The translations under genes were made by a program, and so were the position numbers. The notes below the pieces were generated by a model. The model was not told the origin of the DNA and made no database searches. It saw nothing but the letters and a program-made list of their open reading frames with translations. Below, piece after piece: positions 1 to 37,713 of a stretch of 37,713 nucleotides of DNA. Numbering within the stretch: the first letter of the stretch is position 1; the number at the start of each line of letters is the position of its first letter. The DNA is from a virus (taxonomy: Duplodnaviria; Heunggongvirae; Uroviricota; Caudoviricetes). The stretch is from IMG/VR virus record IMGVR_UViG_2802429240_000007, one strand, 5' to 3'.

Positions 1-987
1 ATGTCTTCTGTTTCTACATCGGGGTCTGGCGCGCCTAAGTCGTCATTCAGCCTCGGCCGTATCTGGGATCAGTACGGTATGCTGGTGGTGTTTGCGGTGC
101 TGTTTATCGCCTGTGCCATTTTTGTACCGAACTTTGCCACCTTCATTAATATGAAAGGTCTCGGGCTGGCAATCTCCATGTCGGGAATGGTGGCTTGCGG
201 CATGTTGTTCTGCCTCGCTTCGGGGGACTTTGACCTTTCCGTCGCTTCGGTAATTGCCTGCGCAGGTGTCACGACGGCGGTGGTTATCAATCTGACCGAA
301 AGCCTGTGGATTGGCGTGGCGGCAGGCTTGCTGCTGGGCGTCCTCTGTGGTCTGGTGAATGGTTTTGTTATCGCCAAACTAAAAATCAACGCCTTGATTA
401 CGACGCTGGCGACGATGCAGATTGTTCGTGGTCTGGCGTACATCATTTCTGATGGTAAAGCGGTCGGTATCGAAGATGAAAGTTTCTTTGCTCTTGGTTA
501 TGCCAACTGGTTCGGCCTGCCTGCGCCAATCTGGCTTACGGTGGCTTGTCTGATTGTCTTCGGTTTGCTGCTGAACAAAACCACCTTTGGGCGCAACACG
601 CTGGCGATTGGTGGTAATGAAGAGGCGGCGCGTCTGGCTGGTGTACCCGTTGTCCGCACCAAAATCATTATCTTTGTTCTCTCTGGTCTGGTATCGGCAA
701 TTGCCGGGATTGTTCTGGCTTCACGTATGACCAGCGGTCAGCCGATGACTTCGATAGGCTATGAGTTGATTGTTATCTCCGCCTGCGTTTTAGGCGGCGT
801 TTCTCTGAAAGGTGGCATCGGAAAAATCTCATATGTAGTGGCGGGTATCTTAATTTTAGGCACTGTAGAAAACGCCATGAACCTGCTCAATATTTCTCCG
901 TTTGCGCAGTACGTTGTCCGTGGCTTAATCCTGCTGGCGGCGGTGATCTTCGACCGTTATAAGCAAAAAGCGAAACGCACTGTCTGA
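1..987 (+). CDS. araH: L-arabinose ABC transporter permease (host gene)
   Basis: 328-aa polytopic membrane protein; translation recognised from memory as E. coli AraH; ATG start at window position 1, stop at 987. Confidence 0.9.
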   Translation: MSSVSTSGSGAPKSSFSLGRIWDQYGMLVVFAVLFIACAIFVPNFATFINMKGLGLAISMSGMVACGMLFCLASGDFDLSVASVIACAGVTTAVVINLTESLWIGVAAGLLLGVLCGLVNGFVIAKLKINALITTLATMQIVRGLAYIISDGKAVGIEDESFFALGYANWFGLPAPIWLTVACLIVFGLLLNKTTFGRNTLAIGGNEEAARLAGVPVVRTKIIIFVLSGLVSAIAGIVLASRMTSGQPMTSIGYELIVISACVLGGVSLKGGIGKISYVVAGILILGTVENAMNLLNISPFAQYVVRGLILLAAVIFDRYKQKAKRTV

Positions 988-1026
988 TGTTTTTTTCAGC
1001 ATAAATTTAGTTCGACTTTCCTCCAC

Positions 1027-1060
1027 AGCCAACCGCCACAAAGGTTGGCTGTTCTTTTTT
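1027..1060 (+). terminator. Rho-independent terminator downstream of araH
   Basis: Stem AGCCAACC (1027-1034), loop GCCACAAA, stem GGTTGGCT (1043-1050), followed by GTTCTTTTTT. Confidence 0.6.
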
Positions 1061-1149
1061 GCAAATGTGTAACTTCGCGTTTTTTTCTGGACTGATTGAC
1101 GCGCAATTCTGGATGGTTCAGGTGCGCCCAAAAAGTCCAGAATTGACCG

Positions 1150-1728
1150 CTAATTACTGCTGGTCGCCATCGCTCGGATTGAGCGTAAATCATCCAGGTT
1201 GCTCAACCTCTCTTTCATCTCCCGCTGACGTTGATAAATCTCGTCGTTGCGATCGACCTGCGCCTGCGCCATTGCTGCTGCCAGTTCTTCCAGTTCCGGC
1301 ATCGACAGTTTCACCTGTTGATTATCGGCGTCACCCCACGCCATAACGTCCCGCGCCGTGTCAGATTTCGCAGCCATTACCACAGGATAAAGACGGGCCA
1401 TTGAGTCGGGGCCAGCATTCCAGGTACGACCGTTCCATTCGAACGTGAACGGCAGTGCTTCCTGTTCTGTTCGCCACGCCTCGATTTCCCGCTTTTTGGC
1501 ATCTTTTGCCGCTGCGATAAGTTCAGGCGTGACTGTAAACGGGGCGATTTCACCCCATTTGCCGCTCTGTAACTCTTCCCAGATGCGCTGGCCTGTCGGC
1601 GCAGTATCATCCTGCATGGCGGTATACGGGACGAATTCCGTTTCACCTTCAAATAGCACCTCGCAATCAACCGCGCCATTTTCGAGATAATGCGCGTTTC
1701 TGATGCCTTTTACCGCTCTGATTTTCAT
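1150..1728 (-). CDS. Tail fibre assembly protein (Tfa-like chaperone)
   Basis: 192 aa immediately downstream of the large fibre gene; Tfa-like architecture; last phage gene before the host junction. Confidence 0.7.
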   Translation of the reverse strand: MKIRAVKGIRNAHYLENGAVDCEVLFEGETEFVPYTAMQDDTAPTGQRIWEELQSGKWGEIAPFTVTPELIAAAKDAKKREIEAWRTEQEALPFTFEWNGRTWNAGPDSMARLYPVVMAAKSDTARDVMAWGDADNQQVKLSMPELEELAAAMAQAQVDRNDEIYQRQREMKERLSNLDDLRSIRAMATSSN

Positions 1729-1742
1729 GTTTTATTTCCTCG

Positions 1743-4700
1743 TTACTCGATGCGCACAAACAGGCAGATACGACCGCTTGTTCCGTAAGAGTCCCTGACC
1801 CCGGATAACGCCATATAACGCCCCGGAAAAGTGTACCCTGTAGCTCCTGCACTCGGTGTGGAACCGTAGGAGCCAGCCCCCGCAGAAGATATTGTGCACG
1901 AAAGATTAACTCCGCCCAGTTGTGACCCTGGCACCACATCACCCAGGCCAATTTTGATTTCTTTATCCCCGGAAGTTGTTCCGCGATAAACAGCAAGCAC
2001 CGGAACACCAACTGCCGGGTATTTGAAATATGAGCCTGAGCCTGCCGTTCGGGACAGCAGGAACGCCAGCGAATCGCCGTCGTAAATGATGGGGCTTACT
2101 GTTGCATTCCAGTTGTTTCCACTCCAGCGGTAAGTCAGGCGATGAATGCTGTGCTCACCTTCGTAATACTGGTTAAAACACAGCAGCATTTTGAATTTAC
2201 GCGTTGTGTCCGATTCATCGTTATCAAAGGGCGACCACATCACATCAATGATGCCGTTAAATTTTGTGGTGCCTGCCAGTAGTGTGGAAGAGTCCGCAAT
2301 ACTGACCGCATAACGCCCCGGGGTGGCCTCTTTCAGCCATTCAGCAAAATCGGCCTGTCCGTCAAACGCCAGAGCGTCGGTGCTGGCAAATGCCTGACCG
2401 AATCCGTACATGCCGGACAGTGCCAGCCTGCCCGGTGTGCGGTCGCGGATATCGCTCTGGGGCTCCATCGTCGCAGCCGTTTTCAGACCAAGATATTCCA
2501 GCACCTCATTTTTAGAATTCTGACCAATTAACACCCGACCGACCGCAGTCAGATTTGCCAGCGCCATGACGTTTTTATCACTGAAATAAGGCAACTTATT
2601 ACCGGCAGTAACCAGTCCTGATAATGACGTCAGTATTTCATTAAGCGGCTGTTTACCTGCCAGGGCGTTAGTGACCGTTGTTGCAAAGTTCGGGTCATTA
2701 CCCAGCGCCGCTGCCAGCTCGTTCAGTGTGTCCAGTGTTTCCGGGGACGAGTCAACCAGCGCGGCGAGCAGTTTGCGGACAAAAGCCGCATTGGCTATCT
2801 CAGTGCCTGCTGCGTCATCCGGCGGGGTTGGTGCTGTCGGAGTTCCGGTCAGTGCCGGACTTTTCAGTGGTGCGCGGGCTTCAATCAGTGCCCTGAGTGA
2901 AGCCTCATCAACCTTCAGGTTTTCCCAGCCAACCAGATAACCACCACCTGATGCCACCGCGCAACGGTTATAATAAATATGACCATTAACACCATAATAA
3001 ATAATTATCTTATAGGCATACTCATCATTCGGGCTGGTTTTAGGTTGTGGCCAGATAATTTCAATAACACCGTTTGTCTGTATGCCAGGTACCACCACAT
3101 TTGTGTCCGCAAATACGGTATAACGACCGGGTTTTGCTGTTTTTACCCACCTGAGAAAATCAGTCCCTGATTTAAATTCAGTTCTGTCGCTACTGGAAAA
3201 TATTTTCCCGAAACCGAACATGCCGGGAATCGCCAGACGACCTTCGGTGCGGTCGTAAATATTCTCCTGCGCATCCTTCTGTGCTGCATTGCCAAGTTGT
3301 GGCGTCAGATTCGTCCAGGTGACCGGGGCGGAGATATTATCGCCACGAACGGTCATAAGAATCCGTCCGTCTTTTCCAAAAAACAGAACCAGCTTTGTTG
3401 CTGTCTGGCTGGTTTTGTCGCCCCAGTTGTTATCCAGCCAGATAATTTCTGTTATTCCGGTTGTTTCTTCCGTTTGTGTGGAAAAGGTGTAATACCGTCC
3501 CGGGTGCAGGTTGTGCGCAGTTCTGGCTACAGTCGCCATATCGCTGGCAATGATTGAACGCGCTCCGGCGTCCGTCATTCCGTAACCAAATGCACCAGGC
3601 AGCGCAACGCGGCCTTCCGAGCTGTCGTAAAGGTCTGTCTGAATGTCCCTTACCGCTGCGCTTTTCAGCTCAAGCTCATTGCGCATGGTTTCCACTGTGG
3701 CCTGTGCCAGCAGTGACCGGGCTTTTTCTGACAGCGGAGACAGTGAAGCATTCCCGTCCTGATTAAAGCACAGAAGCTTATCCGCCCGTTCTTCCAGATT
3801 ACTGATTGCGGTTAACACGTCACTGAGTGGTTGTTTACCCGCCAGCGCGTTCATGATTGTTGTCGCAAACTCCGGGTCATTGCCCAGCGCCGCTGCCAGC
3901 TCGTTCAGCGTGTCAAGGGCTTCCGGCGACGAATCAACCAGTGCGGCAAGCAATTTGCGGACAAATGCCGCGTTCGCGGTTTCCAGACCGACTGCATCGT
4001 CCGGTGGGGTTGGTGTGGTTGGCGTGCCGGTGAACGCCGGGCTGTCCAGTGGCGCTTTTGTTTTCGTCTCGTCCATGACGGTTTTGACGGCTTTTGGCGT
4101 GGCTGCCAGTTCTTCGCTGTCGTTGTCTGTATCACTACAGAGTTGCACCAGGCCTTTTTCTGTCGTGGAAGCATTGCCTCCCTTCAGGTCATCAACTATC
4201 CGTTGCGCGTCGTCCCTGTGCTGTTTCGCATTCTGCTCGCTTTTTGCTGCCGCTTCGGCGCTGGCTTTTGCCTCGCCGGTCAGCGTTGCGGCTTCACCGA
4301 GTTTATCAACAGCCTTATCGACAATTTTGTCTGCGTCCTTAACGGCCTGCTCTGCGCGGGCCGCATCCTGCGAAGCTGATGATGCCAGTAACGCCACCTG
4401 CTTTTTGTCTTCGGCAACGGCCTCTGCATTCTGCTGTACGTTATTCGCCAGCGTCTGACAGTCATCCTTAATCTTCTGCGCATCAGTAACGTGCTGTTCT
4501 GCCAGCCGCTCGCTTTCCGCTGCCGCTTCCGCGCTCTGCTGCGCCTGCGCCACCATTTCCTCGAAGCGTTTCACCACGTCGGGTTTGAGGTCGCCTTCAT
4601 CGGGGGCGGTCAGAAAATCATTCAGTGTGCCGGGCTTTGAATCGTCGTAAATCGAAATGTCACCCACACAGCACTTGGGGCCGTTCTTTTGCTTGATGTG

Positions 4701-4880
4701 TACGGTGTATTTGCCTTTTTGCGCTTCAAAGGCATACTGTCCCGCCGCATCGGTTTCAATAACCGCGAATGATTCAGTGACCACTTCACTGGTATTAACC
4801 AGTGCATCTAAATAAATTTTGCATTCCGCCATCGGAACGCCAGCGCCATTAATAAGCGCCCCTGAGATCAATACAGACAT
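1743..4880 (-). CDS. Side tail fibre protein, mosaic, 1045 aa
   Basis: N-terminus (ISGALINGAG...GDISIYDDSKPGTLNDFL) resembles the lambdoid Stf N-terminal domain; Ala/Glu/Lys-rich coiled region; two copies of a ~75-aa collar segment (SPAFTGTPTTPTPPDD... and SPALTGTPTAPTPPDD...); three paralogous C-terminal-type modules; GAGG RBS before the ATG at 4880. Confidence 0.8.
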   Translation of the reverse strand: MSVLISGALINGAGVPMAECKIYLDALVNTSEVVTESFAVIETDAAGQYAFEAQKGKYTVHIKQKNGPKCCVGDISIYDDSKPGTLNDFLTAPDEGDLKPDVVKRFEEMVAQAQQSAEAAAESERLAEQHVTDAQKIKDDCQTLANNVQQNAEAVAEDKKQVALLASSASQDAARAEQAVKDADKIVDKAVDKLGEAATLTGEAKASAEAAAKSEQNAKQHRDDAQRIVDDLKGGNASTTEKGLVQLCSDTDNDSEELAATPKAVKTVMDETKTKAPLDSPAFTGTPTTPTPPDDAVGLETANAAFVRKLLAALVDSSPEALDTLNELAAALGNDPEFATTIMNALAGKQPLSDVLTAISNLEERADKLLCFNQDGNASLSPLSEKARSLLAQATVETMRNELELKSAAVRDIQTDLYDSSEGRVALPGAFGYGMTDAGARSIIASDMATVARTAHNLHPGRYYTFSTQTEETTGITEIIWLDNNWGDKTSQTATKLVLFFGKDGRILMTVRGDNISAPVTWTNLTPQLGNAAQKDAQENIYDRTEGRLAIPGMFGFGKIFSSSDRTEFKSGTDFLRWVKTAKPGRYTVFADTNVVVPGIQTNGVIEIIWPQPKTSPNDEYAYKIIIYYGVNGHIYYNRCAVASGGGYLVGWENLKVDEASLRALIEARAPLKSPALTGTPTAPTPPDDAAGTEIANAAFVRKLLAALVDSSPETLDTLNELAAALGNDPNFATTVTNALAGKQPLNEILTSLSGLVTAGNKLPYFSDKNVMALANLTAVGRVLIGQNSKNEVLEYLGLKTAATMEPQSDIRDRTPGRLALSGMYGFGQAFASTDALAFDGQADFAEWLKEATPGRYAVSIADSSTLLAGTTKFNGIIDVMWSPFDNDESDTTRKFKMLLCFNQYYEGEHSIHRLTYRWSGNNWNATVSPIIYDGDSLAFLLSRTAGSGSYFKYPAVGVPVLAVYRGTTSGDKEIKIGLGDVVPGSQLGGVNLSCTISSAGAGSYGSTPSAGATGYTFPGRYMALSGVRDSYGTSGRICLFVRIE

Positions 4881-4897
4881 AAAACCTCTGAACTGAA

Positions 4898-4921
4898 AAC
4901 GGTCGCCAGAAAGCGACCGTT
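4898..4921 (-). other. Stem-loop between tfa stop and side tail fibre RBS; possible attenuator/terminator
   Basis: AACGGTCGC / GCGACCGTT 9-bp stem with 6-nt loop; on the minus strand it is followed by TTTTCAGTT. Confidence 0.3.
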
Positions 4922-4927
4922 ATTGTT

Positions 4928-5362
4928 TTACACGTCAGGTTTTTCCGGCCACTGAATTAAATCAAAGGAAGATTTATCACTGACCTGACTTAAATCCAGC
5001 GCCTTTACCTCCCTGATATACATCATCCACTGTGTCAGGCGTCCCTTGTCTGCATCGCTGATGGTGCCCAGCTCCAGCTCGATTTTCCAGTCGGAGGTGA
5101 TTTCCCTTGCTTCAGCCAGCAGGTGCTGGCGTTGCGTTTCCGCTTTCTGCTGCCAGTTAATTACGGGTTCTTTTAATACCGGATATCCGTTTTCGCCGGA
5201 TACAATAATAAAACCGTCAGTCTGACCCTGTAACAGTCTCTGATATTCTTCATCCGTGATTTTCTGTAAATCACCAGGCCACGTTCCCGCATTTTCATAA
5301 TCATTCTGAAGGTCAGAATGATAAAAACCGTTTGTTGATGGGCTGAAATAAATAGTCATCAT
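4928..5362 (-). CDS. Tail fibre assembly protein (Mu U-like chaperone)
   Basis: 144 aa; start overlaps the stop of the upstream fibre gene (ATGA at 5362); position matches Mu U. Confidence 0.65.
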   Translation of the reverse strand: MMTIYFSPSTNGFYHSDLQNDYENAGTWPGDLQKITDEEYQRLLQGQTDGFIIVSGENGYPVLKEPVINWQQKAETQRQHLLAEAREITSDWKIELELGTISDADKGRLTQWMMYIREVKALDLSQVSDKSSFDLIQWPEKPDV

Positions 5363-6243
5363 TAATACCCTATCGCTGTCCAGTACATAACGCCGTTATT
5401 CTCGCTGTTGAATGTCGCACCTGCTGCTGATAATGATTTCAGGGAAATAGAGTAATCAGCACGGGTATATGCGTTGGTAATAGTGATGCTGGTACATGCT
5501 GACGGAAATGATATCGGAAACGTCAGCCCGGCACCGGCATTGCCGAGATACCCCCACTGAATAATCACCCCGGTGGACGTGTCCTTAAACCAGCCATTAC
5601 CGGCTTTTGACGCCGTGTTTTTTTGCTGGTAACGGTTGTCACCTTCAGTTTGTGACATTCCCGCAGAAATCGTGATATCGCCGGAGCCGTCAAAGAGCAC
5701 ATTGTTAATCCTGCGGGCCGTCTGAAGGCGGGTTGCCGTTCCGGCGTTGCCGCTGATGCTGTTGATGGTGATATCCGAAGTCAGGGCCATGCCGTTGACC
5801 TTACGCGCTTTCGGCACACCGCTGATGTTATCCAGAAACAATTGTTTATTCGGGATATCTGCGCCGTTACGGTCTTTTGCCAGTCTGGCATTTGCGTTAT
5901 CCATCGCAATTTTTACCGCTTTGGGCGTGGCTGCTTCTGTTTCTGATTCACTGTTAACAGCACTGTTAAGCTGCACTACGCCTTTTTGCGTCAGCGATGC
6001 ATCCGGGACTTTCTGGCCAATAAACGAGGTCAGCGCCTCAACCAGCTGGTTTTGTTTTTTCGGATCCGGGGTTACGCCAGCCTCTTTAAGGACGTTAATC
6101 ACCTCCTGCTGCAAATCGCGCGTTGCTTCCTGATGATTATTCATATATTCAGCGGTAACAATGGTTCCCTCTATCCCCTGAGTCGGGTCACCATCATGAA
6201 ATAACTTGTCCGGTGTATTAACCGGAGTCATTAAATTCTGCAT
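5362..6243 (-). CDS. Tail fibre protein (short, Mu S-position)
   Basis: 293 aa; contains the ATPKAVK fibre motif also present in the large fibre; Gly/Ser/Thr-rich C-terminus; coupled start/stop with both neighbours. Confidence 0.6.
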   Translation of the reverse strand: MQNLMTPVNTPDKLFHDGDPTQGIEGTIVTAEYMNNHQEATRDLQQEVINVLKEAGVTPDPKKQNQLVEALTSFIGQKVPDASLTQKGVVQLNSAVNSESETEAATPKAVKIAMDNANARLAKDRNGADIPNKQLFLDNISGVPKARKVNGMALTSDITINSISGNAGTATRLQTARRINNVLFDGSGDITISAGMSQTEGDNRYQQKNTASKAGNGWFKDTSTGVIIQWGYLGNAGAGLTFPISFPSACTSITITNAYTRADYSISLKSLSAAGATFNSENNGVMYWTAIGY

Positions 6244-6815
6244 TATTCCTCCACCTCATATGTGAAATAACAGTCTGTAAAAGCCGGTTTAAGGTCTTTA
6301 AATGTGTTTTCTAAAATGGATTCACCAAAGGCCGTCAGCGGCTCGCCGGTTGCCGATGCCCCCGTTCTGAAACGGTAGACCGGCGTTTTTGTTCCGATAA
6401 CATTGACCTGCCATGCCCAGCGGATTTCCGGTATCAGCAGACGGTCGCCGCAGCGGTTTATCCCCACCCGGAATGGTCGCGGCTCCGTAATGGTGATGGT
6501 ATAGCCCAGGCTGGCGGCAAGGCTCTTAAAGTAAGGGATTGACAGCCCGCCTGTGGCTGCCATTTTTACCAGGATATTCTGCCGCCGCTCCTGTTGTGTG
6601 GCACCTTCACGGGGGACAACACCGTACACGCGCTCCCAGTCGGACAGCGTCATCGATGCCTGCAACGGGGTGATTTGTGCCAGAACGCTCGCCGCTGATG
6701 CCTTCACGGCCTCCATGACGTCAGCCTCGGCTGCCAGCTCTGCAGAAATATAATTCCCGTTCGGGTCATAACTGACAGGCGGCAGCATGGCGCGAAATAA
6801 ATCGACCATATTCAT
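6243..6815 (-). CDS. Tail/baseplate protein (Mu gp48-like, DUF2313/YmfQ-like)
   Basis: 190 aa; position and sequence character consistent with Mu gp48; family assigned from memory. Confidence 0.6.
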   Translation of the reverse strand: MNMVDLFRAMLPPVSYDPNGNYISAELAAEADVMEAVKASAASVLAQITPLQASMTLSDWERVYGVVPREGATQQERRQNILVKMAATGGLSIPYFKSLAASLGYTITITEPRPFRVGINRCGDRLLIPEIRWAWQVNVIGTKTPVYRFRTGASATGEPLTAFGESILENTFKDLKPAFTDCYFTYEVEE

Positions 6816-6818
6816 GAA

Positions 6819-7898
6819 TCACCCCTCACGCGGAAAAGACTGAATATCAATATTTCCCGGGCGCAGCCATTCCCACGTTGACGCGTTAATAATGGCTTTT
6901 ACGTTGTCTGCAGGCGTAACGATTCGCCGGTCACTCACGCCGGAAATGAGTGAAATCTGGGTTTCCAGTTGTGAAATAATTAATTCTTGCCCCGGCTCCA
7001 GTCGGTTCATAAAATCCGTGATAACGTCAGTTATCTGCGGTTTTATCTGCTCAACGGTCAGGCCGCTGGTTTTTACCCGGACAACGAAATCAACGGCTTT
7101 TTTCGTCGGGGCCAGTACCATCGTGTCCTTCGCTGTAACCGGGCGGACTTCCTCAATATGTGCCAGCACGGCATTAATCAGTTCCTGAGAGGGAAGATCA
7201 TTAGCTGACGTAATGGCCACATCAACCGTCCCCAGTCCACGACGCAACGGCTCCACATACGCAGACGTAACGCCATCCACTTCCAGCGCCCAGCGTTTGT
7301 AATCATATTTGTTACCGCCAGCGGGCGGCCTGCGCAGAATATCCAGATAACGCGCCAGCAGGTCGGCGTCGCTTTCCCTGTCCGTTCCGCCGGTCAGGGA
7401 TTTAATCGTCACCGTGCTGTTGATGCCTTCCGGCGGGCTGACCAGCGTTGCCGTCTGCGTCGTGGATGCATTCGTCTGTGCACCCGTGGCGGTGCTTTTT
7501 ACCGTCACCTCCGCGCTGCCTTCATCACCGATGGTGCAGTCTGCTGTGGTGGCCACGCTGACACCTTCACCACGAATTTCCGCACCGGCTGGCAGCGTCT
7601 TACCGGGTGTGCCGGTAATCACTACCGGACCGGATGAGGCTGTTGCTTTTTTACGAAAAACATTGCGCGTGCGACAGTGTAGCTCCAGATATTCAGGGTC
7701 TGCCGTGTCAGGAAACACCTGACGGAGTATCCACCCCTGATGCATATAAAGCCCGTCAGCCACGCCGGATACGGCATTTGCACGAATGCGGTAATCGCTG
7801 TCAGCGCCGGTGTCTATGGTTTCTCCCGGCAGGGCGTTAGCGATATCACGTAGCTGGCGTTCTGTGTTTTCAGCAACGCCCGGAACAGGAAACGGCAT
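6819..7898 (-). CDS. Baseplate J-like protein (Mu gp47-like)
   Basis: 359 aa; synteny between the gp46-like and gp48-like genes; baseplate J family character. Confidence 0.7.
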   Translation of the reverse strand: MPFPVPGVAENTERQLRDIANALPGETIDTGADSDYRIRANAVSGVADGLYMHQGWILRQVFPDTADPEYLELHCRTRNVFRKKATASSGPVVITGTPGKTLPAGAEIRGEGVSVATTADCTIGDEGSAEVTVKSTATGAQTNASTTQTATLVSPPEGINSTVTIKSLTGGTDRESDADLLARYLDILRRPPAGGNKYDYKRWALEVDGVTSAYVEPLRRGLGTVDVAITSANDLPSQELINAVLAHIEEVRPVTAKDTMVLAPTKKAVDFVVRVKTSGLTVEQIKPQITDVITDFMNRLEPGQELIISQLETQISLISGVSDRRIVTPADNVKAIINASTWEWLRPGNIDIQSFPREG

Positions 7899-8248
7899 TA
7901 CATAATCCTCACAGGGTGTTCAAACGTCTGCGGTGTGCCCGCGTTATCCGTGACGGTGATTAACAGCAACAGCCAGCCGCGCTGGCCCGCTTTCGTGTCA
8001 ACGGTAATGGATTTTGCCCGCCCGTCATCGAGCAGTGGCTGAAGTGCCTGGCTGGCATACTGCGCCGCCAGTCTGTGAACACGGGGAACGTCTTTTTCCC
8101 GCTTCAGCTCGTGCAGGCGTGACCCCAGCGACGCATCCGCCCAGTAACTGCCAAGCGGTGTCGCCAGTCGCAGATAAACCGCGTTATGGAGTGTGTAAAT
8201 CCGGCGGCGTTCGTAGTCGCCGGTTGCAGGTGAAATCGTCTGGTCCAT
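7898..8248 (-). CDS. Baseplate protein (Mu gp46-like, GPW/gp25-like)
   Basis: 116 aa; synteny; preceded by the conserved late motif at 8287-8301. Confidence 0.6.
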   Translation of the reverse strand: MDQTISPATGDYERRRIYTLHNAVYLRLATPLGSYWADASLGSRLHELKREKDVPRVHRLAAQYASQALQPLLDDGRAKSITVDTKAGQRGWLLLLITVTDNAGTPQTFEHPVRIM

Positions 8249-8286
8249 GCCGCCAGTCTGGCAGCATGGACAGGTCAGAATCAGGT

Positions 8287-8301
8287 GAGGGTGTTCAGCA
8301 C
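8287..8301 (-). promoter_or_regulatory. Conserved late-operon motif, copy 3 (plus-strand GAGGGTGTTCAGCAC)
   Basis: Matches the core shared with the copies at 20245-20259 and 28404-28418; sits between the gp45-like stop and gp46-like start. Confidence 0.4.
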
Positions 8302-8955
8302 TTAATTAACCGGCGTGTCAGACATGCCGTGTGGGGTTGGGTGTTTGTGTGTTCCGATTTTAACGCCATTAATGGTGACGTCAACGGAGGTAAGCACACC
8401 ACCTACATGGTTGATGTTGCCTTCAAAAGTGGCGGCGTATTCCTTGCCCCCACTGATGGCCATGCCACCGTTGCCGGTGATTTTACCTTCCACCGTCAGC
8501 TTATCGCTGGCCGTCAGTAACGGTGTCGTGAATGCGGCGTTCTCCTCTGCCTCAACCTCATAGCGTTTGCATTTCACCCGGTAAACGTCACATTCTGTTT
8601 CAATAATCCGCCCGCGCTTCAGTACGATTTTTGCGCCTTCGTCGGTATACAGGGCCACCTCGCCGGGTTTCAGTTCCGTCAGGCGATATGCGCCGTGCTC
8701 TGTGGCCACGACGACGGTATGGGAGGTATTGCCGTTCAGCGGAACGGCAATACCCATTGAGCCGGGCGGCGGGGATGTGGTGAGGCCGTAATGCTGAAAA
8801 TACTCCGCACCGTCCAGCTGTTCGCCTGCCAGCCCGTTCAACTGAAGCAACTGTACTTTGGTCGAACTGTCCACCGTACCGGTCACCACCCTGAATGCCT
8901 GGCGAACGGCGGACAGCGCCTGCTGTATGCGCTGATTAATCTTGTCCCACATCAT
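8302..8955 (-). CDS. Baseplate spike/assembly protein V-like (Mu gp45-like)
   Basis: 217 aa; synteny downstream of the gp44-like gene. Confidence 0.6.
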   Translation of the reverse strand: MMWDKINQRIQQALSAVRQAFRVVTGTVDSSTKVQLLQLNGLAGEQLDGAEYFQHYGLTTSPPPGSMGIAVPLNGNTSHTVVVATEHGAYRLTELKPGEVALYTDEGAKIVLKRGRIIETECDVYRVKCKRYEVEAEENAAFTTPLLTASDKLTVEGKITGNGGMAISGGKEYAATFEGNINHVGGVLTSVDVTINGVKIGTHKHPTPHGMSDTPVN

Positions 8956-18691: not shown

Positions 18692-19087
18692 TTAACTGAA
18701 ATGAACCCAGACGCCATCGTCACCGATGCCGATCACTTTCCCGGCGACAGGGCGGGCGCTGCTGTTGTCGGTTTTTGCCACGGTCACGCTGTCTTCCACG
18801 TAGCATTCTTTACCAACCTGCGATTGCGTGACCGGGTCTGAGGTGCTGTTCGCCATCAGAAAGGCTTTGCCGCAACGCACCAGAACAGTGGCGTCGCCAT
18901 CGCTGCCCTTGCTGTTATCCACCCAGCCATCAGACACGCCCAGCGTAATCTGTGAGGCCGTGGCACTGGCCGGAACGGCATAACCGGATGCGTTAACGGC
19001 CACCATATGACCGCCAAAAATTTCGGTCGCAGCGGCAACCGGCACCGGGTTCAGTTCGCCGTCACGGTAGGGGGTATTGCGATCCAT
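18692..19087 (-). CDS. Mu Z (gp33)-position protein
   Basis: 131 aa between protease/scaffold and capsid. Confidence 0.45.
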   Translation of the reverse strand: MDRNTPYRDGELNPVPVAAATEIFGGHMVAVNASGYAVPASATASQITLGVSDGWVDNSKGSDGDATVLVRCGKAFLMANSTSDPVTQSQVGKECYVEDSVTVAKTDNSSARPVAGKVIGIGDDGVWVHFS

Positions 19088-20212
19088 TTACTCGTCTCCT
19101 GCGTAACGGGCGACATCTTCTGGATCGACGCCCATCATTGAACAAATGGCGATATCGACATCGACGTCATCGCCGGTTTTAATCTGCGCCGGGGCAGGCG
19201 ACGGCGTTTTGGGTGGTTTGCCGCCGGTCTGGGTCTGACTGAGCGCAACAAGTTTCGGTGCGTTATCCAGCCAGGACTTAAAGCCGTTGATATCGCGGCT
19301 GGCGTAATCTTTCGCCCAGTCTTCCTGTGCCGGAAGCAGTCGCCCGTCAGACAGCGCCGCCTGAATCAGTGCCCCGGCTTCGGCCTCACCGGACTGTTGC
19401 GCCAGGACGGCATAACGTCCCTGAAGTTCTTCATATGCCGTCAGAGGGATATGCTTCGTCGGGTCATAGGCATTTGCTGACAGGCTGGCGATTTGCTCGT
19501 CTTTCTGATTCAGCAGGGCCAGCAGGCTGACGGATGCTGCCGCCGTTCCCTGACCGTTCGAAATCATGTCAACGACCTTTTGCAGCTCGCTTTTAATATC
19601 TTCCGCCGTTGAGGTCACCGGGAGGTTAAGCATCCAGCGCAGACTGGACAGCAAATCGTTTAACAGTTCTTCATCCACCGTTGTGGTCTCCGTTTCAGTT
19701 GACAGACTCGCCAGACGGCTGGCCGCAGCCAGCATGACCGCGTCCATACCGTCGAGCGCAGGGGTATTGGTCAGCGCAGCATGTAACAGCTCCAGCACTT
19801 CGCCGCGCTTGTTGTAGGCAAAAACAGGGGAAATAAATTTGTACTCACCGGCGGCAATCATGGCCGCCGCGTTCTCCGTCCACTCCACACCGGTGGCATA
19901 CAGACCCACACCTTCACGCCATTCCACCTGGCTGAACCAGCCCGCCGCCGGGGCGGGCTTGCCGTTGTTTACGGCGCGCAGCGTCTGATGTTCGTAATCA
20001 ATGACAAATGGCGTGGTACGGGCTGCCACCTGGGCGACAAGCTGCGCGGCCAGTTCGGCAGTCAGCACCCATTTACCGCTTTCGACTTCATCGGTATGTG
20101 GGCGACCATCCACCGCACTGAACTCGCCTGCCGGAAACAGCTGGATTTCGCTGTGGGTTGCTTTGGTGATTTCGAGGCTTAATGCCGCAATGTTCATCTT
20201 CATACGCGGCAT
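19088..20212 (-). CDS. Head protease/scaffold protein (Mu I-like)
   Basis: About 375 aa; start set at the MPRMKMN ATG (20212) because the longer track ORF runs into the conserved late motif; alternative ATGs at 20203 and 20196. Confidence 0.75.
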   Translation of the reverse strand: MPRMKMNIAALSLEITKATHSEIQLFPAGEFSAVDGRPHTDEVESGKWVLTAELAAQLVAQVAARTTPFVIDYEHQTLRAVNNGKPAPAAGWFSQVEWREGVGLYATGVEWTENAAAMIAAGEYKFISPVFAYNKRGEVLELLHAALTNTPALDGMDAVMLAAASRLASLSTETETTTVDEELLNDLLSSLRWMLNLPVTSTAEDIKSELQKVVDMISNGQGTAAASVSLLALLNQKDEQIASLSANAYDPTKHIPLTAYEELQGRYAVLAQQSGEAEAGALIQAALSDGRLLPAQEDWAKDYASRDINGFKSWLDNAPKLVALSQTQTGGKPPKTPSPAPAQIKTGDDVDVDIAICSMMGVDPEDVARYAGDE

Positions 20213-20233
20213 GATGACGGAAGGGGAGCACGG

Positions 20234-20259
20234 GGTACTGTGGAGGGTGTTCAGCACCC
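20234..20259 (-). promoter_or_regulatory. Conserved late-operon motif, copy 2 (plus-strand GGTACTGTGGAGGGTGTTCAGCACCC); candidate late promoter before I
   Basis: 22 of 26 positions identical to the copy at 28393-28418; lies 22-47 nt upstream of the I start. Confidence 0.45.
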
Positions 20260-20412
20260 TGCCATAACGCGAAAGGATAAAAGGGGAAATAAAACCGTTT
20301 TTAAAACCCTTTTAAAAACGATTCTGACAGCATTTACGGGGTGCAGTGCTGTAATGCCTCATCCGTGAGGCGTTTATGTTGTCACAGGCGATTACAGCGC
20401 GTTTGTGGCCAT

Positions 20413-20964
20413 TCAGTCAATCACCCGCGCAAAATAGCGGTTTGCGGTGTTCTCCAGCTCGTCGATGTCGTCCTGCACAAGCTGAAGGAAGGGACGCGCG
20501 GGCATGTTGACTGTATACGCTCCGACCGTTGCGCTCTGCACAAAATTACTGTTGCGCTTTTTCACAAAACGGCTGCTGACGCTGCCGTTTTTGTACTGTT
20601 TAAAATACAGGTTCTGCGTCCGTGCCTGATGGCGTATTTCGCCGCCTTCGTTGTGGATACGGGCATAACGAACGTTTGTCCCGACCGTGGCCTCGTTATT
20701 GTTAACCGCAGAGCGGATACTGGCAGCCAGTCGCCCGGACTTCTGAAGGATTTGCCCGGGGCCGCGTCGCTTCGCATAAGCCGGACTCCAGCCCATCCAT
20801 TTCGGGCGCCCCTGTTGTTCAAAGTTAGTTTCAACCGCATCCAGCATGGAACCCGCAAGCGCCGTCATCAGGTCGCGCCGGTCCTTCACGGAACGAATCA
20901 GGTTACCCAGCGTGGTGTTATACGCGCTTAAATCAATCTTAATATCCAGTTTACCGTTGCTCAT
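20413..20964 (-). CDS. Virion morphogenesis protein (Mu G-like)
   Basis: 183 aa; position between F and I. Confidence 0.75.
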   Translation of the reverse strand: MSNGKLDIKIDLSAYNTTLGNLIRSVKDRRDLMTALAGSMLDAVETNFEQQGRPKWMGWSPAYAKRRGPGQILQKSGRLAASIRSAVNNNEATVGTNVRYARIHNEGGEIRHQARTQNLYFKQYKNGSVSSRFVKKRNSNFVQSATVGAYTVNMPARPFLQLVQDDIDELENTANRYFARVID

Positions 20965-22127
20965 GATGCCTCCGGGGTGTCCTGCATAACCCAGTCTGTC
21001 AGCGCGTCATCCTCAACCGTCGCCACTGACCAGCGGTCGCCCGACTGTAACGCATACCGCCACGCGTTGCCGTCTTGCGTGACATGCTCCGCCCGTTCGA
21101 TGGTCTGCTGCATCAGCACATAGTCGGCGGCGGTCGGGGGCGTGTCTGCTGCACTGAGGCGCTTCATGACGTCAGCCGTAAGGTTTACCGTCTGCCGTGC
21201 AGCGCCCGTGGCAGCGACCTGTTCCGGTGACCGGATGGCCAGCGGATATCGCTGGCGTGCATCCAGTTCGCTGACGTTTGCCAGTCCCCGGGCAAAATCC
21301 GGCCCGGTCAGAGTGCCGGTGACATACTGGCGGGCACTGCGGTAATCATATTTTTCCAGTTCCGGCTGCCATGCCACCCGACCGGGATTAAATCCGAAGC
21401 CCGGGTCGGCGGTATACACGGAACCGTCCGGCATCTTCAGCCCCATTGTTCTGATGGTCTGGCCCGGCTGGCCATATTCCTGCTCAACCTCAGCCAGTCG
21501 CCCCTCGCTGCTCTGTACCGTCAGGCCATATTTCTCCACATCCGACGCCGAACGCGCCCGGATACGGCAGCGGCATCCGTATCCGTCCGGCGCGTAGAAA
21601 TACTCCCAGACCGGGTCATCCGCCCGGGCGGTAAAGCCATTCAGGGCGGCGTGTTTCGGGCGGGTGTGAAGGTCCATCACCGCCACGCGTTCAAAATAAG
21701 GCCGGTCGGCCACGTTCGCCATCTGCTGCTGATAACGCCCGGCGTTATATGACGACTGAATGTTGGTATCAAATATCGTGCGTAACCGGCGCGGCGTCAG
21801 CTGTCTGCCGTGCAGTTCGCCGGTGTCCTCGTCCACAATCAGCCGTTTACCCAGCCAGCCTTTTGACTCCAGCAGTGGCTCCAGTTGTGCGGCAAACTCC
21901 CGGAATGTCCCGCCGTCAGCCAGTGCCGCCGTCAGGCCATCACGGATATCCTTCAGCACATCCAGTTTCAGCACGCCCGCCACCGTGAACGCCCGGGCGT
22001 GTGCGATGTCCTTCACATCATGCCAGCGGAAGCCGATAACGTATCCCTTGCTTTCGAAATACTTAATCGCTTCTTCCGGTTTCAGGGTGTACGCATAACC
22101 CAGGTCAACATCGTCAGCTTTCGGCAT
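20961..22127 (-). CDS. Head morphogenesis protein (Mu F, gp30-like)
   Basis: 388 aa immediately after portal. Confidence 0.8.
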   Translation of the reverse strand: MPKADDVDLGYAYTLKPEEAIKYFESKGYVIGFRWHDVKDIAHARAFTVAGVLKLDVLKDIRDGLTAALADGGTFREFAAQLEPLLESKGWLGKRLIVDEDTGELHGRQLTPRRLRTIFDTNIQSSYNAGRYQQQMANVADRPYFERVAVMDLHTRPKHAALNGFTARADDPVWEYFYAPDGYGCRCRIRARSASDVEKYGLTVQSSEGRLAEVEQEYGQPGQTIRTMGLKMPDGSVYTADPGFGFNPGRVAWQPELEKYDYRSARQYVTGTLTGPDFARGLANVSELDARQRYPLAIRSPEQVAATGAARQTVNLTADVMKRLSAADTPPTAADYVLMQQTIERAEHVTQDGNAWRYALQSGDRWSVATVEDDALTDWVMQDTPEAS

Positions 22128-23709
22128 TCAGTCGCCCCCAGATATCCGCCACAAAGAATGCCTGCGTCAGCAACTGCCGCAGCGTTTCATCCGGCAGTTC
22201 CGGCCATGCTTCCGCCAGTACGTTCATGGCCTCGTCTGCATCCCGGCCTTCCTGTATGGCCTGCACCAGTGGGGCCACCAGTTCGTTCATCCCCTGCGCG
22301 ATGGCCTCTGCCGGAAGTTCTGCCCGGTCGATGGCGCGCTGTGCCGGGTCGTCCTCCCCGTTGTCCTGCTGACTGAGCGCGGCAACATTCAGCCGCTCAC
22401 GCAGCTGGCTGAGGCCCGCCTGCACAGGGAGACGCTGTGCCACCGGCACCAGAACCTCTTCGCCGTCTTTCGGGGTGGGGATACCGGTTTTTTTGCGTAC
22501 CCACGACACCGGGATATCCTTCATCCCCACTTTGTTGACCAGCACGCTGACGGCTTCCGCCACGCCCTTAATGTCGGCTTCCTGCTGCACATCAAACACC
22601 AGACGCGGCAGACGGCGTGGCGGGATATCCTGCCAGCCGTTCAGGCTGGCCATCATCTGTATCAGGCTGCTGAACATGCCGGACAGCTGGCGCGCATCGG
22701 CGGCCAGAATGTCGTGCCGGACCTCGTTATGCACATTACCCAGCGCGTTGGTGGAGGTTTTACCGTCGGCCTGGCTGGTCAGCGTACTGCCCAGAATCAC
22801 TTTTGAGGTGGTGCGCTCCGCCCATTCCACCATCGACATGAACGCCTCCGGCCCGCCGGATGCGGCCTCCTTGAATTCAATCTCGTTACCCTGCGGTAGT
22901 GCTGCCACCGCTTCATGACCCAGATTGACCAGGGCGTCAAGAATTCTGTCACGGTCCGCGTCACTGGTGCCCTGTGCATAGTAGGCAATGCGCGCCGGAA
23001 GGCCGTAAATCTCCAGAAACTCCGCCATATCACGCAGCGCAAAGTTTTTGAACAGATACGGCCAGACCAGTACGCGGAACAGGCCGGATGAACCCAGGAA
23101 CCCCGACCGGGCGTTGTAACGGTGAACCAGCCAGCCGAACGGCCACAGTGCGGAACCATCCTTGCCATCTTCCCCACGGTTGCCGTCATCCAGCCGGAGT
23201 TCGTCATTGTGTTCCGGCAGGGTAATAAACCAGTTATGCGGTCGCAGCGTCACCGCATCCGGTAACCACGTTTTATCCACGAACGCCCAGCTGATTTCCT
23301 GACAACTGAAGCCATAACCGACACTGCTCATCCCGTTGAGGATGATGTCCTCCATGTCCGGGATGCCGTGCAGCCATTCATCCACGGCGGCGGCCAGCTC
23401 CTTTTCTGCCTTCGAGGCATTGCGGGGCGGCTCCACCGACCAGTCCAGCGTCAGCAACGCTTTTTTGCGCTTTTCCATTTCAGCGAACAGATGGCCATCA
23501 CGTTCTTCCATATCCGCAAACAGCATCGCCTGCGCCGGAAGATAACCGCGTTCGGCAGCTTCCAGAATGCGCGGCAGTTTTCTGATGTTCAGACCACGCG
23601 ACGGGTGGTCTGGATAAATGCGCAGCCGTTCCGCCACTCTGACCGACTGCGTGGTTTTGAGTGCCTCACGTTTCAGCGGGCGTCCGTAAATATCAACAAG
23701 CTGTGCCAT
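22114..23709 (-). CDS. Portal protein (Mu gp29-like)
   Basis: 531 aa; downstream of large terminase. Confidence 0.85.
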   Translation of the reverse strand: MAQLVDIYGRPLKREALKTTQSVRVAERLRIYPDHPSRGLNIRKLPRILEAAERGYLPAQAMLFADMEERDGHLFAEMEKRKKALLTLDWSVEPPRNASKAEKELAAAVDEWLHGIPDMEDIILNGMSSVGYGFSCQEISWAFVDKTWLPDAVTLRPHNWFITLPEHNDELRLDDGNRGEDGKDGSALWPFGWLVHRYNARSGFLGSSGLFRVLVWPYLFKNFALRDMAEFLEIYGLPARIAYYAQGTSDADRDRILDALVNLGHEAVAALPQGNEIEFKEAASGGPEAFMSMVEWAERTTSKVILGSTLTSQADGKTSTNALGNVHNEVRHDILAADARQLSGMFSSLIQMMASLNGWQDIPPRRLPRLVFDVQQEADIKGVAEAVSVLVNKVGMKDIPVSWVRKKTGIPTPKDGEEVLVPVAQRLPVQAGLSQLRERLNVAALSQQDNGEDDPAQRAIDRAELPAEAIAQGMNELVAPLVQAIQEGRDADEAMNVLAEAWPELPDETLRQLLTQAFFVADIWGRLNAES

Positions 23710-23712
23710 TAA

Positions 23713-25353
23713 TTACCATCCTCCTGAACCAAAACGCCCGCCACGGTCACGCCCGGTGCTGCGTGGGGTGTGTATCTGAAATTTTGCGCTGCGCGACACC
23801 GCCAGCGTCCACAGCATGTGCAGACAGTCCGGGCCGTCATCATGGTCGGCCTTGGGGTAGTGGCGCAGCTGGTCAATCAGCGTCTGATGTGCGGGACTGA
23901 TGCGAATCAGGCCGTTGGCCATATGCGGCTGAAGGGACTCAATACGCAGCGCCTTATCCTCCAGCGGGATGACCGGCAGCGCCGGAACCGGCACGCCCAG
24001 CGCCGCCGAACGTTCAACCAGCACGGTACGCAGAAACTCCTGAAACTGGACGGACTCAAACGACCAGCACAGGCAGTGGTATTCCCGCTGATACTTAATC
24101 ACGTCTTCGATAAGTTTATTTGGCAGACGTCGGCGGATATCGGCTTCAACCACATCCAGAATGCCGGTAAAACGGTTAAAGCCCCCCACGAGAATGGCCG
24201 ACGGGTCGCGGTTTTTATTCTTCTTCCCGAGGCTGGGGTCAACAGCGCCGTAGAACACCCATTCATCAAGACGGTTAACCCAGAACTTAATGCAGCCCGC
24301 AAACAGCGCGTCTTCACCGCTGACCGGGTCGTTCTGGTATTCAGAATCAAAGGTGTCGTGACCGTCACGGACACGGATTTTCATCAGCGCCAGCAGGGGA
24401 CGCGCCGCCCATGACACCACCGACCCGGCGAGCATGTCGGCTTCGTTCTGTCGGTAAAGTGCCTCCGCCGCTTCCGGCTGTTTGTTGCGGATGAGTTCTT
24501 CCCACTCGTCCCACAGTTTCATATTGGCAGGCCACTGAATGACGGCCTTAAAGCGGGCCGTTTTCCACATCGGGTTATTGAGCGTGCGCGAGAGTACGGA
24601 GTCGTAATGCAGGATGGTCCCGATATAAATAATATCGGTTTTACCGCCAGCCTCGCCCAGCGGCATCACGGTTTTGGTGAGCCAGTCGTGCAGCTTGTCG
24701 CGCTGCTCCGGGTTACGCACCATCTCGTCGTTCTCGATGTCGTCGAGGATGACCAGGTCAGGACGGTACGGACCGTGGCGCAGGCCACGCAGTTTTTTAC
24801 CACTACCGGCAACGGTCACCTTGATATTGTTGGCCGTGACGATGGTCCCCATACGCCAGACGCGCCCCTGTCCGCACACCTCCGGGAAATCGTTTTTTAA
24901 ACGGGGGTTAAATTCCAGTTCAGCCTTGATGGCTTCCAGCATCGGATAAGCCTGGTCGATACTGTCCATAATGATGACCGGATAATGCTTAATACCCCGG
25001 ATAATGGTCCACAGGGTAAACAGCTGAGTCACCAGCGTGGATTTTGCCTCACCACGAGGAGCGGCGATGGCGTCGTTCTCCGGGTCAGGGCTTGCCACAA
25101 CCTGTGGCAGCCGGATGAACAGGTATTTATGCAGCTCGCTTTTTGCCGGGTTGCGGACGTAGTGCGGGAAATAGTTTTCGACAAAATAATCGTAGCCCGT
25201 CACCGGATCGCAGACTGCCGCCCGGCGGGCCTGTGTGGCCTGCGGGTTAACATCGAACCCCAGACATTCAGCCTCGATGGTCTGTCGAAGGTTGGCGATG
25301 TACTCCTGTAAGCTTTTCTGAAACTCTTTAATGGAAAGTTTACGTTTTGCCAC
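23713..25353 (-). CDS. Terminase large subunit (Mu gp28-like); start uncertain
   Basis: Terminase-like N-terminal region and nuclease-like C-terminal region; no ATG at the 5' end, so the start is GTG at 25353 (just after the methyltransferase stop) or TTG at 25410 (55-nt overlap). Confidence 0.8.
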   Translation of the reverse strand: MAKRKLSIKEFQKSLQEYIANLRQTIEAECLGFDVNPQATQARRAAVCDPVTGYDYFVENYFPHYVRNPAKSELHKYLFIRLPQVVASPDPENDAIAAPRGEAKSTLVTQLFTLWTIIRGIKHYPVIIMDSIDQAYPMLEAIKAELEFNPRLKNDFPEVCGQGRVWRMGTIVTANNIKVTVAGSGKKLRGLRHGPYRPDLVILDDIENDEMVRNPEQRDKLHDWLTKTVMPLGEAGGKTDIIYIGTILHYDSVLSRTLNNPMWKTARFKAVIQWPANMKLWDEWEELIRNKQPEAAEALYRQNEADMLAGSVVSWAARPLLALMKIRVRDGHDTFDSEYQNDPVSGEDALFAGCIKFWVNRLDEWVFYGAVDPSLGKKNKNRDPSAILVGGFNRFTGILDVVEADIRRRLPNKLIEDVIKYQREYHCLCWSFESVQFQEFLRTVLVERSAALGVPVPALPVIPLEDKALRIESLQPHMANGLIRISPAHQTLIDQLRHYPKADHDDGPDCLHMLWTLAVSRSAKFQIHTPRSTGRDRGGRFGSGGW

Positions 25354-25354
25354 G

Positions 25355-26095
25355 TCACACCTGCGCTGCTTCTGCCTGCGCTTTTTCGAGACGTGCGCAG
25401 GCGATATCAAAATACTGGTTAGTCATTTCAATGCCGGTAAACCGTCCGCCACGGGCAAGTACAGGGATGGCGGTGGTGCCGCTTCCCATAAACGGATCGA
25501 GAACGTGCGCATCCGGTGCCAGCGGTTTAACCAGCTCGGCCATCAACTGAACCGGCTTTGCCGTCATGTGCAGTTTTTCGGACGGGACAACACGCTGCGT
25601 AATCACACCCGGGAACGGGCCACCGTGCGGGCATTTGTCGAGTTTTCCGTTGCTGCCCCAGACCACATACTCGGCCTGATGCCGGAAATAGCCGGTGTGT
25701 GGCGCACGGGAAGCAAGCGTTTTATCCCAGACAACCAGACCACGCCACAGCACACCACCGGCCTGAAATGCATCGGTAAGTGCCGGTAGTTGTCGCCAGT
25801 CACTGAACACCATGAAATAACCGCCGGGATTCAGCCTGTGCAATGCATGAGATATCCACATGGAACACCAGAACGCCCAGCTGCGCTGGTCGCGGTTATC
25901 GCCGGTGAACTCGGCATACTGGGTGTGACCGACATACTTGTCCGAAGGGGCCATGCTGCGGTCTGATTTGTGTGTGCCACCACTGCTGTAAGGCGGGTCG
26001 GTAATGACGGCATCAAAACGTTCAGATAACGCCGGCAGCACATCAAGAACATCACCGCAATACAACGTTGCGTTACCAATAATCTGTTTTTGCAT
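25355..26095 (-). CDS. DNA methyltransferase, beta-class amino-MTase, probably N6-adenine
   Basis: 246 aa; DPPY motif near the N-terminus (ITDPPYSSGG) and FxGxG AdoMet motif near the C-terminus (DPFMGSGTT), i.e. motif IV before motif I. Confidence 0.8.
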   Translation of the reverse strand: MQKQIIGNATLYCGDVLDVLPALSERFDAVITDPPYSSGGTHKSDRSMAPSDKYVGHTQYAEFTGDNRDQRSWAFWCSMWISHALHRLNPGGYFMVFSDWRQLPALTDAFQAGGVLWRGLVVWDKTLASRAPHTGYFRHQAEYVVWGSNGKLDKCPHGGPFPGVITQRVVPSEKLHMTAKPVQLMAELVKPLAPDAHVLDPFMGSGTTAIPVLARGGRFTGIEMTNQYFDIACARLEKAQAEAAQV

Positions 26096-26106
26096 TACAA
26101 ATCCCG

Positions 26107-26126
26107 AATATCAGACGGCCCGGAAA
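26107..26126. other. Perfect GC-rich hairpin between small-terminase-like gene and methyltransferase
   Basis: CGGCCCGG AAAA CCGGGCCG, 8-bp stem with 4-nt loop. Confidence 0.5.
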
Positions 26127-26141
26127 ACCGGGCCGCTGTGG

Positions 26142-26642
26142 TTAACTGAAATTATCCTCAAGCTCTTTAGCGAAGCCTTCGAGCACCTCAAGAAACGGGG
26201 CATACTGTGCCGGGTGACGCTCCTTGATGAACGTGCCGAGCCGCTGCACCACTTCCAGTGCCGTGGCGAGCCGGTCGGTTTCCGGCAGGATTTTTTTACT
26301 GCTGGCCACCGCCTTACTGAGACTGTCAGACAGACTCGCCAGCAGTTCGACGGACTCCTGCGGCGGGATGTCCGGGTTCTGGTTCAGCCGTTCAAGCGTC
26401 GTCTGACACTTCACCACCAGACTGATAAGCACGGTGCGGGCGACACTTTCCAGCCCGTCACCGGCGAGCGCGTGCGCGGCCCGCAGCTTGTCCCAGTCGT
26501 CGCCGTTCTTCATCGCCTGCGTTTTCCAGCGCCGCGCGGTGTCGTGCGGCACGGCGTACTTCATGGCGACGATATCCAGCGGAAGCTGGTCAAAGATGTA
26601 CCCGTTACGGACTTTGTCCCTGATATCCTGTGACCACGCCAT
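26142..26642 (-). CDS. Mu gp27-like protein, putative terminase small subunit
   Basis: 166 aa; position directly upstream of the terminase region. Confidence 0.5.
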   Translation of the reverse strand: MAWSQDIRDKVRNGYIFDQLPLDIVAMKYAVPHDTARRWKTQAMKNGDDWDKLRAAHALAGDGLESVARTVLISLVVKCQTTLERLNQNPDIPPQESVELLASLSDSLSKAVASSKKILPETDRLATALEVVQRLGTFIKERHPAQYAPFLEVLEGFAKELEDNFS

Positions 26643-26848
26643 TAAGTGACCTTCTGAGCCTGTTCAATCAGGCATTTAACTTCGTCGGGATTTTCAAGAA
26701 CATACACGTTTTTCCCGGTATCCAGCTCAATGATCGTGCCACCATATGCACCACACTGACGGTAAAAATGGGTGATGCGTTCAGCGACTACCATGACAGC
26801 GCTGGTGCTCCCTGAGCCTGCGCATTCTGTAAATCTGATAATGCTCAC
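26642..26848 (-). CDS. Hypothetical protein (Mu gp26 position)
   Basis: 68-aa ORF; start coupled to the upstream stop. Confidence 0.35.
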   Translation of the reverse strand: MSIIRFTECAGSGSTSAVMVVAERITHFYRQCGAYGGTIIELDTGKNVYVLENPDEVKCLIEQAQKVT

Positions 26849-26869
26849 TGTGTCAGACCTTCAAAAAAA

Positions 26870-27052
26870 TCAGTTCTGCGAACACTGCCGGATGCCATCA
26901 ACAATCCGGCAGACCTGCGCCGCCGCGTCAAACAGCTGGCCCGCCCTGTTAATGTCTGTGCATCCCACCGGAAGCAACATCACCAGAAACAGGGCCAGAA
27001 CACAGCGCGCGGTTTTACGTGGCGTTCTGTGGGTCCAGTGCTGACGCGTCAT
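26870..27052 (-). CDS. Putative lipoprotein, possible spanin component
   Basis: 60 aa; hydrophobic stretch followed by lipobox-like LPVGC; overlaps the endolysin stop by 4 nt. Confidence 0.4.
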   Translation of the reverse strand: MTRQHWTHRTPRKTARCVLALFLVMLLPVGCTDINRAGQLFDAAAQVCRIVDGIRQCSQN

Positions 27053-27594
27053 ACCGCCACGCGCTCCTTCAGCCAGCCATAAACAAACGATTCGTTAGCC
27101 TCGCGTTTCTCTGCCAGCTCCAGATAGCGGTCACCCTGCGTGCAGTTCAGGGCTGTCAGCATTACCCGTTCACCGTCCTGACCGCGATTATTCAGGAAGG
27201 CGCGCAATGCACTGATGGTACGAGGCCCGATGCGTCCGTCTGCGTCCATATCCGGGTACAGCCTGCCGCGCAGATTGAACACATTCAGCCAACGCTGAAG
27301 CATTTTTGACGCCACAGATGGCCCCATATTCACACCGGTATCACACAGCTCTGCGGCAATATCAGGGGATAATGCCGCAACCTGGTCAAATCGCGGGCCA
27401 TACCAGTAATCGGCTTCCAGAATGTCCAGCGCCTGTTCGCGGGTTAAATTGCGCATATCACCACGGTATCCGTGGGCGCGGGCGACTTTTTCCGTAATGC
27501 CCCATTTGGTCGGACCGCCCTTATCATCCGGGTGATTGACGTAACCACCTTCTTTGCCCAGGACTTCATCAAAAATGTCATCTTTTGATTTCAT
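27049..27594 (-). CDS. Endolysin, GH108-type muramidase with peptidoglycan-binding domain
   Basis: 181 aa; resembles glycoside hydrolase family 108 enzymes with a C-terminal PG-binding region. Confidence 0.75.
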   Translation of the reverse strand: MKSKDDIFDEVLGKEGGYVNHPDDKGGPTKWGITEKVARAHGYRGDMRNLTREQALDILEADYWYGPRFDQVAALSPDIAAELCDTGVNMGPSVASKMLQRWLNVFNLRGRLYPDMDADGRIGPRTISALRAFLNNRGQDGERVMLTALNCTQGDRYLELAEKREANESFVYGWLKERVAV

Positions 27595-27880
27595 GTGGAT
27601 GCCTCAGTAACGAAAGGATTTTTGACAAATTCCCGTGCGCCCACACGATAAGCGCACAGAACACCAGATTCAGCGCCACAACCAGCCAGCTGGAGTGCGT
27701 GTATGTACCGGACAGCCAGCGGAACGGGATGATGATGTAGCCGAGCATCAGCCAGTACGCCAGCCAGGTAATCATCGGTTTATGCGCCGCACCGTGGCGG
27801 CGATACACAAACAACCCCAGCACAATGGCGAGACACAGCCAGACGTTCACGATACCGGCAAGGTTACTTTCCATTTCCAC
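27578..27880 (-). CDS. Small membrane protein, holin/antiholin candidate
   Basis: 100 aa with about three hydrophobic helices; adjacent to the endolysin. Confidence 0.45.
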   Translation of the reverse strand: MEMESNLAGIVNVWLCLAIVLGLFVYRRHGAAHKPMITWLAYWLMLGYIIIPFRWLSGTYTHSSWLVVALNLVFCALIVWAHGNLSKILSLLRHPHEIKR

Positions 27881-28256
27881 CCCCTCCGCCGCGCAGTCTG
27901 GAAAACAGGCCGAACAGCGATGAAATTTCCTGTTGATAAAGAAAGGTCAGTATCTTGATGGATAACGCCGAGACACCGACCGCACACAATGCATCGAGCG
28001 GCTTGTCGTTGTAGTGGGTCAGCCACTGCATCAGTGACGCAGCCACGCCAGCCCCCAGAACGCCAACCACAAACGCGACGAGCAGGTGGATGGCCATTCG
28101 CCAGACCGGGATTTCTTTCTGCTGCGTGACAACAAAAAGCGCCCCGGCAAACGCGCCCACCACGACCCCGAAATCGGTATTGGTGAGAAGGCCAAACACA
28201 CTGGCACCACCGATGGTGACTGCCACAGCTCCGCCGCCTGATAAGGGTTCAGACAT
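27864..28256 (-). CDS. Membrane protein, holin candidate
   Basis: About 130 aa from the ATG at 28256 (MSEPLSGGG...), preceded by CAGGAGAAACTC; several TM segments; Gly-rich C-terminus. Confidence 0.45.
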   Translation of the reverse strand: MSEPLSGGGAVAVTIGGASVFGLLTNTDFGVVVGAFAGALFVVTQQKEIPVWRMAIHLLVAFVVGVLGAGVAASLMQWLTHYNDKPLDALCAVGVSALSIKILTFLYQQEISSLFGLFSRLRGGGGGNGK

Positions 28257-28392
28257 GAGTTTCTCCTGTAAATCTGAGCCACTGACGGCCCGTAAATAAC
28301 ACCCTGTCAAAGGCACAAAAGCCTTTTGCAGGGCGCTATCCCTTAAGGTGCCTTGTGGTCTGAGTGGACAGGGTAAACGGTCTGGTGTGGTG

Positions 28393-28418
28393 GGTACTGC
28401 TGGGGGTGTTCAGCACCC
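28393..28418 (-). promoter_or_regulatory. Conserved late-operon motif, copy 1 (plus-strand GGTACTGCTGGGGGTGTTCAGCACCC); candidate lysis promoter
   Basis: Intergenic between the Mor-region genes and the lysis cassette, about 140 nt upstream of the holin start. Confidence 0.45.
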
Positions 28419-28438
28419 CGCAGCGGCGGGGTGATAAA

Positions 28439-28750
28439 TCAGAAGCGGGAAAGGGAATCCGGCGTAATAAGAGATTTATTACAAAGCGGAGCAGAGGCGT
28501 TCGCCTTTTCCATAGCTGCGCGCATCTCGTTTTCACTGGCGATGATGTCAGCAATGGCACACTGCAACGCTTCTTCCTGAACAACCATATCCGGTTGTTC
28601 AGCCATTCGGTTTAGCTGGCTGGCCAGATTTTTCATATAAGCGAAGCGGCGTCCGGCAGCATCCCGGGCCTGCTCTGAGTAGGCCGTATACTCGCCAAGT
28701 GCCGTATAGTTGGTCATAAGTGTCTCCTTTTTCTGAGGCCTATTAATCAA
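28439..28750 (-). CDS. Hypothetical protein in the Mu C (late activator) position
   Basis: 103-aa ORF (possibly starting at MTNYTALGEY); no helix-turn-helix obvious by eye. Confidence 0.4.
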   Translation of the reverse strand: MINRPQKKETLMTNYTALGEYTAYSEQARDAAGRRFAYMKNLASQLNRMAEQPDMVVQEEALQCAIADIIASENEMRAAMEKANASAPLCNKSLITPDSLSRF

Positions 28751-29210
28751 AAAGCCCCACCTGGGTGGGGCTTTTCAGCGAAGTCTGTTTTTGTCGTCGG
28801 TGTATCAGTTGCCATGCGTACCGATCTGAAATCCCGTAACGGGGACAGAGCAGTGCCAGCGCCTGCCGGTGTGAGCATCCGTCTTTTACATGCTGCTGTA
28901 AATCAGCCATAAAACGGGTGTTACGCAAGGCACGTAACGCATGATCACAACGGGGAATGTAAAACGGTGCACCGCCAAGAAAGCGGATCAGTTTGTTGAT
29001 TTCGTCTTCGGTCAGCACGTCATGTAACAGGGCATGGACACCGCCGGTGCGTCCGGCGTGTGCGCCGGTTTTACCGCTTAACGTCACGCCACCAAAAGAA
29101 CGAATCAACCGGGTCAGGGCGGGGAAGCCAATCACGCTAATCAGTTGCTGCACGGAATCGGGCAGCAGTGCCTGCGCATCGCGAAGATCTGTTTCACTGA
29201 AGGTCTGCAT
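28743..29210 (-). CDS. mor: Mor/C-family transcription activator
   Basis: 155 aa; C-terminal HTH-like segment (RYGISDRYAWQLI); directly downstream of the GemA-like gene as in Mu. Confidence 0.75.
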   Translation of the reverse strand: MQTFSETDLRDAQALLPDSVQQLISVIGFPALTRLIRSFGGVTLSGKTGAHAGRTGGVHALLHDVLTEDEINKLIRFLGGAPFYIPRCDHALRALRNTRFMADLQQHVKDGCSHRQALALLCPRYGISDRYAWQLIHRRQKQTSLKSPTQVGLFD

Positions 29211-29305
29211 GATGGCGTCTCCGGTAGTAACTTACTGTTATTATAGCCATACATGATCGCCTGTACAGACCACAAAAAAGCCCCTGCAAGGCAGGGGCTG
29301 ATTCT

Positions 29306-29719
29306 TTATTGTTTACGTGCTGCTCTGGCTCGTTTTCTGGCGTCTTTTGTCAGCGCCACCATCACCCCGAACAGTTGATCATCTGTCAGCCATTCGATCA
29401 CATGTTGCTTATACATGTGAGATGCCAGTCCTTCCGCATATGCCCAGGAACGACCGGCATCAGCCAGCAACGCTTCAATTTTGGATAATACCGATTTTCT
29501 GCTCATTGCCACACGGGGGCGGCGACCTTTACCGGCGGGGGCTTTACGCGGAAATCCCTGTTCGTGCATGTATTCCCGGATGATGCGCAGTTCATCGAGG
29601 TTGCAGCGTGTGGTGCTGGTTTTACCGGTCAGTCGGGCCAGCGTCTGGCGATAAAGGGCATCATCCCACCCCAGATACGCCTGACCGGCTTTAATGGCCC
29701 CGATCATCTTTTTCAGCAT
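29306..29719 (-). CDS. gemA: GemA-like regulatory protein
   Basis: Start taken at the MLKKMIGAIKAGQ ATG (29719); character of the GemA family; precedes mor. Confidence 0.65.
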   Translation of the reverse strand: MLKKMIGAIKAGQAYLGWDDALYRQTLARLTGKTSTTRCNLDELRIIREYMHEQGFPRKAPAGKGRRPRVAMSRKSVLSKIEALLADAGRSWAYAEGLASHMYKQHVIEWLTDDQLFGVMVALTKDARKRARAARKQ

Positions 29720-30005
29720 GTTTGTTATCCTCAAAACGCACGGTAAAACGTGAAACGCCAATCCCTGACAGGAACGCGGCGGCACGGTCAAGAGACAGCC
29801 ACGTCTTGTAATCGCCACGGCGTTCCTGTAGAAAATAGGACACCCCGGCGTGGCGATTCACAGCGAAGAGGTGATACACACCACCGAACCGCTGCACGAC
29901 GAACTCATCCACGCCACCGCTTTCAGCCTGTTGCCTGAAAGCTGCCATTCCGATTTGTTCAATCTTCATAATGACCAAAACACTACTTTTGGCAGACCAA
30001 AACAT
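29691..30005 (-). CDS. Hypothetical early protein
   Basis: 104-aa ORF whose 3' end overlaps the gemA start. Confidence 0.35.
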   Translation of the reverse strand: MFWSAKSSVLVIMKIEQIGMAAFRQQAESGGVDEFVVQRFGGVYHLFAVNRHAGVSYFLQERRGDYKTWLSLDRAAAFLSGIGVSRFTVRFEDNKHAEKDDRGH

Positions 30006-30049
30006 ATGTTTTGGTCTGCGCTTGATTGTTATTTGCTCAATGCGGTGAA

Positions 30050-30301
30050 TTATTTATCACCATCACCGAGCGTCACTTCATGACAGGATGGCGTGCCATT
30101 TTTCCCCGCAGAGCAATAAATAAACTTATCCCCGCTGGTCATGGTGGCGCTTCCATCATCACAATGCGTAATGGTTTTGATTAAATTTCTCCTTACCACG
30201 CAATGCCCACTTTCCGCATCATCAGAAGCCTTGTTAGTTGTCACACAAAGCGCAATACCCGTAACAATCAGAGCGATAATAAAAAGGTCAGCCCATCTCA
30301 T
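30050..30301 (-). CDS. Cys-rich putative lipoprotein (84 aa)
   Basis: Start MRWADLFIIALIVTGIALC, with a lipobox-like IALC; mature part has 5 further cysteines. Confidence 0.45.
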   Translation of the reverse strand: MRWADLFIIALIVTGIALCVTTNKASDDAESGHCVVRRNLIKTITHCDDGSATMTSGDKFIYCSAGKNGTPSCHEVTLGDGDK

Positions 30302-30400
30302 ATTTTCACCCCGCGTTATCAGGAACGTCGATTTCAACCGTTACGGTGATAGTTTTCATCGAGTTGTTACTCCGTGATTCAGAAAATTCCATACCGAGCC

Positions 30401-30811
30401 TCAGTATGTAAAATAGACAGTTGCCACGCCGTTATAGTGATCAAACGATACGGCGTTTACTTCATAGCTGGCCGGGAGCTTCGAGCCGAGAACGTATCCG
30501 GGCCACGTTTTCCATGGAATTTCTCTGCTCTCACCATCGCCATATACCGTACATCCCAGTGAGCCTACAGCTTCAGAAGAACGCTTACCGCACGTTATGA
30601 ACCCCAGATTTTGCTTACTGTCCTTAACAGAAATCGGGAGAGCACTGGCTGATGCATTAGCAGCACGCTGTGCCTGTTGGTTTGCGATATTCGCAGAGTT
30701 CGCAGCAGCTGCGGCAGCAGTGGTCGCAGCAGTAGATGCCACAATAACTGCTGAAGCCTGCGCCTGTTGGGTAATGGTCAGCAATGCCGCCACAAAAATC
30801 ATTTTCTTCAC
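30401..30811 (-). CDS. Secreted protein with Ala-rich linker (136 aa)
   Basis: Signal peptide MKKMIFVAALLTITQQAQA; AGGAGG RBS 6 nt before the GTG at 30811; low-complexity Ala/Thr/Asn segment then a ~80-aa C-terminal domain with 2 Cys. Confidence 0.5.
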   Translation of the reverse strand: MKKMIFVAALLTITQQAQASAVIVASTAATTAAAAAANSANIANQQAQRAANASASALPISVKDSKQNLGFITCGKRSSEAVGSLGCTVYGDGESREIPWKTWPGYVLGSKLPASYEVNAVSFDHYNGVATVYFTY

Positions 30812-30823
30812 CTGGTACCTCCT

Positions 30824-31003
30824 TTACATACCGTGATTTTTCCAGCGGTTTTGTGCTGCACTTCTACGTCGCCCGGCACCGTAAAAATGCGTTGGTAACC
30901 ATCGTGCAAGGCCAGAAGGCGCATAACGAATAACAAGCCGATTTGAGATACGGATAAGCTGCCCGGGTTTTGCTATCAGCAGTCTTGCTTTACGGTTTTT
31001 CAT
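30824..31003 (-). CDS. Small basic protein B (59 aa), paralogue of A
   Basis: MKNRKARLLIAKPGQLIRISNRLVIRYAPSGLARWLPTHFYGAGRRRSAAQNRWKNHGM; ATG overlaps the stop of ORF A (ATGA); below the 60-aa cutoff of the ORF track. Confidence 0.35.
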   Translation of the reverse strand: MKNRKARLLIAKPGQLIRISNRLVIRYAPSGLARWLPTHFYGAGRRRSAAQNRWKNHGM

Positions 31004-31176
31004 CGTACTGCATACCCTTTCTTCCGCCTGTTCTGTGACGCGCTAGGCTTACGCTTTGCGGCAAAAGCCACCTGACCAAATGGATGGAGCACCGCTATCT
31101 TATGGTTGCTGATAACCAGCTCCACCACACGCACAGGTCGCTGTAAAAAAAGTCGTTTTGCTTTACGGTTTTTCAT
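31000..31176 (-). CDS. Small basic protein A (58 aa), paralogue of B
   Basis: MKNRKAKRLFLQRPVRVVELVISNHKIAVLHPFGQVAFAAKRKPSASQNRRKKGYAVR; AGGAGA RBS 8 nt upstream; first 22 nt identical to ORF B. Confidence 0.35.
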   Translation of the reverse strand: MKNRKAKRLFLQRPVRVVELVISNHKIAVLHPFGQVAFAAKRKPSASQNRRKKGYAVR

Positions 31177-31180
31177 CGTT

Positions 31181-31369
31181 TCATTCTCCTGTATTTACTA
31201 CTGACTCTGCACTGTCAGCCCTGCGGCGCTCCTGAAGTTCCAGCATTGCGGCCCGGAAATCCTGCCACCATTCCTCATCGGCAACGGGGGTGTTCCGCTC
31301 CAGCACCTTGTCCGCATCGGCAATCAGTCTGGTCAGGCTCTTATCGCTTATTCTGGTTTGCTGGTTCAC
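31181..31369 (-). CDS. Hypothetical small early protein
   Basis: 62-aa ORF, coupled to the upstream gene. Confidence 0.4.
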   Translation of the reverse strand: MNQQTRISDKSLTRLIADADKVLERNTPVADEEWWQDFRAAMLELQERRRADSAESVVNTGE

Positions 31370-31590
31370 TGCGTCGCCTCCTGTTTTGCCACTTTAAACG
31401 CCCGTAACATCGGGACCGTTTTACCGGTGATGACGGTTATCATTAAAATGCCGCCACTGCTTTCGTGTATCGCGTCAGGAGCCACAAACAAAGCCGCATC
31501 CACAACCCGCCAGTAACGGCGAAATTCCCAGAACCAGCAGGAGATAGTGATAACTGCGGTACCATTGCGTTCATAAAACTCAATATTCAT
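31366..31590 (-). CDS. Hypothetical small early protein
   Basis: 74-aa ORF in the early-operon array. Confidence 0.4.
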   Translation of the reverse strand: MNIEFYERNGTAVITISCWFWEFRRYWRVVDAALFVAPDAIHESSGGILMITVITGKTVPMLRAFKVAKQEATQ

Positions 31591-31814
31591 TTACAGTTAA
31601 ACCTCCTTTTATGACGCTCTACGGCGGCTTTCATGGCGTTGTGCACAGTTCTTTTAATAATCCGGCGTCCTGCACTGTCATAGAACCGCCACCGGGAAGC
31701 ACCTGGATATCCGGGGAACTCAACCGCCGCGCTACCGTCATTCATCCTGTATTCGTGGCGTTCTCCGGGCGGCTGGTATATTGCTTCGGTAACACTGAGA
31801 AGTTTAAAAGCCAT
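31587..31814 (-). CDS. Hypothetical small early protein
   Basis: 75-aa ORF in the early-operon array. Confidence 0.4.
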   Translation of the reverse strand: MAFKLLSVTEAIYQPPGERHEYRMNDGSAAVEFPGYPGASRWRFYDSAGRRIIKRTVHNAMKAAVERHKRRFNCK

Positions 31815-31816
31815 CG

Positions 31817-32527
31817 TTACACCCTCCCCAGTGCCAGCGTTTTGTTGCTCTGACCATTAACCCCCTGATGCAGCCTGGCGTTTTTCCCGGCGATAAAACC
31901 GGCAGTAGCGGCAAACTCTGCACCCCGGCACGCTTTAGCTGTGCGCATATCCCCGTCGCGCAGCCCTTTAGTGCTGTGCAGGTTCTTTCTGTAAAGCTCA
32001 AGGAGGTTTCTTTCTTCCGGTGAGACGTCATACACTGCAATTACTTTTCGCGCTCCGAATACCCAGCCTTCACAGAACTGGTCGCCACGGGCTACCCGCG
32101 TGGACGGGCCGCAACGTTTGCAGTGTTTATCCTGATATTTCTTGCGCTCTGCCATCATCTGACGGGAAAGCACATCAAACGCGTAAGCCGCGATTTCCGG
32201 GCGGCTGTCAGGGCCATAAAAACGCACGTAACGTTTGAGTGAACCAGAGGCCCGGTACTCACCGGAGATATAACACTTAACACCGAAGGCATTGCAGACC
32301 AGACCACACAGAACGTGCATATAACGCGGCGGCGTACTGGCATCACTCGGCGCACCCGCGCTTGCCGCTTCCTGAATGTCGAACAATTCAGCGCAGTTTT
32401 CGCTGATACCATGCTGGCGCATATAAGCCTGGGCTTTTGCAATAGCGTTAGCGGCTTCTTCCGGGCTTGATGTCCCTCTGGCAAGGCGCAACAGTTTTTT
32501 GATTTTGGCAATGTATTTATCTTTCAT
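31817..32527 (-). CDS. DUF2786-like phage protein with Cys-rich C-terminal half
   Basis: 236 aa; N-terminus KIKKLLRLARGTSSPEEAANAIAKAQ is typical of that family; C-terminal region has CxxC-type cysteines. Confidence 0.55.
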   Translation of the reverse strand: MKDKYIAKIKKLLRLARGTSSPEEAANAIAKAQAYMRQHGISENCAELFDIQEAASAGAPSDASTPPRYMHVLCGLVCNAFGVKCYISGEYRASGSLKRYVRFYGPDSRPEIAAYAFDVLSRQMMAERKKYQDKHCKRCGPSTRVARGDQFCEGWVFGARKVIAVYDVSPEERNLLELYRKNLHSTKGLRDGDMRTAKACRGAEFAATAGFIAGKNARLHQGVNGQSNKTLALGRV

Positions 32528-32615
32528 GGTTGTAACTCATTGTTTTTGATCAACTTATAACCGCAAGACACTTGTCATAATCGCTGCCCCAACATGCCCA
32601 ATCAGGAGTTAAAAA

Positions 32616-32834
32616 ATGATTGATGATGAAATTGCGGCAGCAATTACTGCTAACAAAGCTGCGTGGAGCTTTCTGGTTAAACAGCTTTCAGAAAATGGCT
32701 GTCTGAACCTCAGCGCCCTGGATTCTGAATTACGCAACTTCCAGCACGGCCTTCAGGAACGTGGGGAGTTCGTTCTGGCTGCGGCGCTGGATGAACATCT
32801 GCTGTCGATTGAGAACTGGTCGCAAGACGATTAA
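32616..32834 (+). CDS. Small acidic protein (72 aa), antisense to the early operon
   Basis: ATG preceded by CAGGAG 7 nt upstream; followed by terminator-like hairpins; the only plus-strand gene with an RBS inside the prophage. Confidence 0.5.
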   Translation: MIDDEIAAAITANKAAWSFLVKQLSENGCLNLSALDSELRNFQHGLQERGEFVLAAALDEHLLSIENWSQDD

Positions 32835-32913
32835 AACAAACGATTGTCAGATTAATTTCGCGGGCGAATTTTTTTTGCTTGGCGATATTCATAAATAAAC
32901 TTCCTCAGATTCA

Positions 32914-32950
32914 GGCGTAAGCCAGCCCCGGCGGGTTTACGCCTGTTTTA
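32914..32950 (+). terminator. Rho-independent terminator after the antisense small gene
   Basis: GGCGTAA ... TTACGCC stem with GC-rich interior, followed by TGTTTT; a weaker hairpin plus T8 tract at about 32855-32878. Confidence 0.5.
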
Positions 32951-32974
32951 AATAACAATTAAAATTGAATTAAA

Positions 32975-33166
32975 TTAATGCGCTGCTTTCAGTGTTTCGA
33001 CTTTAACGAAATAAGGCTCGACATTAATTTCAACCACACAACCACATTTAAAATCTCTGGCAGGTGAAACGGTTTTCACCACCCGACCACCACGCACCGC
33101 CTGATGTGCAATGTGCATGAAACGAGTACCAGGCGGATATAACTGATTAAAGCGTTTCGCGTTCAT
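32975..33166 (-). CDS. Hypothetical small early protein
   Basis: 63-aa ORF in the early operon. Confidence 0.4.
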   Translation of the reverse strand: MNAKRFNQLYPPGTRFMHIAHQAVRGGRVVKTVSPARDFKCGCVVEINVEPYFVKVETLKAAH

Positions 33167-33380
33167 GAATCGGCTTCCATCCTTTCAGGTGAGCATTAGC
33201 ACAGAACGCTGCCCGGTGTTCCGCCCAGATGCGGCGCAGGGTGCTACACGGGCTTTGTGCTGCCTTACGCCACAGCTTTTCAGCCTCAGCATAATCGCCG
33301 CGTTGTTCTGCTCTGGACGCGCCCAGCGAATACGCTGCGCAACGGTTCCCGGCCCTGTACTCTTTGATATCCTGATGCAT
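33147..33380 (-). CDS. Small early protein, possibly ANR-family regulator
   Basis: Start at the MHQDIKEYRAGN ATG (33380), just after the upstream stop; family assignment from memory and uncertain. Confidence 0.35.
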   Translation of the reverse strand: MHQDIKEYRAGNRCAAYSLGASRAEQRGDYAEAEKLWRKAAQSPCSTLRRIWAEHRAAFCANAHLKGWKPIHERETL

Positions 33381-33381
33381 G

Positions 33382-34026
33382 TTAGACCCCTGCAATATCA
33401 AGCGGGATTGCGCGGTATTCAGCAGAATCACCGACGCGCTCATACACGCGGATATAGCTTCTGCTGCCAATTACCTGGACGGCTTCACCAATCAGCGTCA
33501 TGGCGTTATTCCAGCGTTCGTCCTCAATTTCGAGGCGACGCAGAGCCAGAACGCGCCCGGTGTTAATGTTGCCTTCCTTGTCCGTGCTGAATGCCTCACT
33601 GATGATGGCTTTGATTTCTGGGCGTGCACCTTCCGTCCAGTCAGCCAGGCAGTCATCAATCAGTGCCTTCGCGGTCTGAATGCGTTCATCAAGCGCAATA
33701 CGGTCCTGCATGGCGCGCTGAATCTTGTAACGCCCGTCAAAGCTGTAAAGCGTGATATTCCCTTTTTTACCGCCTTTCACAGCGCCGTATTTCTCCGCTG
33801 ACAGGTCAATAAATGCCTGAATATCACCAAACGCACGCAGTTTCAGTTCACGCAGTGAGGCGGAGGCAGCAATCACCATCTCCACAAGCTCACCGACCAA
33901 CTGCTCACGGTCTCGGTCAATATCTTTGATAAGACTTTCAGGCGTCATCACACCACGGGCATCAACCCAGTAGCCTTCCTGCACTTTATTTTTTGTATAT
34001 TGCTTAACTTTATTTTCAGTCGTCAT
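33382..34026 (-). CDS. DUF3164-like Mu-type early protein
   Basis: 214 aa in the semi-essential early region. Confidence 0.5.
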   Translation of the reverse strand: MTTENKVKQYTKNKVQEGYWVDARGVMTPESLIKDIDRDREQLVGELVEMVIAASASLRELKLRAFGDIQAFIDLSAEKYGAVKGGKKGNITLYSFDGRYKIQRAMQDRIALDERIQTAKALIDDCLADWTEGARPEIKAIISEAFSTDKEGNINTGRVLALRRLEIEDERWNNAMTLIGEAVQVIGSRSYIRVYERVGDSAEYRAIPLDIAGV

Positions 34027-34055
34027 AATTAAATTACCTCAGTGATATTTACAGA

Positions 34056-34271
34056 TTAATTTGTGTTATGTGCGCGAGGCGCAACGTTTTCAGAAAAAAG
34101 ATTCACGCCGTTATAGTCATTTCTGAGCGTTTCCTTGATAACATCATGTAATCTTGTTGCCACCTGAAACTCCTTTTCGGAAGCTCCGTCCTCCGAATAA
34201 CTCCCCGTGGTCTGGGTTAAAACACAGCCTTTTTCATCGGTATAGATAATTACTTCTAACTTAACCGCCAT
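34056..34271 (-). CDS. Hypothetical small early protein
   Basis: 71-aa ORF downstream of B. Confidence 0.4.
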   Translation of the reverse strand: MAVKLEVIIYTDEKGCVLTQTTGSYSEDGASEKEFQVATRLHDVIKETLRNDYNGVNLFSENVAPRAHNTN

Positions 34272-34283
34272 TCTGATTTCCTC

Positions 34284-34523
34284 TCATTGCCATACGACGG
34301 TGCAGCCGTCGATACAGGACGTTTTCACCACGCGGCGCAGGCCGCTGAATGTCTGGATGATTTCCGTTACCGGCCATACAGGACCACCCACGGGCGGGCA
34401 GGCATAAACCACAGGTAAACGGTGATGCTGTCCCGTTACACGACCGCCAGTGGTGTGGATGGCCACACGGGCACGGGAACGGACGGCGTTAATGGTCTGC
34501 TTGTCCATCGTCTTGTTCTCCAT
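34284..34523 (-). CDS. Hypothetical small early protein
   Basis: 79-aa ORF; start overlaps the B stop. Confidence 0.4.
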   Translation of the reverse strand: MENKTMDKQTINAVRSRARVAIHTTGGRVTGQHHRLPVVYACPPVGGPVWPVTEIIQTFSGLRRVVKTSCIDGCTVVWQ

Positions 34524-35416
34524 CAGTGAATTAACATTTCTGCGAATTTATCAATGGCCTGCACACTGACCGGTGCATCGCTGATATCACAAATCCGGTA
34601 CACACCGCGCGCCAGTTTGAAGAGGCGGCGGGCATTACCCAGCGAGCGTGCGTAAAGCGCCTCGCTGATTTCCGGTTCTGCTGCTTCCGGCATCAACCCG
34701 GTAGCTATCTGGTTAAAATCTTCCTGCGACAACGTATCGCCCAGGTTAAGCGCCAGCGCCACACGGCTGTATAACTGGGCGAACTCACCACGACGCCCCT
34801 TAAGGTTAATCAGAAGACGAGGCATACCCGCCAGGACAACCCCGATACCCGCTTTGTCATGCAGACGACGCAGAACCTCCAGTGCGCGATAGGGGAGCAG
34901 TTCAGCCTCGTCCACCATCAGCAGGCGACCGGAATCACGCAGTTCGCGCACACAGGCATCTATCAGTTCGTGAATGTTGCCGCGAACCTTTACCCCCAGC
35001 TGGCGGCACAACTCCTCAAGCAGTGTTCTGGCTGTATAGCCCGGGTCAGCCTCAATCAGGACCGCATCCCGGTTTCTGGCGGCGTATTCACGCAGAATCA
35101 TTGTTTTGCCAAGACCTGCCGCGCCATACAGTACGCAGATTTCACATTCCAGGTGAGCATAGGCCAACACCTCCAGTCCTTTGGCAGCCATACCGGTGGC
35201 AACAAATTTCGCTTTAATACGGCGGCTGTTTTCCTTTTCCCGCTCACGGGTCACAAAGGCAGAAATGCGTTCTTCAATATCAGCCATATCGCCCTGATAT
35301 TTACCCTGTAAATACTGGTTGATAACGGCGCTGCTACGACCAATAGCACGGGCGACGTGGGTTTGCGTATAGCCGCGACGGGCCATTACGTCATTTAATT
35401 GCGTAATTAAACTCAT
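34523..35416 (-). CDS. DNA transposition ATPase (Mu B-like)
   Basis: 297 aa; N-terminal HTH-like segment; Walker A GAAGLGKT; Walker B-like LLMVDEAE. Confidence 0.85.
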   Translation of the reverse strand: MSLITQLNDVMARRGYTQTHVARAIGRSSAVINQYLQGKYQGDMADIEERISAFVTREREKENSRRIKAKFVATGMAAKGLEVLAYAHLECEICVLYGAAGLGKTMILREYAARNRDAVLIEADPGYTARTLLEELCRQLGVKVRGNIHELIDACVRELRDSGRLLMVDEAELLPYRALEVLRRLHDKAGIGVVLAGMPRLLINLKGRRGEFAQLYSRVALALNLGDTLSQEDFNQIATGLMPEAAEPEISEALYARSLGNARRLFKLARGVYRICDISDAPVSVQAIDKFAEMLIH

Positions 35417-35434
35417 AATTAAATACCTTTTAAA

Positions 35435-37477
35435 TTAACGGTTGTTTGTGCCGTTTTTCTTTAAATTGCGCTCGCGTTCAGATGCGAATAAATAAAGTTC
35501 TTCTTTTTCCTTTTTCTCCTGGCGTTCCAGTCCATATCCCAGATTAAACTCAGGCTTCTGCGTAATAGCCGGGGTAAGCTCGCGTTTAGCCTCTTCGATT
35601 TTCTGCGCGGCCCGTGCAATGCGGCCTCTGACGCGTTTCTCCAGTTTTTGCTCGATAACTGGTTTAGCGAAGGCATCAACCTTGTTACCGTTCCAGATGG
35701 CATCGCAGATATAAGAGCCATCAGCCCGCCGGACAATGACACTGTTTGCATCATGAATATCGTAACTGACCCTGACTTCATTCCCGTGCTCTGCGGCCAG
35801 CTCATACGAGTAATAAATATTGTTGAATAACTGAATTTCCCCGCGAAATGTTTTGCGCGTCACTTCCGGTCTGAACATTTCATGCAGTTCTTCCGGCGAC
35901 AGGAAATCAATTTCAACATTCTGCTCTTTTATCAGTTTCCGGCGATACGCTGCCGGGCTGTAATATTCGCCATCCTCTTTGCGGGGAAGGCTGCTGTGTG
36001 GCCGGTTGTTATAGCGTCTGACCTCCAGTTCTATGGCTGCCATCAGTTGCTCAAAGGTGGGGATTTCATCCCTCGCCTTAACCTGCCGTTTTGTCAGTTC
36101 TTTCCCTTTGTGGGTGGCCTTAATGGCTGACTGCATAATCCGTTGCTGCATCATTACGGTTTCCTTGTCTGCTCCCTTTGAGCAGTACGTCTGGAAACTC
36201 AGGGCCACATCCCGGGGAATTTCCTTGTTAAGCCTTTCAATCACCCCGCGCCCCTGCGGGTTACCTGGTATCCCCGTGTGATGTTCCACACCCAGCCGGG
36301 GGAGAATCCCGGTAATATCGGCATCAAGAACCCGGTTTTTTTCGCCGCCCCCGTTATCGGAGTAATAAATCAGCGGTATCCCGTGCTGTGCCATGCCGTA
36401 ACGCAACGCATCAGCAACGGCTATCACGTTCTCCGACAGGGACAGCGACCAGCCCACAACAAAGCGTTGCCCCGCATCCATAACCAGCGTCACTTCTGGC
36501 CGGAAAATATTGCCGGTCAGTGGGTTAAACGCGGTCATCTTCATACAGTGACCATCCCCGACCCATACCGCATTAACCGGTAGCGATGTCCAGTCGCGCC
36601 GCACAAAGGGATTGAGCGAACGCCAGGCTGAACCGGTGGAGCGGAAACGCTCCTTAACAATCACCGGGACGTTGCTTAACACCCGTCTTACTGCGTGAAC
36701 GGAAGGCAGTGCTGCCAGCATTCCCGCATCATTCGCGTGTTTTTCATGCCACCAGGCTGAAAACTCGCGATACGCATATTCAACGGTCGGGCGCTTCCAT
36801 GAGCGATAGAACATAAAGAAATCGCTCAACCACCAGACCTGCTCCCACGGAGTTCCCTTATGATGACCGGGAGCCAGTAACGCCAGTAACTGATTGGCAT
36901 CACCGCGCGCCATCAGCCAGGCGGAATACCATTCCTGTAAACTCCCTGTACTGACGCCAGTTCGCTTACCCTGCCGGGCATTGGCGGTATTACCTGCCAC
37001 AATAACGCGCTCTGGCAAAGCCTCCTGGCGGATACCATCAACGATGTGTTTTATCGCTGCCGTCCTGGACATTCCTGCGTATTCACGCAGTTTATGCACT
37101 TCGGTAGCCAGCAATATCCGCGCATCAGCGATGGCCTTTTGCTTGTCGGTCAGTGCCTGAACTTCGCGTAATGCCAGTTCCGGGCATTTGACCATCACTT
37201 CCAGTTCATCGCGAACGGTAACGTTTTTAACTGCCTTCTGCTCAACCACGGCAGGCAGTTGTGCATCTTCCAGAACCTGATGGGTCAGGCGCTTACGTAA
37301 AACCTTCTGCGCTTCAGCGGGCAGACAGTCGATGTGATACTCGAATGCTTTGGTGCCTTCACGCTTGCGCTTCCATTCCGGGTGCGTCTCTGTGATCCGA
37401 TTGAGCGTCCAGCGCACCCCCTGAACTGTACCGGGCAAACCAGGAAGACCGGCCAGCTCATTGGCTGAATAAAACAT
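35435..37477 (-). CDS. DDE transposase (Mu A-like)
   Basis: 680 aa; N-terminal DNA-binding region and central catalytic core of MuA-like size and layout; directly between ner and B. Confidence 0.9.
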   Translation of the reverse strand: MFYSANELAGLPGLPGTVQGVRWTLNRITETHPEWKRKREGTKAFEYHIDCLPAEAQKVLRKRLTHQVLEDAQLPAVVEQKAVKNVTVRDELEVMVKCPELALREVQALTDKQKAIADARILLATEVHKLREYAGMSRTAAIKHIVDGIRQEALPERVIVAGNTANARQGKRTGVSTGSLQEWYSAWLMARGDANQLLALLAPGHHKGTPWEQVWWLSDFFMFYRSWKRPTVEYAYREFSAWWHEKHANDAGMLAALPSVHAVRRVLSNVPVIVKERFRSTGSAWRSLNPFVRRDWTSLPVNAVWVGDGHCMKMTAFNPLTGNIFRPEVTLVMDAGQRFVVGWSLSLSENVIAVADALRYGMAQHGIPLIYYSDNGGGEKNRVLDADITGILPRLGVEHHTGIPGNPQGRGVIERLNKEIPRDVALSFQTYCSKGADKETVMMQQRIMQSAIKATHKGKELTKRQVKARDEIPTFEQLMAAIELEVRRYNNRPHSSLPRKEDGEYYSPAAYRRKLIKEQNVEIDFLSPEELHEMFRPEVTRKTFRGEIQLFNNIYYSYELAAEHGNEVRVSYDIHDANSVIVRRADGSYICDAIWNGNKVDAFAKPVIEQKLEKRVRGRIARAAQKIEEAKRELTPAITQKPEFNLGYGLERQEKKEKEELYLFASERERNLKKNGTNNR

Positions 37478-37713
37478 TACGCCGCCTTACTGGCATACCG
37501 GCTTGGCCAGATCTCCGCAGGTTCCACACCAATAGCATCGGCTATGATGCGTTCATATTTAGGGCATGAGCGATACAGTGCATTTTTTAAAGAGTCTTTT
37601 TTTAGACCAGCGCGTTCAGAAAGTTCACGCAATGTAAAACCTTTGGTGTGCACAGCGGCAACGATGTACTCGCGGTGCCAGTCTTTGTTCATTACTTCAT
37701 TTCTAACCATCAT
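37477..37713 (-). CDS. ner: Ner-like DNA-binding regulator
   Basis: 78 aa; C-terminal EIWPSRY matches Ner/Nlp proteins; start codon at the window edge. Confidence 0.8.
   Translation of the reverse strand: MMVRNEVMNKDWHREYIVAAVHTKGFTLRELSERAGLKKDSLKNALYRSCPKYERIIADAIGVEPAEIWPSRYASKAA

Follow-up and report, generated by a model that had tools for sequence, protein, structure and literature searches.

The right end of a Mu-like prophage in the analysed window (the whole stretch of 37,713 nucleotides, IMG/VR virus record IMGVR_UViG_2802429240_000007, Caudoviricetes) carries two complete receptor-binding modules, which are probably built into one and the same virion. The phage is recognised as Mu-like by MuA, MuB, Mor, gp36, gp37 and the tail sheath, all of which it encodes, and about 1 kb of the prophage left end lies outside the window. 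At the right end, on the minus strand and within the homologues of Mu gp44-gp48 (6243-10163), the gene of a gp48-type wedge protein is followed by four fibre and chaperone genes (Table 1). A previous sequence-only reading of this DNA had described two fibre/chaperone modules in tandem on one strand and had supposed that the phage carries both fibre types at once instead of switching between them. The four open reading frames are present as it placed them, each with a strong family match, and its anatomy holds except for the family of the last chaperone; the simultaneous carriage of two fibres is the best-supported reading of the locus, with partial support short of proof.

Table 1. Features of the fibre locus and the adjoining prophage end (positions in the window)
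Feature	Position	Strand	Basis
Baseplate wedge protein, Mu gp48 homologue (YmfQ family)	6243..6815	-	Pfam Phage_Mu_Gp48 1.2e-30
Fibre 1, short Mu S-type baseplate fibre, pyocin-like tip, 293 aa	5362..6243	-	Phage_fiber_2 2e-21, Gp53-like_C 2e-13
Chaperone 1, Caudo_TAP (Mu U / lambda Tfa family), 144 aa	4928..5362	-	PF02413 2.4e-22
Hairpin in chaperone 1/fibre 2 spacer	4898..4921	-	10-bp stem, fold energy
Collar (anchor) domain of fibre 2, aa 1-92, lambda Stf N-terminal type	4605..4880	-	PF08400 1.6e-47
Fibre 2, side-fibre type, 1045 aa	1743..4880	-	PF08400 phage_tail_N 1.6e-47 + Phage_fiber_2
Chaperone 2 (putative), DUF4376, 192 aa	1150..1728	-	PF14301 1.5e-16; phrog_1141 1e-88
Prophage right end (attR), starts with Mu-type terminal TG	1068..1149	.	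insertion comparison, megablast

The first module is homologous to S and U of the Mu G segment and occupies the same place: the gp49-type fibre gene directly follows the gp48 homologue, the stop codon of which is overlapped by the fibre gene start, and the PF02413 chaperone gene is immediately downstream. Fibre 1 is 44.7% identical to residues 47-196 of Mu S (tblastn) and is matched in the PDB by Mu S (5yvq, 4e-25) and by R-pyocin fibre tips; over the N-terminal 190 aa its identity to the relatives is 92-96%, while the tip is swapped. Its length of 267-308 aa across the Mu-like relatives, as against 504 aa in Mu, means that the fibre is short throughout this group, which fits a division of labour between a short and a long fibre. 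Chaperone 1 matches the C-terminus of Mu U (tblastn 5e-06), and among the relatives its C-terminal half is conserved and its N-terminal half variable. The N-terminus of gp49 docks on the loop 133-155 of gp48 in the cryo-EM structure of Mu (PMC11915804); the gp48 homologue of the present phage, 97% identical to those of the E. coli relatives with a dN/dS of 0.07-0.08, may likewise be the docking platform for fibre 1. By homology with gp49 (S), six trimers of fibre 1 would sit on this wedge loop after folding by the Mu U-type chaperone.

The second fibre begins with a collar domain, 40% identical (E 6e-17) to lambda StfN in PDB 9e7m, and its AlphaFold model (pLDDT 74) matches 9e7m with a TM of 0.92 and an rmsd of 1.9 A. 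The alignment behind this prediction consisted of contig-end partial homologues and was not used for domain architectures, and a scan of genome contigs with the collar domain gave six loci only. A helix is predicted from residue 100. Besides the collar, fibre 2 has a predicted helical stalk, an 88-aa shaft module present twice (aa 273-360 and 667-754, 80% identical), three domains that are paralogous to one another (each near 120 aa, located around aa 404-507, 529-635 and 797-904, 31-45% identical) and the tip; these internal repeats were found by segment comparisons and are not listed by self-BLAST. The only sequence shared by fibres 1 and 2 is one 44-aa repeat.

The protein encoded last in the tandem, which had been taken for a Tfa-like chaperone, is not of that kind: it belongs to DUF4376 with a PF14301 match above the cut-off, is not matched by Caudo_TAP at E <= 0.01 and shows no resemblance in sequence to chaperone 1, the actual Caudo_TAP protein of the locus; no relatives of it were found in the PDB. 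It is 75-82% identical to phiP27 L57, pPE4 gp70 and Rac-SA53 tail4, and its gene starts 14 nt past the fibre 2 stop codon. Fibre function depends on DUF4376 proteins in the Alteromonas phage V22 (gp27) and in Campylobacter CJIE1, as the partner of the H-fibre (PMC10579305, PMC7882524). Chaperone 2 resembles them in being a small PF14301 protein whose gene comes straight after that of a fibre, and as a putative chaperone it would fold the tip of fibre 2.

In Mu, S and S' have one constant N-terminus in common, which implies a single docking site, and the two tips alternate on this one anchor through the Gin inversion. The present locus differs from the G segment in having no Gin, gix-type inverted repeats, oppositely oriented second set or mom, and in a second fibre with its own unrelated anchor in place of the shared constant part of S. 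In tblastn searches of the whole window, the best values were E = 3.0 for Mu Gin and E = 0.24 for Mu Mom; the best inverted repeat across the window, 34 nt at 74% (5710/8740), does not bound the fibre genes, none of the repeats is credible, and Mu-type crossover sites (inverted repeats of about 34 bp) flanking the fibre and chaperone genes were not found in the window. No tip and chaperone sets in opposite orientation on one constant N-terminus were found either, both sets lying on the same strand with their own start codons and unrelated N-termini. Neither an invertase nor mom occurs anywhere in the complete E. coli relative STEC313 (MuA 86% identical), so that what had been read from the letters of the window, namely the lack of gin, an invertible segment and mom, is confirmed there as well. 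However, the contrast with Mu was overdrawn in that reading, because most known Mu-like phages are without gin, the G segment and mom, and their absence is therefore no evidence of replacement. Moreover, Shigella and E. coli relatives possess the same tandem together with a disrupted Gin-like gene, so tandem fibres and an invertase are not mutually exclusive.

The termination of the prophage right after the fibre modules, as it was first proposed, was established by the comparison of three related prophages that had inserted independently in E. coli, in which the common sequence starts with TGTAACTTCGCGTTTTTTTC and is divergent before it; the homology begins exactly at base 1068 (megablast matches begin at 1065-1068), and a host ABC permease gene (1-987) with its terminator hairpin (1025-1052) is just outside this end. 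The distance of 82 bp from the last stop codon to the prophage end leaves no room for gin or mom. It is extremely unlikely that a gin-type invertase and inverted fibre copies are present outside the window, even with the missing left end and with a Gin-like gene following the tandem in some distant relatives, as the right end is within the window, the scan for inverted repeats is empty of credible ones, and the left end of STEC313 carries only the repressor, Ner, MuA and MuB. The origin of fibre 2 from the remnant of a lambdoid prophage next door was rejected, since the Mu-type terminus is downstream of fibre 2 and the independent insertions carry fibre 2 inside the element.

The comparison of right ends with related genomes, which had been recommended with the first reading, revealed that Mu-like prophages, located at three insertion sites in E. 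coli and also in Salmonella, have the same tandem behind their baseplate genes. The same four-gene block was found in phiP27, Rac-SA53, pPE4 and the prophages of five enterobacterial genera, and it also follows baseplate genes in phiP27, Rac-SA53, pPE4, Yersinia, Cronobacter and Shigella, the tandem being conserved behind three different contractile-tail lineages. In phiP27 (L54-L57), Rac-SA53 (tail1-4) and pPE4 (gp67-70), the genes for a fibre, a Caudo_TAP protein, a PF08400-collar fibre and a DUF4376 protein are arranged on the same strand and in the same order at the genome end, with fibre 2 being 58-77% identical over aligned stretches and 71% identical to Rac-SA53 tail3 over the full length; unlike the present Mu-type transposable phage, these are integrase-integrating, of other tail lineages and with a different collar subtype. 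As a genome feature this is ordinary mosaicism, already present in phiP27 and many annotated E. coli prophages and unremarked there. The literature on PF08400, on DUF4376 with tail fibres and on phiP27 fibres gave no functional study of the tandem block, which is a further case of a known arrangement without functional characterisation, as in phiP27.

The fibre 2 and chaperone 2 genes could alternatively be a passenger block borne by recombination from other prophages, the products of which are not, or inefficiently, assembled on the Mu-like tail. The collars of phiP27 and pPE4 are 100% identical over aa 1-78 despite unrelated tails; residues 79-120 of fibre 2, just after the collar, hardly differ among all the relatives and are a likely crossover point, the proposed entry route of the block; and decayed copies exist, with fibre 2 frameshifted in RM9088 and reduced to the collar alone in Cronobacter and with the DUF4376 gene missing in B1172, so that fibre 2 is dispensable, at least in prophages, which also counts against co-carriage. 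However, the Mu-like phages have a collar subtype of their own, 97% conserved within the E. coli relatives and 54-56% identical to the phiP27 type (aa 1-78), and the fibre 2 gene, which is intact, shares the strand of the late operon and is closely spaced. The dN/dS of the collar is 0.05-0.07 in comparison with 0.04-0.09 for the wedge proteins gp47/gp48, at a dS of 0.26-0.30; the collar is thus as constrained as the wedge, and both fibre anchors are under strong purifying selection. A mere passenger is thus unlikely.

A low probability is given to an arrangement in which fibre 2 docks not on the tail body but on fibre 1, or on the chaperone that fibre 1 would retain, with a branched or extended fibre as the product. 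It would agree with the position of the collar fibre gene directly after the Caudo_TAP gene in every myovirus context examined and with the fibre block being the only part common to phiP27 and pPE4, but the two homologues of the collar domain with solved structures attach to axial rings of the tail or neck and not to fibres, and the collar is constant even though the fibre 1 tip and the N-terminal half of chaperone 1 are free to vary. A partner of the collar was also sought through co-variation with the sheath, wedge, neck and tube proteins, and none emerged: these proteins have no similarity by BLAST between phiP27 and pPE4 (the sheath, hub and wedge of pPE4 were identified by PHROGs, Pfam giving no matches on its tail proteins), so identical collars on such dissimilar tails do not co-vary with any obvious partner, another point against co-carriage.

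The joint carriage of both fibres is favoured by the family and structure matches, the unrelated anchors and the purifying selection on both, the lack of an inversion system and the conservation of the tandem, and three known systems are instructive for it. Ur-lambda Stf has a homologous N-terminal collar, then a linker and a helical stalk. In lambda it is a long fibre of accessory function that is present together with a second receptor-binding protein, and the collar made by StfN is a 12-mer (PMC12617516). The lambda tail, however, is non-contractile, with the collar gripping the gpV/gpM junction on a bare tube, and its downstream chaperone is Tfa instead of DUF4376; as a tail sheath and a Mu-type baseplate are encoded here, the lambda docking site as such is absent, which counts against co-carriage, and collar docking on a contractile tail is putative. 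The second-best fold match of the collar model is the neck collar spike of the Vibrio myophage XM1 (gp40, 7kjk; Foldseek E 5.4e-07, TM 0.62-0.66, 22% identity; phmmer with the collar domain alone, E 0.037), a similar N-terminal domain placed on a myovirus neck (PMC10457771). In this spike a trimeric coiled coil succeeds the Ig-like domain, and the phage has a contractile tail with a simple baseplate; the spike differs in its tailspike-like end and in the modest resemblance (TM about 0.65), the neck location being that of XM1 while the present fibre is known from its genes. Shigella phage Sf14 has two fibre types on a Mu-like baseplate, both seen on the virion (PMC11821841), encoded in tandem after Mu-like wedge genes; its two fibres bind the baseplate through similar N-terminal motifs and lack chaperones, whereas the fibres of the present phage have unrelated anchors and a chaperone each.

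By these analogies, the Ig-like collar domains of fibre 2 may encircle an axial part of the neck or tail as a ring, with a linker leading from them to the trimeric helical stalk. Since the two anchors are unrelated, fibres 1 and 2 need not compete for a single docking site, and a phage carrying both would widen or speed up its adsorption, as T4 does with its long and short fibres and Ur-lambda with Stf and J. If both are on the virion, constitutive dual fibres would be a second route to broader host recognition in Mu-like phages, distinct from the alternation by Gin. More tentatively, the Stf-type collar might be a tail-agnostic plug-in anchor, a self-assembling Ig-like ring that clamps a long fibre to a neck or axial ring with no co-evolved partner; if so, the block of collar fibre and DUF4376 genes would move freely between unrelated myovirus tails, a Mu-like phage would gain neck- or collar-mounted long fibres besides those of the baseplate, and a portable anchor would be useful for host-range engineering of phage-derived particles. 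A lambda Stf collar on sheathed tails poses the structural question of where and how it docks.

The spacer between the modules may bear on the expression of fibre 2. Within its 47 nt, and immediately past the stop codon of chaperone 1, lies a stable hairpin (-19.3 kcal/mol; shuffle mean -10.8, z = -3.5), which leads into a short U run (UUUU, then CAG); it is kept in three E. coli Mu-like relatives, in one of them with a G-U compatible change, while the spacer of the phiP27/Rac-SA53/pPE4 type is 23 nt without a hairpin. Such a conserved element before fibre 2 could lower its expression, which counts against co-carriage, and as a conditional terminator it would make the fibres alternatives set by expression and not by inversion, some particles or conditions having fibre 1 only. 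We assign a low probability to this switch, given the short U tract, a terminator scan that called none on the coding strand, the lack of an evident regulator and the retention of the tandem in the phiP27-type relatives without the hairpin. The hairpin may act as an attenuator or a weak terminator, or else it may stabilise the mRNA.

The minus strand of the window encodes a transposable, Mu-like prophage, with MuA, MuB, Mor, gp36, gp37 and the tail sheath, and the four ORFs found 3' of the gp48 homologue, closely spaced on a single strand, constitute the two tandem fibre/chaperone modules at exactly the coordinates proposed for them by the sequence-only reading (see the table). Fibre 1 shares 44.7% identity with residues 47-196 of the Mu fibre S, resembles the solved fibre tips of Mu S and R-pyocin, and is short (267-308 aa) across all family members. 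The ORF closing the block had been described as a Tfa-like chaperone, which has to be corrected, as its product is a DUF4376 protein outside the Tfa family, and similarity between chaperones 2 and 1 was sought with none found. Its designation as a chaperone seems reasonable by analogy, because DUF4376 proteins are fibre chaperones, experimentally required, in Alteromonas phage V22 and the Campylobacter CJIE1 prophages.

Fibre block, baseplate, tail and transposition genes of the prophage
Feature	Position	Strand	Remarks
MuA	35435-37477	-	
MuB	34523-35416	-	
gp36 adaptor	16992-17423		
gp37 tail terminator	16342-16959		
Tail sheath	14705-16126		
Mu gp44-gp48 baseplate homologues	6243-10163	-	
Fibre 1, 293 aa	5362-6243	-	Phage_fiber_2 and Gp53-like_C domains
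Chaperone 1	4928-5362	-	Caudo_TAP; matches Mu U C-terminus
Hairpin, 10-bp stem	4898-4921		Within the spacer (47 nt) that separates chaperone 1 from fibre 2; a short U run and the ribosome-binding site of fibre 2 come next
Fibre 2, 1045 aa	1743-4880	-	N-terminal PF08400 'prophage tail fibre N-terminal', 1.6e-47
Chaperone 2	1150-1728	-	DUF4376

The right end was mapped by aligning it with its counterparts in three E. coli relatives residing at different chromosomal insertion sites, where the common sequence starts, with TGTAACTTCGCG, at base 1068 of the window and the preceding DNA is unlike in each relative. Base 1068 is the Mu-type TG terminus of the prophage and lies 82 bp beyond the last phage stop codon, so that the prophage does end right after the second module, as had been supposed. 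The insertion point is 16 bp past the intrinsic terminator hairpin of a host ABC permease gene (window 1025-1068), while the relatives occupy the unrelated sites yjfJ/yjfK, ydiS and chbG, a scatter that is expected for transposition.

The absence of gin, mom and an invertible segment, also claimed from the sequence, was borne out for the window, which takes in the prophage up to a kilobase from its left end. Queries with Mu Gin and Mom gave no match anywhere in its 37.7 kb, the best E values being 3.0 and 0.24, respectively; the best inverted repeat in the window was of 34 nt at 74%; and in the complete relative of E. coli STEC313 (MuA 86% and sheath 98% identical), the left end of which carries the repressor, Ner, MuA and MuB, a recombinase and mom are absent throughout. 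Most Mu-like phages are not known to carry gin or mom, and their lack here is therefore unremarkable. An N6/N4 DNA methyltransferase gene (PF01555, 7.6e-24) is located in the late region at 25355-26095 on the minus strand, flanked by the DUF1804 and large terminase genes, with a DNA methyltransferase gene at the same position in the STEC313 relative; its product may stand in for Mom, which is lacking, and guard the phage genome against restriction. In the prophage remnants of Shigella flexneri and E. coli ECMA0423 (loci L009 and L010, 9100-14900), the same tandem precedes an effector gene for an ipaH-type E3 ligase (NEL domain). Past this gene lies one for a Gin-like invertase, which has 77% identity to Mu Gin and is broken by a stop codon, with no inverted repeats left.

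In Mu, the two alternative fibres are built on one common N-terminal anchor, which makes alternation obligatory, whereas the two fibres of the present phage have unrelated anchors and so can coexist. That both fibre types are carried at once, as the sequence-only reading had suggested, is a prediction with partial support and the best, somewhat favoured, reading of the block. Two fibre types are borne simultaneously by Sf14, a phage with a Mu-like baseplate. The spacer between the modules was negative in a promoter scan, and the coding strand in a terminator scan; the stable hairpin within the spacer (fold energy -19.3 kcal/mol, z = -3.5) is kept only in the E. coli Mu-like relatives, with one G-U compatible change, is missing from the phiP27-type relatives, and might lower the expression of fibre 2.

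The most interesting aspect is the lambda-type collar anchor on contractile tails. Residues 1-92 of fibre 2 are homologous to the lambda Stf N-terminal domain (StfN) of the Ur-lambda tail (9e7m; E 6e-17, 40% identity). The AlphaFold model of the collar, obtained from 28 homologues (pLDDT 74), predicts six strands, a short helix and a long helix starting at residue 100, and the fold search with it retrieved at E <= 0.001 only two solved structures, lambda StfN (TM 0.92, rmsd 1.9 A) and the N-terminal domain of the collar spike of the Vibrio myophage XM1 (E 5e-07). In Ur-lambda, 12 StfN domains ring the gpV/gpM junction and bear four trimeric fibres (PMC12617516), while in the XM1 neck 18 such domains attach to the head-completion and tail-terminator proteins (PMC10457771). 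The lambda collar docks on a bare tube, and the tube of the present phage is sheathed. Past the collar, fibre 2 continues with a predicted helical stalk and the Phage_fiber_2 repeat, and contains an 88-aa shaft module in two copies (aa 273-360 and 667-754, 80% identical) and three paralogous domains of ~120 aa (aa 404-507, 529-635 and 797-904, 31-45% identical), each starting with the motif D-x-x-x-G-R-[LV]-A-[LI]-x-G-x-[FY]-G-[FY]-G; these repeats could represent several lateral binding domains.

In ungapped pairwise alignments with the E. coli relatives (dS 0.26-0.30), dN/dS was 0.05-0.07 for the collar (aa 1-100), 0.04-0.09 for the wedge proteins gp47 and gp48, and 0.07-0.14 for the fibre 1 anchor, values that count as evidence for both modules being in use. 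The collar of the Mu-like family forms its own subtype, 97% conserved among the family members and with 54-56% identity to collars of the phiP27 type, and residues 79-120 of fibre 2 are near-identical across all relatives, the sequence pattern of a likely recombination joint. Module 2 also exists in decayed form: fibre 2 is frameshifted in E. coli RM9088 (L007, 4740-7018), is of 608 aa with no DUF4376 gene after it in E. coli B1172 (L006, 5402-5488), and is represented by a 149-aa collar-only ORF at the Cronobacter prophage end (L020, 8001-8450).

The tandem block is of a kind already known. The same four genes in the same order stand at the genome end in the Stx2e phage phiP27 (L54-L57), Rac-SA53 (tail1-4), pPE4 (gp67-70), a Yersinia similis prophage, the Cronobacter prophage (reduced there to the collar), Shigella and E. 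coli prophage remnants, and E. coli and Salmonella prophages of the Mu type; the junction region was matched at 90-95% identity in ~26 of 5,426 complete E. coli genomes. The accompanying tails belong to at least three lineages. No similarity between the sheath and wedge proteins of phiP27 and pPE4 was detected by BLASTP, nor any match of the phiP27 neck and tube proteins in pPE4 by tblastn, the sheath, hub and wedge of pPE4 being present (PHROGs). The collars of these two phages (L002, 10210-10443, and L003, 3876-4109) are nevertheless 100% identical over aa 1-78, and this identity on tails unrelated by BLAST agrees with each of three readings: the anchor may be tail-agnostic, the collar may have its docking site elsewhere in the fibre block, or some phages may carry the block without using it.

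The record of pPE4 (PP818812.1, 'Actinobacillus phage vB_Apl-pPE4'; L003/L014) has ~85% nucleotide identity to the enterobacterial fibre region of the window, and both the tail and the fibre block of this phage correspond to those of E. coli phage Rac-SA53; judged by these sequence matches, the stated Actinobacillus host therefore looks doubtful. In the early region, short stretches at ~30975-31191 and 30399-30824 share 92-97% identity with the Stx phages TL-2011b/c and with P1-like phages, and 82% with phage Av-05. The match in TL-2011c spans a hypothetical gene of 58 aa, and the pattern as a whole is one of ordinary early-gene mosaicism.

Follow-up and report, generated by a model that had tools for sequence, protein, structure and literature searches.

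The 1045-residue protein described here, an intact second tail fibre encoded by a Mu-like prophage, is a mosaic assembled by recombination. It provides a good case of tail-fibre mosaicism, although the kind of system is already known. The gene lies within the window (the whole 37,713-nucleotide stretch of DNA that was analysed) on a 320-kb contig, and a sequence-only reading had placed it correctly at 1743 to 4880; it is read from the minus strand without interruption. HMM matches and self-blastp divide the protein into an StfN anchor (N), a shaft, a collar (C), two knob modules (M1 and M2), a second collar, a third knob module (M3) and a tip (T), giving the layout N-C-M-M-C-M-T. The features of the locus are as follows.

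1150..1728, minus strand: 192-aa DUF4376 protein, the last prophage gene (PF14301, E 1.5e-16; phrog_1141, E 1e-88)
1743..4880, minus strand: 1045-aa fibre ORF, ATG start, no internal stops
1746..2075, minus strand: single tip (head) domain, aa 936-1045 (conserved terminal ~100 aa in 65 relatives)
2076..2489, minus strand: knob module M3, aa 798-935, penultimate domain (homology)
2496..2876, minus strand: collar copy B, aa 669-795 (self-blastp, HMM match)
2877..3287, minus strand: knob module M2, aa 532-668, ending in GWENLK and a helical linker (VDEASLRALIEAR) into collar B (homology)
3288..3671, minus strand: knob module M1, aa 404-531, of the GYGMT...IIWLDN.W.DKTSQTATK subtype
3678..4058, minus strand: collar copy A, aa 275-401 (APLDSPAFTGTPT...LDTLNELAAALGNDPEFATT...AGKQP...) (self-blastp against copy B, HMM match)
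4050..4169, minus strand: Phage_fiber_2 repeat, one copy, aa 238-277 (PF03406, E 2.6e-15)
4176..4595, minus strand: proximal shaft, aa 96-235 (composition)
4596..4880, minus strand: StfN anchor, lambda Stf-type, Ig-like, aa 1-95 (PF08400, PDB 9E7M)
4928..5362, minus strand: 144-aa Caudo_TAP chaperone of the primary fibre, equivalent to Mu U (PF02413, E 2.4e-22)
5362..6243, minus strand: 293-aa primary fibre, upstream, equivalent to Mu S (PDB 8JU3, E 3e-25)

The prophage has the backbone of a Mu-like myovirus, sheath and baseplate genes included, and retains a full Mu-like gene set. Comparing the baseplate region by megablast with the phage collection returned nothing, so that no sequenced phage isolate carries this backbone at the DNA level. 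The 293-residue primary fibre also matches the R-pyocin/AP22-type foot and contains the Pfam domains Phage_fiber_2 and Gp53-like_C. An invertible segment was considered and rejected, there being neither inverted repeats nor an invertase. Because the two fibre/chaperone sets are co-directional, with no suitable inverted repeats found flanking them and with gin (and also mom) absent, and because the second fibre has an Stf-type N-terminus, the two fibres are probably made together and not switched. No ORF lies between the DUF4376 gene and the prophage end (~1067).

The N-terminus was proposed by the sequence-only reading to be lambdoid and unlike Mu S, and this is borne out by the profile searches. 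PF08400 ('Prophage tail fibre N-terminal') spans aa 1-133 (E 1.6e-47; 161 bits against a Pfam cut-off of 26.6), the solved collar domain of Ur-lambda Stf (PDB 9E7M) matches aa 1-92 (E 2.2e-15) and the N-terminal domain of the XM1 gp40 neck fibre matches aa 2-193 (E 1.2e-5). Mu S (PDB 5YVQ/8JU3) aligns only at aa 225-280, that is to say at the Phage_fiber_2 repeat, and the homologue of Mu S is the separate 293-aa ORF; the 1045-aa fibre has neither an S-type N-terminal region nor the place directly behind gp48. The segment at aa 96-235 has the composition expected of the shaft that had been proposed (Ala 22%, Asp 11%, Lys 10%, Gln 10% and Glu 9%, with one Pro and five Gly in 140 residues). Given this composition, and because the equivalent region of lambda Stf is described as a coiled coil (PMC12617516), it is probably a trimeric coiled coil.

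Repeats in the distal half emerged when overlapping pieces of the protein were compared; self-blastp of the full-length sequence gave the identity hit only. The two collar copies are real, but each covers ~127 aa and not the ~75 aa first suggested, with an 85-aa core that is 78% identical (blastp E 1e-45 across 154 aa; shuffle z 53.6). Collar B additionally matches 'tail collar fibers gp4' (PDB 9D93, E 1.6e-11). The three modules are likewise homologous to one another, at a length of ~125-140 aa instead of the claimed ~150 aa. Their pairwise identities of 29-38% (E 1e-14 to 1e-22; shuffle z 16-33.5) rule against low-complexity matching as the source of the resemblance. The signatures first ascribed to them hold only approximately: GRxAxPGxxGxG is intact in M1 and M2 and has S replacing P in M3, while of GRYxVF only PGRY is common to all three (GRYYTF, GRYTVF and GRYAVS). 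In AlphaFold2 models, M1 shows a low-confidence motif followed by an alpha/beta knob, the M2 knob has a pLDDT of ~80 and M3 one of 70-85. The M1 subtype always has another module directly behind it.

The sequence-only reading had also called the modules 'C-terminal-type', and this description does not hold. The C-terminal tip domain at aa 936-1045, which that reading did not mention, carries the motif ...VGxPxLAxYxG...RG...GS.L...PGxYxALSG...LFxRxE/A and is predicted to be all-beta over its ~110 aa (AlphaFold2 pLDDT ~80). In a census of 81 cluster representatives of this small family, 64 have one knob, 15 have two and only two or three have three knobs, the rarest class; layouts include N-M-T (19), M-T (17) and N-C-M-T (8), and in 65 of these proteins a tip comes after the last module. 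The simple relatives P0040, P0049, P0051, P0059 and P0061 (463-477 aa), for example, consist of StfN, shaft, one module and tip. Since simpler relatives have a module and then a tip, the tip is single in the fibre studied here and the DUF4376 gene comes next, sequence comparison identifies M1-M3 as penultimate-type knobs and not as distal ends. Profile searches with the module (A3) against PDB and Pfam were empty, those with the tip (A4) against the same databases gave no significant fold or profile match, and a whole-protein search of NCBIfam returned nothing for knob or tip.

The 192-aa DUF4376 protein scores 61 bits against PF14301 (cut-off 25), and its position directly downstream of the fibre gene is kept in five related loci. 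The DUF4376 proteins of Alteromonas phages V22 and A5 are fibre chaperones by experiment, and the fibres paired with such proteins have a stem-knob(s)-head build in which the knob can be duplicated (PMC10579305). By analogy, the 192-aa protein is presumed to be the cognate chaperone. Across the five loci, tip identity tracks chaperone identity only loosely, and the relationship is too weak for use.

We therefore favour, with a probability of about 0.6, a functional trimeric accessory fibre in which M3 and the tip are the most likely receptor-binding part and M1 and M2 are kept as folded spacers. The domain layout, homologies, mosaic history, purifying selection and recurrence elsewhere are directly supported, and we infer the trimeric state, the place of attachment on a myovirus, the identity of the receptor-binding domain and the dependence on a chaperone. 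The Ig-like Stf-type domain would anchor the fibre to the virion and the coiled-coil shaft would project it outwards, ending in a distal half ordered collar, knob M1, knob M2, collar, knob M3 and tip. M3 with its ~110-aa tip is the only unit shaped like the complete distal end of the simple relatives, and would be the likeliest both to bind a receptor and to depend on the DUF4376 chaperone for its folding or capping. M1 and M2 may once have been distal knobs of other fibres. Recombination that added a new collar-knob-tip cassette behind them would have cost them their tips, and they may now be retained as folded pieces of the shaft, making the fibre longer. The Mu S-like fibre encoded just upstream would also be present on the virion. 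Every segment is under purifying selection (dN/dS 0.09-0.32), including M1 (0.19-0.32) and M2 (0.11-0.13). The strong conservation of M1 and M2 is equally consistent with a role in binding.

The sequence-only reading had instead seen several candidate receptor-binding modules in one fibre. The rival model built on that idea is a polyvalent fibre, in which each knob would be an independent receptor site so that several receptors are recognised per fibre and the host range is widened. M2 is 84-90% identical to the sole, distal knob of P0020-P0023, among them 404-aa fibres such as P0021, which would favour retention of that knob's role, as would the purifying selection acting on M1 and M2. The modules have also diverged among relatives as much as the tips, as expected for a host-range surface (34% and 33.5% mean identity, so that variability singles out neither), and module and tip are sometimes swapped independently. 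Set against this, the internal modules lack the tip that follows a module in the 65 relatives, and the same module lies internally in P0105, P0110 and P0113 ahead of quite different tips, of which that of P0113 is lambda Stf-type and His-rich and that of P0105 is an S74-type chaperone end. There is also a single chaperone gene, and searches for a lectin or adhesin fold came up empty. On balance we consider polyvalency rather unlikely. A more elaborate proposal, in which each knob is an autonomous binding site drawn from a different donor fibre and the whole is Stf-anchored and possibly neck-mounted, seems to us quite improbable. Were it true, three or four ligands could be scanned at once alongside the baseplate fibre, and constitutive display of both fibres would replace Mu G-segment switching as the means of widening host range.

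Capture of modules by recombination, along the lines that the sequence-only reading proposed, accounts for the gene better than local duplication. A recent tandem duplication within the gene would explain why the repeats are direct and in register, and why the two collars are 79% identical in DNA over 236 nt, with an exact match of 26 nt that lies in register at a distance of 1182 nt. However, M1-M3 are only 29-38% identical to one another and 84-96% identical to modules of other proteins (M3 with the tip shares 96% identity with P0052), neighbouring segments differ about tenfold in dS when the window is compared with the homologue in the 52F4 prophage, and the identical layout is found behind another anchor in another phage type. 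Duplication of this kind is thus very improbable. Among Mu-like prophages with near-identical StfN, the fibre is 567 aa with one module, 759 aa with collar and one module, 608 aa with no module, or at least 846 aa with the layout M-C-M-C-M, whereas the Rac-type fibres (52F4 prophage and Rac-SA53) have the N-C-M-M-C-M-T layout behind a StfN that is only ~62% identical. Identity to the Rac-type fibres is patchy, at 50-69% over aa 1-70, 82-99% over aa 87-750 and 47-83% over aa 753-950, with 91-98% for tip and chaperone at the Rac-type locus; no segment has diverged further from the 52F4 homologue than M3 (73% amino acid identity). Construction by recombination capture is therefore supported by sequence comparison, because the modules resemble those of other fibres far more than each other, the same anchor occurs with zero, one or at least three modules and the layout recurs on another anchor.

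The stacking of modules had been called unusual, and it is indeed the most complex layout in the family, but it recurs in nine complete E. coli genomes and in phage Rac-SA53, and on two phage backbones. That the gene is a product of misassembly or artefactual fusion, or a pseudogene decaying in a defective prophage, is barely credible: many relatives are fragmentary on short contigs and the tip of P0083 is read in a shifted frame, but the ORF is intact on a 320-kb contig, homologues of the same layout (1047 and 1061 aa) are present in an E. coli assembly at chromosome level and in a deposited phage genome, at least 80% of the gene is covered in each of nine complete E. coli genomes, dN/dS is well under 1 throughout and the prophage keeps a full Mu-like gene set. 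The fragmentation of relatives is attributable to repeats that break draft assemblies.

At this locus the rebuilding of tail fibres can be followed with unusual clarity, the anchor of one lineage carrying zero, one or at least three knobs and a three-knob distal cassette occurring on two phage backbones that are unrelated to each other. Natural splice points, of use in engineering chimeric fibres such as lambda Stf chimeras (PMC11338833), lie at the conserved collar and at the GWENLK-linker junction. Annotation would benefit too, the knob and tip having no Pfam or NCBIfam model; fragments of these fibre genes are widely mislabelled 'shikimate transporter'. The general understanding of fibre function is unchanged by the locus, which raises the question of where a lambda Stf-type anchor attaches on a sheathed Mu-like tail.

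Among known systems, the Rac-SA53 tail3 protein (ALP46863.1; 71% amino acid identity) and the 52F4 fibre (WP_473257994.1; 91% nucleotide identity from nt 206 on) have the layout in common, with a DUF4376 gene after and a first fibre and chaperone before. The Rac-type loci differ in their StfN and also in their backbone, which is that of a prophage at the Rac site carrying baseplate J, and the third module and tip of Rac-SA53 are only 43% and 36% identical. Our literature search turned up no publication on fibres of this kind, and Rac-SA53 is named in one unrelated paper only. Also among the closest systems are the R-type pyocin fibres (PDB 6CL6) and the DUF4376-chaperoned fibres that Alteromonas phages V22 and A5 carry, a type for which a DUF4376 gene immediately downstream, as here, is characteristic. 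Phage Mu has two fibre/chaperone sets (S/U and S'/U') in the same position, at the right end after gp48, but these belong to an invertible G segment, whereas the sets described here are co-directional and lack gin, mom and flanking inverted repeats. With lambda Stf and other lambdoid Stf proteins (StfR etc.; PF08400; PDB 9E7M) the fibre shares its anchor, Ala-rich shaft, Phage_fiber_2 repeat and collar. It differs in that its distal end is not a gp37-like His-rich needle (the lambda Stf C-terminus gives no match past aa ~800, and the fibre end belongs to the knob and tip family), in that its chaperone is DUF4376 and not Tfa (Caudo_TAP), and in that the virion is a Mu-like myovirus and not a siphovirus. 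Lambda Stf attaches at the gpV/gpM junction (PMC12617516), a site that would be covered by the sheath here because the Mu-like virion is a myovirus. The gp40 collar spike of Vibrio myophage XM1 (PDB 7KJK) is distantly similar, with a StfN-like Ig N-terminal domain and helical shaft in common and an unrelated distal part, and its anchor sits at the neck of a myovirus, so that a StfN-like anchor is possible on such a virion (PMC10457771).

The 1045-aa protein is encoded by an intact ORF (1743-4880, minus strand). Its N-terminus matches the Pfam domain 'Prophage tail fibre N-terminal' (PF08400; aa 1-133, E 1.6e-47), and the Ur-lambda side fibre, whose N-terminal collar domain has a solved structure (PDB 9E7M), matches it over aa 1-92 (E 2.2e-15), confirming the lambdoid-type N-terminus proposed in the sequence-only reading. 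The shaft (aa 96-235) is dominated by A, D, K, Q and E, with hardly any Pro or Gly, and a single Phage_fiber_2 repeat lies at aa 238-277 (Pfam). Overlapping pieces of the protein were searched against the whole (blastp), giving two sets of repeats ahead of a tip:

Collar, two copies of ~127 aa: aa 275-401 and 669-795 (E 1e-45; 85-aa core 78% identical)
Knob modules, three copies of ~125-140 aa: M1 aa 404-531, M2 aa 532-668, M3 aa 798-935 (pairwise identity 29-38%, E 1e-14 to 1e-22)
C-terminal tip, single copy: aa 936-1045

The repeat alignment scores exceed the mean of 300 shuffles by 16 to 54 standard deviations and a module-versus-collar control gives z = -0.6, so the repeats reflect real homology rather than composition and are not low-complexity matches. 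Two collars and three paralogous modules had been proposed and both sets stand, albeit with collars longer than the suggested ~75 aa and modules shorter than the suggested ~150 aa. The signatures ascribed to every module (GRxAxPGxxGxG and GRYxVF) hold approximately: M3 has S for P, and only PGRY is common to M1, M2 and M3.

A search with aa 396-672 matched fibre proteins only (Escherichia, Salmonella, Yersinia, Citrobacter, Plesiomonas). Complete simple relatives of 463-477 aa (P0040, P0049, P0051, P0059 and P0061) consist of a lambda Stf-type anchor (StfN), a shaft, one module and a ~105-aa C-terminal domain with the conserved motifs VGGLIxAAYxG, RG..SGS.L, PGxYxALSG and GLFxRxA. A 16-sequence module profile found only 107 proteins at E <= 1e-3 among 1.84 billion cluster representatives. 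In a census limited to modules covering at least 60% of the profile (81 proteins), 64 proteins contain a single module, 15 contain two and 2 contain three, with P0070 a truncated third case of three. The commonest layouts, writing N for anchor, C for collar, M for module and T for tip, are N-M-T (19), M-T (17) and N-C-M-T (8); the window protein's N-C-M-M-C-M-T has a lone full-length cluster, P0068. P2 H-type N-termini (PF12571) also precede the module in some fibres, and in some long fibres the module is internal, ahead of unrelated ends such as a lambda Stf-type His-rich end (P0113) or an S74-type intramolecular chaperone end (P0105). Because the simple relatives end in a separate domain and modules occur ahead of unrelated ends, these comparisons indicate that the module is a penultimate or internal knob and not a terminal domain. 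The description 'C-terminal-type' is therefore abandoned, the separate terminal domain being present once in the window protein. The M1 subtype always has another module directly after it. The module-to-collar junction GWENLKV.E..L..LI..[RK]APL.SP recurs in many multi-module fibres, which argues that module-collar-module chaining is an inherited design rather than a single accident.

Many database fragments of this family (P0001, P0004-P0006, P0008, P0012 and others) are labelled 'shikimate transporter', evidently a propagated mis-annotation, and most are short and sit at contig ends because repeats break draft assemblies. The tip region of P0083 is read in the frame of a 114-aa overlapping ORF (window 1667-2011, minus strand), giving ...VMWCRGHNWAELIFRAQYLL...; in that other genome the copy is either frameshifted or affected by a sequencing error.

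AF2 monomer models were obtained for aa 795-1045 (mean pLDDT 68.5) and aa 396-672 (mean pLDDT 58.9). In each module a conserved ~35-aa motif (AA..D.Q.DIYDRTEGRLALPGxFGFG) has low confidence, as one might expect of a shaft built between the chains of a trimer. This is followed by a compact strand-helix-five-strand knob (pLDDT 70-85), and the tip is predicted to be all-beta (pLDDT ~80). Neither the PDB nor Pfam gave a match to the module and tip profiles, and both domains are without an NCBIfam model; the knob-plus-head plan is an overall resemblance and family membership is putative.

The window holds a Mu-like transposable prophage with the following features:

Mu-like gene set: Mu transposase C-terminal and DNA-binding domains, AAA+ MuB-like protein, Mu portal, Mu F, Mu gp36, gp37, sheath, gpP/gp44, gp45, gp46, Baseplate_J, gp48
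5362-6243: primary fibre (293 aa) after gp48, Mu S homologue (PDB 8JU3, E 3e-25)

In the primary fibre a Mu S-like proximal part is joined to a lectin-like foot of the R-pyocin/AP22 gp53 type, and the gene for its Caudo_TAP chaperone comes next. Since an S homologue and chaperone already follow gp48, the 1045-aa protein is a second fibre and not a replacement for S. After it comes a 192-aa DUF4376 protein, the last prophage gene. Region 1150-6243 thus contains two co-directional fibre/chaperone sets (S-like with Caudo_TAP, then Stf-like with DUF4376) where Mu has an invertible G segment; no gin, mom or suitable inverted repeats were found in the window. E. coli Mu-like prophages L004-L007 are organised in the same way; their version of the primary fibre has 267 aa and another C-terminus, and its chaperone has 174 aa. 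Rac-SA53-type phages (L001, L002, L008), described as lambdoid, possess baseplate J genes and share the 'fibre + Tfa + Stf-like fibre + DUF4376' block; their baseplate genes are interrupted by an antirepressor gene cluster.

Host DNA homology (araH, ~90% identical to E. coli) stops at ~1067, roughly 80 bp downstream of araH, where the sequence begins TG...ACTTCGCGTTTTTTT (TG TGTAACTTCGCGTTTTTTT), a start which we take to resemble the right end of a Mu-type genome; the window does not extend to the left end. Identity over positions 1-1067 (araH and its downstream DNA) is just ~90% with every one of the 5418 E. coli genomes that match, and a fibre fragment labelled Escherichia marmotae (P0014) is 100% identical. 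The host is probably a non-coli Escherichia.

Values of dN/dS are 0.09-0.32 in every fibre segment, M1 and M2 included, and the whole protein is therefore maintained by selection. The mosaic fibre is real and looks functional. DUF4376 proteins of Alteromonas phages V22 and A5 have been shown experimentally to be tail-fibre chaperones, and the fibres of these phages are of a stem-knob(s)-head type, with knob duplication described, that resembles R-pyocin fibres (PMC10579305, PMC7289586). We favour, with a probability of about 0.6, an accessory fibre in which the receptor would be bound by the last knob together with the tip, the DUF4376 protein would mature or cap them, and M1 and M2 would be former distal knobs, retained and now part of the shaft. 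That the fibre is instead polyvalent seems unlikely to us, even with modules and tips equally diverged among relatives (mean identity 34% versus 33.5%, r = 0.48).

M1, M2 and M3 share only about a third of their residues with one another, whereas M2 reaches 84-90% identity with the single module in P0020-P0023, fibres of 404 aa, and M3 together with the tip reaches 96% with P0052. E. coli Mu-like prophages with near-identical StfN have second fibres of one module and tip (567 aa), of collar, module and tip (759 aa), without a module (608 aa), or of M-C-M-C-M... (at least 846 aa). The N-C-M-M-C-M-T layout also occurs behind a different StfN in the E. coli 52F4 Rac-site prophage and phage Rac-SA53; phage pPE4 has their gene order with a 667-aa fibre. 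Identity between window and 52F4 is patchy (50-69% over aa 1-70, 82-99% over aa 87-750, 47-83% over aa 753-950, and 91-98% for tip and chaperone), and dS differs ~tenfold between adjacent segments. Taken together, these module affinities, varied layouts and patchy identities point to a history of accretion and exchange by recombination, bearing out the proposed serial module capture. Local duplication is rejected on these module identities and the dS contrast, and assembly error because 52F4 and Rac-SA53 share the layout. The collars (window 2496-2876 and 3678-4058) are 79% identical over 236 nt and in register at a distance of 1182 nt; because they share a 26-nt exact run, an in-frame M1-M2 deletion by collar-collar recombination, which would yield the layout of E. 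coli 08-00022, is conceivable. The window fibre is a good example of a well-known process, and close homologues are already in databases under generic names.

The gpV/gpM junction of Ur-lambda is encircled by twelve StfN domains (PMC12617516); in a myovirus this site lies under the sheath. Myophage XM1 has six trimeric 'collar spikes', fixed to the neck by an StfN-like domain (PMC10457771); this domain is distantly similar to the N-terminal domain of the window fibre (E 1.2e-5).

Follow-up and report, generated by a model that had tools for sequence, protein, structure and literature searches.

Two old copies of a conserved fibre unit in the tail-fibre gene of a Mu-like prophage, with a core that probably doubles as a homologous joint

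The tail-fibre gene of a Mu-like prophage was found to encode, in one reading frame, two copies of a segment of about 90 residues, R1 and R2, which are specified by a direct DNA repeat. The DNA analysed (the window) is a stretch of 37,713 nucleotides from IMG/VR virus record IMGVR_UViG_2802429240_000007 (Caudoviricetes). The comparisons described below make it probable that R1 and R2 are two old copies of a conserved fibre unit, and that the core of this unit doubles as a homologous joint in a modular fibre family. The repeated DNA segments would be the coding sequences of the two old copies of what is a widespread unit, and their core of about 100 nt, with its 26-nt perfect run, is the point at which related single-unit fibres switch from one type to the other.

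A repeat search of the first 8 kb of the window revealed one direct-repeat family, the two copies of which are both in frame and spaced by 1182 nt, exactly 394 codons (Table 1). Gapless alignment of the copies gave 79% identity over 236 nt, MAFFT was concordant, and blastn of copy against copy returned 78.8% over 236 nt (E 2e-54). Shifted to 2372 further offsets within the fibre gene, this 236-mer gave an identity of 0.255 +/- 0.032, with a maximum of 0.373, which places the repeat ~17 SD over chance and rules out chance or low-complexity similarity. The direct repeat of ~240 bp that the initial annotation had placed inside the fibre gene is thus real, with 79% identity against a background of 25.5 +/- 3.2% and at most 37% at any other offset. 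The 85-90% identity claimed there holds for the core of the repeat only (95% over 40 nt, 90% over 60 nt, and 88% over the 100 nt at 2683-2782 and 3865-3964), and the intervals that it gave imply an offset of 1175 nt, which, taken literally and without gaps, yields 26% identity; the true register is 1182 nt. Exact matching between the copies extends for at most 26 nt (CTGAACGAGCTGGCAGCGGCGCTGGG, coding strand). The similar-looking plus-strand ORFs that had been attributed to the repeat do follow from it, since their starts lie exactly 1182 nt apart and their products are 78% identical over 68 aa.

Table 1. Features of the fibre locus, in positions of the window (aa, residues of the fibre protein)
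Feature	Position	Strand	Basis
DUF4376 gene, downstream of fibre gene; conserved partner in all related loci	1150-1728	-	Pfam, PHROG, locus comparison
Tail-fibre gene, 1045 aa, intact ORF	1743-4880	-	ORF list, translation, Pfam PF08400 + PF03406, PHROG tail-fibre families
Distal part, aa 761-1045: linker L2, D3, C-terminal tip	1746-2600	-	Segment map
Domain D3	2076-2465	-	Segment map
Protein unit R2, aa 669-760	2601-2876	-	Alignments; part matches PDB 9d93
DNA repeat copy encoding second protein unit (R2)	2638-2873	-	Same alignments as for first copy; repeat search, MAFFT and blastn
Antisense ORF, 89 aa, repeat by-product, without evidence of being a gene	2671-2940	+	ORF list
26-nt perfect run, copy R2	2701-2726	-	Copy alignment
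Inter-repeat module, aa 366-668: linker L1 and paralogous domains D1, D2	2877-3785	-	blastp between segments
Domain D2	2877-3275	-	blastp between segments
Domain D1	3276-3650	-	blastp between segments
Protein unit R1, aa 275-365 (KAPLDSPAFTGTPTTPTPP...LDTLNELAAALGNDP...KQPL)	3786-4058	-	Alignments; unit profile search
DNA repeat copy encoding first protein unit (R1)	3820-4055	-	79% to 2638-2873, E 2e-54
Antisense ORF, 201 aa, repeat by-product	3853-4458	+	ORF list
26-nt perfect run, copy R1, within core where hybrid alleles switch type	3883-3908	-	Copy alignment; switch mapped separately
Single PF03406 'phage tail fibre repeat', aa 238-277, directly before R1, itself unduplicated	4050-4169	-	Pfam
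Stf-type N-terminal attachment domain, PF08400, aa 1-133	4482-4880	-	Pfam E 1.6e-47; PDB 9e7m

The fibre protein is laid out as a Stf-type N-terminal domain, an Ala-rich coil, PF03406, R1, L1, D1, D2, R2, L2, D3, and a tip. Over residues 1-92 the protein aligns with a PDB 9e7m chain, 'Tail fiber protein', that we take to be the lambda Stf N-terminus. This alignment and the PF08400 match uphold the earlier assignment of both repeats to one side tail fibre gene, the N-terminus being of the lambda-Stf type. The protein identity of R1 and R2 is 77-87%, varying with the bounds chosen. Protein similarity reaches past the DNA repeat, with R1-L1-D1 aligning with R2-L2-D3 over ~240 aa, and blastp between segments showed D1, D2, and D3 to be paralogues, at identities of 29-45% and E values of 1e-15 to 1e-22. 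Each unit heads one distal block, R1-L1-D1-D2 or R2-L2-D3-tip, and the fibre therefore has an extra internal module of 394 residues. AlphaFold2 modelled aa 366-668 poorly (pLDDT 50.6, with only D2 at 74-85) and aa 660-1045 unusably (pLDDT 36.2), and a Foldseek search of the PDB with the inter-repeat domains returned no match at E<=0.001, so that any function ascribed to the unit or to D1-D3 is putative. A weak Foldseek resemblance of the inter-repeat domains to baseplate or receptor-binding chains of staphylococcal phages was also seen.

The unit consists of a Pro/Thr-rich SPxFTGxPTxPT stretch, followed by a FVRKLLAALVDSSPExLDTLNELAAALGNDPxFATT stretch that is probably helical. A search of 1.84 billion representatives with the R1/R2 profile retrieved 22,979 proteins at E<=1e-3, of which 7,330 remained at E<=1e-10. 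The unit (SPxFTGxPTxPT...LDTLNELAAALG) was thus found both to match by profile and to recur within fibres, and it is without a curated model, as neither copy has a Pfam or NCBIfam match, even at E<=10. Near-complete units were counted in 154 proteins, comprising the window fibre, four E. coli fibres, and the top 150 profile matches, a ranking that favours multi-copy proteins; two units were present in 67/154 and three in 49/154, with a maximum of 11. The top 150 matches mostly carry 2-11 copies, in tandem at ~74 aa or interspersed with other domains. The copies in the window differ from the tandem arrays that other multi-copy proteins can form, in that their spacing is 394 aa and two globular-looking domains intervene. 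The description of the repeat as encoding a 'duplicated collar segment' is accurate as to a duplicated in-frame protein segment (aa 275-365 and 669-760) but not as to its identity, since the Pfam Collar domain (PF07484) matches neither unit, even at E<=10. Part of R2 matches residues 194-256 of PDB 9d93 'tail collar fibers gp4' (E 1.7e-13), and a LVDSxPxxLDTLNELAxALG core is common to the window unit, gp4 and, weakly, the 'Fiber Upper gp68' of 6v8i. A literature search for PDB 9d93 or Rac-SA53 returned nothing useful.

Several measures bear on the age of the two copies. The identity of R1 and R2 is 0.83-0.90, 0.90-0.95, and 0.48-0.53 at the first, second, and third codon positions, respectively, and the Nei-Gojobori method gave a dN of 0.106 and a dS of 1.006 (dN/dS ~0.1). 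Across loci, dS was 0.08-0.43 between orthologous copies, compared to 0.59-1.0 between paralogous copies. Both units were recognised, by at least one motif, in 120/120 of the closest protein clusters (77-90% identical, 951-1087 aa; the best 120 of 7,859 homologues), and the core motifs were spaced by 391-394 aa in the 119 of these 120 that were measurable. Median identities in these clusters were 97% for R1-R1, 94% for R2-R2, and 86% for R1-R2. At 25 diagnostic nucleotide sites in 22 two-unit alleles, R1 was almost purely of type 1 and R2 of type 2. Taken together, the dN/dS ratio, the 120 clusters, and the diagnostic sites indicate, at the level of sequence, that R1 and R2 are old copies that have descended as separate lineages without homogenisation, and that their DNA similarity persists mainly through purifying selection on the protein, with synonymous sites almost saturated. 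Gene conversion between the copies is ruled out by the dS values and the diagnostic sites. Minor exchange between the copies is suggested only by short patches, for instance NFATTVT in a number of R1 sequences. The two-unit form, as seen in more than 100 protein clusters, appears to be stably inherited.

Related fibre genes encode proteins of 643-1087 aa in discrete architectures, namely two units as in the window (1042-1087 aa), one unit followed by L-D3-tip (643-775 aa), R1-L1-D1-D'-other tip (747-788 aa), D2-like-R2-L-D3-tip (849-854 aa), and two units at other spacings (901 and 1006 aa). The inter-repeat module, aa 366-668, is missing in the single-unit alleles. At least 13 of these are hybrids, in which the diagnostic sites are of type 1 upstream and type 2 downstream and the switch falls within the conserved core; those identified by the 25 sites include L003, L005, L007, L039-L043, L047, L049, L059, and L060. 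The single repeat of a hybrid has the 5' part of copy 1 and the 3' part of copy 2, without an indel at the junction. The switch falls between codons -20 and +39 of the LDTL anchor, and L047 switches earlier than the other hybrids, so there must have been at least two crossover positions. The hybrids could have originated by intragenic deletion between R1 and R2, or by exchange between different single-unit fibre genes. That the switch falls in the core indicates, on the evidence of the aligned alleles, that the core has served over evolutionary time as a homologous joint for joining, swapping, or deleting distal modules.

The initial annotation had proposed that recombination between the repeats would delete or amplify one module, so that the locus may be length-polymorphic, and had suggested a comparison with related prophages. 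In that comparison the nearest Mu-like relatives in IMG/VR, L059 and L049 (96.5% and 89% identical, respectively, over the baseplate genes, window 5912-7900), were found to have at this locus fibres with one unit, 775 and 643 aa long. The 654-aa fibre of E. coli SC418 lies in a prophage at ompN-uspF, a site where two-unit alleles also occur, and is 93.6-93.8% identical to them on either side of the missing 1176 nt; it differs by ~6% from the nearest two-unit allele, and among 5426 complete E. coli genomes SC418 alone gave a contiguous single-unit match to its sequence. Three-unit (amplified) alleles were absent from 67 IMG/VR loci, 8 E. coli/phage loci, and the 120 closest protein clusters, and no recent deletion or exchange event was caught among the compared alleles. 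Matches of ~4.2 kb in IMG/VR, which resembled amplified alleles, proved to combine the fibre gene with the one that precedes it. The discrete lengths, the hybrid units, and the fibres of L059 and L049 thus bear out the predicted length polymorphism on an evolutionary scale, whereas ongoing instability was not seen; the single hybrid units with a switch in the core fit deletion of the module as well as exchange between different fibre genes, and not one amplified allele was found among the loci and clusters compared.

The two-unit gene itself could have arisen by duplication or by fusion. Fusion of two single-unit fibre lineages, rather than intragenic duplication, is a serious possibility, to which we give somewhat less than an even chance. 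The parents would have been N-...-R1-L1-D1-D'-tip' and N-coil-D2-R2-L2-D3-tip, joined by homologous exchange at the conserved start of a D domain, and R1 and R2 would be copies from different genes that were later brought into one. Forms like both parents exist, the former in L004, L028, L030, and L032 (747-788 aa) and the latter, with a D2-like domain, in L006, L033, L034, L035, and L057 (849-854 aa). The homology between L004 and the window ends at nt 1685 (aa 562), within the conserved DRTEGRLAIPGMFGFG motif of D2, and an R1-R2 dS of ~1 fits long separate histories. However, the reverse is equally possible, with the parental-type architectures derived from the two-unit gene by exchange, and the ~240-aa collinear similarity of R1-L1-D1 and R2-L2-D3 also fits an old block duplication.

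RecA-dependent recombination is strongly suppressed by a sequence divergence of 21%, and its minimal processing segment is about as long as the 26-nt longest perfect run seen here. Events at the repeat should therefore be rare and, given a run of this length, the two copies are ill suited to recombine often within a lineage. The same two properties disfavour RecA-dependent instability of the kind required if the repeat were a young, actively unstable duplication, with isolates or stocks mixed for one, two, or three modules, an explanation that we regard as very improbable. A direct arrangement at 1.18 kb, a core of 88% identity, and a perfect run of 26 nt would suit it, as would the tolerance of phage recombinases for divergence (PMC3945230), but it is at odds with a dS of ~1.0 and a third-position identity of ~0.5, with diagnostic sites that separate cleanly in 22 alleles, and with the failure to find a three-unit allele among the loci and clusters compared. 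Moreover, the occurrence of two copies at a spacing of 391-394 aa in 119/120 closest clusters means that the repeat is neither a recent duplication nor an assembly artefact. De Paepe et al. (2014) reported that diverged sequences are recombined by Rad52-like recombinases of phages; among these sequences was the stf region of lambda and Rac, which has 88% identity and a longest perfect run of 49 bp, and a substrate of 79% identity was tested as well (PMC3945230). In the lytic cycle, 12% divergence lowered recombination only ~100-fold, while 4% divergence led to a 10,000-fold reduction on E. coli plasmids (PMC3945230). For two old copies with a core that acts as a joint, exchanges would be rare and probably aided by relaxed phage recombinases, in co-infection or in encounters between prophage and phage; they would alter fibre length and probably receptor specificity, and the locus is unlikely to be rapidly unstable within a single lineage.

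The remaining explanations have hardly any standing. A mis-joined or collapsed repeat is of negligible probability, as the same architecture and spacing occur in complete E. coli genomes (L001 and L002), in tail3 of phage Rac-SA53 (L008), in 18 other contigs of IMG/VR, and in the closest 120 protein clusters, and the ORF is intact across both copies. Template/variable repeats of a diversity-generating retroelement (DGR) and repeats bounding an invertible segment of the Mu G type both occur in fibre genes of phages, and this prophage resembles Mu, but there is next to no chance that the repeat represents either. The 50 mismatches are not adenine-specific (A in R1 at 10/50, A in R2 at 16/50), comprise 33 transitions and 17 transversions, and fall mainly at third codon positions; the repeats are direct rather than inverted, and the stretch from the fibre operon to the prophage end contains no ORF of a size for an invertase. 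The operon ends within ~80 nt of that end (~1067), which therefore leaves no room there for an invertase gene.

The window holds most of a Mu-like transposable myovirus prophage, with genes for a Mu transposase, a MuB-like ATPase, the Mu portal, Mu F, gpT, a tail sheath, Mu baseplate proteins, and Gp48. The fibre gene is located at the right end of this prophage, which ends at ~1067 beside araH. The host flank is only ~90% identical to E. coli. A megablast search of the phage collection gave no match to the prophage body. Two fibre sets are present, one consisting of a 293-aa fibre and a PF02413 chaperone, and the other of the Stf-type fibre and the DUF4376 gene. The PF02413 gene (4928-5362) lies upstream of the Stf-type fibre, after the other fibre gene; the position directly after the Stf-type fibre, where a Tfa-type chaperone (PF02413) was looked for, is occupied by the DUF4376 gene, the product of which is presumed to be an assembly or accessory protein. 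The carrier also differs from that of a lambda-Stf-type side fibre, being a contractile-tail Mu-like prophage and not a lambdoid phage with a non-contractile tail.

The full architecture, from the N-terminal domain and coil through PF03406, R1-L1-D1-D2, and R2-L2 to a D domain, is shared with Rac-SA53 tail3 (ALP46863.1, KU052037) and with E. coli alleles of ~1045 aa, which are annotated as 'prophage tail fiber N-terminal domain-containing protein'. Tail3 is 91.7% identical to the window over 2 kb at the nucleotide level, and its R1 and R2 are 100% and 90% identical as proteins, whereas its N-terminal domain is ~70% identical and its distal D domain and tip are of another type (44% and 34%). 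In Rac-SA53, as in the window, the fibre is followed by the same DUF4376 gene and preceded by a second fibre and chaperone; the rest of that phage differs from the Mu-like window. Lambda Stf and K-12 Rac StfR have PF08400 (~40% identity to StfR), an Ala-rich coil, and one PF03406 repeat in common with the window fibre, but lambda and K-12 Rac are lambdoid, in contrast to the contractile-tail prophage described here, and the distal half of K-12 StfR is unrelated and has no copy of the repeated unit. As the unit is wholly absent from it, K-12 StfR is ruled out as a model of the architecture.

Recombination at conserved segments of fibre genes is long established. Mosaic fibre genes that recombine at such segments were reportedly described by Haggard-Ljungquist et al. 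in 1992, Sandmeier in 1994, and Tetart et al. in 1998, for P2 H, Mu S, P1 S, and lambda Stf and for the conserved boxes of T-even gp37. There, as here, a conserved stretch in a variable gene marks the exchange point for distal receptor-binding parts, and short, diverged homology suffices for the exchange. The window fibre differs in that the conserved stretch occurs twice in one gene, so that the joint can also remove an internal module.

The repeated unit and the swapping of modules are real, but they represent ordinary phage-fibre modularity and no new mechanism. The family provides a documented example of fibres built from blocks, in which natural proteins of 643-1087 aa have been re-joined at a core of ~100 nt within a widespread but uncurated 90-residue unit. 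For annotation, a family model for the unit would be worthwhile, and for engineering, chimeric fibres could be spliced at the unit core. As a speculation to which we give a low probability, the two-unit fibre may be a natural dual-specificity fibre, with R1-L1-D1-D2 as a lateral receptor-binding knob, R2-L2-D3-tip as the terminal one, and the unit as a standard plug. In that case, fibre host range could be engineered by splicing at the unit as it stands, and in nature it would act as a plug by which receptor-binding blocks are added, dropped, or swapped through homologous exchange among phages as unrelated as Mu-like, Rac-like, and P2-like ones.

Nearly the whole window (1067-37713) was found to be occupied by a Mu-like transposable prophage, in which the transposase and ATPase genes are accompanied by other Mu-type genes, including those for the Mu portal, Mu F, gpT, the sheath, and the Mu baseplate. 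A megablast search with window 5400-30000 returned no match among 50,697 phage-collection records. The E. coli homology of the host flank ends at position 1067, and identity there is only ~90%; the bacterium is therefore probably an Escherichia other than E. coli, or else a close relative. TGTAACTTCGCGTTTTTTTC (near 1060), at this homology break, looks like the end of the prophage, and the inverted repeat just inside that end may represent transposase-binding sites.

Features of the prophage, its host flank, and its fibre region (window coordinates)
Feature	Coordinates	Remark
Host flank, araH	1-1067	
25-nt inverted repeat	1074-1098 and 1129-1153	72% complementary; just inside prophage end
Second, small direct repeat	4491-4535 and 4218-4262	45 nt, 80% identical; Ala-rich coil region of the 1045-aa fibre gene
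Shorter fibre gene with own chaperone	4928-6243	293 aa (PF03406 + Gp53-like_C); chaperone PF02413
MuB-like ATPase	34523-35416	
Mu transposase	35435-37477	

The shorter fibre gene and its chaperone lie directly upstream of the 1045-aa Stf-type fibre gene, so that two sets of fibre genes are present in this phage, a pairing also seen in E. coli prophages and in the Escherichia phage Rac-SA53.

In E. coli K-12 StfR, the similarity to the 1045-aa fibre is confined to the N-terminal domain, the coil, and the PF03406 repeat, and the repeated ~90-residue unit is absent; annotations of the type "StfR-like" thus mask very different distal halves. In NCBI records, many close homologues of the 1045-aa fibre bear the name "shikimate transporter", evidently an annotation error that has since been propagated.

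The closest relatives of the prophage are two IMG/VR contigs, L059 and L049, with nucleotide identities to the window of 96.5% and 89%, respectively, over 5912-7900. Their Stf-type fibres (775 and 643 aa, respectively) are single-unit and carry a D domain unlike that of the window fibre, indicating that near-identical phages differ in their fibre modules.

Follow-up and report, generated by a model that had tools for sequence, protein, structure and literature searches.

Three candidate late promoters with a putative Mor/C-type activator box in a Mu-like prophage of Escherichia coli

A short motif that occurs three times in a Mu-like E. coli prophage most probably (we put the probability at roughly 0.8) represents the activator boxes of three sigma-70-dependent late promoters, Plys, PI and P46, which would be read by a Mor/C-family protein encoded by the same prophage. 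In the mechanism that we propose, each promoter would consist of a 16-bp box at −53 to −38 with an imperfect dyad core, CTGA-N6-TCA, centred at −43.5. The box would be followed by a −35-like hexamer of poor quality (xTGAxx) and, after a spacer of 18 bp, by a −10 element that keeps only A−11 and T−7. Such promoters would be nearly silent without their activator. The 155-aa Mor/C-family protein would bind the box as an oligomer, and the bound activator would recruit or activate the host RNA polymerase, as Mu C does at TTAT-N6-ATAA. As an outcome, the lysis/packaging, head/tail and baseplate/fibre genes would be switched on together. Binding, activation, the transcription start points and a leaderless translation of the genes I and gp46 are all inferred from sequence comparison.

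The window, by which we mean the whole stretch of DNA that was analysed (37,713 nucleotides, IMG/VR record IMGVR_UViG_2802429240_000007), is a Mu-like transposable prophage, the genes of which are encoded by the minus strand. Read in phage sense, they begin with the transposase genes A and B, GemA, one Mor-family gene, and the holins and endolysin. These are followed by the head genes (terminase, portal, F and G, then the protease I and the major head protein T) and by the tail genes, which run from sheath, tube, tape measure and N through the gp44-, gp45-, gp46- and gp47-like baseplate genes to the tail fibres. A PGAP-annotated prophage that is 97% identical to the window is located within tkt of E. 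coli AH19B041, and this prophage type was found in 55 of 5,426 complete E. coli genomes. Among deposited phage genomes, on the other hand, BLAST returned only weak, partial matches and no close annotated relative.

We gathered 79 IMG/VR loci via the major head protein T, with identities of 32–99%. The activator protein of the window, when used as the sole query, returned only relatives at 92–100%; farther ones were reached with the endolysin of a relative and with an alignment of activator proteins. The scan with this alignment, performed on one genome per species, yielded 24 loci from Edwardsiella, Xenorhabdus, Photorhabdus, Morganella, Yersinia, Serratia, Klebsiella, Citrobacter, Kosakonia, Pectobacterium, Symbiopectobacterium and one Neisseriaceae genome.

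The 13-mer GGGTGTTCAGCAC is present in exactly three copies in the window, at 8289, 20245 and 28404, all on the plus strand; in phage sense (minus strand, the gene strand) its core reads GTGCTGAACACCC. When up to two mismatches are allowed, the window contains seven matches, compared with 0.93 expected, and none of 100 shuffles reaches seven. The first-pass annotation of this DNA had described three copies of the core in short gaps upstream of late gene blocks in phage sense. Both statements are borne out, the former by a count far above chance and the latter by the gene map, in which all three copies sit in short intergenic gaps of the minus-strand gene order. The copy at 28404 lies 20 nt past orf92 and about 150 nt ahead of the holin ATG at 28256, the copy at 20245 lies within the gap between G and I, and the copy at 8289 directly follows the TAA of the gp45-like gene, 48 nt ahead of the gp46-like ATG at 8248. 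The 26-mers at 28393–28418 and 20234–20259 are identical at 23 of 26 positions, not 22 as counted originally, and the GGTACTG that had been included in the motif corresponds to a weak −35-like hexamer (CAGTAC in phage sense) outside the box. When IMG/VR was scanned for the exact 15-mer, most of the contigs returned were unrelated, with matches that look like chance. These loci are invalid as a negative control, having been selected for the motif, which is why weight-matrix matches appear on both strands in that set.

A word search through the prophage and its relatives, which had been suggested as a check, was run and found the three copies in the window and the same three gaps occupied in the relatives. 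Relatives with a T protein at least 89% identical to that of the window keep all three copies in place, while in those at 70–82% identity the three places are occupied, on the same strand, by a related sequence, CCACTGAACCCCTTCA. Furthermore, the box retains its three positions and its strand in relatives of many genera, even though the flanks diverge. As conserved, it spans 16 bp and reads (G/C)(T/C)G-CTGA-N6-TCA; spelled out for the relatives, the unit consists of (G/C)(T/C)G- or CCA-, then CTGAAC-N-CC-(C/T)TCA. Conservation between −50 and −37 is partly by construction, since the regular expression with which the sites were collected fixes part of this stretch.

We had initially taken the motif for a GGGTG/CACCC palindrome or hairpin, a reading that the relatives led us to reject. 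The palindrome, or the hairpin that it could form, is lineage-specific: it is missing from relatives with CCACTGAACCCCTTCA, the gp46 copy cannot form it, and in close relatives it is disrupted without compensation (ACACCC to ACTCCC). Because relatives keep the box and lose the palindrome, we take the box as the conserved unit.

To the box is tied a second element at a fixed distance. When 73 non-identical sites drawn from all three site classes were aligned on the C of CTGA, a −10-like NAnnnT hexamer was found exactly 38 bp from this C in 71 of them, compared with at most 24 sites at any other offset. The figure of 71 out of 73 overstates the number of independent observations, since sites of the same class are kin by descent; the independent support lies in the three classes and several clades. 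Less confounded by descent is a paralogous comparison, in which the three site classes were compared with each other within each of 37 genomes. Between-class identity was 0.93–1.0 at −53 to −51 and remained high through −38, with values of 0.94 at −36 (C) and 0.72 at −34 (G). It was only about 0.1–0.35 over most of the spacer and reached 0.99 at both −11 (A) and −7 (T), the two key bases of the sigma-70 −10 element.

Counted from the predicted −10, CTGA occupies −50 to −47 and TCA −40 to −38, with the centre at −43.5, and the resulting layout comprises the box at −53 to −38, a weak −35-like hexamer, an 18-bp spacer and the −10. The −35-like hexamer lies at an offset of 14–19 from CTGA in all sites, a region in which only xTGAxx is recognisable. 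The elements predicted for the window are the following.

28401..28416, minus strand: Plys activator box, predicted −53 to −38, GTGCTGAACACCCCCA; an exact motif copy whose position is kept in relatives.
28394..28399, minus strand: weak −35-like hexamer of Plys, CAGTAC (GGTACTG on the plus strand), placed by its offset from CTGA.
28370..28375, minus strand: predicted −10 of Plys, TACCCT, a TAnnnT at +38 from CTGA.
20242..20257, minus strand: PI activator box, predicted −53 to −38, GTGCTGAACACCCTCC; supported by the motif copy, the relatives and the weight matrix.
20235..20240, minus strand: weak −35-like hexamer of PI, CAGTAC, placed by its offset from CTGA and the matrix.
20211..20216, minus strand: predicted −10 of PI, CATCAT, an NAnnnT at +38.
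8286..8301, minus strand: P46 activator box, predicted −53 to −38, GTGCTGAACACCCTCA; starts just past the gp45-like TAA.
8279..8284, minus strand: weak −35-like hexamer of P46, CTGATT, placed by its offset from CTGA and the matrix.
8255..8260, minus strand: predicted −10 of P46, CAGACT, an NAnnnT at +38.

The −10 hexamers CATCAT, CAGACT and TACCCT are all weak, and the predicted start points are extrapolated from them. For Plys, a start near 28363 would leave a 5′ untranslated region of about 107 nt up to the holin ATG at 28256. A simple scan for the sigma-70 consensus found no full promoter at the three sites. Patterns for sigma-54, ECF/RpoE and sigma-28 promoters and for LexA boxes were also considered for the motif by eye and rejected, as their spacings do not fit.

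Using a weight matrix that includes the −10, we recovered exactly three sites in the window, with scores of 35.7–38.4 bits. The next-best matches on both strands scored 3.4–4.1 bits, at the level of shuffled sequence (maximum 4.6). In the family loci (2.06 Mb), the matrix identified 210 sites in phage sense and none in antisense; no site was found in phage Mu. Together, these comparisons support the three sites as predicted late promoters for lysis, for the head gene I and for the baseplate gene gp46. The earlier suggestion that the motif marks late operon starts thus gains weight from the constant position of the box in relatives and from the −10-like hexamer at 38 bp. The same applies to the internal promoter proposed within the baseplate genes, where the gap between gp45 and gp46 contains a complete predicted promoter of the same type.

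The candidate reader of the boxes is encoded a short distance upstream of Plys, separated from it by a single open reading frame.

28743..29210, minus strand: Mor/C-family activator gene, 155 aa, putative box reader (Pfam Mor).
28439–28717, minus strand: orf92, between the activator gene and Plys.

That a Mor/C-family protein is encoded at 28743..29210 had been recognised before, and Pfam agrees, with a match to PF08765 of 28.3 bits (cut-off 24.9, E = 1.9e-6). The sequence match to the solved MuC chains is weak (E = 0.43), and the protein aligns with MuC and Mor over the FLGGxxFYIPRCD strand and the helix-turn-helix. Both the linker β-strand (GGxxFYIP) and the C-terminal helix-turn-helix are present, as seen from the alignment of FLGGAPFYIPRCD and LCPRYGISDRYAWQLIHRR with MuC and Mor, and G79, G80, Y84 and P86 are invariant. 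The residues of the MuC helix-turn-helix that interact with DNA are R98, S110, Q113, Y115, Q116 and R120 (cryo-EM preprint 10.1101/2025.05.02.651988). Among these contact residues, the 155-aa protein keeps S110, Q116 and R120 and shows the replacements Q113 to Y and Y115 to W, a pattern compatible with a changed DNA specificity. No second Mor/C gene was found in the window by tblastn, and PGAP likewise names a single Mor/C-family gene in the near-identical prophage.

Clamp-binding motifs have been described as N-terminal Qx[DE][LM]F and/or C-terminal QPDLF-like sequences (PMC12867686). The C-terminus of the activator reads QVGLFD (28746–28763, minus strand), and all homologues collected retain a QxxLF at their very C-terminus; this sequence resembles the β-clamp-binding motif recently shown to be necessary for MuC function. 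No N-terminal clamp-binding motif is evident in the 155-aa protein, the N-terminus of which is MQTFSETDL.

The strongest support for these proteins reading the boxes, although indirect, comes from the co-variation of box and activator type. The scoring matrix used for this comparison ignored −53 to −51, so that the box type was not prejudged. All 29 sites downstream of an activator gene of the window type have G at −51, and all 44 sites attributable to a sister gene, the L221 type, have A at this position. Four genomes (Xenorhabdus ehlersii, Photorhabdus cinerea and two of Morganella morganii) contain both paralogues, in the order L221-type gene, promoter with a CCA-type box, window-type gene, and GTG-/CTG-type boxes at lys and I. 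This order would reproduce the Mu cascade of Mor, Pm, C and late promoters, with a Mor-like followed by a C-like stage. Tandem Mor/C paralogues with their boxes are located at about 8900–10520 of the loci L302, L303, L306 and L307.

Because box type tracks activator type, including in the two-paralogue genomes, the comparison identifies the window protein as a putative late activator that would be C-like in position and function, rather than Mor-like as it had been labelled. We infer that this Mor/C-type protein binds the boxes. The earlier proposal of the motif as a candidate Mor/C-type binding site is supported by this co-variation and by the position of the box, which is that of the Mu C site.

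Upstream of the window's own activator gene we found no box. Directly upstream of this gene lie a terminator (29299..29279) and then a near-consensus promoter, TGTACA-16-TATAAT (29267..29240, minus strand). Relatives differ in this respect, the activator gene being either part of the early operon or preceded by a CCA-type box. In addition, the last codons of the activator gene contain a strong hairpin resembling an intrinsic terminator, AAAAGCCCCACC-CAGG-UGGGGCUUUU (28749–28776, minus strand, −20.6 kcal/mol), upstream of orf92; it was absent from the output of a simple terminator scan. As for orf92 itself, no family match was found. Two alleles of it, 45% identical, occur in otherwise near-identical prophages with the same box and activators that are 99–100% identical. 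In one clade (L221) it is swapped for an unrelated 168-aa open reading frame, and in L306, with about 60 nt between the activator gene and Plys, it is missing. By this pattern, orf92 seems to be an accessory gene of variable occurrence and sequence.

At I and gp46, the predicted −10 elements lie very close to the start codons.

20201..20203, minus strand: start codon of the protease/scaffold gene I, 7 nt past the −10, which would place it at the 5′ end of the transcript or immediately beside it; PGAP chose the same codon in the 97%-identical prophage.
8246..8248, minus strand: start codon of the gp46-like baseplate gene, 6 nt past the −10; its A is the predicted +1.
8245..8269, minus strand: hairpin/inverted repeat CCATGCTGCCAGACTGGCGGCATGG, with the −10 of P46 in its loop and the gp46 ATG paired.

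The duplexes with the anti-Shine-Dalgarno sequence (+1.2 kcal/mol for I and −1.5 kcal/mol for gp46) are the two weakest among 50 prophage genes, that of I being the weakest. An ATG 6–7 nt past the −10 and no Shine-Dalgarno sequence suggest that the mRNAs of I and gp46 may be leaderless or nearly leaderless. The gp46 start is GTG in one related lineage (L156, L157 and L165), which fits leaderless translation poorly.

The hairpin at gp46 is itself conserved. Across 13 relatives, 92% of the cells are paired, and compensatory changes occur at four pairs, including the change from ATG to GTG, for which the partner compensates with T to C. Its stability ranges from −10.0 to −23.8 kcal/mol across the class, with the window at −23.8 kcal/mol, and the mean z is −5.4. 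The presence of G-U pairs favours a structure at the RNA level. With its 5′ arm ahead of the predicted start, the hairpin would be contained only in read-through RNA from the gp45 operon, or else transcription would have a different start. One possibility is that the hairpin masks the AUG, which has no Shine-Dalgarno sequence, on read-through RNA. Weaker hairpins (mean z −2.0) are found upstream of I, and their register varies between lineages; since no single fixed structure could be scored, they were folded sequence by sequence.

These observations can be combined into a more far-reaching idea, which we regard as tentative and rather doubtful: I and gp46 would be translated only from leaderless mRNAs, and the covarying hairpin would silence the start codon on read-through transcripts. 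If this were true, promoter choice would license translation as well as transcription of I and gp46. As a separate part of the idea, Mor/C activators that coexist in one genome would be distinguished mainly by a single base, −51 being G or A. Should the leaderless prediction hold, it would represent an unusual way to start phage structural operons.

The gp46 hairpin also bears on where the promoter lies with respect to the box. The hexamer right past the box could serve as the −10 (CAGTAC or CTGATT in the window, CTGAAT or GATAAT in relatives), which would place the box at about −31 to −16, similar to a MotA box or the spacer site of a MerR-type regulator, and the ATG would then lie about 25 nt into the transcripts, the 5′ end of which would carry the hairpin. 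Such transcripts would account for the covariation of the hairpin with G-U pairs, by which an RNA containing the 5′ arm matters, and some relatives have good −10-like hexamers just past the box (GATAAT, GATTAT). In many sites, however, this hexamer is without the final T (CAGTAC, CTGAAC, CTGATC), whereas A−11 and T−7 at +38 are 99% conserved in the three classes, also at those lys sites that lack a hairpin at this place. Furthermore, the +38 layout reproduces the −43.5 centre of Mu to the base pair. Our first reading, with the box at about −30, was dropped for these NAnnnT hexamers at +38 and the Mu geometry; we now consider it unlikely and keep it in view mainly because of the hairpin overlying the gp46 site. 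An equally small chance falls to a reader other than the Mor/C-family protein, whether from the host or from the early phage proteins, orf92 among them. The location of orf92 directly upstream of Plys would suit such a role, but this gene is variable, replaced or missing in relatives that retain the box, and it was rejected as the reader for this reason. The box variant, moreover, follows the type of Mor/C paralogue even inside single genomes, and the box occupies the position of the Mu C site.

It is very improbable that the motif acts as RNA, with a GGGUG-CUGAA-CACCC hairpin that would serve processing, stabilisation or antitermination at operon junctions. The lys and I copies of the window can indeed fold, with −18.2 and −12.5 kcal/mol, respectively, but the gp46 copy cannot (−0.7 kcal/mol), and the loss of the palindrome from relatives with CCACTGAACCCCTTCA, as well as its uncompensated disruption in close ones, speaks against a conserved structure. 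A rigid distance to a −10-like hexamer would not be expected of an RNA signal either, and no Rfam family matched the window at gathering thresholds. Finally, short G+C-rich words do recur in phage genomes, and the chance-like look of most 15-mer matches in IMG/VR would agree with a chance repeat or a functionless remnant of repeated or mobile sequence. The shuffled sequences, which never reach the observed count, and above all the retention of positions and strand across many genera despite diverged flanks argue the opposite, and the comparative data effectively refute this explanation.

Taking the boxes as those of Mor/C-activated late promoters, we obtain a promoter model (box, −35-like hexamer, −10 and start) at single-base resolution for widespread Mu-like prophages of Enterobacterales. 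With this model, the Mor/C paradigm would come to include a second recognition sequence of unchanged geometry, and the model points out positions in protein and DNA that may set Mor/C specificity. In the two-paralogue genomes, activators and promoters seem to form an orthogonal pair of natural origin. Such pairs could be useful to dissect DNA recognition by Mor/C proteins, and they might also serve as genetic parts.

The closest known system is the late control of phage Mu. The four late promoters of Mu have −10 hexamers and are devoid of −35 hexamers; the binding site of C is an imperfect dyad of 16 bp with its centre at −43.5, protection by C extends over approximately −30 to −55, and Pmom has a 19-bp spacer from ACCACA to TAAGAT (PMC2582627). 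The consensus of the MuC site is TTAT-N5-6-ATAA (PMC12867686). Counting back from the −10 of the annotated Pmom with its 19-bp spacer, we located TTAT at −50 to −47 and ATAA at −40 to −37. The Mu sites and the boxes of the window therefore share their geometry, with the centre at −43.5 and TTAT/ATAA in the positions of CTGA/TCA. In Mu, the site is composed of 4 + 6 + 4 bp with a C-rich middle (TTAT-GCCCCA-ATAA in Pmom), and in the window it reads CTGA-ACACCC-TCA. The half-sites themselves differ, TTAT/ATAA in Mu as opposed to CTGA/TCA in the window. Because of these half-sites, and because the weight matrix finds nothing in Mu, the boxes are not MuC sites and would therefore be sites of another member of the Mor/C family.

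The likeness extends to the arrangement of the late genes. As predicted for the window, Mu has promoters before the lysis genes, before I and, as a third, within the tail/baseplate block, and in both the lysis genes are closely preceded by the activator gene. The location of the third promoter differs: in Mu it is inside N, upstream of P, while in the window it is predicted between gp45 and gp46 and does not occupy the position of Mu PP. Mu has a mom promoter and the window does not. At I and gp46 the window has no ribosome-binding site, whereas such sites are annotated there in Mu. The A/T palindrome CGTTTTTAAAAGGGTTTTAAAAACG with a T-run, at 20296–20320 in the gap between G and I, is kept in diverged relatives; it resembles the T5-6A4 repeats that lie by the strong gyrase site and a predicted terminator of Mu, at the same map position.

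With regard to the middle stage of Mu, Pm and Mor share the protein family and the promoter logic of the window, but the window prophage is without the first paralogue and its box. Having a single Mor/C gene, it would therefore have no separate middle stage, unlike Mu. The relatives in Xenorhabdus, Photorhabdus and Morganella, on the other hand, resemble Mu in their predicted Mor-to-C cascade, with a box variant of its own for each stage. In more distant loci (L183–L197, with T 44–51% identical), which contain MuC-like genes, repeats of the GTTATAACGCGTTATAAC type are found upstream of the I homologue, at about 8450–8600. They probably represent the counterpart, in another clade, of the activator boxes.

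A similar principle is known from the late promoters of P2, 186 and P4, which are controlled by the zinc-finger activators Ogr, Delta and B through a TGT-N12-ACA dyad centred near −55. As predicted for the window, one kind of activator dyad is common to several late operons, where it precedes weak sigma-70 promoters without a −35; the activator family is unrelated, however, and the dyad is a different one. For leaderless phage mRNAs, the example is lambda cI transcribed from PRM, with the start codon at the 5′ end and no Shine-Dalgarno sequence. Leaderless genes such as cI can also be located on a longer transcript from an upstream promoter. Compared with cI, the case of I and gp46 is predicted from the spacing between −10 and ATG and from the missing Shine-Dalgarno sequence, and it would concern structural late genes.

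Text searches of the literature did not find the box in print in a phage context. Judged from the sequence comparisons, what sets this prophage apart would be its distinct recognition sequence, the relocated third promoter, the single activator and, probably, leaderless starts at I and gp46; the kind of control, late promoters activated by a Mor/C-family protein, is already known from Mu.

Follow-up and report, generated by a model that had tools for sequence, protein, structure and literature searches.

The mom/com system of phage Mu carries out late DNA modification that is presumed to block restriction. Mom makes acetamido-adenine and is no methylase; its gene, under the control of Dam/OxyR, C and Com, lies at the right end of the phage. 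Mu-like prophages have been found to replace mom with methylases (Drozdz et al, 2012, PMC3299994). Those of the Hia5 type (Hia5, Hin1523 and Nma1821; FluMu, Pnme1; PMC3299994) are orphan DNA adenine methylases of mom-less Mu-like prophages with a presumed anti-restriction purpose. They are Dam-related (alpha-type), carry the FxGxG motif before DPPY (located near residue 194), are encoded at the right end in place of mom and are experimentally non-specific. M.EcoGII and M.EcoGI (Murray et al, 2018, PMC5778455) are orphan, non-specific beta-class adenine methylases of 349 aa encoded by E. coli prophages, specifically lambdoid/Stx phages, where they lie between Q and stx and are silent in the lysogen. 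Com-controlled N6_N4 methylases also occur in P2-like phages, such as Chuche and Burkholderia phage KS5, in which the arrangement of Com (gp21) and methylase (gp20) is already annotated (PMC3091744). Finally, morons are known to occur at the junction between the terminase genes (PMC10884400), where JBD26 has the Tab/anti-Tab pair, flanked by genes named small and large terminase.

The methylase gene described here lies in a window (the whole stretch of DNA that was analysed, 37,713 nt) that represents an Escherichia coli Mu-like prophage, whose phage genes all lie on the minus strand. It shares phage type and presumed purpose with Mu mom/com, but none of the elements that control mom is present in the window. 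In contrast to the Hia5 type, the enzyme is of the beta class, with DPPY first, and is encoded between the terminase genes; membership in the Hia5/Hin1523 family was rejected on this opposite motif order and location. The M.EcoGII family was rejected as well, as the homologue in phage 1720a-02 aligns only at motifs X/I (34% over 56 aa) and at motif IV, leaving the target-recognition middle unaligned. The P2-like enzymes belong to the same protein family and are likewise orphan, phage-borne and subject to late control, with the Escherichia phage Chuche methylase 54% identical. However, they have a Mu-Com-type zinc-ribbon gene directly upstream (Pfam PF10122, 1.1e-11), whereas the window has no Com-like ORF, so that control would come from the late-operon position. 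Tab/anti-Tab (PMC10884400) occupies the same slot of a Mu-like phage, DUF1804 then TerL, and anti-Tab is also on the late-operon strand. Its cargo is unrelated in sequence, and tab, which has a promoter of its own, lies on the opposite strand and serves to defend the lysogen, whereas the gene described here encodes a DNA-modification enzyme. Among solved beta-class methylases, M1.HpyAVI (GAGG), CcrM (GANTC) and M.BceJIV (GTWWAC) agree in fold and motif order (Foldseek 1e-13 to 1e-14, phmmer ~1e-14), but are only ~21–23% identical to the window methylase.

Prophage context and identity of the methylase

The region recurs at 97–99% identity in complete E. coli chromosomes, and in a 99%-identical prophage PGAP names the ORF "DNA-methyltransferase". 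The original prediction, an orphan methyltransferase located between the terminase genes, was confirmed with respect to both the 246-aa ORF and its neighbours: the DUF1804 gene lies on one side and TerL on the other (Table 1). The window DUF1804 protein is ~50% identical to its homologues in D3112, DMS3 and JBD26, and a deletion mutant of the DMS3 "small terminase" yields only unfilled proheads (PMC10884400). As had been stated for comparison, Mu itself has no gene between gp27 and gp28, the spacing there being 7 nt. The absence of mom from the right end was also borne out. The tail-fibre-associated ORF is the last phage gene and is followed by a host permease gene (the left 987 nt of the window), which the right end of the prophage abuts at ~1–1150; gin, com and mom therefore cannot fit.

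Table 1. Coordinates of the prophage genes and of the features of the terminase junction in the window.
Feature	Position	Strand	Basis or remark
MuA transposase	35435–37477	-	
MuB	34523–35416	-	
GemA	29306–29818	-	
Mor-family activator	28743–29210	-	
Holins (two)	27864–28316 and 27578–27880	-	
GH108 lysozyme	27049–27594	-	
60-aa ORF	26870–27052	-	Short spacer on each side
Small terminase gene, DUF1804 family	26142–26642	-	Pfam DUF1804 3e-52; PHROG 756; immediately upstream of slot
Perfect 8-bp GC stem with TTTT loop	26116–26135	-	CGGCCCGG-TTTT-CCGGGCCG; 6 nt past DUF1804 stop
Variable segment, 743 nt	25364–26106	-	Methylase-positive alleles only; empty alleles have 7 nt (TGTATAC) here
Weak Shine-Dalgarno-like GGGA	26102–26105	-	6 nt upstream of methylase ATG; read from sequence
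Orphan beta-class DNA amino-methyltransferase, 246 aa, probably N6-adenine	25355–26095	-	Pfam/PHROG/PADLOC matches, motifs, AlphaFold model
Catalytic motif IV, D33-P-P-Y36	25988–25999	-	Within TDPPYSSGG, invariant in the 20 aligned homologues
AdoMet-binding motif I, F202-M-G-S-G206	25478–25492	-	Within family-wide DPFMGS block
TerL Shine-Dalgarno AGGTG	25358–25362	-	Inside last methylase codons; in both allele types
Large terminase (TerL)	23713–25353	-	PHROG 38 1.7e-143; TIGR01630; GTG start
Portal, Mu-type	22114–23709	-	
Tail-fibre-associated ORF	1150–1728	-	Last phage gene

The ORF matched Pfam PF01555 (N6_N4_Mtase) at 7.6e-24 with 85.3 bits, passing the cut-off of 26.7, PHROG 67 "DNA methyltransferase" at 8e-54 and the PADLOC Type II methylase model MTase_II at 6.8e-64. 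Under curated cut-offs it missed the named families PRK13699 (76.8 versus 244 bits), CcrM (49.9 versus 830) and PRK11524, YhdJ (41.5 versus 292). The order of motifs corresponds to the beta class, as had been proposed from DPPY preceding FxGxG: DPPY at residues 33–36 is followed by the target-recognition region, motif X (HMTAKP, 176–181) and motif I (FMGSG, 202–206). An alignment with 20 homologues, down to 56% identity, showed the catalytic and cofactor motifs to be intact and strongly conserved rather than degenerate. In motif I, D200, P201, F202, M203, G204 and S205 are invariant and residue 206 is either G or A; the DPFMGS block aligns with motif I of M.BceJIV and M1.HpyAVI.

The AlphaFold model of the methylase (pLDDT 82, pTM 0.83) is predicted to adopt a Rossmann-like methyltransferase fold resembling that of solved beta-class enzymes. 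The top PDB matches of the model comprise only beta-class amino-methyltransferases (M1.HpyAVI, CcrM, M.BceJIV, M.MboIIA, PvuII and RsrI), with TM-scores of 0.6–0.8. Based on the aspartate, rather than serine, in motif IV and on the "adenine-specific" family and source annotation, the methylated position is most likely N6 of adenine rather than N4 of cytosine. No target motif could be transferred to the enzyme, because the solved relatives are too distant and the DNA-contacting loops are not alignable. The source names of homologues are generic and give no target sequence, and literature searches returned no paper mentioning the RefSeq protein WP_001171801 and none on the Bordetella BPP-1 bpm homologue.

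The enzyme is an orphan, or solitary, methylase: the element that encodes it has no cognate restriction endonuclease. In line with what had been noted earlier, the adjoining genes are the terminase subunits, and no nuclease or defence match was obtained among the other window ORFs tested; none is listed as a restriction enzyme in the annotation of the 99%-identical prophage. We also searched the window for a second DPPY ORF and for a Com-like ORF and found neither, and a Com profile built from 13 homologous loci gave no match to the window.

Occupied and empty alleles of the terminase junction

We scanned IMG/VR with the methylase and DUF1804 and mapped the neighbour genes of the matches. Among IMG/VR prophages with 99%-identical DUF1804, TerL and portal, some have the methylase and some do not. 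Of 5,426 complete E. coli genomes, 55 have the junction; it is occupied in 36 and empty in 20, with one of each in STEC316. The methylase is thus an optional presence/absence gene among near-identical prophages, and the indel that separates the two allele types is exact in the junction comparison. The variable segment begins after TCTGATATT on its left and ends before CAGGTGTGAC on its right. The empty allele reads TAA CCACAG, hairpin, TCTGATATT TGTATAC CAGGTGTGAC and the GTG of TerL, whereas the occupied allele reads TAA CCACAG, hairpin, TCTGATATT CGGGATTTGTA ATG, then the methylase up to GCAGCG, followed by CAGGTGTGAC and the same GTG. The last two codons of the methylase and its stop accordingly lie in sequence common to the empty allele.

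One reading of such a locus is a recently inserted cassette or classical moron, with the GC hairpin marking its upstream boundary and the insertion forcing a non-ATG start on TerL. The absence of the methylase from near-identical prophages is compatible with it, as is the spacing of 9 nt between the hairpin and the left edge of the variable segment. The perfect 8-bp GC hairpin exists as had been claimed, but at 26116–26135, 9 nt off the proposed 26107–26126. The window has a single occurrence of the pattern, compared with a chance expectation of 0.01, and the local fold is more stable than that of shuffled sequences (z = -3.8). Its proposed role as an insertion flank did not hold. Methylase-less relatives have an identical hairpin directly after DUF1804 (L040, L043–L047 and L056; L numbers designate fetched loci), and variants of it are found in L059, L016, L018 and L073. 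The hairpin is a backbone element, present with or without the methylase.

The stem sequence is nearly invariant, with one G-U-compatible change (L011) and several loop changes, and a covariation test on it would be uninformative because it barely varies. The hairpin was not called as a terminator by the consensus scan, as it lacks a T run. It may possibly act as a weak terminator or as an mRNA-stabilising stem-loop, and could lower read-through into the methylase and TerL.

The start of TerL beside the methylase stop likewise proved to be part of the backbone. TerL does begin on a non-ATG codon, in agreement with the original prediction: the methylase TGA (25357–25355) is separated by one base from the TerL GTG (25353–25351), and the PGAP call agrees. 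An effect of the insertion on this start was rejected, since methylase-less alleles have the same GTG and the same AGGTG; the GTG start is also conserved in L059. The identity of hairpin, AGGTG and GTG in empty alleles argues against a recent cassette, and this reading is already largely refuted by the junction comparison. The indel boundaries showed no convincing direct repeats or microhomology by which an insertion or a deletion could be recognised, and the 7-nt TGTATAC of the empty allele is not accounted for by simple deletion.

Mu-like phages differ in the content of the slot between DUF1804 and TerL. The slot is empty in L040, L043–L047, L056, L059 and L067; holds the methylase alone in the window prophage, L072 and L073; small ORFs together with the methylase in L017, L018 (a lipoprotein-like ORF), L019, L080 and L082; and small ORFs only in L062–L064 and L068. 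A Klebsiella phage has three small genes in the slot, and D3112 has a reverse-strand gene there. We compared the small ORFs with Tab/anti-Tab and found no similarity. Megablast of the region against deposited phages gave no match, and the arrangement is absent from all deposited Mu-like phage records inspected, from which it follows that no experimental system with it has been described.

Age, selection and distribution of the methylase

We mapped the genes in all fetched loci with profiles and measured pairwise identities. The same slot holds a methylase of 75–81% identity in L016–L018, L072 (Intestinirhabdus) and L073 (Buttiauxella), in which DUF1804 is 74–79%, portal 73–76% and TerL 88–91% identical to the window proteins. 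In L080 and L082 (Serratia) the methylase of the slot is 61–62% identical and TerL only 40–41%. The coupling of stop codon, Shine-Dalgarno sequence and GTG is kept in these diverged relatives, reading "CAGGTGTAA C GTG" in L017 and L018 and "CAGGGGTAA AC GTG" in L016. L016, L017 and L018 also have a stronger G-rich sequence (GGGGGA/GGGGGAG) upstream of the methylase ATG. The empty relative L059 still reads "CAGGGGTAA TT GTG", and in two lineages the empty alleles still contain the final 10 nt of the methylase ORF with its stop codon, a hint that the gene was lost rather than gained.

The composition of the gene is ordinary: its GC content is 55.9% compared with 54.6% for the prophage, and we found no compositional anomaly that would be a sign of recent transfer. 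The GC3 of 59%, below the 68–76% of the immediate neighbours, could be cited for a recently inserted cassette. Against it stand the GC content, the retained ORF end in two empty lineages, the 75–81% methylase held with the "CAGGTGTAA-C-GTG" coupling by relatives whose flanks are 73–79% identical, and the failure to find a promoter or terminator of its own. Altogether we regard this reading as improbable.

Of the proposal of an acquired moron, the accessory presence and absence stood, but the recent arrival did not, given the diverged relatives with the same slot and coupling and the ordinary GC. The description as a classical moron was not upheld either: no promoter-like site or terminator belonging to the gene was found, it is co-directional within the late operon and its stop abuts the TerL start. 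Judged from these sequence comparisons, recent acquisition appears doubtful. The methylase is more easily read as an old resident that may repeatedly have been lost, or swapped by recombination between homologous flanks.

Among E. coli alleles of the methylase, dN/dS is 0–0.34, and a mosaic patch at residues 64–110 is common to L013, L014 and L027; this pattern fits purifying selection with allelic recombination. A decaying relic without activity is extremely unlikely in comparison. The gene is dispensable, being missing from a third of related prophages, and a truncated fusion form is known (P0038), but the ORF is full-length in 36 complete genomes, its exact sequence is present on 65 contigs, all motifs are invariant and the dN/dS values are low.

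The family to which the methylase belongs is very large, with 7,474 proteins at E <= 1e-5 among 8,000 candidates scored. In a scan of species-representative genomes it was found in many phyla, and copies in the Mu terminase slot were confined to Enterobacterales. In Salmonella Mu-like prophages, the same late operon has a 62%-identical copy located between the holin and lysozyme genes; in L028 a family member lies between TerL and portal, and a Delftia P2-like prophage has one past its portal gene, at the end of the prophage. Those Ralstonia phages that have a homologue belong to the P2-like type. Of 129 loci, 13 have a Mu-Com-type zinc-ribbon ORF immediately upstream of the methylase, as does the P2-like phage Chuche. 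Several motifs are near-unchanged throughout the family (TDPPYSSGG, FxDWRQL, WDK, RAPHTGYFRHQxEYVVWGS, HMTxKP and DPFMGS) and include loops expected to contact DNA.

The invariance of these predicted DNA-contacting loops from E. coli Mu-like phages to Betaproteobacteria homologues, together with the Com-gated or deep late-operon positions of the genes, raises a speculative reading. The family might represent a second lineage of the beta class, made up of Mom-like "hypermethylases" with very low specificity, for which a very short or degenerate context would suffice to modify adenine. We consider this unlikely. If true, low specificity would account for the tight confinement of expression to the late phase and for one conserved enzyme serving phages of many hosts.

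Expression and proposed role

From the holins to the portal, the genes are co-directional with overlaps or gaps of at most 3 nt, the exceptions being the two spacers that flank the 60-aa ORF and the 46-nt spacer with the hairpin. A scan with a crude sigma-70 consensus identified no promoter-like site upstream of the methylase; on that strand such a site was found only upstream of mor. With a consensus this crude, a weak internal promoter could be present. Based on the tight co-directional packing, the absence of a promoter-like site from the scan and the late or Com-gated contexts of the family everywhere else, we infer that the methylase is expressed late.

Expression from the prophage would be expected if the enzyme acted on the host, as an epigenetic regulator, in lysogenic conversion or as a guard against the restriction enzyme of another element. 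Dam and CcrM are examples of orphan methylases that regulate host genes, CcrM also ranks among the nearest structural matches, and a weak promoter inside DUF1804 would be compatible with the consensus scan. However, the scan detected no promoter-like site upstream, the gene is embedded in the late operon, and the Com-type translational gate before relatives in other phages suggests that expression is off until late. M.EcoGII, moreover, stays silent in the lysogen, and its expression is harmful (PMC5778455). A host-directed function is thus a rather unlikely explanation.

The methylase could also regulate packaging by methylating sites that terminase needs or must avoid. In phage P1, Dam methylation controls cleavage of the pac site. 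Such a function would explain the place of the gene in the packaging module, where it is flanked by TerS and TerL here and by TerL and portal in L028, and its conserved stop/start coupling to TerL. Yet 20 of the 55 E. coli genomes have the same terminase genes (99% identical) without the methylase, the Salmonella Mu-like homologue lies in the lysis cluster and the P2-like homologue lies at the prophage end behind Com. Identical terminases without a methylase and these other positions make an essential or specific link to packaging unlikely, and we judge this explanation very improbable.

Late expression for the benefit of the progeny is the interpretation that we favour: the gene probably encodes a functional, partner-less beta-class methyltransferase that is expressed late and protects progeny phage DNA from restriction. 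The anti-restriction role is plausible by analogy with mom, Hia5/Hin1523 and M.EcoGII. According to this model, the methylase would be co-transcribed in the late operon, only after induction and alongside the packaging proteins. Its translation would begin at its own weak ribosome-binding site and, as its stop overlaps the TerL ribosome-binding site, would continue into TerL. The enzyme made late would modify replicated phage DNA, and also the DNA of the dying host, just before packaging. On entering the next host, progeny DNA would then already have protection against those restriction enzymes that this methylation blocks. Because a third of related prophages lack the gene, its benefit is likely to be conditional.

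As an optional phage gene the methylase is fairly ordinary: orphan methylases are common in phages, and this one is already named as such in public annotation. Its location shows that the moron slot known from the Pseudomonas Casadabanvirus group is also used in Enterobacterial Mu-like phages. If the enzyme did prove to be of low specificity, the Hia5/M.EcoGII toolbox would gain a compact member of 246 aa. The methylase-positive and empty alleles, otherwise ~99% identical and both present in STEC316, form a natural pair that could gauge the worth of a phage-borne orphan methylase against defined restriction systems.

Variation in the methylase and its homologues in other arrangements

Three related prophages (L013, L014 and L027) carry alleles of the orphan methylase in which approximately 15 amino acid changes, common to all three, are clustered in residues 64–110. 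This patch corresponds to the helix that follows the DPPY loop of the enzyme. The remainder of the methylase and its flanks are still 98–99% identical in these prophages, and the patch looks like the product of recombination between alleles.

Homologues of the methylase were also observed outside the terminase slot, the interval between the small (DUF1804) and large (TerL) terminase genes. In Mu-like prophages on three Salmonella enterica contigs (L154–L156), a methylase with 62% identity is flanked by the holin and lysozyme genes, and the stop and start codons overlap in this holin-methylase-lysozyme arrangement. The terminase slot of these prophages is occupied by different cargo; one of its ORFs, 159 aa long, runs on the opposite strand and gave no Pfam match. 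In addition, in a 217-aa E. coli protein (P0038), a Phage_holin_3_7 domain is joined to the C-terminal 70% of the methylase (90% identical); this fusion probably arose by deletion in a defective prophage.

Other variable genes around the terminase slot

In some relatives, the terminase slot contains a small forward ORF directly 3′ of DUF1804 together with a small reverse-strand ORF. The layout in L017 and L068 resembles that of anti-Tab/Tab, the published gene pair in the terminase slot of the Mu-like phage JBD26; sequence similarity of the L017 and L068 ORFs to Tab and anti-Tab was not found. The 68-aa ORF immediately upstream of DUF1804 (PHROG 7691) is variable among otherwise near-identical prophages, with 97–99% identity in some and only 59–76% in others, and it was undetected in some of the compared relatives.

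Regulatory-type features near the Mor-family gene

The interval between gemA and the Mor-family gene contains a strong terminator-like stem-loop and a promoter-like site, and looks like the end of an early transcript combined with a middle-type promoter.

Coordinates of the features described in this part
Feature	Position	Strand	Details
Methylase patch	window 25766–25906		residues 64–110
Terminator-like stem-loop	within window 29240–29299	−	AGCCCCTGC-CTT-GCAGGGGCT, then TTTTTT
Promoter-like site	within window 29240–29299	−	TGTACA-16-TATAAT, 10/12 matches; directly after the stem-loop
Perfect 12-nt inverted repeat	window 28750–28775		AAAAGCCCCACC / GGTGGGGCTTTT; Mor-family gene 3′ end, start of next ORF (28439–28750)
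68-aa ORF	window 26642–26848		
Slot small ORFs	L017 5525–5915		
Slot small ORFs	L068 6698–6901		
Salmonella methylase region	L154–L156, about 4800–8400		

Copies in particular E. coli records

Both places counted as plasmid in the search appear to be 249-kb E. coli records (NZ_OZ547097.1 and NZ_OZ547049.1), which would mean that a large plasmid has received the Mu-like element by transposition. E. coli STEC316 (NZ_CP041431.1) harbours two copies of this prophage type, near 624570 and 2038693, of which one has the empty junction and the other the methylase. This strain offers a ready-made natural comparison of a methylase-bearing and an empty junction.

Follow-up and report, generated by a model that had tools for sequence, protein, structure and literature searches.

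Two small genes with predicted envelope-targeted products in the early operon of a Mu-like prophage

Superinfection exclusion and takeover of the envelope are usually mediated by small exported phage proteins, of which, to our knowledge, only a handful have been characterised so far (Sp, Imm, Llp, Cor, SieA and gp15). Two adjacent genes in the early region of a Mu-like prophage, referred to here as orfA and orfB, raise the question of whether their products are of this kind and whether the two belong together. Both families are already on record, as unnamed PHROGs and RefSeq hypothetical proteins. What we add is the correction of orfB from a lipoprotein to, most likely, a protein with a signal anchor, evidence that the two genes are independent cassettes and that orfA extends across phage types, and a confident predicted model of an orfA domain without a relative in the PDB or BFVD. 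The outcome is a good description of two hypothetical proteins, which is groundwork and not the discovery of a mechanism.

The prophage and its early region

The window, by which we mean the whole 37,713-nt stretch of DNA that was analysed, is a complete Mu-like transposable prophage on the minus strand. Its genes run from a MuA-like transposase and an AAA ATPase through small early genes to GemA and Mor, followed by two holins, a GH108 endolysin and the late genes. orfA and orfB have the MuA- and MuB-like genes upstream of them and are themselves positioned upstream of gemA and mor, and Pfam domains in this early region include GemA (PF06252), Mor (PF08765) and DUF2786; the location inside an early operon, as claimed in the original prediction, is thereby borne out. 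The transposase is at most 48% identical to any phage transposase in the phage collection searched, and for this reason the prophage appears to represent an uncharacterised lineage. A prophage of E. coli 20KM0223N (L001) is 97% identical, and PGAP/RefSeq calls both genes there with identical boundaries under the name "hypothetical protein". This confirms the two ORFs and their orientation as first placed (Table 1), with the single amendment that orfB encodes 83 aa plus the stop and not 84 aa.

Table 1. Coordinates of the features discussed, in positions of the window.
Feature	Position	Strand	Basis or remark
MuA-like transposase	35435-37477	-	
AAA ATPase	34523-35416	-	
orfA Shine-Dalgarno, AGGAGG	30818..30823	-	directly after the TAA of the upstream gene (30824-30826)
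orfA, predicted 136-aa secreted protein, phrog_8805	30401..30811	-	ORF; PGAP CDS in L001
orfA predicted signal peptide, residues 1-19, MKKMIFVAALLTITQQAQA/SA (slash, cleavage site)	30755..30811	-	rule-based analysis
orfA Ala/Thr/Asn/Gln-rich linker, residues 20-59	30635..30754	-	alignments
orfA C-terminal domain, residues 60-136 (77 aa), predicted alpha/beta	30404..30634	-	
orfB cassette, approximate extent	30045..30318	-	DNA alignment vs L002
orfB, predicted 83-aa membrane-anchored or exported four-cysteine mini-protein, phrog_8391	30050..30301	-	ORF; PGAP CDS in L001
orfB N-terminal hydrophobic segment, residues 6-20 (LFIIALIVTGIALCV), putative signal anchor	30242..30286	-	KD19 2.24
orfB ectodomain, residues 25-83	30053..30229	-	alignments

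Among the ORFs of this early-operon stretch, orfA and orfB are the only ones with hydrophobic N-terminal targeting segments, in line with the earlier view that both products are directed to the envelope. Their export and topology, as assigned by rules, are in our estimation highly probable. Neither protein had been recognised at the outset, and neither matches a characterised family now: searches against Pfam, NCBIfam and PDB sequences returned no match, a PADLOC defence-system scan gave no meaningful one, and no literature was found on the accessions or PHROG ids. The best PHROG matches are phrog_8805 for orfA (E=1.6e-83) and phrog_8391 for orfB (E=1.4e-44), both of unknown function. The PHROG matches are to the unknown-function families 8805, 8391 and 11462 only, with no known superinfection-exclusion family among them.

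Two other sets of small genes in the window deserve mention. Tandem paralogues at 30824-31003 and 31000-31176 (both minus strand) encode basic proteins of 58-59 aa assigned to phrog_1380 (unknown function), and at the DNA level they share 93-97% identity with stretches of Stx-converting phages, TL-2011b/c and P1-like phages. Immediately following the GH108 endolysin, a 60-aa ORF at 26870-27052 (minus strand; ..VLALFLVMLLPVGC) is a candidate spanin-type lipoprotein with an atypical Pro at -3.

orfA and its family

The orfA gene starts with GTG, 6 nt after the AGGAGG element, and is taken to be operonic because 12 nt separate it from the upstream gene. A hairpin past its stop (30390-30408) is no better than shuffled sequence (z=-0.84). 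The protein had been described as a 136-aa product with a clear signal peptide and an Ala-rich linker, and this description holds. We applied the Sec/SPase I criteria of a positive n-region, an h-region of 7-15 residues and small residues at -3 and -1, and orfA passes this rule-based test for a tripartite signal with the n-region MKK, the h-region MIFVAALLTIT (KD9 2.9) and a cleavage site at QQAQA/SA. The signal is predicted to be cleavable, since its maximum KD19 of 1.5 falls under the transmembrane threshold. By the same kind of rules, 34/34 diverse homologues have K/R in the n-region, a strong h-region and, at positions 15-30, an [ASV]-x-A site. The depositors of Klebsiella phage KLB16 annotated its homologue with "signal peptide", and one relative carries the UniRef name "Prophage exported protein".

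A variation on this signal is seen in the largest P1-like clade (P0070, P0074, P0079), which has the canonical lipobox L-S-A-C at Cys17; the sister sequences P0066, P0068, P0071 and P0082 have Ser in place of this Cys. The pattern suggests that the family alternates between soluble and lipid-anchored forms, and the domain is probably lipid-tethered in the P1-like clade, which would put its action at the periplasmic face.

The mature protein divides into two parts that differ in constraint. The linker is predicted to be helical at low confidence, is variable or missing in the lytic-phage clade, and has dN/dS values of 0.36-0.81, indicating relaxed constraint, as against 0.12-0.33 for the C-terminal domain, indicating purifying selection (both by Nei-Gojobori). 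Cys74 and Cys87 are invariant in this domain, as is the terminal Tyr that ends the last strand. AF2 gave a poor model for full-length orfA with 19 close homologues (pLDDT 45), and a confident one for the last 79 residues on an alignment of 41 sequences (pLDDT 88.3, pTM 0.75). In the latter model the domain has six strands and one helix, in the order beta1, short beta2, beta3-beta4 hairpin, helix, beta5 and beta6, with the chain terminating on the last strand. On the basis of the invariant cysteines and the predicted topology, a Cys74-Cys87 disulfide probably staples the domain.

The fold search with this model points to no relative outside the family. A Foldseek search of the PDB returned nothing convincing (best E 0.23, TM 0.37), the sole match in BFVD is itself a member of the orfA family, and no known exclusion protein appears among the fold hits listed. 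It may be that orfA is a remote analogue of the small periplasmic stress proteins of the DUF1471/YhcN type (PF07338: BhsA, McbA, YbiJ, YjfN, BsmA, YjfY, YdgH). Compared with these, orfA adds an extra hairpin, the cysteine pair and the Ala-rich linker; a Pfam scan for PF07338 gave no match for orfA or 41 family members, and the hhalign probability for the C-terminal domain against six bona fide DUF1471 proteins of E. coli was 2.9%.

The family is broad in host and phage type. Relatives fall into 56 close clusters, or 110 clusters after a profile search, which reaches about 35-50% identity in Escherichia, Salmonella, Citrobacter, Shigella, Cronobacter and Rahnella. Its distribution is patchy and cassette-like. 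It is present in 66 P1-like phage-plasmids of PLSDB, of which the ones listed measure about 85-100 kb and are without exception non-mobilizable, and in the P1-like phage-plasmids of E. coli and Salmonella the gene lies near hot, humD and phd-doc. The lytic Vequintavirinae phage Av-05 carries orfA at 82% nucleotide identity, and further homologues occur in the 45-kb lytic phages KW1E_UTAR and KLB16/22. In all of these strictly lytic phages the gene sits among small early-type genes, and in temperate elements the family is found in early or accessory regions.

orfB and its family

The orfB gene starts with an ATG preceded by GGGGTG. Its product had been described as lipoprotein-like with five further cysteines; there are in fact four beyond Cys19, five in total, and the lipoprotein assignment is not supported. 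The 15-residue hydrophobic segment ends in I-A-L-C, with Leu at -1 of Cys19, where the lipobox criterion, [LVI][ASTVI][GAS]-C, demands a small residue (G/A/S). I-A-L-C fails all three patterns applied (PROSITE PS51257-like, G+LPP and DOLOP), and the DOLOP pattern found both positive controls, T5 Llp (LSAC) and N15 Cor (LSGC). The cysteine is also not a trait of the family: it is kept only in the close Mu-like copies, and distant relatives, namely Klebsiella phage Snook gp70 (..IIPAAMA/ADNPHC) and P0065 (..ADGIARA/DD), have plain SPase-I-type cleavable signals without a signal-region cysteine. Of the two export signals that the original prediction had named, the signal peptide of orfA is thus found by rules and the lipobox of orfB is absent. 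Judged on these patterns, orfB is probably not a lipoprotein.

The segment would most likely serve as a signal anchor. The charges around it are net +1 before and K, D, D and E after, and by the positive-inside rule this distribution predicts an N-terminus-in, C-terminus-out orientation. Cleavage of the signal is also possible, in the Salmonella copy for instance behind L-C-A. We also considered a spanin pair of the Rz/Rz1 type. Spanins lie in the lysis cassette beside holin and endolysin, and the o-spanin carries a lipobox. In the window, the lysis cassette (two holins, the GH108 endolysin and small ORFs, at about 26.8-28.3 kb) is at least 1.7 kb downstream, beyond mor, and orfB lacks a lipobox, which rules this candidate out.

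The predicted ectodomain is built around the invariant Cys34, Cys47, Cys63 and Cys73 and the core TITHCDDGSAT..DKFIYCS..PSCHE, with a family spacing of C-x12-C-x15/17-C-x9-C. All four cysteines are retained at about 40% identity in Snook gp70, P0064 and P0065. As read from these alignments, the common feature of the family is a predicted exported four-cysteine mini-domain, and lipidation is not a trait of it. Metal binding by the His-Cys dyads (HC..HC..C..CH) was considered and rejected: disulfides are the likelier state, because the charge distribution suggests a periplasmic placement and the spacing in the window copy, C-x12-C-x15-C-x9-C, is unlike that of zinc knuckles.

The orfB family is rare, with 5 clusters in a set of 5.8 billion proteins; an exhaustive profile search of 1.84 billion representatives returned 4 matches, one of them a spurious repeat protein. 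Relatives at about 40% identity are held by Klebsiella phages. As a side observation, two related prophages (L014:3885-4004 and L020:1352-1504) encode a peptide of 39-50 aa ending in a transmembrane segment (..ASIVSFVFGAMTERGAL), which has no counterpart in the window; the peptide overlaps the start of orfB by 4 nt, and translational coupling is therefore possible there.

Selection on orfB depends on the depth of the comparison. Against the deepest Mu-like relative, dN/dS is 0.27 (Nei-Gojobori, p about 3e-4), and close copies diverge near-neutrally. The window copy differs from the Salmonella copy (L015) by 13 non-synonymous and 1 synonymous changes (omega about 3.8), with the invariant cysteine core spared. 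Diversifying selection was considered as an explanation and set aside, the ratio of 13:1 being not significant against neutrality on 83 codons. This same near-absence of synonymous change, statistically compatible with neutrality, is what could be cited for the view that orfA and orfB are decaying or spurious ORFs without function. Against it, relatives as distant as 40% identity keep the cysteines and core motifs unchanged, deep comparisons show significant purifying selection, the orfA domain folds confidently in the model and the signal peptide is kept in all clades. We regard decay as extremely improbable overall and as effectively refuted for orfA. Judged from sequence, orfA and orfB are real genes.

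Independence, expression and possible functions

The genes had been presented as an exported pair, a view that their distribution does not uphold. orfA DNA is present in 113/5426 complete E. coli genomes, and only 7 of these 113 carry orfB as well. The prophage of E. coli Ecol_AZ146 (L002) is collinear with the window and lacks exactly the orfB cassette; the boundaries of the cassette were read by eye, MAFFT having misplaced the short L002 flank. The GC content, the lowest of the neighbourhood, is 0.43-0.44 for the cassette and 0.45 for orfB, against 0.545 for the window. Conversely, orfB occurs without an upstream orfA in two Mu-like prophage loci (L019, L020), in Klebsiella phages and in an unrelated phage-like contig. 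Because related elements can carry either gene alone, their adjacency would reflect a shared mosaic accessory slot and no two-component system. Where both genes are present, orfB always follows orfA (7/7 E. coli genomes, 3 Salmonella loci and 1 metagenomic locus), an order that is adequately explained by the shared ancestry of the prophage lineage. We are confident that the two are independent of each other.

A trace of a third gene is seen in the same slot. Between orfA and orfB, a 17-codon remnant at 30306-30359 (minus strand; MKTITVTVEIDVPDNAG, followed by a stop) matches the N-terminal part of a 61-aa ORF found intact between the two genes in Salmonella and STEC prophages (L015:3811-3996, L018:1761-1946). 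The persistence of this remnant points to cassette turnover in the slot.

These data bear on whether the two proteins could cooperate, the secreted protein acting together with a Cys-rich outer-membrane lipoprotein so as to mask a specific phage receptor. T5 Llp and the Cor protein of N15/phi80 are lipoproteins that inactivate FhuA in this manner. Both Llp and N15 Cor are of about 77-78 aa, exported and with extra cysteines, and orfB is similar to them in size and style; the adjacency of orfA and orfB in one operon, in constant order where both occur, would also fit such a cooperation. However, Llp and Cor have a true lipobox, as does the P1-like orfA clade, whereas that of orfB fails by its Leu at -1 and has no family-wide counterpart, and each gene occurs alone elsewhere. 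Membership of orfA or orfB in the Llp/Cor group was rejected, as BLASTP against T5 Llp and N15 Cor gave E values of about 1 or worse. The genomic position differs as well: llp and cor adjoin receptor-binding or tail-fibre genes, whereas orfA and orfB occupy an early accessory slot and neither adjoins a receptor-binding protein gene. Finally, orfA is 74-90% identical across phages with unrelated tails (Mu-like, P1-like, Vequintavirinae and the 45-kb phages), and nowhere do tail-fibre or receptor-binding genes adjoin it, which makes receptor masking less likely. We consider a cooperating receptor-masking pair to be decidedly unlikely.

The setting of the genes is informative as to when they would be expressed. 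A simple sigma-70 consensus scan of 29600-31400 found no promoter-like site for either gene; the lone match falls within the 3' end of orfB, with a match count inside chance expectation. Since neither gene has such a site, both are predicted to be transcribed with the early operon. The Mu early operon is silent in the lysogen. If the operon is regulated in this way, its silence, together with the presence of homologues in strictly lytic phages and in early or accessory regions of temperate elements, suggests a role in lytic growth and speaks against lysogenic conversion. The latter reading would make the proteins fitness factors supplied by a prophage or phage-plasmid (serum resistance, adhesion or biofilm, as with Bor and Lom), and the exported products, the moron-like cassettes, the low GC of orfB and the abundance of orfA in P1-like phage-plasmids of E. 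coli and Salmonella would all be in keeping with it. Set against these are the embedding of the genes in an early operon, with orfA 12 nt after its neighbour and without a promoter-like site, and again the strictly lytic homologues; on balance we think lysogenic conversion unlikely.

A structural element lies just past orfB. At 29992-30019, between the orfB stop and the start of the next gene at 29969, there is a perfect palindrome with a 12-bp stem, GCAGACCAAAAC-ATAT-GTTTTGGTCTGC. It has an RNA fold z of -5.3 against shuffles and no U-tract, is kept in L001 and is nearly kept in L002, which has no orfB. Stabilisation of the RNA, its processing or the binding of a protein are possible roles.

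Our best explanation of the whole, that of independent exported cassettes whose products alter the envelope early, is tentative, with a probability of roughly 0.4. It holds that two independent single-gene accessory cassettes lie side by side in a mosaic slot between conserved early genes and gemA/mor, and that early-operon transcription would extend to them when the prophage is induced or a cell is infected, but not while the lysogen is repressed. orfA would be exported by Sec, cleaved after AQA19 and released to the periplasm, the mature protein consisting of an Ala-rich spacer and the 77-residue alpha/beta domain with its probable Cys74-Cys87 disulfide. orfB would sit in the inner membrane by its signal anchor, N-terminus in and C-terminus out, displaying in the periplasm a beta-rich four-cysteine mini-domain of about 55 residues, probably with two disulfides. 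Each protein would then bind a host envelope component soon after lytic growth begins, and the infected cell could be made refractory to further phage entry, at a generic step rather than at one receptor.

The last of these steps is drawn from analogy with known systems. T4 Sp (Spackle) and Imm, P22 SieA and HK97 gp15 are envelope-located superinfection-exclusion proteins that block phage entry, and T4 Sp and Imm are made early in lytic infection. Like these, orfA and orfB are small, single-gene and predicted to be targeted to the periplasm or inner membrane; unlike them, they have no sequence match to the group, and none of the four stands among the listed fold hits. A second set of precedents, D3112 gp05 (Tip) and DMS3 Aqs1, are cytoplasmic proteins that act on the type IV pilus machinery, unlike orfA and orfB, which are predicted to be exported and are unrelated to them in sequence. 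Their genes are likewise small early-operon accessory genes of transposable phages, acting soon after infection, and are on record as early-operon exclusion genes of Mu-like phages; the envelope exclusion proteins Cor, Imm/Sp and SieA are listed as precedent in the same source (PMC11436027). We favour exclusion because envelope exclusion proteins are the best precedented and because Mu-like phages place exclusion genes in the early operon. As a function of orfA and orfB it is nonetheless possible rather than probable.

An alternative of similar standing is that the proteins manipulate host physiology by binding or inhibiting, in the periplasm, an envelope enzyme or a stress pathway of the host. 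Their targets could be, for example, a protease, a peptidoglycan enzyme, a periplasmic domain of the divisome or envelope stress signalling, and the effect could be conditioning of the cell or tuning of lysis timing. Host manipulation and exclusion are about equally likely, and the evidence here does not discriminate between them. A wider reading starts from the spread of the orfA C-terminal domain over at least four unrelated enterobacterial phage groups (Mu-like, P1-like phage-plasmids, Vequintavirinae and 45-kb lytic phages). The domain would be an undescribed periplasmic fold family forming a generic, receptor-independent class of exclusion or takeover proteins, with orfB as a second, independent example; we hold this to be doubtful. 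If it is true that orfA blocks a general entry step or inhibits a host periplasmic factor, its activity would bear on the host range of phages used in therapy and on how phages compete with one another in Enterobacteriaceae.

Small membrane or exported ORFs are also seen next to orfA in another phage. In KLB16, further ORFs of this kind lie 1-3 genes downstream of the orfA homologue (L006:3224-3439 and L006:3555-3728), among them one for a 57-aa product with two cysteines, and small envelope-targeted genes seem to cluster in such early regions.

What the first reader, a model, noticed from the sequence alone, without database searches (positions are those of the whole stretch)
30824..31180. 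Translationally coupled pair of small basic paralogues sharing an identical 22-nt 5' end
Two ORFs of 58-59 aa (31000..31176 and 30824..31003, minus strand) both begin MKNRKA and are rich in Arg/Lys. The stop of the first overlaps the start of the second, and the second ends 6 nt before the AGGAGG of the next gene. Their first 22 nt are identical at DNA level (plus-strand TTGCTTTACGGTTTTTCATCGT at 30984-31005 and 31157-31178) while the rest has diverged. That pattern suggests either recent gene conversion or nucleotide-level constraint on the start region. Both fall below the 60-aa cutoff of the ORF track.
Basis: seen in the sequence. Interest (0 to 1): 0.55.

Follow-up and report, generated by a model that had tools for sequence, protein, structure and literature searches.

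The report
Tandem small basic phage genes
Two back-to-back genes for tiny, highly basic proteins in a Mu-like prophage belong to an uncharacterised phage gene family that phages swap like cassettes, and the family may be distantly related to the bacterial ribosome-binding protein Sra.

Summary
Two minus-strand ORFs, A (31000..31176, 58 aa) and B (30824..31003, 59 aa), overlap by ATGA and share an exact 22-mer.

Both are genuine genes of PHROG 1380, a family of unknown function. pN/pS is 0.2-0.5, and nothing suggests a structured RNA.

The ATGA-coupled pair is the family's usual layout: 82 of 88 sampled loci have it. The first gene always ends ...GYAVR.

The shared 5' block is a property of the E. 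coli-phage pool, not of this pair. Distant members encode the same NRKAK peptide with other codons, so the nucleotides are not universally constrained. The conserved ends act as crossover points:
- One sibling Mu-like prophage has only B.
- Another has A plus a different second core.
- Copy A is 96% identical to genes in Stx, P1-like and phiV10-type phages.

The function has not been tested. One divergent member hits Pfam SRA_like at 19 bits, below the cut-off of 25. Targeted profile tests link the family to Sra, a 30S-binding protein, at P about 1e-2 to 5e-5. This link is suggestive, not proven.

As found, this is an ordinary member of a known but uncharacterised family. The Sra lead is worth testing.

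The parts
31000..31176 (-). Copy A: 58-aa basic protein (MKNRKAKRLFLQRPVRVVELVISNHKIAVLHPFGQVAFAAKRKPSASQNRRKKGYAVR), the first-position cassette with the GYAVR tail
   Evidence: ORF. PHROG 1380, E 3e-23, full length. 96% nt identity to genes of phages TL-2011c/b and about 95% to P1-like RCS47. pN/pS 0.27 among 18 distinct A-type sequences.
30824..31003 (-). Copy B: 59-aa basic protein (MKNRKARLLIAKPGQLIRISNRLVIRYAPSGLARWLPTHFYGAGRRRSAAQNRWKNHGM), the second-position cassette with the QNRWKNH tail
   Evidence: ORF. PHROG 1380, E 9e-10. 26 protein clusters at 64-95% identity in Escherichia, Citrobacter and Klebsiella. Against the Citrobacter braakii orthologue, pS 0.67, pN 0.14, ratio 0.21.
31158..31179 (-). 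22-nt repeat, copy 1 (ACG + ATGAAAAACCGTAAAGCAA): the start region of A
   Evidence: Exact match; 0 expected by chance. 25 nt with 1 mismatch.
30985..31006 (-). 22-nt repeat, copy 2: the last codons of A, the ATGA overlap and the start region of B
   Evidence: It marks the boundary of the unit that is absent from the single-copy sibling prophage L002.
31000..31003 (-). ATGA stop/start overlap between A and B, a presumed site of translational coupling
   Evidence: The same 4-nt overlap is present in 82 of 82 two-gene arrays. Coupling itself is inferred.
31186..31190 (-). Shine-Dalgarno-like AGGAG, 9 nt before A's ATG. The upstream 62-aa ORF stops at 31181..31183, 4 nt before the ATG.
   Evidence: Read from the sequence. 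The block CAGGAGA...AACGATG is also conserved upstream of first copies in lambdoid and P1-like phages.
30818..30823 (-). AGGAGG directly after B's stop codon: the ribosome-binding site of the next gene (GTG at 30811)
   Evidence: Read from the sequence.

Best explanation
Shown:
- The interval holds two real, translated genes of one small phage protein family, PHROG 1380. Members are 55-65 aa with pI about 12. Shared motifs are M(K/N)NRKAK.LL at the N-terminus, (R/K)ISN(R/H)(R/K) in the middle and (K/R)xSA(A/S)QNR(W/R)K near the C-terminus.
- The genes lie in the early operon of a Mu-like transposable prophage, between the DUF2786 gene and gemA/mor.
- A two-gene array with an ATGA stop/start overlap is the family's usual form. 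The first gene always carries a ...KKGYAVR tail, whose codons form the junction to the second gene.
- The variable cores sit between conserved 5' and 3' blocks and occur in many combinations.
- The 22-mer is the conserved 5' block: the last upstream bases plus codons 1-7.
- Copy number and core type differ between otherwise collinear sibling prophages, exactly at these blocks.
- Copy A is nearly identical to genes in unrelated lambdoid, P1-like and phiV10-like phages.

Inferred:
- The identical 22-mers reflect strong protein-level conservation of MKNRKAK combined with homologous recombination at short conserved blocks within the E. coli phage pool. That recombination inserts, deletes and swaps cassettes.
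- B is translated mainly by termination-reinitiation after A, so the two proteins are made together.

Inferred with lower confidence (about 0.4): the proteins are remote relatives, or at least functional analogues, of the 45-aa 30S-binding factor Sra (RpsV, 'S22'). On this reading they act early in phage development by binding ribosomal RNA or the small subunit.
For: Family and coding status:
- PHROG 1380 hits for both genes.
- Within-type pN/pS of 0.20-0.52; B against its Citrobacter orthologue has pS 0.67 and pN 0.14.
- 34 clusters at 50% identity in 1.84 billion representative proteins, all carrying the same three motifs.

Context:
- Mu transposase, MuB-like ATPase, GemA and Mor in the window. 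Collinear E. coli prophages.

Arrays:
- 82 of 88 loci carry exactly two genes with a 4-nt overlap. The first gene has the GYAVR tail in 82 of 82.
- At least 10 different core combinations exist, plus single-gene and three-gene arrays. A+B was seen only in this window.

Recombination at the blocks:
- L002 carries only the B orthologue, L001 carries A plus a different core, and the flanks are about 91% identical.
- Copy A is one of only two segments of window 20000-37713 with megablast similarity to any phage record (the other is the 136-aa gene, 82% to lytic phage Av-05), and the only one shared with lambdoid, P1-like and phiV10-type phages. That homology ends inside the 5' blocks.

The 5' block:
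- Near-invariant in 75 distinct E. coli-phage sequences.
- Same-codon frequency is 0.94-1.0 at codons 1-4, against 0.19-0.45 at other invariant residues.
- Other codons are used in distant members.

No sign of an RNA element:
- No Rfam match. Fold z-scores of -1.5, -0.5 and +0.2. No promoter or terminator inside the pair.

Sra lead:
- Member P0065 hits Pfam SRA_like as its only Pfam match, 19 bits, E 0.0019.
- It shares 11 of 20 residues with Sra positions 3-22 without a gap.
- hhalign of the family against Sra gives P 5.7e-4 and beats 300 of 300 column shuffles.
- A family HMM built without P0065 scores natural Sra sequences at 8.6-15.1 bits. Shuffled Sra sequences reach the real score in 0, 1 and 17 of 20,000 trials.
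- Other small basic ribosome-associated proteins score 0.3 bits or less.
- Sra is a 45-aa basic protein that binds the 30S subunit tightly and has no known function (PMC10502375).
Against: - Translation, coupling and any activity were not measured.
- The Sra link is weak. Neither window protein hits Pfam SRA_like, and P0065 falls below the gathering score (19 against 25 bits).
- hhalign probability is only 17-29%. P rises to 0.013 when all P0065-like sequences are removed.
- The similarity covers only about 24 N-terminal columns.
- The unbiased profile search of 1.84 billion proteins did not retrieve Sra.
- The AlphaFold models (pLDDT 72 and 68) share only the N-terminal helix.
- Fold searches found nothing.
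- The direction of the copy-number change (gain or loss of A) is unknown.
- The sampled loci were chosen by similarity to copy A, which inflates the share of arrays that begin with A.
Confidence: 0.7

Rival explanations
1. The 22-mer is conserved because the nucleotide sequence itself is functional. It would be a translation-initiation or coupling element: an unstructured, A-rich start with a fixed context that must be kept for efficient reinitiation.
For: - Across 8 core types, codons 1-4 and 6 use the same codon in 90-100% of comparisons. Other invariant residues do so in 19-45%.
- CGT is invariant in 75 distinct sequences.
- Both start regions are predicted to be unstructured.
- Chromosomal sra uses the same AAA/AAC/CGT/GCA codons.
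Against: - Members from Citrobacter and metagenomes keep the peptide but use AAT, CGC/CGA/AGA and GCG/GCT/GCC.
- The three bases before the ATG vary (AAG, ACG, GCG).
- The excess identity is confined to a gene pool in which recombination at this block is directly visible.
Confidence: 0.2
2. The interval encodes a structured or regulatory RNA, and the ORFs are incidental.
For: Conserved 5' and 3' nucleotide blocks flank a variable centre.
Against: - No Rfam match at E up to 1.
- Folding energies are not different from shuffles (z -1.5, -0.5, +0.2).
- The reading frame is kept open across saturated divergence (pS 0.67) with pN/pS about 0.2.
- Three conserved amino-acid motifs are encoded by varying codons.
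Confidence: 0.03
3. The proteins are real but have nothing to do with ribosomes. They could be small nucleic-acid-binding regulators, host-takeover or anti-defence factors, or toxic peptides typical of accessory early regions. On this view the resemblance to Sra is convergence of short arginine/lysine-rich motifs.
For: - They sit among accessory early genes of unknown function in Mu-like, lambdoid and P1-like phages.
- The cores are hypervariable and shuffle combinatorially, as in arms-race genes.
- The Sra similarity is short and below curated thresholds.
Against: - The similarity to Sra depends on residue order (shuffle tests).
- It is specific among small basic proteins.
- It starts at the N-terminus in both families, and one subgroup has identical motif spacing.
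- No PADLOC match.
Confidence: 0.4
4. The pair is a recent local tandem duplication, followed by gene conversion of the 5' end within this prophage.
For: - Direct repeats spaced 173 nt apart.
- A single-copy sibling prophage exists.
Against: - A and B belong to different, anciently diverged core types (38% identity).
- Each is independently present in other phages and hosts.
- A is 96% identical to genes in lambdoid phages.
- The 5' block is shared by the whole gene pool.
Confidence: 0.05

Closest known systems
PHROG 1380 (phage protein family of unknown function), including phiV10 p50/p51, the VT2-Sa p08-like genes of Stx-converting phages, and TL-2011c and RCS47 hypothetical proteins
   Same: - Full-length HMM matches for both genes.
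- Same three motifs, same size, and the same tandem ATGA-coupled layout.
- Copy A is 96% identical in DNA to the TL-2011c gene.
   Different: - Here the genes sit in a Mu-like transposable prophage rather than in the ead/Ea22 or nin region of lambdoid, P1-like or phiV10-type phages.
- The A+B core combination was not seen in any other sampled locus.
[quoted passage not shown]
   Same: - Tiny, very basic proteins restricted to Enterobacteriaceae or their phages.
- N-terminal NR.A+..L followed by (K/R)ISN.(R/K).
- Targeted profile tests give P about 1e-2 to 5e-5.
- One family member hits the Pfam model.
   Different: - Sra is a single chromosomal gene beside osmC and maeA and is induced in stationary phase.
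- It lacks the C-terminal SAAQNRWKNH motif.
- The window proteins do not reach any Pfam threshold, are phage early genes, and come in pairs.
Conserved boundary sequences at gene junctions that mediate mosaicism in lambdoid phages (general knowledge, not checked against a paper here)
   Same: Short conserved blocks at gene starts and ends coincide with the breakpoints of homology between otherwise unrelated genomes.
   Different: Here the blocks lie inside the coding sequence of one paralogous family and also mediate changes in tandem copy number.
Accessory genes of the semi-essential early region of phage Mu, between B and gemA/mor
   Same: Same genomic position, same strand, and small accessory ORFs in the early operon.
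   Different: No homology to a named Mu gene was found or claimed. The neighbouring genes are all PHROGs of unknown function.

Membership tests
PHROG 1380 | Significant full-length match to the family HMM | tested here: met
   A: E 3e-23, residues 1-58 on profile 1-60 of 62. B: E 9e-10, residues 1-58 on profile 1-57 of 62.
PHROG 1380 | Shared motifs: M(K/N)NRKAK, ISN(R/H)(R/K) and SA(A/S)QNR(W/R)K | tested here: met
   All three motifs are present in A and B. They are invariant or nearly invariant columns in the 39-sequence alignment.
Pfam PF08136 SRA_like (ribosome hibernation factor SRA) | Score at or above the Pfam gathering threshold (25 bits) | tested here: not met
   A and B give no hit at E up to 10. 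The best family member, P0065, scores 19 bits.
Pfam PF08136 SRA_like (ribosome hibernation factor SRA) | Remote homology detectable by profile-profile or HMM comparison | tested here: inconclusive
   - hhalign P ranges from 5.7e-4 to 0.013 depending on the alignment; probability is 3-29%.
- The observed score exceeds 300 of 300 column shuffles.
- Shuffled Sra sequences reach the real score in 0 to 17 of 20,000 trials.
- Sra was not retrieved in the library-wide search.
Sra / RpsV | Tight binding to the 30S ribosomal subunit | not testable with these tools
   This needs sucrose-gradient co-sedimentation or cryo-EM. No Sra chain is present in the PDB copy.
Sra / RpsV | Chromosomal locus beside osmC and maeA | tested here: not met
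   sra lies between osmC and maeA. A and B lie in a Mu-like prophage early operon with no promoter of their own.
Sra / RpsV | Stationary-phase (RpoS/ppGpp) control of expression | not tested
   Expression control of A and B was not examined; it needs transcript or reporter measurements. The only indirect observation is that no promoter of their own was found inside the pair.
Translationally coupled gene pair | Overlapping stop and start codons, with a weak or absent Shine-Dalgarno sequence for the distal gene | tested here: met
   ATGA at 31003..31000. Only AAAGGG lies 11 nt upstream of B's ATG. The overlap is conserved in 82 of 82 pairs.
Translationally coupled gene pair | Translation of the distal gene depends on translation of the proximal gene | not testable with these tools
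   This needs reporter fusions with a premature stop codon in A.
Recombining cassette array (mosaic tandem paralogues) | Copy number and cassette identity vary between collinear relatives, with breakpoints in the conserved blocks | tested here: met
   - L002 has one copy; L001 has A plus a different core; L033 and L036 have three copies.
- Breakpoints lie at the 5' block and at the 3' QNR block.

The most novel reading that the evidence does not exclude
PHROG 1380 proteins are phage-borne relatives of the 30S-binding factor Sra. If so, temperate enterobacterial phages, including Stx-converting phages, would express coupled pairs of Sra-like proteins early in development to bind and modulate host ribosomes. 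Chromosomal sra was recently proposed to be a de novo gene born within Enterobacteriaceae (bioRxiv 10.1101/2025.11.04.686544). It would instead be a domesticated, shortened phage gene, or the source of the phage family.
Probability: 0.35. Interest if true: 0.75.

Novelty: new member of a known kind. Interest (0 to 1): 0.42.

Why it matters
Taken at face value, this is one more pair of uncharacterised small accessory genes. Its odd 22-nt identity is explained by ordinary phage mosaicism.

Two points give it some value.
- It is a clean, small example of short conserved blocks inside coding sequence acting as crossover points. These let phages of different types (Mu-like, lambdoid, P1-like, phiV10-like) add, drop and swap gene cassettes.
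- The family is carried by medically important Stx-converting phages and shows a specific but weak resemblance to Sra. Sra is an abundant ribosome-associated protein whose function and origin are still unknown. If the link holds, it offers an evolutionary origin for Sra and a set of natural variants for probing what Sra-like proteins do on the ribosome.

Tried and rejected
- Pfam and NCBIfam scans of A, B and three relatives gave nothing. PADLOC gave nothing for A or B.
- A profile search of PDB sequences with the family gave nothing, and Sra itself is not in the PDB copy.
- Structure-based searches gave nothing:
  - AlphaFold of B had pLDDT 72. Foldseek against PDB had a best E of 1.1, with CsrA-like hits that were not significant.
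  - AlphaFold of Sra had pLDDT 68. Foldseek against BFVD found nothing.
  - The afdb50 library was unavailable.
- The Rfam scan and RNA folding gave no support for an RNA element.
- The promoter and terminator scan found nothing inside the pair.
- The genome-contig scan returned only two loci. One is a 228-nt contig that is probably contamination.
- The viral-contig scan with the Sra alignment found no phage-borne bona fide Sra.
- Literature searches for family peptides, PHROG 1380, phiV10 p50 or a phage-Sra link found nothing. The Izutsu 2001 paper on Sra is not held.
- I rejected a programmed frameshift or A-B fusion. No slippery site lies in A's frame before its stop codon.
- I set aside the best-scoring Sra sequence, P0085 (20.6 bits, with a C-terminal match). 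Its tail looks like a frameshifted Salmonella-type Sra.

Full report
**Observation**

The window carries two adjacent minus-strand ORFs. A is 31000..31176 (58 aa) and B is 30824..31003 (59 aa). Both begin MKNRKA.

A's TGA stop overlaps B's ATG (ATGA). The 22-mer ACGATGAAAAACCGTAAAGCAA occurs exactly twice, at 31158-31179 and 30985-31006. No further copy appears even with three mismatches, and none is expected by chance. The repeat extends to 25 nt with one mismatch.

Also, B's stop codon abuts the AGGAGG of the next gene rather than ending 6 nt before it; the 6 nt lie between AGGAGG and the GTG at 30811.

Outside the repeat the genes are about 60% identical in DNA and 38% in protein. Both proteins have pI about 12 and net charges of +15 and +14.

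**Context**

The window is almost entirely a Mu-like transposable prophage. It carries a Mu transposase, a MuB-like AAA ATPase, DUF3164, DUF2786, GemA and Mor. It is inserted next to araH, which is only about 90% identical to E. coli araH.

The pair lies in the early operon between DUF2786 and gemA/mor, among small genes that are all PHROGs of unknown function. No promoter-like or terminator-like site lies inside the pair. Collinear prophages in E. coli chromosomes are about 90-91% identical across this 1.2-kb interval.

**Are they genes?**

Yes. Both match PHROG 1380 over their full length (E 3e-23 and 9e-10).

Homologues of B occur in Escherichia, Citrobacter and Klebsiella. Homologues of A occur mainly in E. 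coli. A profile search of 1.84 billion representative proteins found only 34 clusters, so the family is narrow. All members share three motifs:
- an N-terminal M(K/N)NRKAK.LL;
- a central (R/K)ISN(R/H)(R/K);
- a C-terminal (K/R)xSA(A/S)QNR(W/R)K.

Within core types pN/pS is 0.20-0.52. Between the window's B and the Citrobacter braakii orthologue, synonymous sites are near saturation (pS 0.67) while pN is 0.14.

No Rfam family matches. RNA folding energies are ordinary (z -1.5 for the whole interval; -0.5 and +0.2 for the two start regions). The structured-RNA alternative is therefore rejected.

**The pair is the family's normal form**

I scanned 88 loci with a family HMM: the window, the annotated phage and E. 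coli regions, and 80 viral contigs. Of these, 82 hold exactly two family genes with the same 4-nt overlap. In all 82 the first gene ends G(Y/N/D)AVR and the second has a QNRWKNH-type tail.

The GYAVR codons (GGGTACGCAGTA(A/C)GATGA) are themselves the junction to the second gene. Eight core types occur in at least ten combinations, as well as single-gene and three-gene arrays. Two core types appear in either position, taking the tail that fits the position. The A+B combination was seen only in this window.

These loci were retrieved by similarity to A, so the share of arrays that begin with A is inflated. More divergent members from metagenomes mostly occur singly.

**What the 22-mer is**

It is the family's conserved 5' block. 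Among 75 distinct DNA sequences from E. coli phages, nearly all begin ATGAAAAACCGTAA(A/G)GCAA. The identity between A and B is therefore inherited from the gene pool and needs no conversion event within this locus.

The blocks coincide with recombination breakpoints:
- One sibling Mu-like prophage (L002) has only the B orthologue. It differs from the window by exactly the unit between the repeats.
- Another (L001) has A followed by a different core. Homology to the window resumes at the 3' QNR block.
- Within window 20000-37713, copy A is one of only two segments with megablast similarity to any deposited phage; the other is the 136-aa gene, which matches lytic phage Av-05 at 82%. Copy A is 93-97% identical to Stx phages TL-2011c/b, P1-like RCS47 and others, and that homology ends in the 5' blocks on both sides.

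Is the nucleotide sequence itself constrained? Within the E. coli-phage pool, codons 1-4 and 6 are synonymously identical in 90-100% of between-type comparisons. Other invariant residues show 19-45%.

Distant members, however, encode the same peptide with other codons (AATAATCGCAAAGCA, AACAACAGAAAAGCC, AAGAACAGACTCGCT, ACAAACCGCAAAGCA and others).

I conclude three things. The peptide is under protein-level selection. The exact nucleotide identity reflects recombinational homogenisation within one pool. Any extra selection on the initiation region is at most a secondary contributor.

**Function**

Nothing is known for PHROG 1380, and no paper mentions its sequences.

One lead emerged. The divergent member P0065 carries a precomputed Pfam hit to PF08136 SRA_like. 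I reproduced it at 19 bits, E 0.0019, below the gathering score of 25, and it is that protein's only Pfam hit. P0065 residues 4-23 (NNRKARRILGMPFKFSNRKA) match Sra residues 3-22 ([20 protein letters not shown]) at 11 of 20 positions without a gap.

I then tested the link deliberately:
- hhalign of the family against an Sra alignment gave P 5.7e-4 (probability 29%), above all 300 column-shuffled controls.
- A family HMM built without P0065 scored every Sra sequence positively, with natural divergent Sra at 15 bits and E. coli Sra at 8.6 bits. Shuffled versions reached those scores in 0, 1 and 17 of 20,000 trials.
- Other small basic ribosome-associated proteins scored 0.3 bits or less.

Evidence against the link:
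- The window's A and B have no Pfam hit of their own.
- With a larger alignment P is 0.0014, and without all P0065-like sequences it is 0.013.
- Only about 24 N-terminal columns align.
- The best-scoring Sra variant, P0085, probably owes its C-terminal match to a frameshift, so I discounted it.
- The AlphaFold models share only an N-terminal helix, and fold searches were empty.

I rate true homology at roughly even odds or slightly better, and a shared ribosome-binding mechanism at about 0.35-0.4.

Sra is a 45-aa basic protein that binds the 30S subunit tightly, and its function is unknown (PMC10502375; PMC9959377). A 2025 preprint suggests it arose de novo within Enterobacteriaceae and does not mention phages. 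I found no paper linking Sra to phage genes.

**Verdict**

The striking 22-mer is a family-wide recombination and N-terminal block, not a special feature of this locus.

The finding is a new member, and a new combination of cores, of a known but uncharacterised phage family, placed in a Mu-like rather than a lambdoid context. Its main residual interest is the testable possibility that the family is Sra-like.

Noticed in passing
window 30401-30811 (-): The next gene encodes a 136-aa protein with a signal-peptide-like N-terminus and an Ala-rich stretch (phrog_8805, no Pfam hit). It is 82% identical in DNA to a gene of the lytic 121-kb phage Av-05. Apart from copy A, it is the only segment of window 20000-37713 with megablast similarity to a deposited phage, so it looks like another horizontally mobile gene.
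   Followed up: partly
window 29240-29299 (-): A strong 9-bp GC-rich hairpin followed by a T-run (29299..29279) reads as a terminator on both strands. It lies between gemA and mor and is followed by a promoter-like site, TGTACA-16-TATAAT (29267..29240). The layout resembles the end of the Mu early transcript followed by the middle promoter for mor.
   Followed up: no
window 1-987 (+): The host flank is araH, only about 88-90% identical to araH in 5,400 E. coli genomes. The host is probably a non-coli Escherichia or a close relative, and the Mu-like prophage ends next to araH.
   Followed up: partly
L004 2199-2375 (-), L006 1882-2058 (-): In lambdoid and phiV10-type arrays, a third 58-aa basic ORF (phrog_13831, MRVACIGLL...AAKKRRRTKR) precedes the first MKNRKAK gene and is also joined to it by an ATGA overlap. 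The Mu-like window has an unrelated 62-aa ORF in that position.
   Followed up: no
proteins P0040, P0046, P0058, P0063: These are chimeric ORFs in which the N-terminal part of a family member is fused in frame to unrelated downstream genes. They suggest frequent deletions or illegitimate joins at these arrays.
   Followed up: no
L088 (JQCU01000388.1, 228 nt): A 228-nt contig filed under Acinetobacter idrijaensis carries copy A at 98% identity, followed by the start of another A-type copy. It is probably contamination or an assembly artefact rather than a genuine Acinetobacter gene.
   Followed up: no
L003 3964-4474 and relatives H34-H38, H41-H46: In sibling Mu-like prophages, the genes just upstream of the pair are replaced by DUF4752 or ead/Ea22-like genes that are typical of lambdoid early-left regions. 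The whole neighbourhood therefore exchanges modules with lambdoid phages.
   Followed up: no
L095 2501-2638, L096 2501-2638: Chromosomal sra begins ATGAAATCGAACCGTCAGGCA. It uses the same AAA, AAC, CGT and GCA codons as the phage family's 5' block. This is weakly suggestive of shared ancestry or of shared constraints on the start region.
   Followed up: partly

Follow-up and report, generated by a model that had tools for sequence, protein, structure and literature searches.

The stretch of DNA analysed here (37,713 nucleotides, called the window below) contains a Mu-like prophage, which lies on the minus strand and adjoins a host ABC-permease gene at 1-987. From the transposase side, the genes for MuA (35435-37477) and MuB (34523-35416) are followed by a run of small early genes, including a DUF3164 gene (33382-34026), a minus-strand gene for an ANR-family regulator (33147-33380; NCBIfam ANR_neg_reg, NF033650, E 3e-15) and a minus-strand gene of 63 aa (32975-33166). 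Further on lie a DUF2786/DUF7168 early gene (31817-32527, minus strand, identified by its Pfam matches), GemA (29306-29818), Mor (28743-29210) and the lysis and structural genes. The 63-aa gene and the DUF2786/DUF7168 gene border a gap of 447 nt, and inside this gap, on the opposite strand, there is a 72-codon ATG ORF (32616..32834, plus strand), divergent from the DUF2786/DUF7168 gene and co-inherited with it. Its product would be a small acidic protein (13 D/E vs 4 K/R by our own count from the sequence) with four predicted helices.

Some neighbouring features were also observed. The ANR (AraC negative regulator) gene lies inside the early operon, two genes from the 72-aa gene; its listed ORF, which begins with TTG, has 107 aa, and the start is probably the ATG at 33380, giving 77 aa. 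A perfect inverted repeat, AAAAGCCCCACC/GGTGGGGCTTTT (window 28750-28775), sits at the 3' end of mor (28743-29210), overlaps its last codons and has the look of a bidirectional terminator. A second perfect inverted repeat, AGCCCCTGC/GCAGGGGCT (window 29279-29299), lies between gemA and mor.

The 72-aa gene and its protein family

The initial annotation had described an acidic 72-aa plus-strand ORF with a good ribosome-binding site, convergent with early transcription, and our analysis agrees on each point: a Shine-Dalgarno sequence, AGGAG (32604..32608, plus strand), is placed 7 nt before the ATG, and the gene runs against the transcription that comes from the transposase side. It had also been called the only credibly coding plus-strand gene of the prophage. 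This holds within the window, because each of the other long plus-strand ORFs that were tested in the prophage lacks matches of its own and overlaps a minus-strand gene with a phage-family match.

The 72-aa protein is identical to a hypothetical protein of E. coli E2348/69 (UniProt B7UGF1; RefSeq WP_000564495.1), annotated as such in this strain and in other E. coli genomes. The exact sequence is present on 598 contigs of the protein collection, and the ORF of the window is intact and represents the commonest allele. While a word-indexed search returned close relatives only, an exhaustive HMMER search recovered full-length relatives of 75-77 aa with 37-61% identity. Profile searches delimited an unnamed family of about 20 clusters, with members of 72-77 aa, found only in Enterobacterales (E. 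coli, Salmonella, Serratia and Trabulsiella). In the 16 members of 72-77 aa, the N-terminal motif AAAIxANKxAW..L...L shows no variation. A remote member, the 86-aa E. coli protein WP_105456248.1, lies in the same slot (hhalign probability 88.5%) and extends the range of the family to 72-86 aa; across this range A8, A9, I10, A12, N13, A16, W17, L20 and L24 are invariant or near-invariant. This is a real small-protein family, previously unnamed. Note that the gene for WP_105456248.1 (1222-1482, plus strand, in locus L019) occupies the slot in some E. coli prophages and was seen on 126 contigs.

The family is under selection at the protein level. In seven pairs of homologues, which include non-phage contexts (Serratia islands), pN/pS was 0.16-0.43 in the plus frame, with most changes at codon position 3; the same comparison gave 1.3-3.7 for the antisense frame. 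Moreover, GC skew is positive over 32500-33000 and negative in the flanks, and the G+C content of the same interval is 0.385-0.48, compared with 0.53-0.57 in the flanking genes. AlphaFold2, run with a 16-sequence alignment, predicted four helices with a pLDDT of 88.7. Given the homologues of the same length, the pN/pS values of 0.16-0.43 and the reversed GC skew, the 72-codon ORF is, as far as the sequence can tell, a genuine protein-coding gene, far beyond chance. Inside the E. coli lineage, plus-frame substitutions are few, and most of them are non-synonymous.

The slot, its hairpin and its losses

Wherever a homologue (28-64% identical) was recovered in a Mu-like prophage, it fills the same slot in the same direction, antisense to the early operon and between a hairpin and the divergent DUF2786/DUF7168 gene. 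The hosts of these slot-type homologues are E. coli, Salmonella enterica and Serratia fonticola, and they also occur in unassigned assemblies and in metagenome and viral contigs. The divergent intergenic region measures 87-92 nt across the Mu-like loci (88 nt in the window); in one lineage it reaches about 260 nt and carries an extra 59-aa minus-strand gene. The content of the slot varies among prophages. It holds the small plus-strand gene in the window and in loci L001-L003, the hairpin followed by DUF2786 in L020, and a DUF7448 gene in L021.

Across these mosaic phages the small protein and DUF2786 rise and fall in identity together. Between L007 and L008, for example, the small proteins are 100% and the DUF2786 proteins 98% identical, compared with only 41-48% for MuA and MuB. 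Between L012 and L013, on the other hand, DUF2786, DUF3164, MuB and GemA are more than 90% identical and the small proteins (6001-6228) only 29%, which indicates that the allele was swapped within a conserved frame; the L013 allele is closer to the Serratia type (55-57%). As a separate observation, L013 has genes with T6SS Hcp and Tlde1 domains between its Mor region and its lysis genes (1325-2183), which may be effector cargo.

A second subfamily stands alone, with unrelated flanks, in IS-rich Serratia islands and related metagenome contigs. The neighbours of these stand-alone homologues include a PaTox/nigritoxin-like toxin, glycosyltransferases and Mig-14. The Serratia-island copies are also under purifying selection, and since no Mu genes accompany them, the protein has a function that needs neither the Mu operon nor DUF2786; for the same reason it is the protein itself, and not just the act of transcription, that is selected.

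Two candidate roles were considered in the light of these neighbourhoods. Homologues that stand alone, with no DUF2786 gene, weaken the idea that the protein works as a pair with DUF2786. A role as immunity protein or chaperone for the large toxin encoded upstream of some homologues was rejected: Serratia odorifera has an unrelated protein in the upstream position, the flanks show no conservation and the neighbours differ in other islands. The toxin gene itself, upstream of the non-phage homologue in L014 (2-3637), lies in an IS-rich island and encodes a composite protein of at least 1,211 aa that matches a Photorhabdus PaTox protease-like domain (6hv6, E 1e-99) and Vibrio nigritoxin (5m41, E 9e-42).

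On the 3' side of the 72-aa gene there is a G+C-rich hairpin, GGCGTAAGCC...GGTTTACGCC (32912..32945; arms 32912-32927 and 32930-32945), of about -23 kcal/mol; the 126-nt 3' region that holds it has a z-score of -3.7. Hairpins of -17 to -24 kcal/mol occur in all the Mu-like loci, where the element is nearly invariant and better conserved than the 72-aa gene. Its T-run is only TGTTTT (32944-32949), within the tail UGUUUUAAAU, which gives four consecutive U at most, and a consensus terminator scan made no call. The plus-strand tails of the relatives read AUAGUUAAAU, AUUAUUUAAAU and AAUAUUUAAAA, with a weak U-tail in Serratia and in L012-type loci; overall the plus-strand tail varies between fair, as in the window, and poor. 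On the minus strand no U-tract follows the hairpin; instead there is always TGAAT, then a ribosome-binding site and then an ATG.

The initial annotation had taken this hairpin for the gene's own terminator. The hairpin is real, and in the window copy it probably stops the plus-strand transcript, but it is not specific to the gene. The E. coli prophages that lack the plus-strand gene keep it, followed directly by DUF2786 (L020) or by the DUF7448 gene (L021), and in L003 two copies (2615 and 3690) flank an inserted two-gene cassette. Its distribution and context show it to be a general element at junctions of the minus-strand early operon, one that was not acquired together with the 72-aa gene. 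In support of its marking a cassette junction, the minus-strand TGAAT, ribosome-binding site and ATG always come next. It could serve in the processing or stability of mRNA, or be a hot spot for recombination. As a reusable cassette boundary, such a conserved hairpin helps to explain the shuffling of the semi-essential early region. Note that in L021, whose hairpin lies at about 1058-1083, a second and different hairpin (GGCGCAG...CTGCGCC) precedes DUF2786 in the same context of TGAAT and ribosome-binding site.

The gene is frequently lost in E. coli. The region is carried by 58 of 5,426 complete E. coli genomes, and the gene is intact in eight of these (four being E2348/69 assemblies), deleted in 35, and replaced or absent in the remaining 15, which have kept only the hairpin and have another cassette or none in the slot. 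The deleted class comprises the genomes that align only from query position 168 or 174 onward. Compared with the window, most E. coli relatives have lost a 169-bp segment (32526..32694) between the 8-bp direct repeats ATGGTTGT (32526-32533) and ATGGCTGT (32695-32702). From the alignment, codons 1-27 of the plus-strand gene are missing from the deleted copies, together with its ribosome-binding site and candidate promoter; the deletion is the commonest state of the locus in E. coli (35/58). The 72-aa gene is thus dispensable for maintenance of the prophage, to judge from these genomes, and selection on it in E. coli may be weak since most copies there have lost it. The initial annotation had named disruption of the ORF in close relatives, in a region otherwise conserved, among the observations that would refute its reading. 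Such disruption is what we found in these 35 genomes, and it speaks for dispensability rather than for a spurious gene, because distant relatives keep the gene under purifying selection.

Expression signals and possible roles

Candidate signals for independent expression are present at the locus. Before the ATG, a GGAG, GAGG or AGGA motif was found in every homologue examined. Upstream there is a candidate promoter, an extended -10 element TGTCATAAT (32573..32581, plus strand; hexamer CATAAT 32576-32581), which lies 35 nt upstream of the ATG. The relatives have a similar element: TGnCATAAT or TGTAATAAT is placed at -42 to -46 from the ATG in the E. coli, Salmonella and L012/L027 lineages, and TAGAAT or GATAAT occupies the same -10 position in the Serratia-type loci (L006, L017) and in L013. 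No good -35 accompanies the extended -10 at 32573-32581, and a consensus scan that requires a -35 did not call a promoter. By its position and recurrence this element is a candidate for the gene's own promoter.

The divergent intergenic region also contains a palindrome, TTGATCAA (32546..32553), with a GATC (Dam) site, about 20 nt from the DUF2786 start codon. The motif yGATCAww is present at the same distance from this start in the window and in six other loci (L006, L007, L012, L013, L017 and L019). A search in seven loci for a repressor-operator-like sequence common to the promoter region of the small gene and the c-ner intergenic region gave nothing above shuffled controls, and Rfam had no match over 32300-33200.

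The initial annotation did not recognise the protein, and our profile, defence and structure searches likewise gave no functional lead. The 72-aa protein had no match in Pfam (E <= 0.1), NCBIfam (E <= 0.01), PHROGs or PADLOC; fold searches gave no informative match, and the family profile matched PDB sequences at chance level only. A literature search for the accessions and the locus tag found no mention of the locus.

The joint explanation that we favour, and hold to be somewhat likelier right than wrong, is that the 72-aa gene would be a stand-alone accessory gene, an old resident of its slot in a Mu-like prophage clade of Enterobacterales, expressed in the lysogen and acting in inter-phage conflict or host modulation. 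Its product is modelled as a small acidic four-helix protein, presumably cytoplasmic. A sigma-70 promoter of the gene's own, with an extended -10, would drive transcription opposite to that of the early operon, with a start near 32588 and an end at the pre-existing operon hairpin near 32945. With a promoter of this orientation the product can be made in the repressed lysogen; the transcript would be produced while the early promoter is repressed, and head-on early transcription would cut it after induction. The target would be a component of the host or of an incoming phage, and not the neighbouring DUF2786 protein, since homologues are under selection in Serratia islands without Mu genes. The likeliest role, at a guess, would be to act through protein binding in conflict between phages or in modulating the host, as superinfection exclusion, defence or anti-defence would. 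A role in conflict fits the deep allelic diversity, the replacement of alleles between near-identical phages and the frequent loss.

Several points count against this explanation, among them the mostly non-synonymous plus-frame substitutions and the frequent loss in E. coli described above. The scan did not call the putative promoter, which has no -35, and the terminator is a borrowed one whose U-tail is poor in several relatives. No homology relates the protein to characterised exclusion, defence or anti-defence proteins. Moreover, residence in one slot since the phages diverged is unlike a typical recent moron and could point to a role in the phage cycle.

A rather unlikely alternative is that the function lies at the level of RNA or transcription, with convergent transcription and antisense RNA braking the early operon and the protein being secondary. 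Such an RNA would extend over 32890-32906, where the minus-strand ribosome-binding site and ATG lie, and over the leader of the segment from DUF2786 to gemA-mor, and it would limit leaky read-through to Mor in lysogens, as the lambda oop RNA does against cII. In all cases the gene is indeed antisense to the early operon and placed upstream of DUF2786, GemA and Mor; if its transcript stops at the hairpin, its extent would include the conserved minus-strand ribosome-binding site and start codon. The 169-bp deletion, moreover, removes the putative antisense promoter together with the untranslated gap, so that the minus-strand stop lies 13 nt from the DUF2786 start. However, the protein is under purifying selection even where there is no Mu operon to regulate, deletion variants and prophages lacking the gene are common, which argues that a brake is not needed, and no operator-like sequence is common to this region and c-ner. 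Note that an RNA-level function can coexist with a function of the protein.

The minus strand of the slot also has an ORF of 60 aa, MNIAKQKKFAREINLTI... (32892 to 32710), whose ATG lies 21 nt after the hairpin, behind GAGGAAG (32900-32906), and which is antisense to the last 125 nt of the plus-strand gene. It is clearly unlikely, although several features would fit it, that in E. coli this ORF is or becomes a functional early cistron while the plus-strand gene decays, or that the two form an antisense dual-coding pair. An equivalent ORF of 55-81 codons is open in the same phase in every Mu-like locus, and all lineages conserve its ribosome-binding site and an ATG placed 18-23 nt past the hairpin. 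The plus-strand gene does not reach the first 17-18 codons of this ORF, which follow a loose pattern, (R/K)E(I/V)xx(T/A)I, and vary in length by whole codons. The 169-bp deletion leaves the ORF exactly intact, its stop being 13 nt from the DUF2786 start codon, and RefSeq annotates it in some deletion variants (WP_157839748.1, WP_140431899.1). Furthermore, in 13 E. coli haplotypes pN/pS was 0.30 in the minus frame vs 1.09 in the plus frame, and the four variable sites in the first part of the ORF are all synonymous, at minus codon position 3. These values come from about 20 variable sites, in haplotypes that are mostly deletion variants in which the plus-strand gene is already dead, and with such small numbers the signal of minus-frame selection in E. 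coli is a lead, not a result. Outside E. coli there is no constraint on the antisense frame (pN/pS 1.3-3.7, vs 0.16-0.43 in the plus frame). The minus-strand products diverge, with low-complexity Pro/Ser/Gln-rich tails of variable length, and they have no PHROG or PADLOC match, while the plus-strand ORF of the window is intact and of the commonest allele.

It seems improbable that both strands of the 32.5-32.95 kb segment form one coding unit kept in this slot of Mu-like early operons, in which a plus-strand protein of the lysogen and an antisense early cistron, starting at the conserved junction of hairpin, ribosome-binding site and ATG, would be expressed in opposite states (lysogeny and lytic growth) with mutual interference, and in which the minus frame would have come under selection in E. 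coli after the deletion of the plus-strand gene. If true, this would be a case of gene birth by antisense overprinting. Finally, the proposal that the early operon has an untranslated spacer here, with the 72-codon ORF arising in it only by chance or as a shadow frame, is scarcely credible and, as far as sequence analysis can do so, already refuted: the family is narrow, the first searches found no matches and blastn and tblastn against 50,697 phage genomes found none encoding a homologue, but the distant homologues keep a constant length at 28-64% identity, purifying selection acts on the plus and not on the antisense frame, the structure prediction is confident, the Shine-Dalgarno sequence is conserved and the gene is also present outside phages.

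The locus is of interest for several reasons. Early operons of the Mu type are usually described as one-directional, and here a backwards gene holds a fixed position across E. coli, Salmonella and Serratia. The fixed slot, the deep allelic diversity and the frequent loss make it a good candidate for a lysogen function such as exclusion, defence or prophage control. The gene is, moreover, present in the standard pathogen strain EPEC E2348/69, where it is easily tested.

Comparison with known systems

Prophage morons, as defined for lambdoid phages, are independently transcribed extra genes placed between conserved phage genes, and the initial annotation had recognised such a layout here, with lysogenic conversion, exclusion or anti-defence as possible roles. 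Most of it stands. Like a moron, the 72-aa gene is an extra gene between conserved neighbours, present or absent among relatives; its G+C content is below that of the flanks, and it has its own ribosome-binding site and a promoter-like -10 element. It lies on the opposite strand, an orientation that would permit expression while the surrounding operon is repressed. What does not hold is the terminator of its own, since the hairpin belongs to the operon. Also unlike a moron, the gene is not a recent sporadic insertion: it has stayed in its slot as its copies diverged to 28-40% identity, at roughly the pace of DUF2786. We describe it as a moron-like accessory gene of the prophage, borne on the opposite strand, dispensable and diverse.

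Antisense non-coding RNAs of about 70-80 nt are present in the early operons of lambda (oop, against cII) and P22 (sar, against ant). As occurs with these RNAs, the transcript predicted here would be short and convergent within an early operon, would end at a stem-loop and would be complementary to the early mRNA. It differs in its predicted length, about 360 nt, and in carrying a protein gene that is selected even outside phages.

The protein also resembles the small regulators Hha/YmoA and ANR/Aar in its size of about 70 aa, its all-helical prediction, its confinement to Enterobacterales and its presence on prophages and islands. In contrast to them it has no Pfam or NCBIfam match, and no such structure appeared among the fold matches; ANR_neg_reg of NCBIfam matches the neighbouring gene (33147-33380) but not the 72-aa protein. 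Nor did PADLOC, PHROG, Pfam or NCBIfam assign it to a family of superinfection exclusion or anti-phage defence.

A closer parallel is found in the transposable Pseudomonas phage Fc02, in which a 7.9-kDa protein encoded on the lysogen strand, in antisense overlap with an early gene, excludes superinfecting phages (PMC9936078). Its gene, olg1, is transcribed in the lysogen, and both olg1 and the early gene it overlaps (gene 10) exclude superinfecting phages (PMC9936078). Like Fc02, the phage analysed here is a transposable phage of the Mu type, and the gene for its small protein, of about 8 kDa, also faces the early operon from the other strand; in both cases the gene overlaps an early-strand ORF in antisense. 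The position is different: olg1 adjoins the repressor gene, lies on the repressor transcript and overlaps ner and gene 10 (PMC9936078), whereas the gene in the window lies, by our estimate, about 5.5-6 kb from the left end, between the DUF3164/ANR block and DUF2786. The two are likened by layout and not by sequence, so an exclusion role for the 72-aa protein would be suggested by analogy only, with olg1 of Fc02 as its closest functional precedent.
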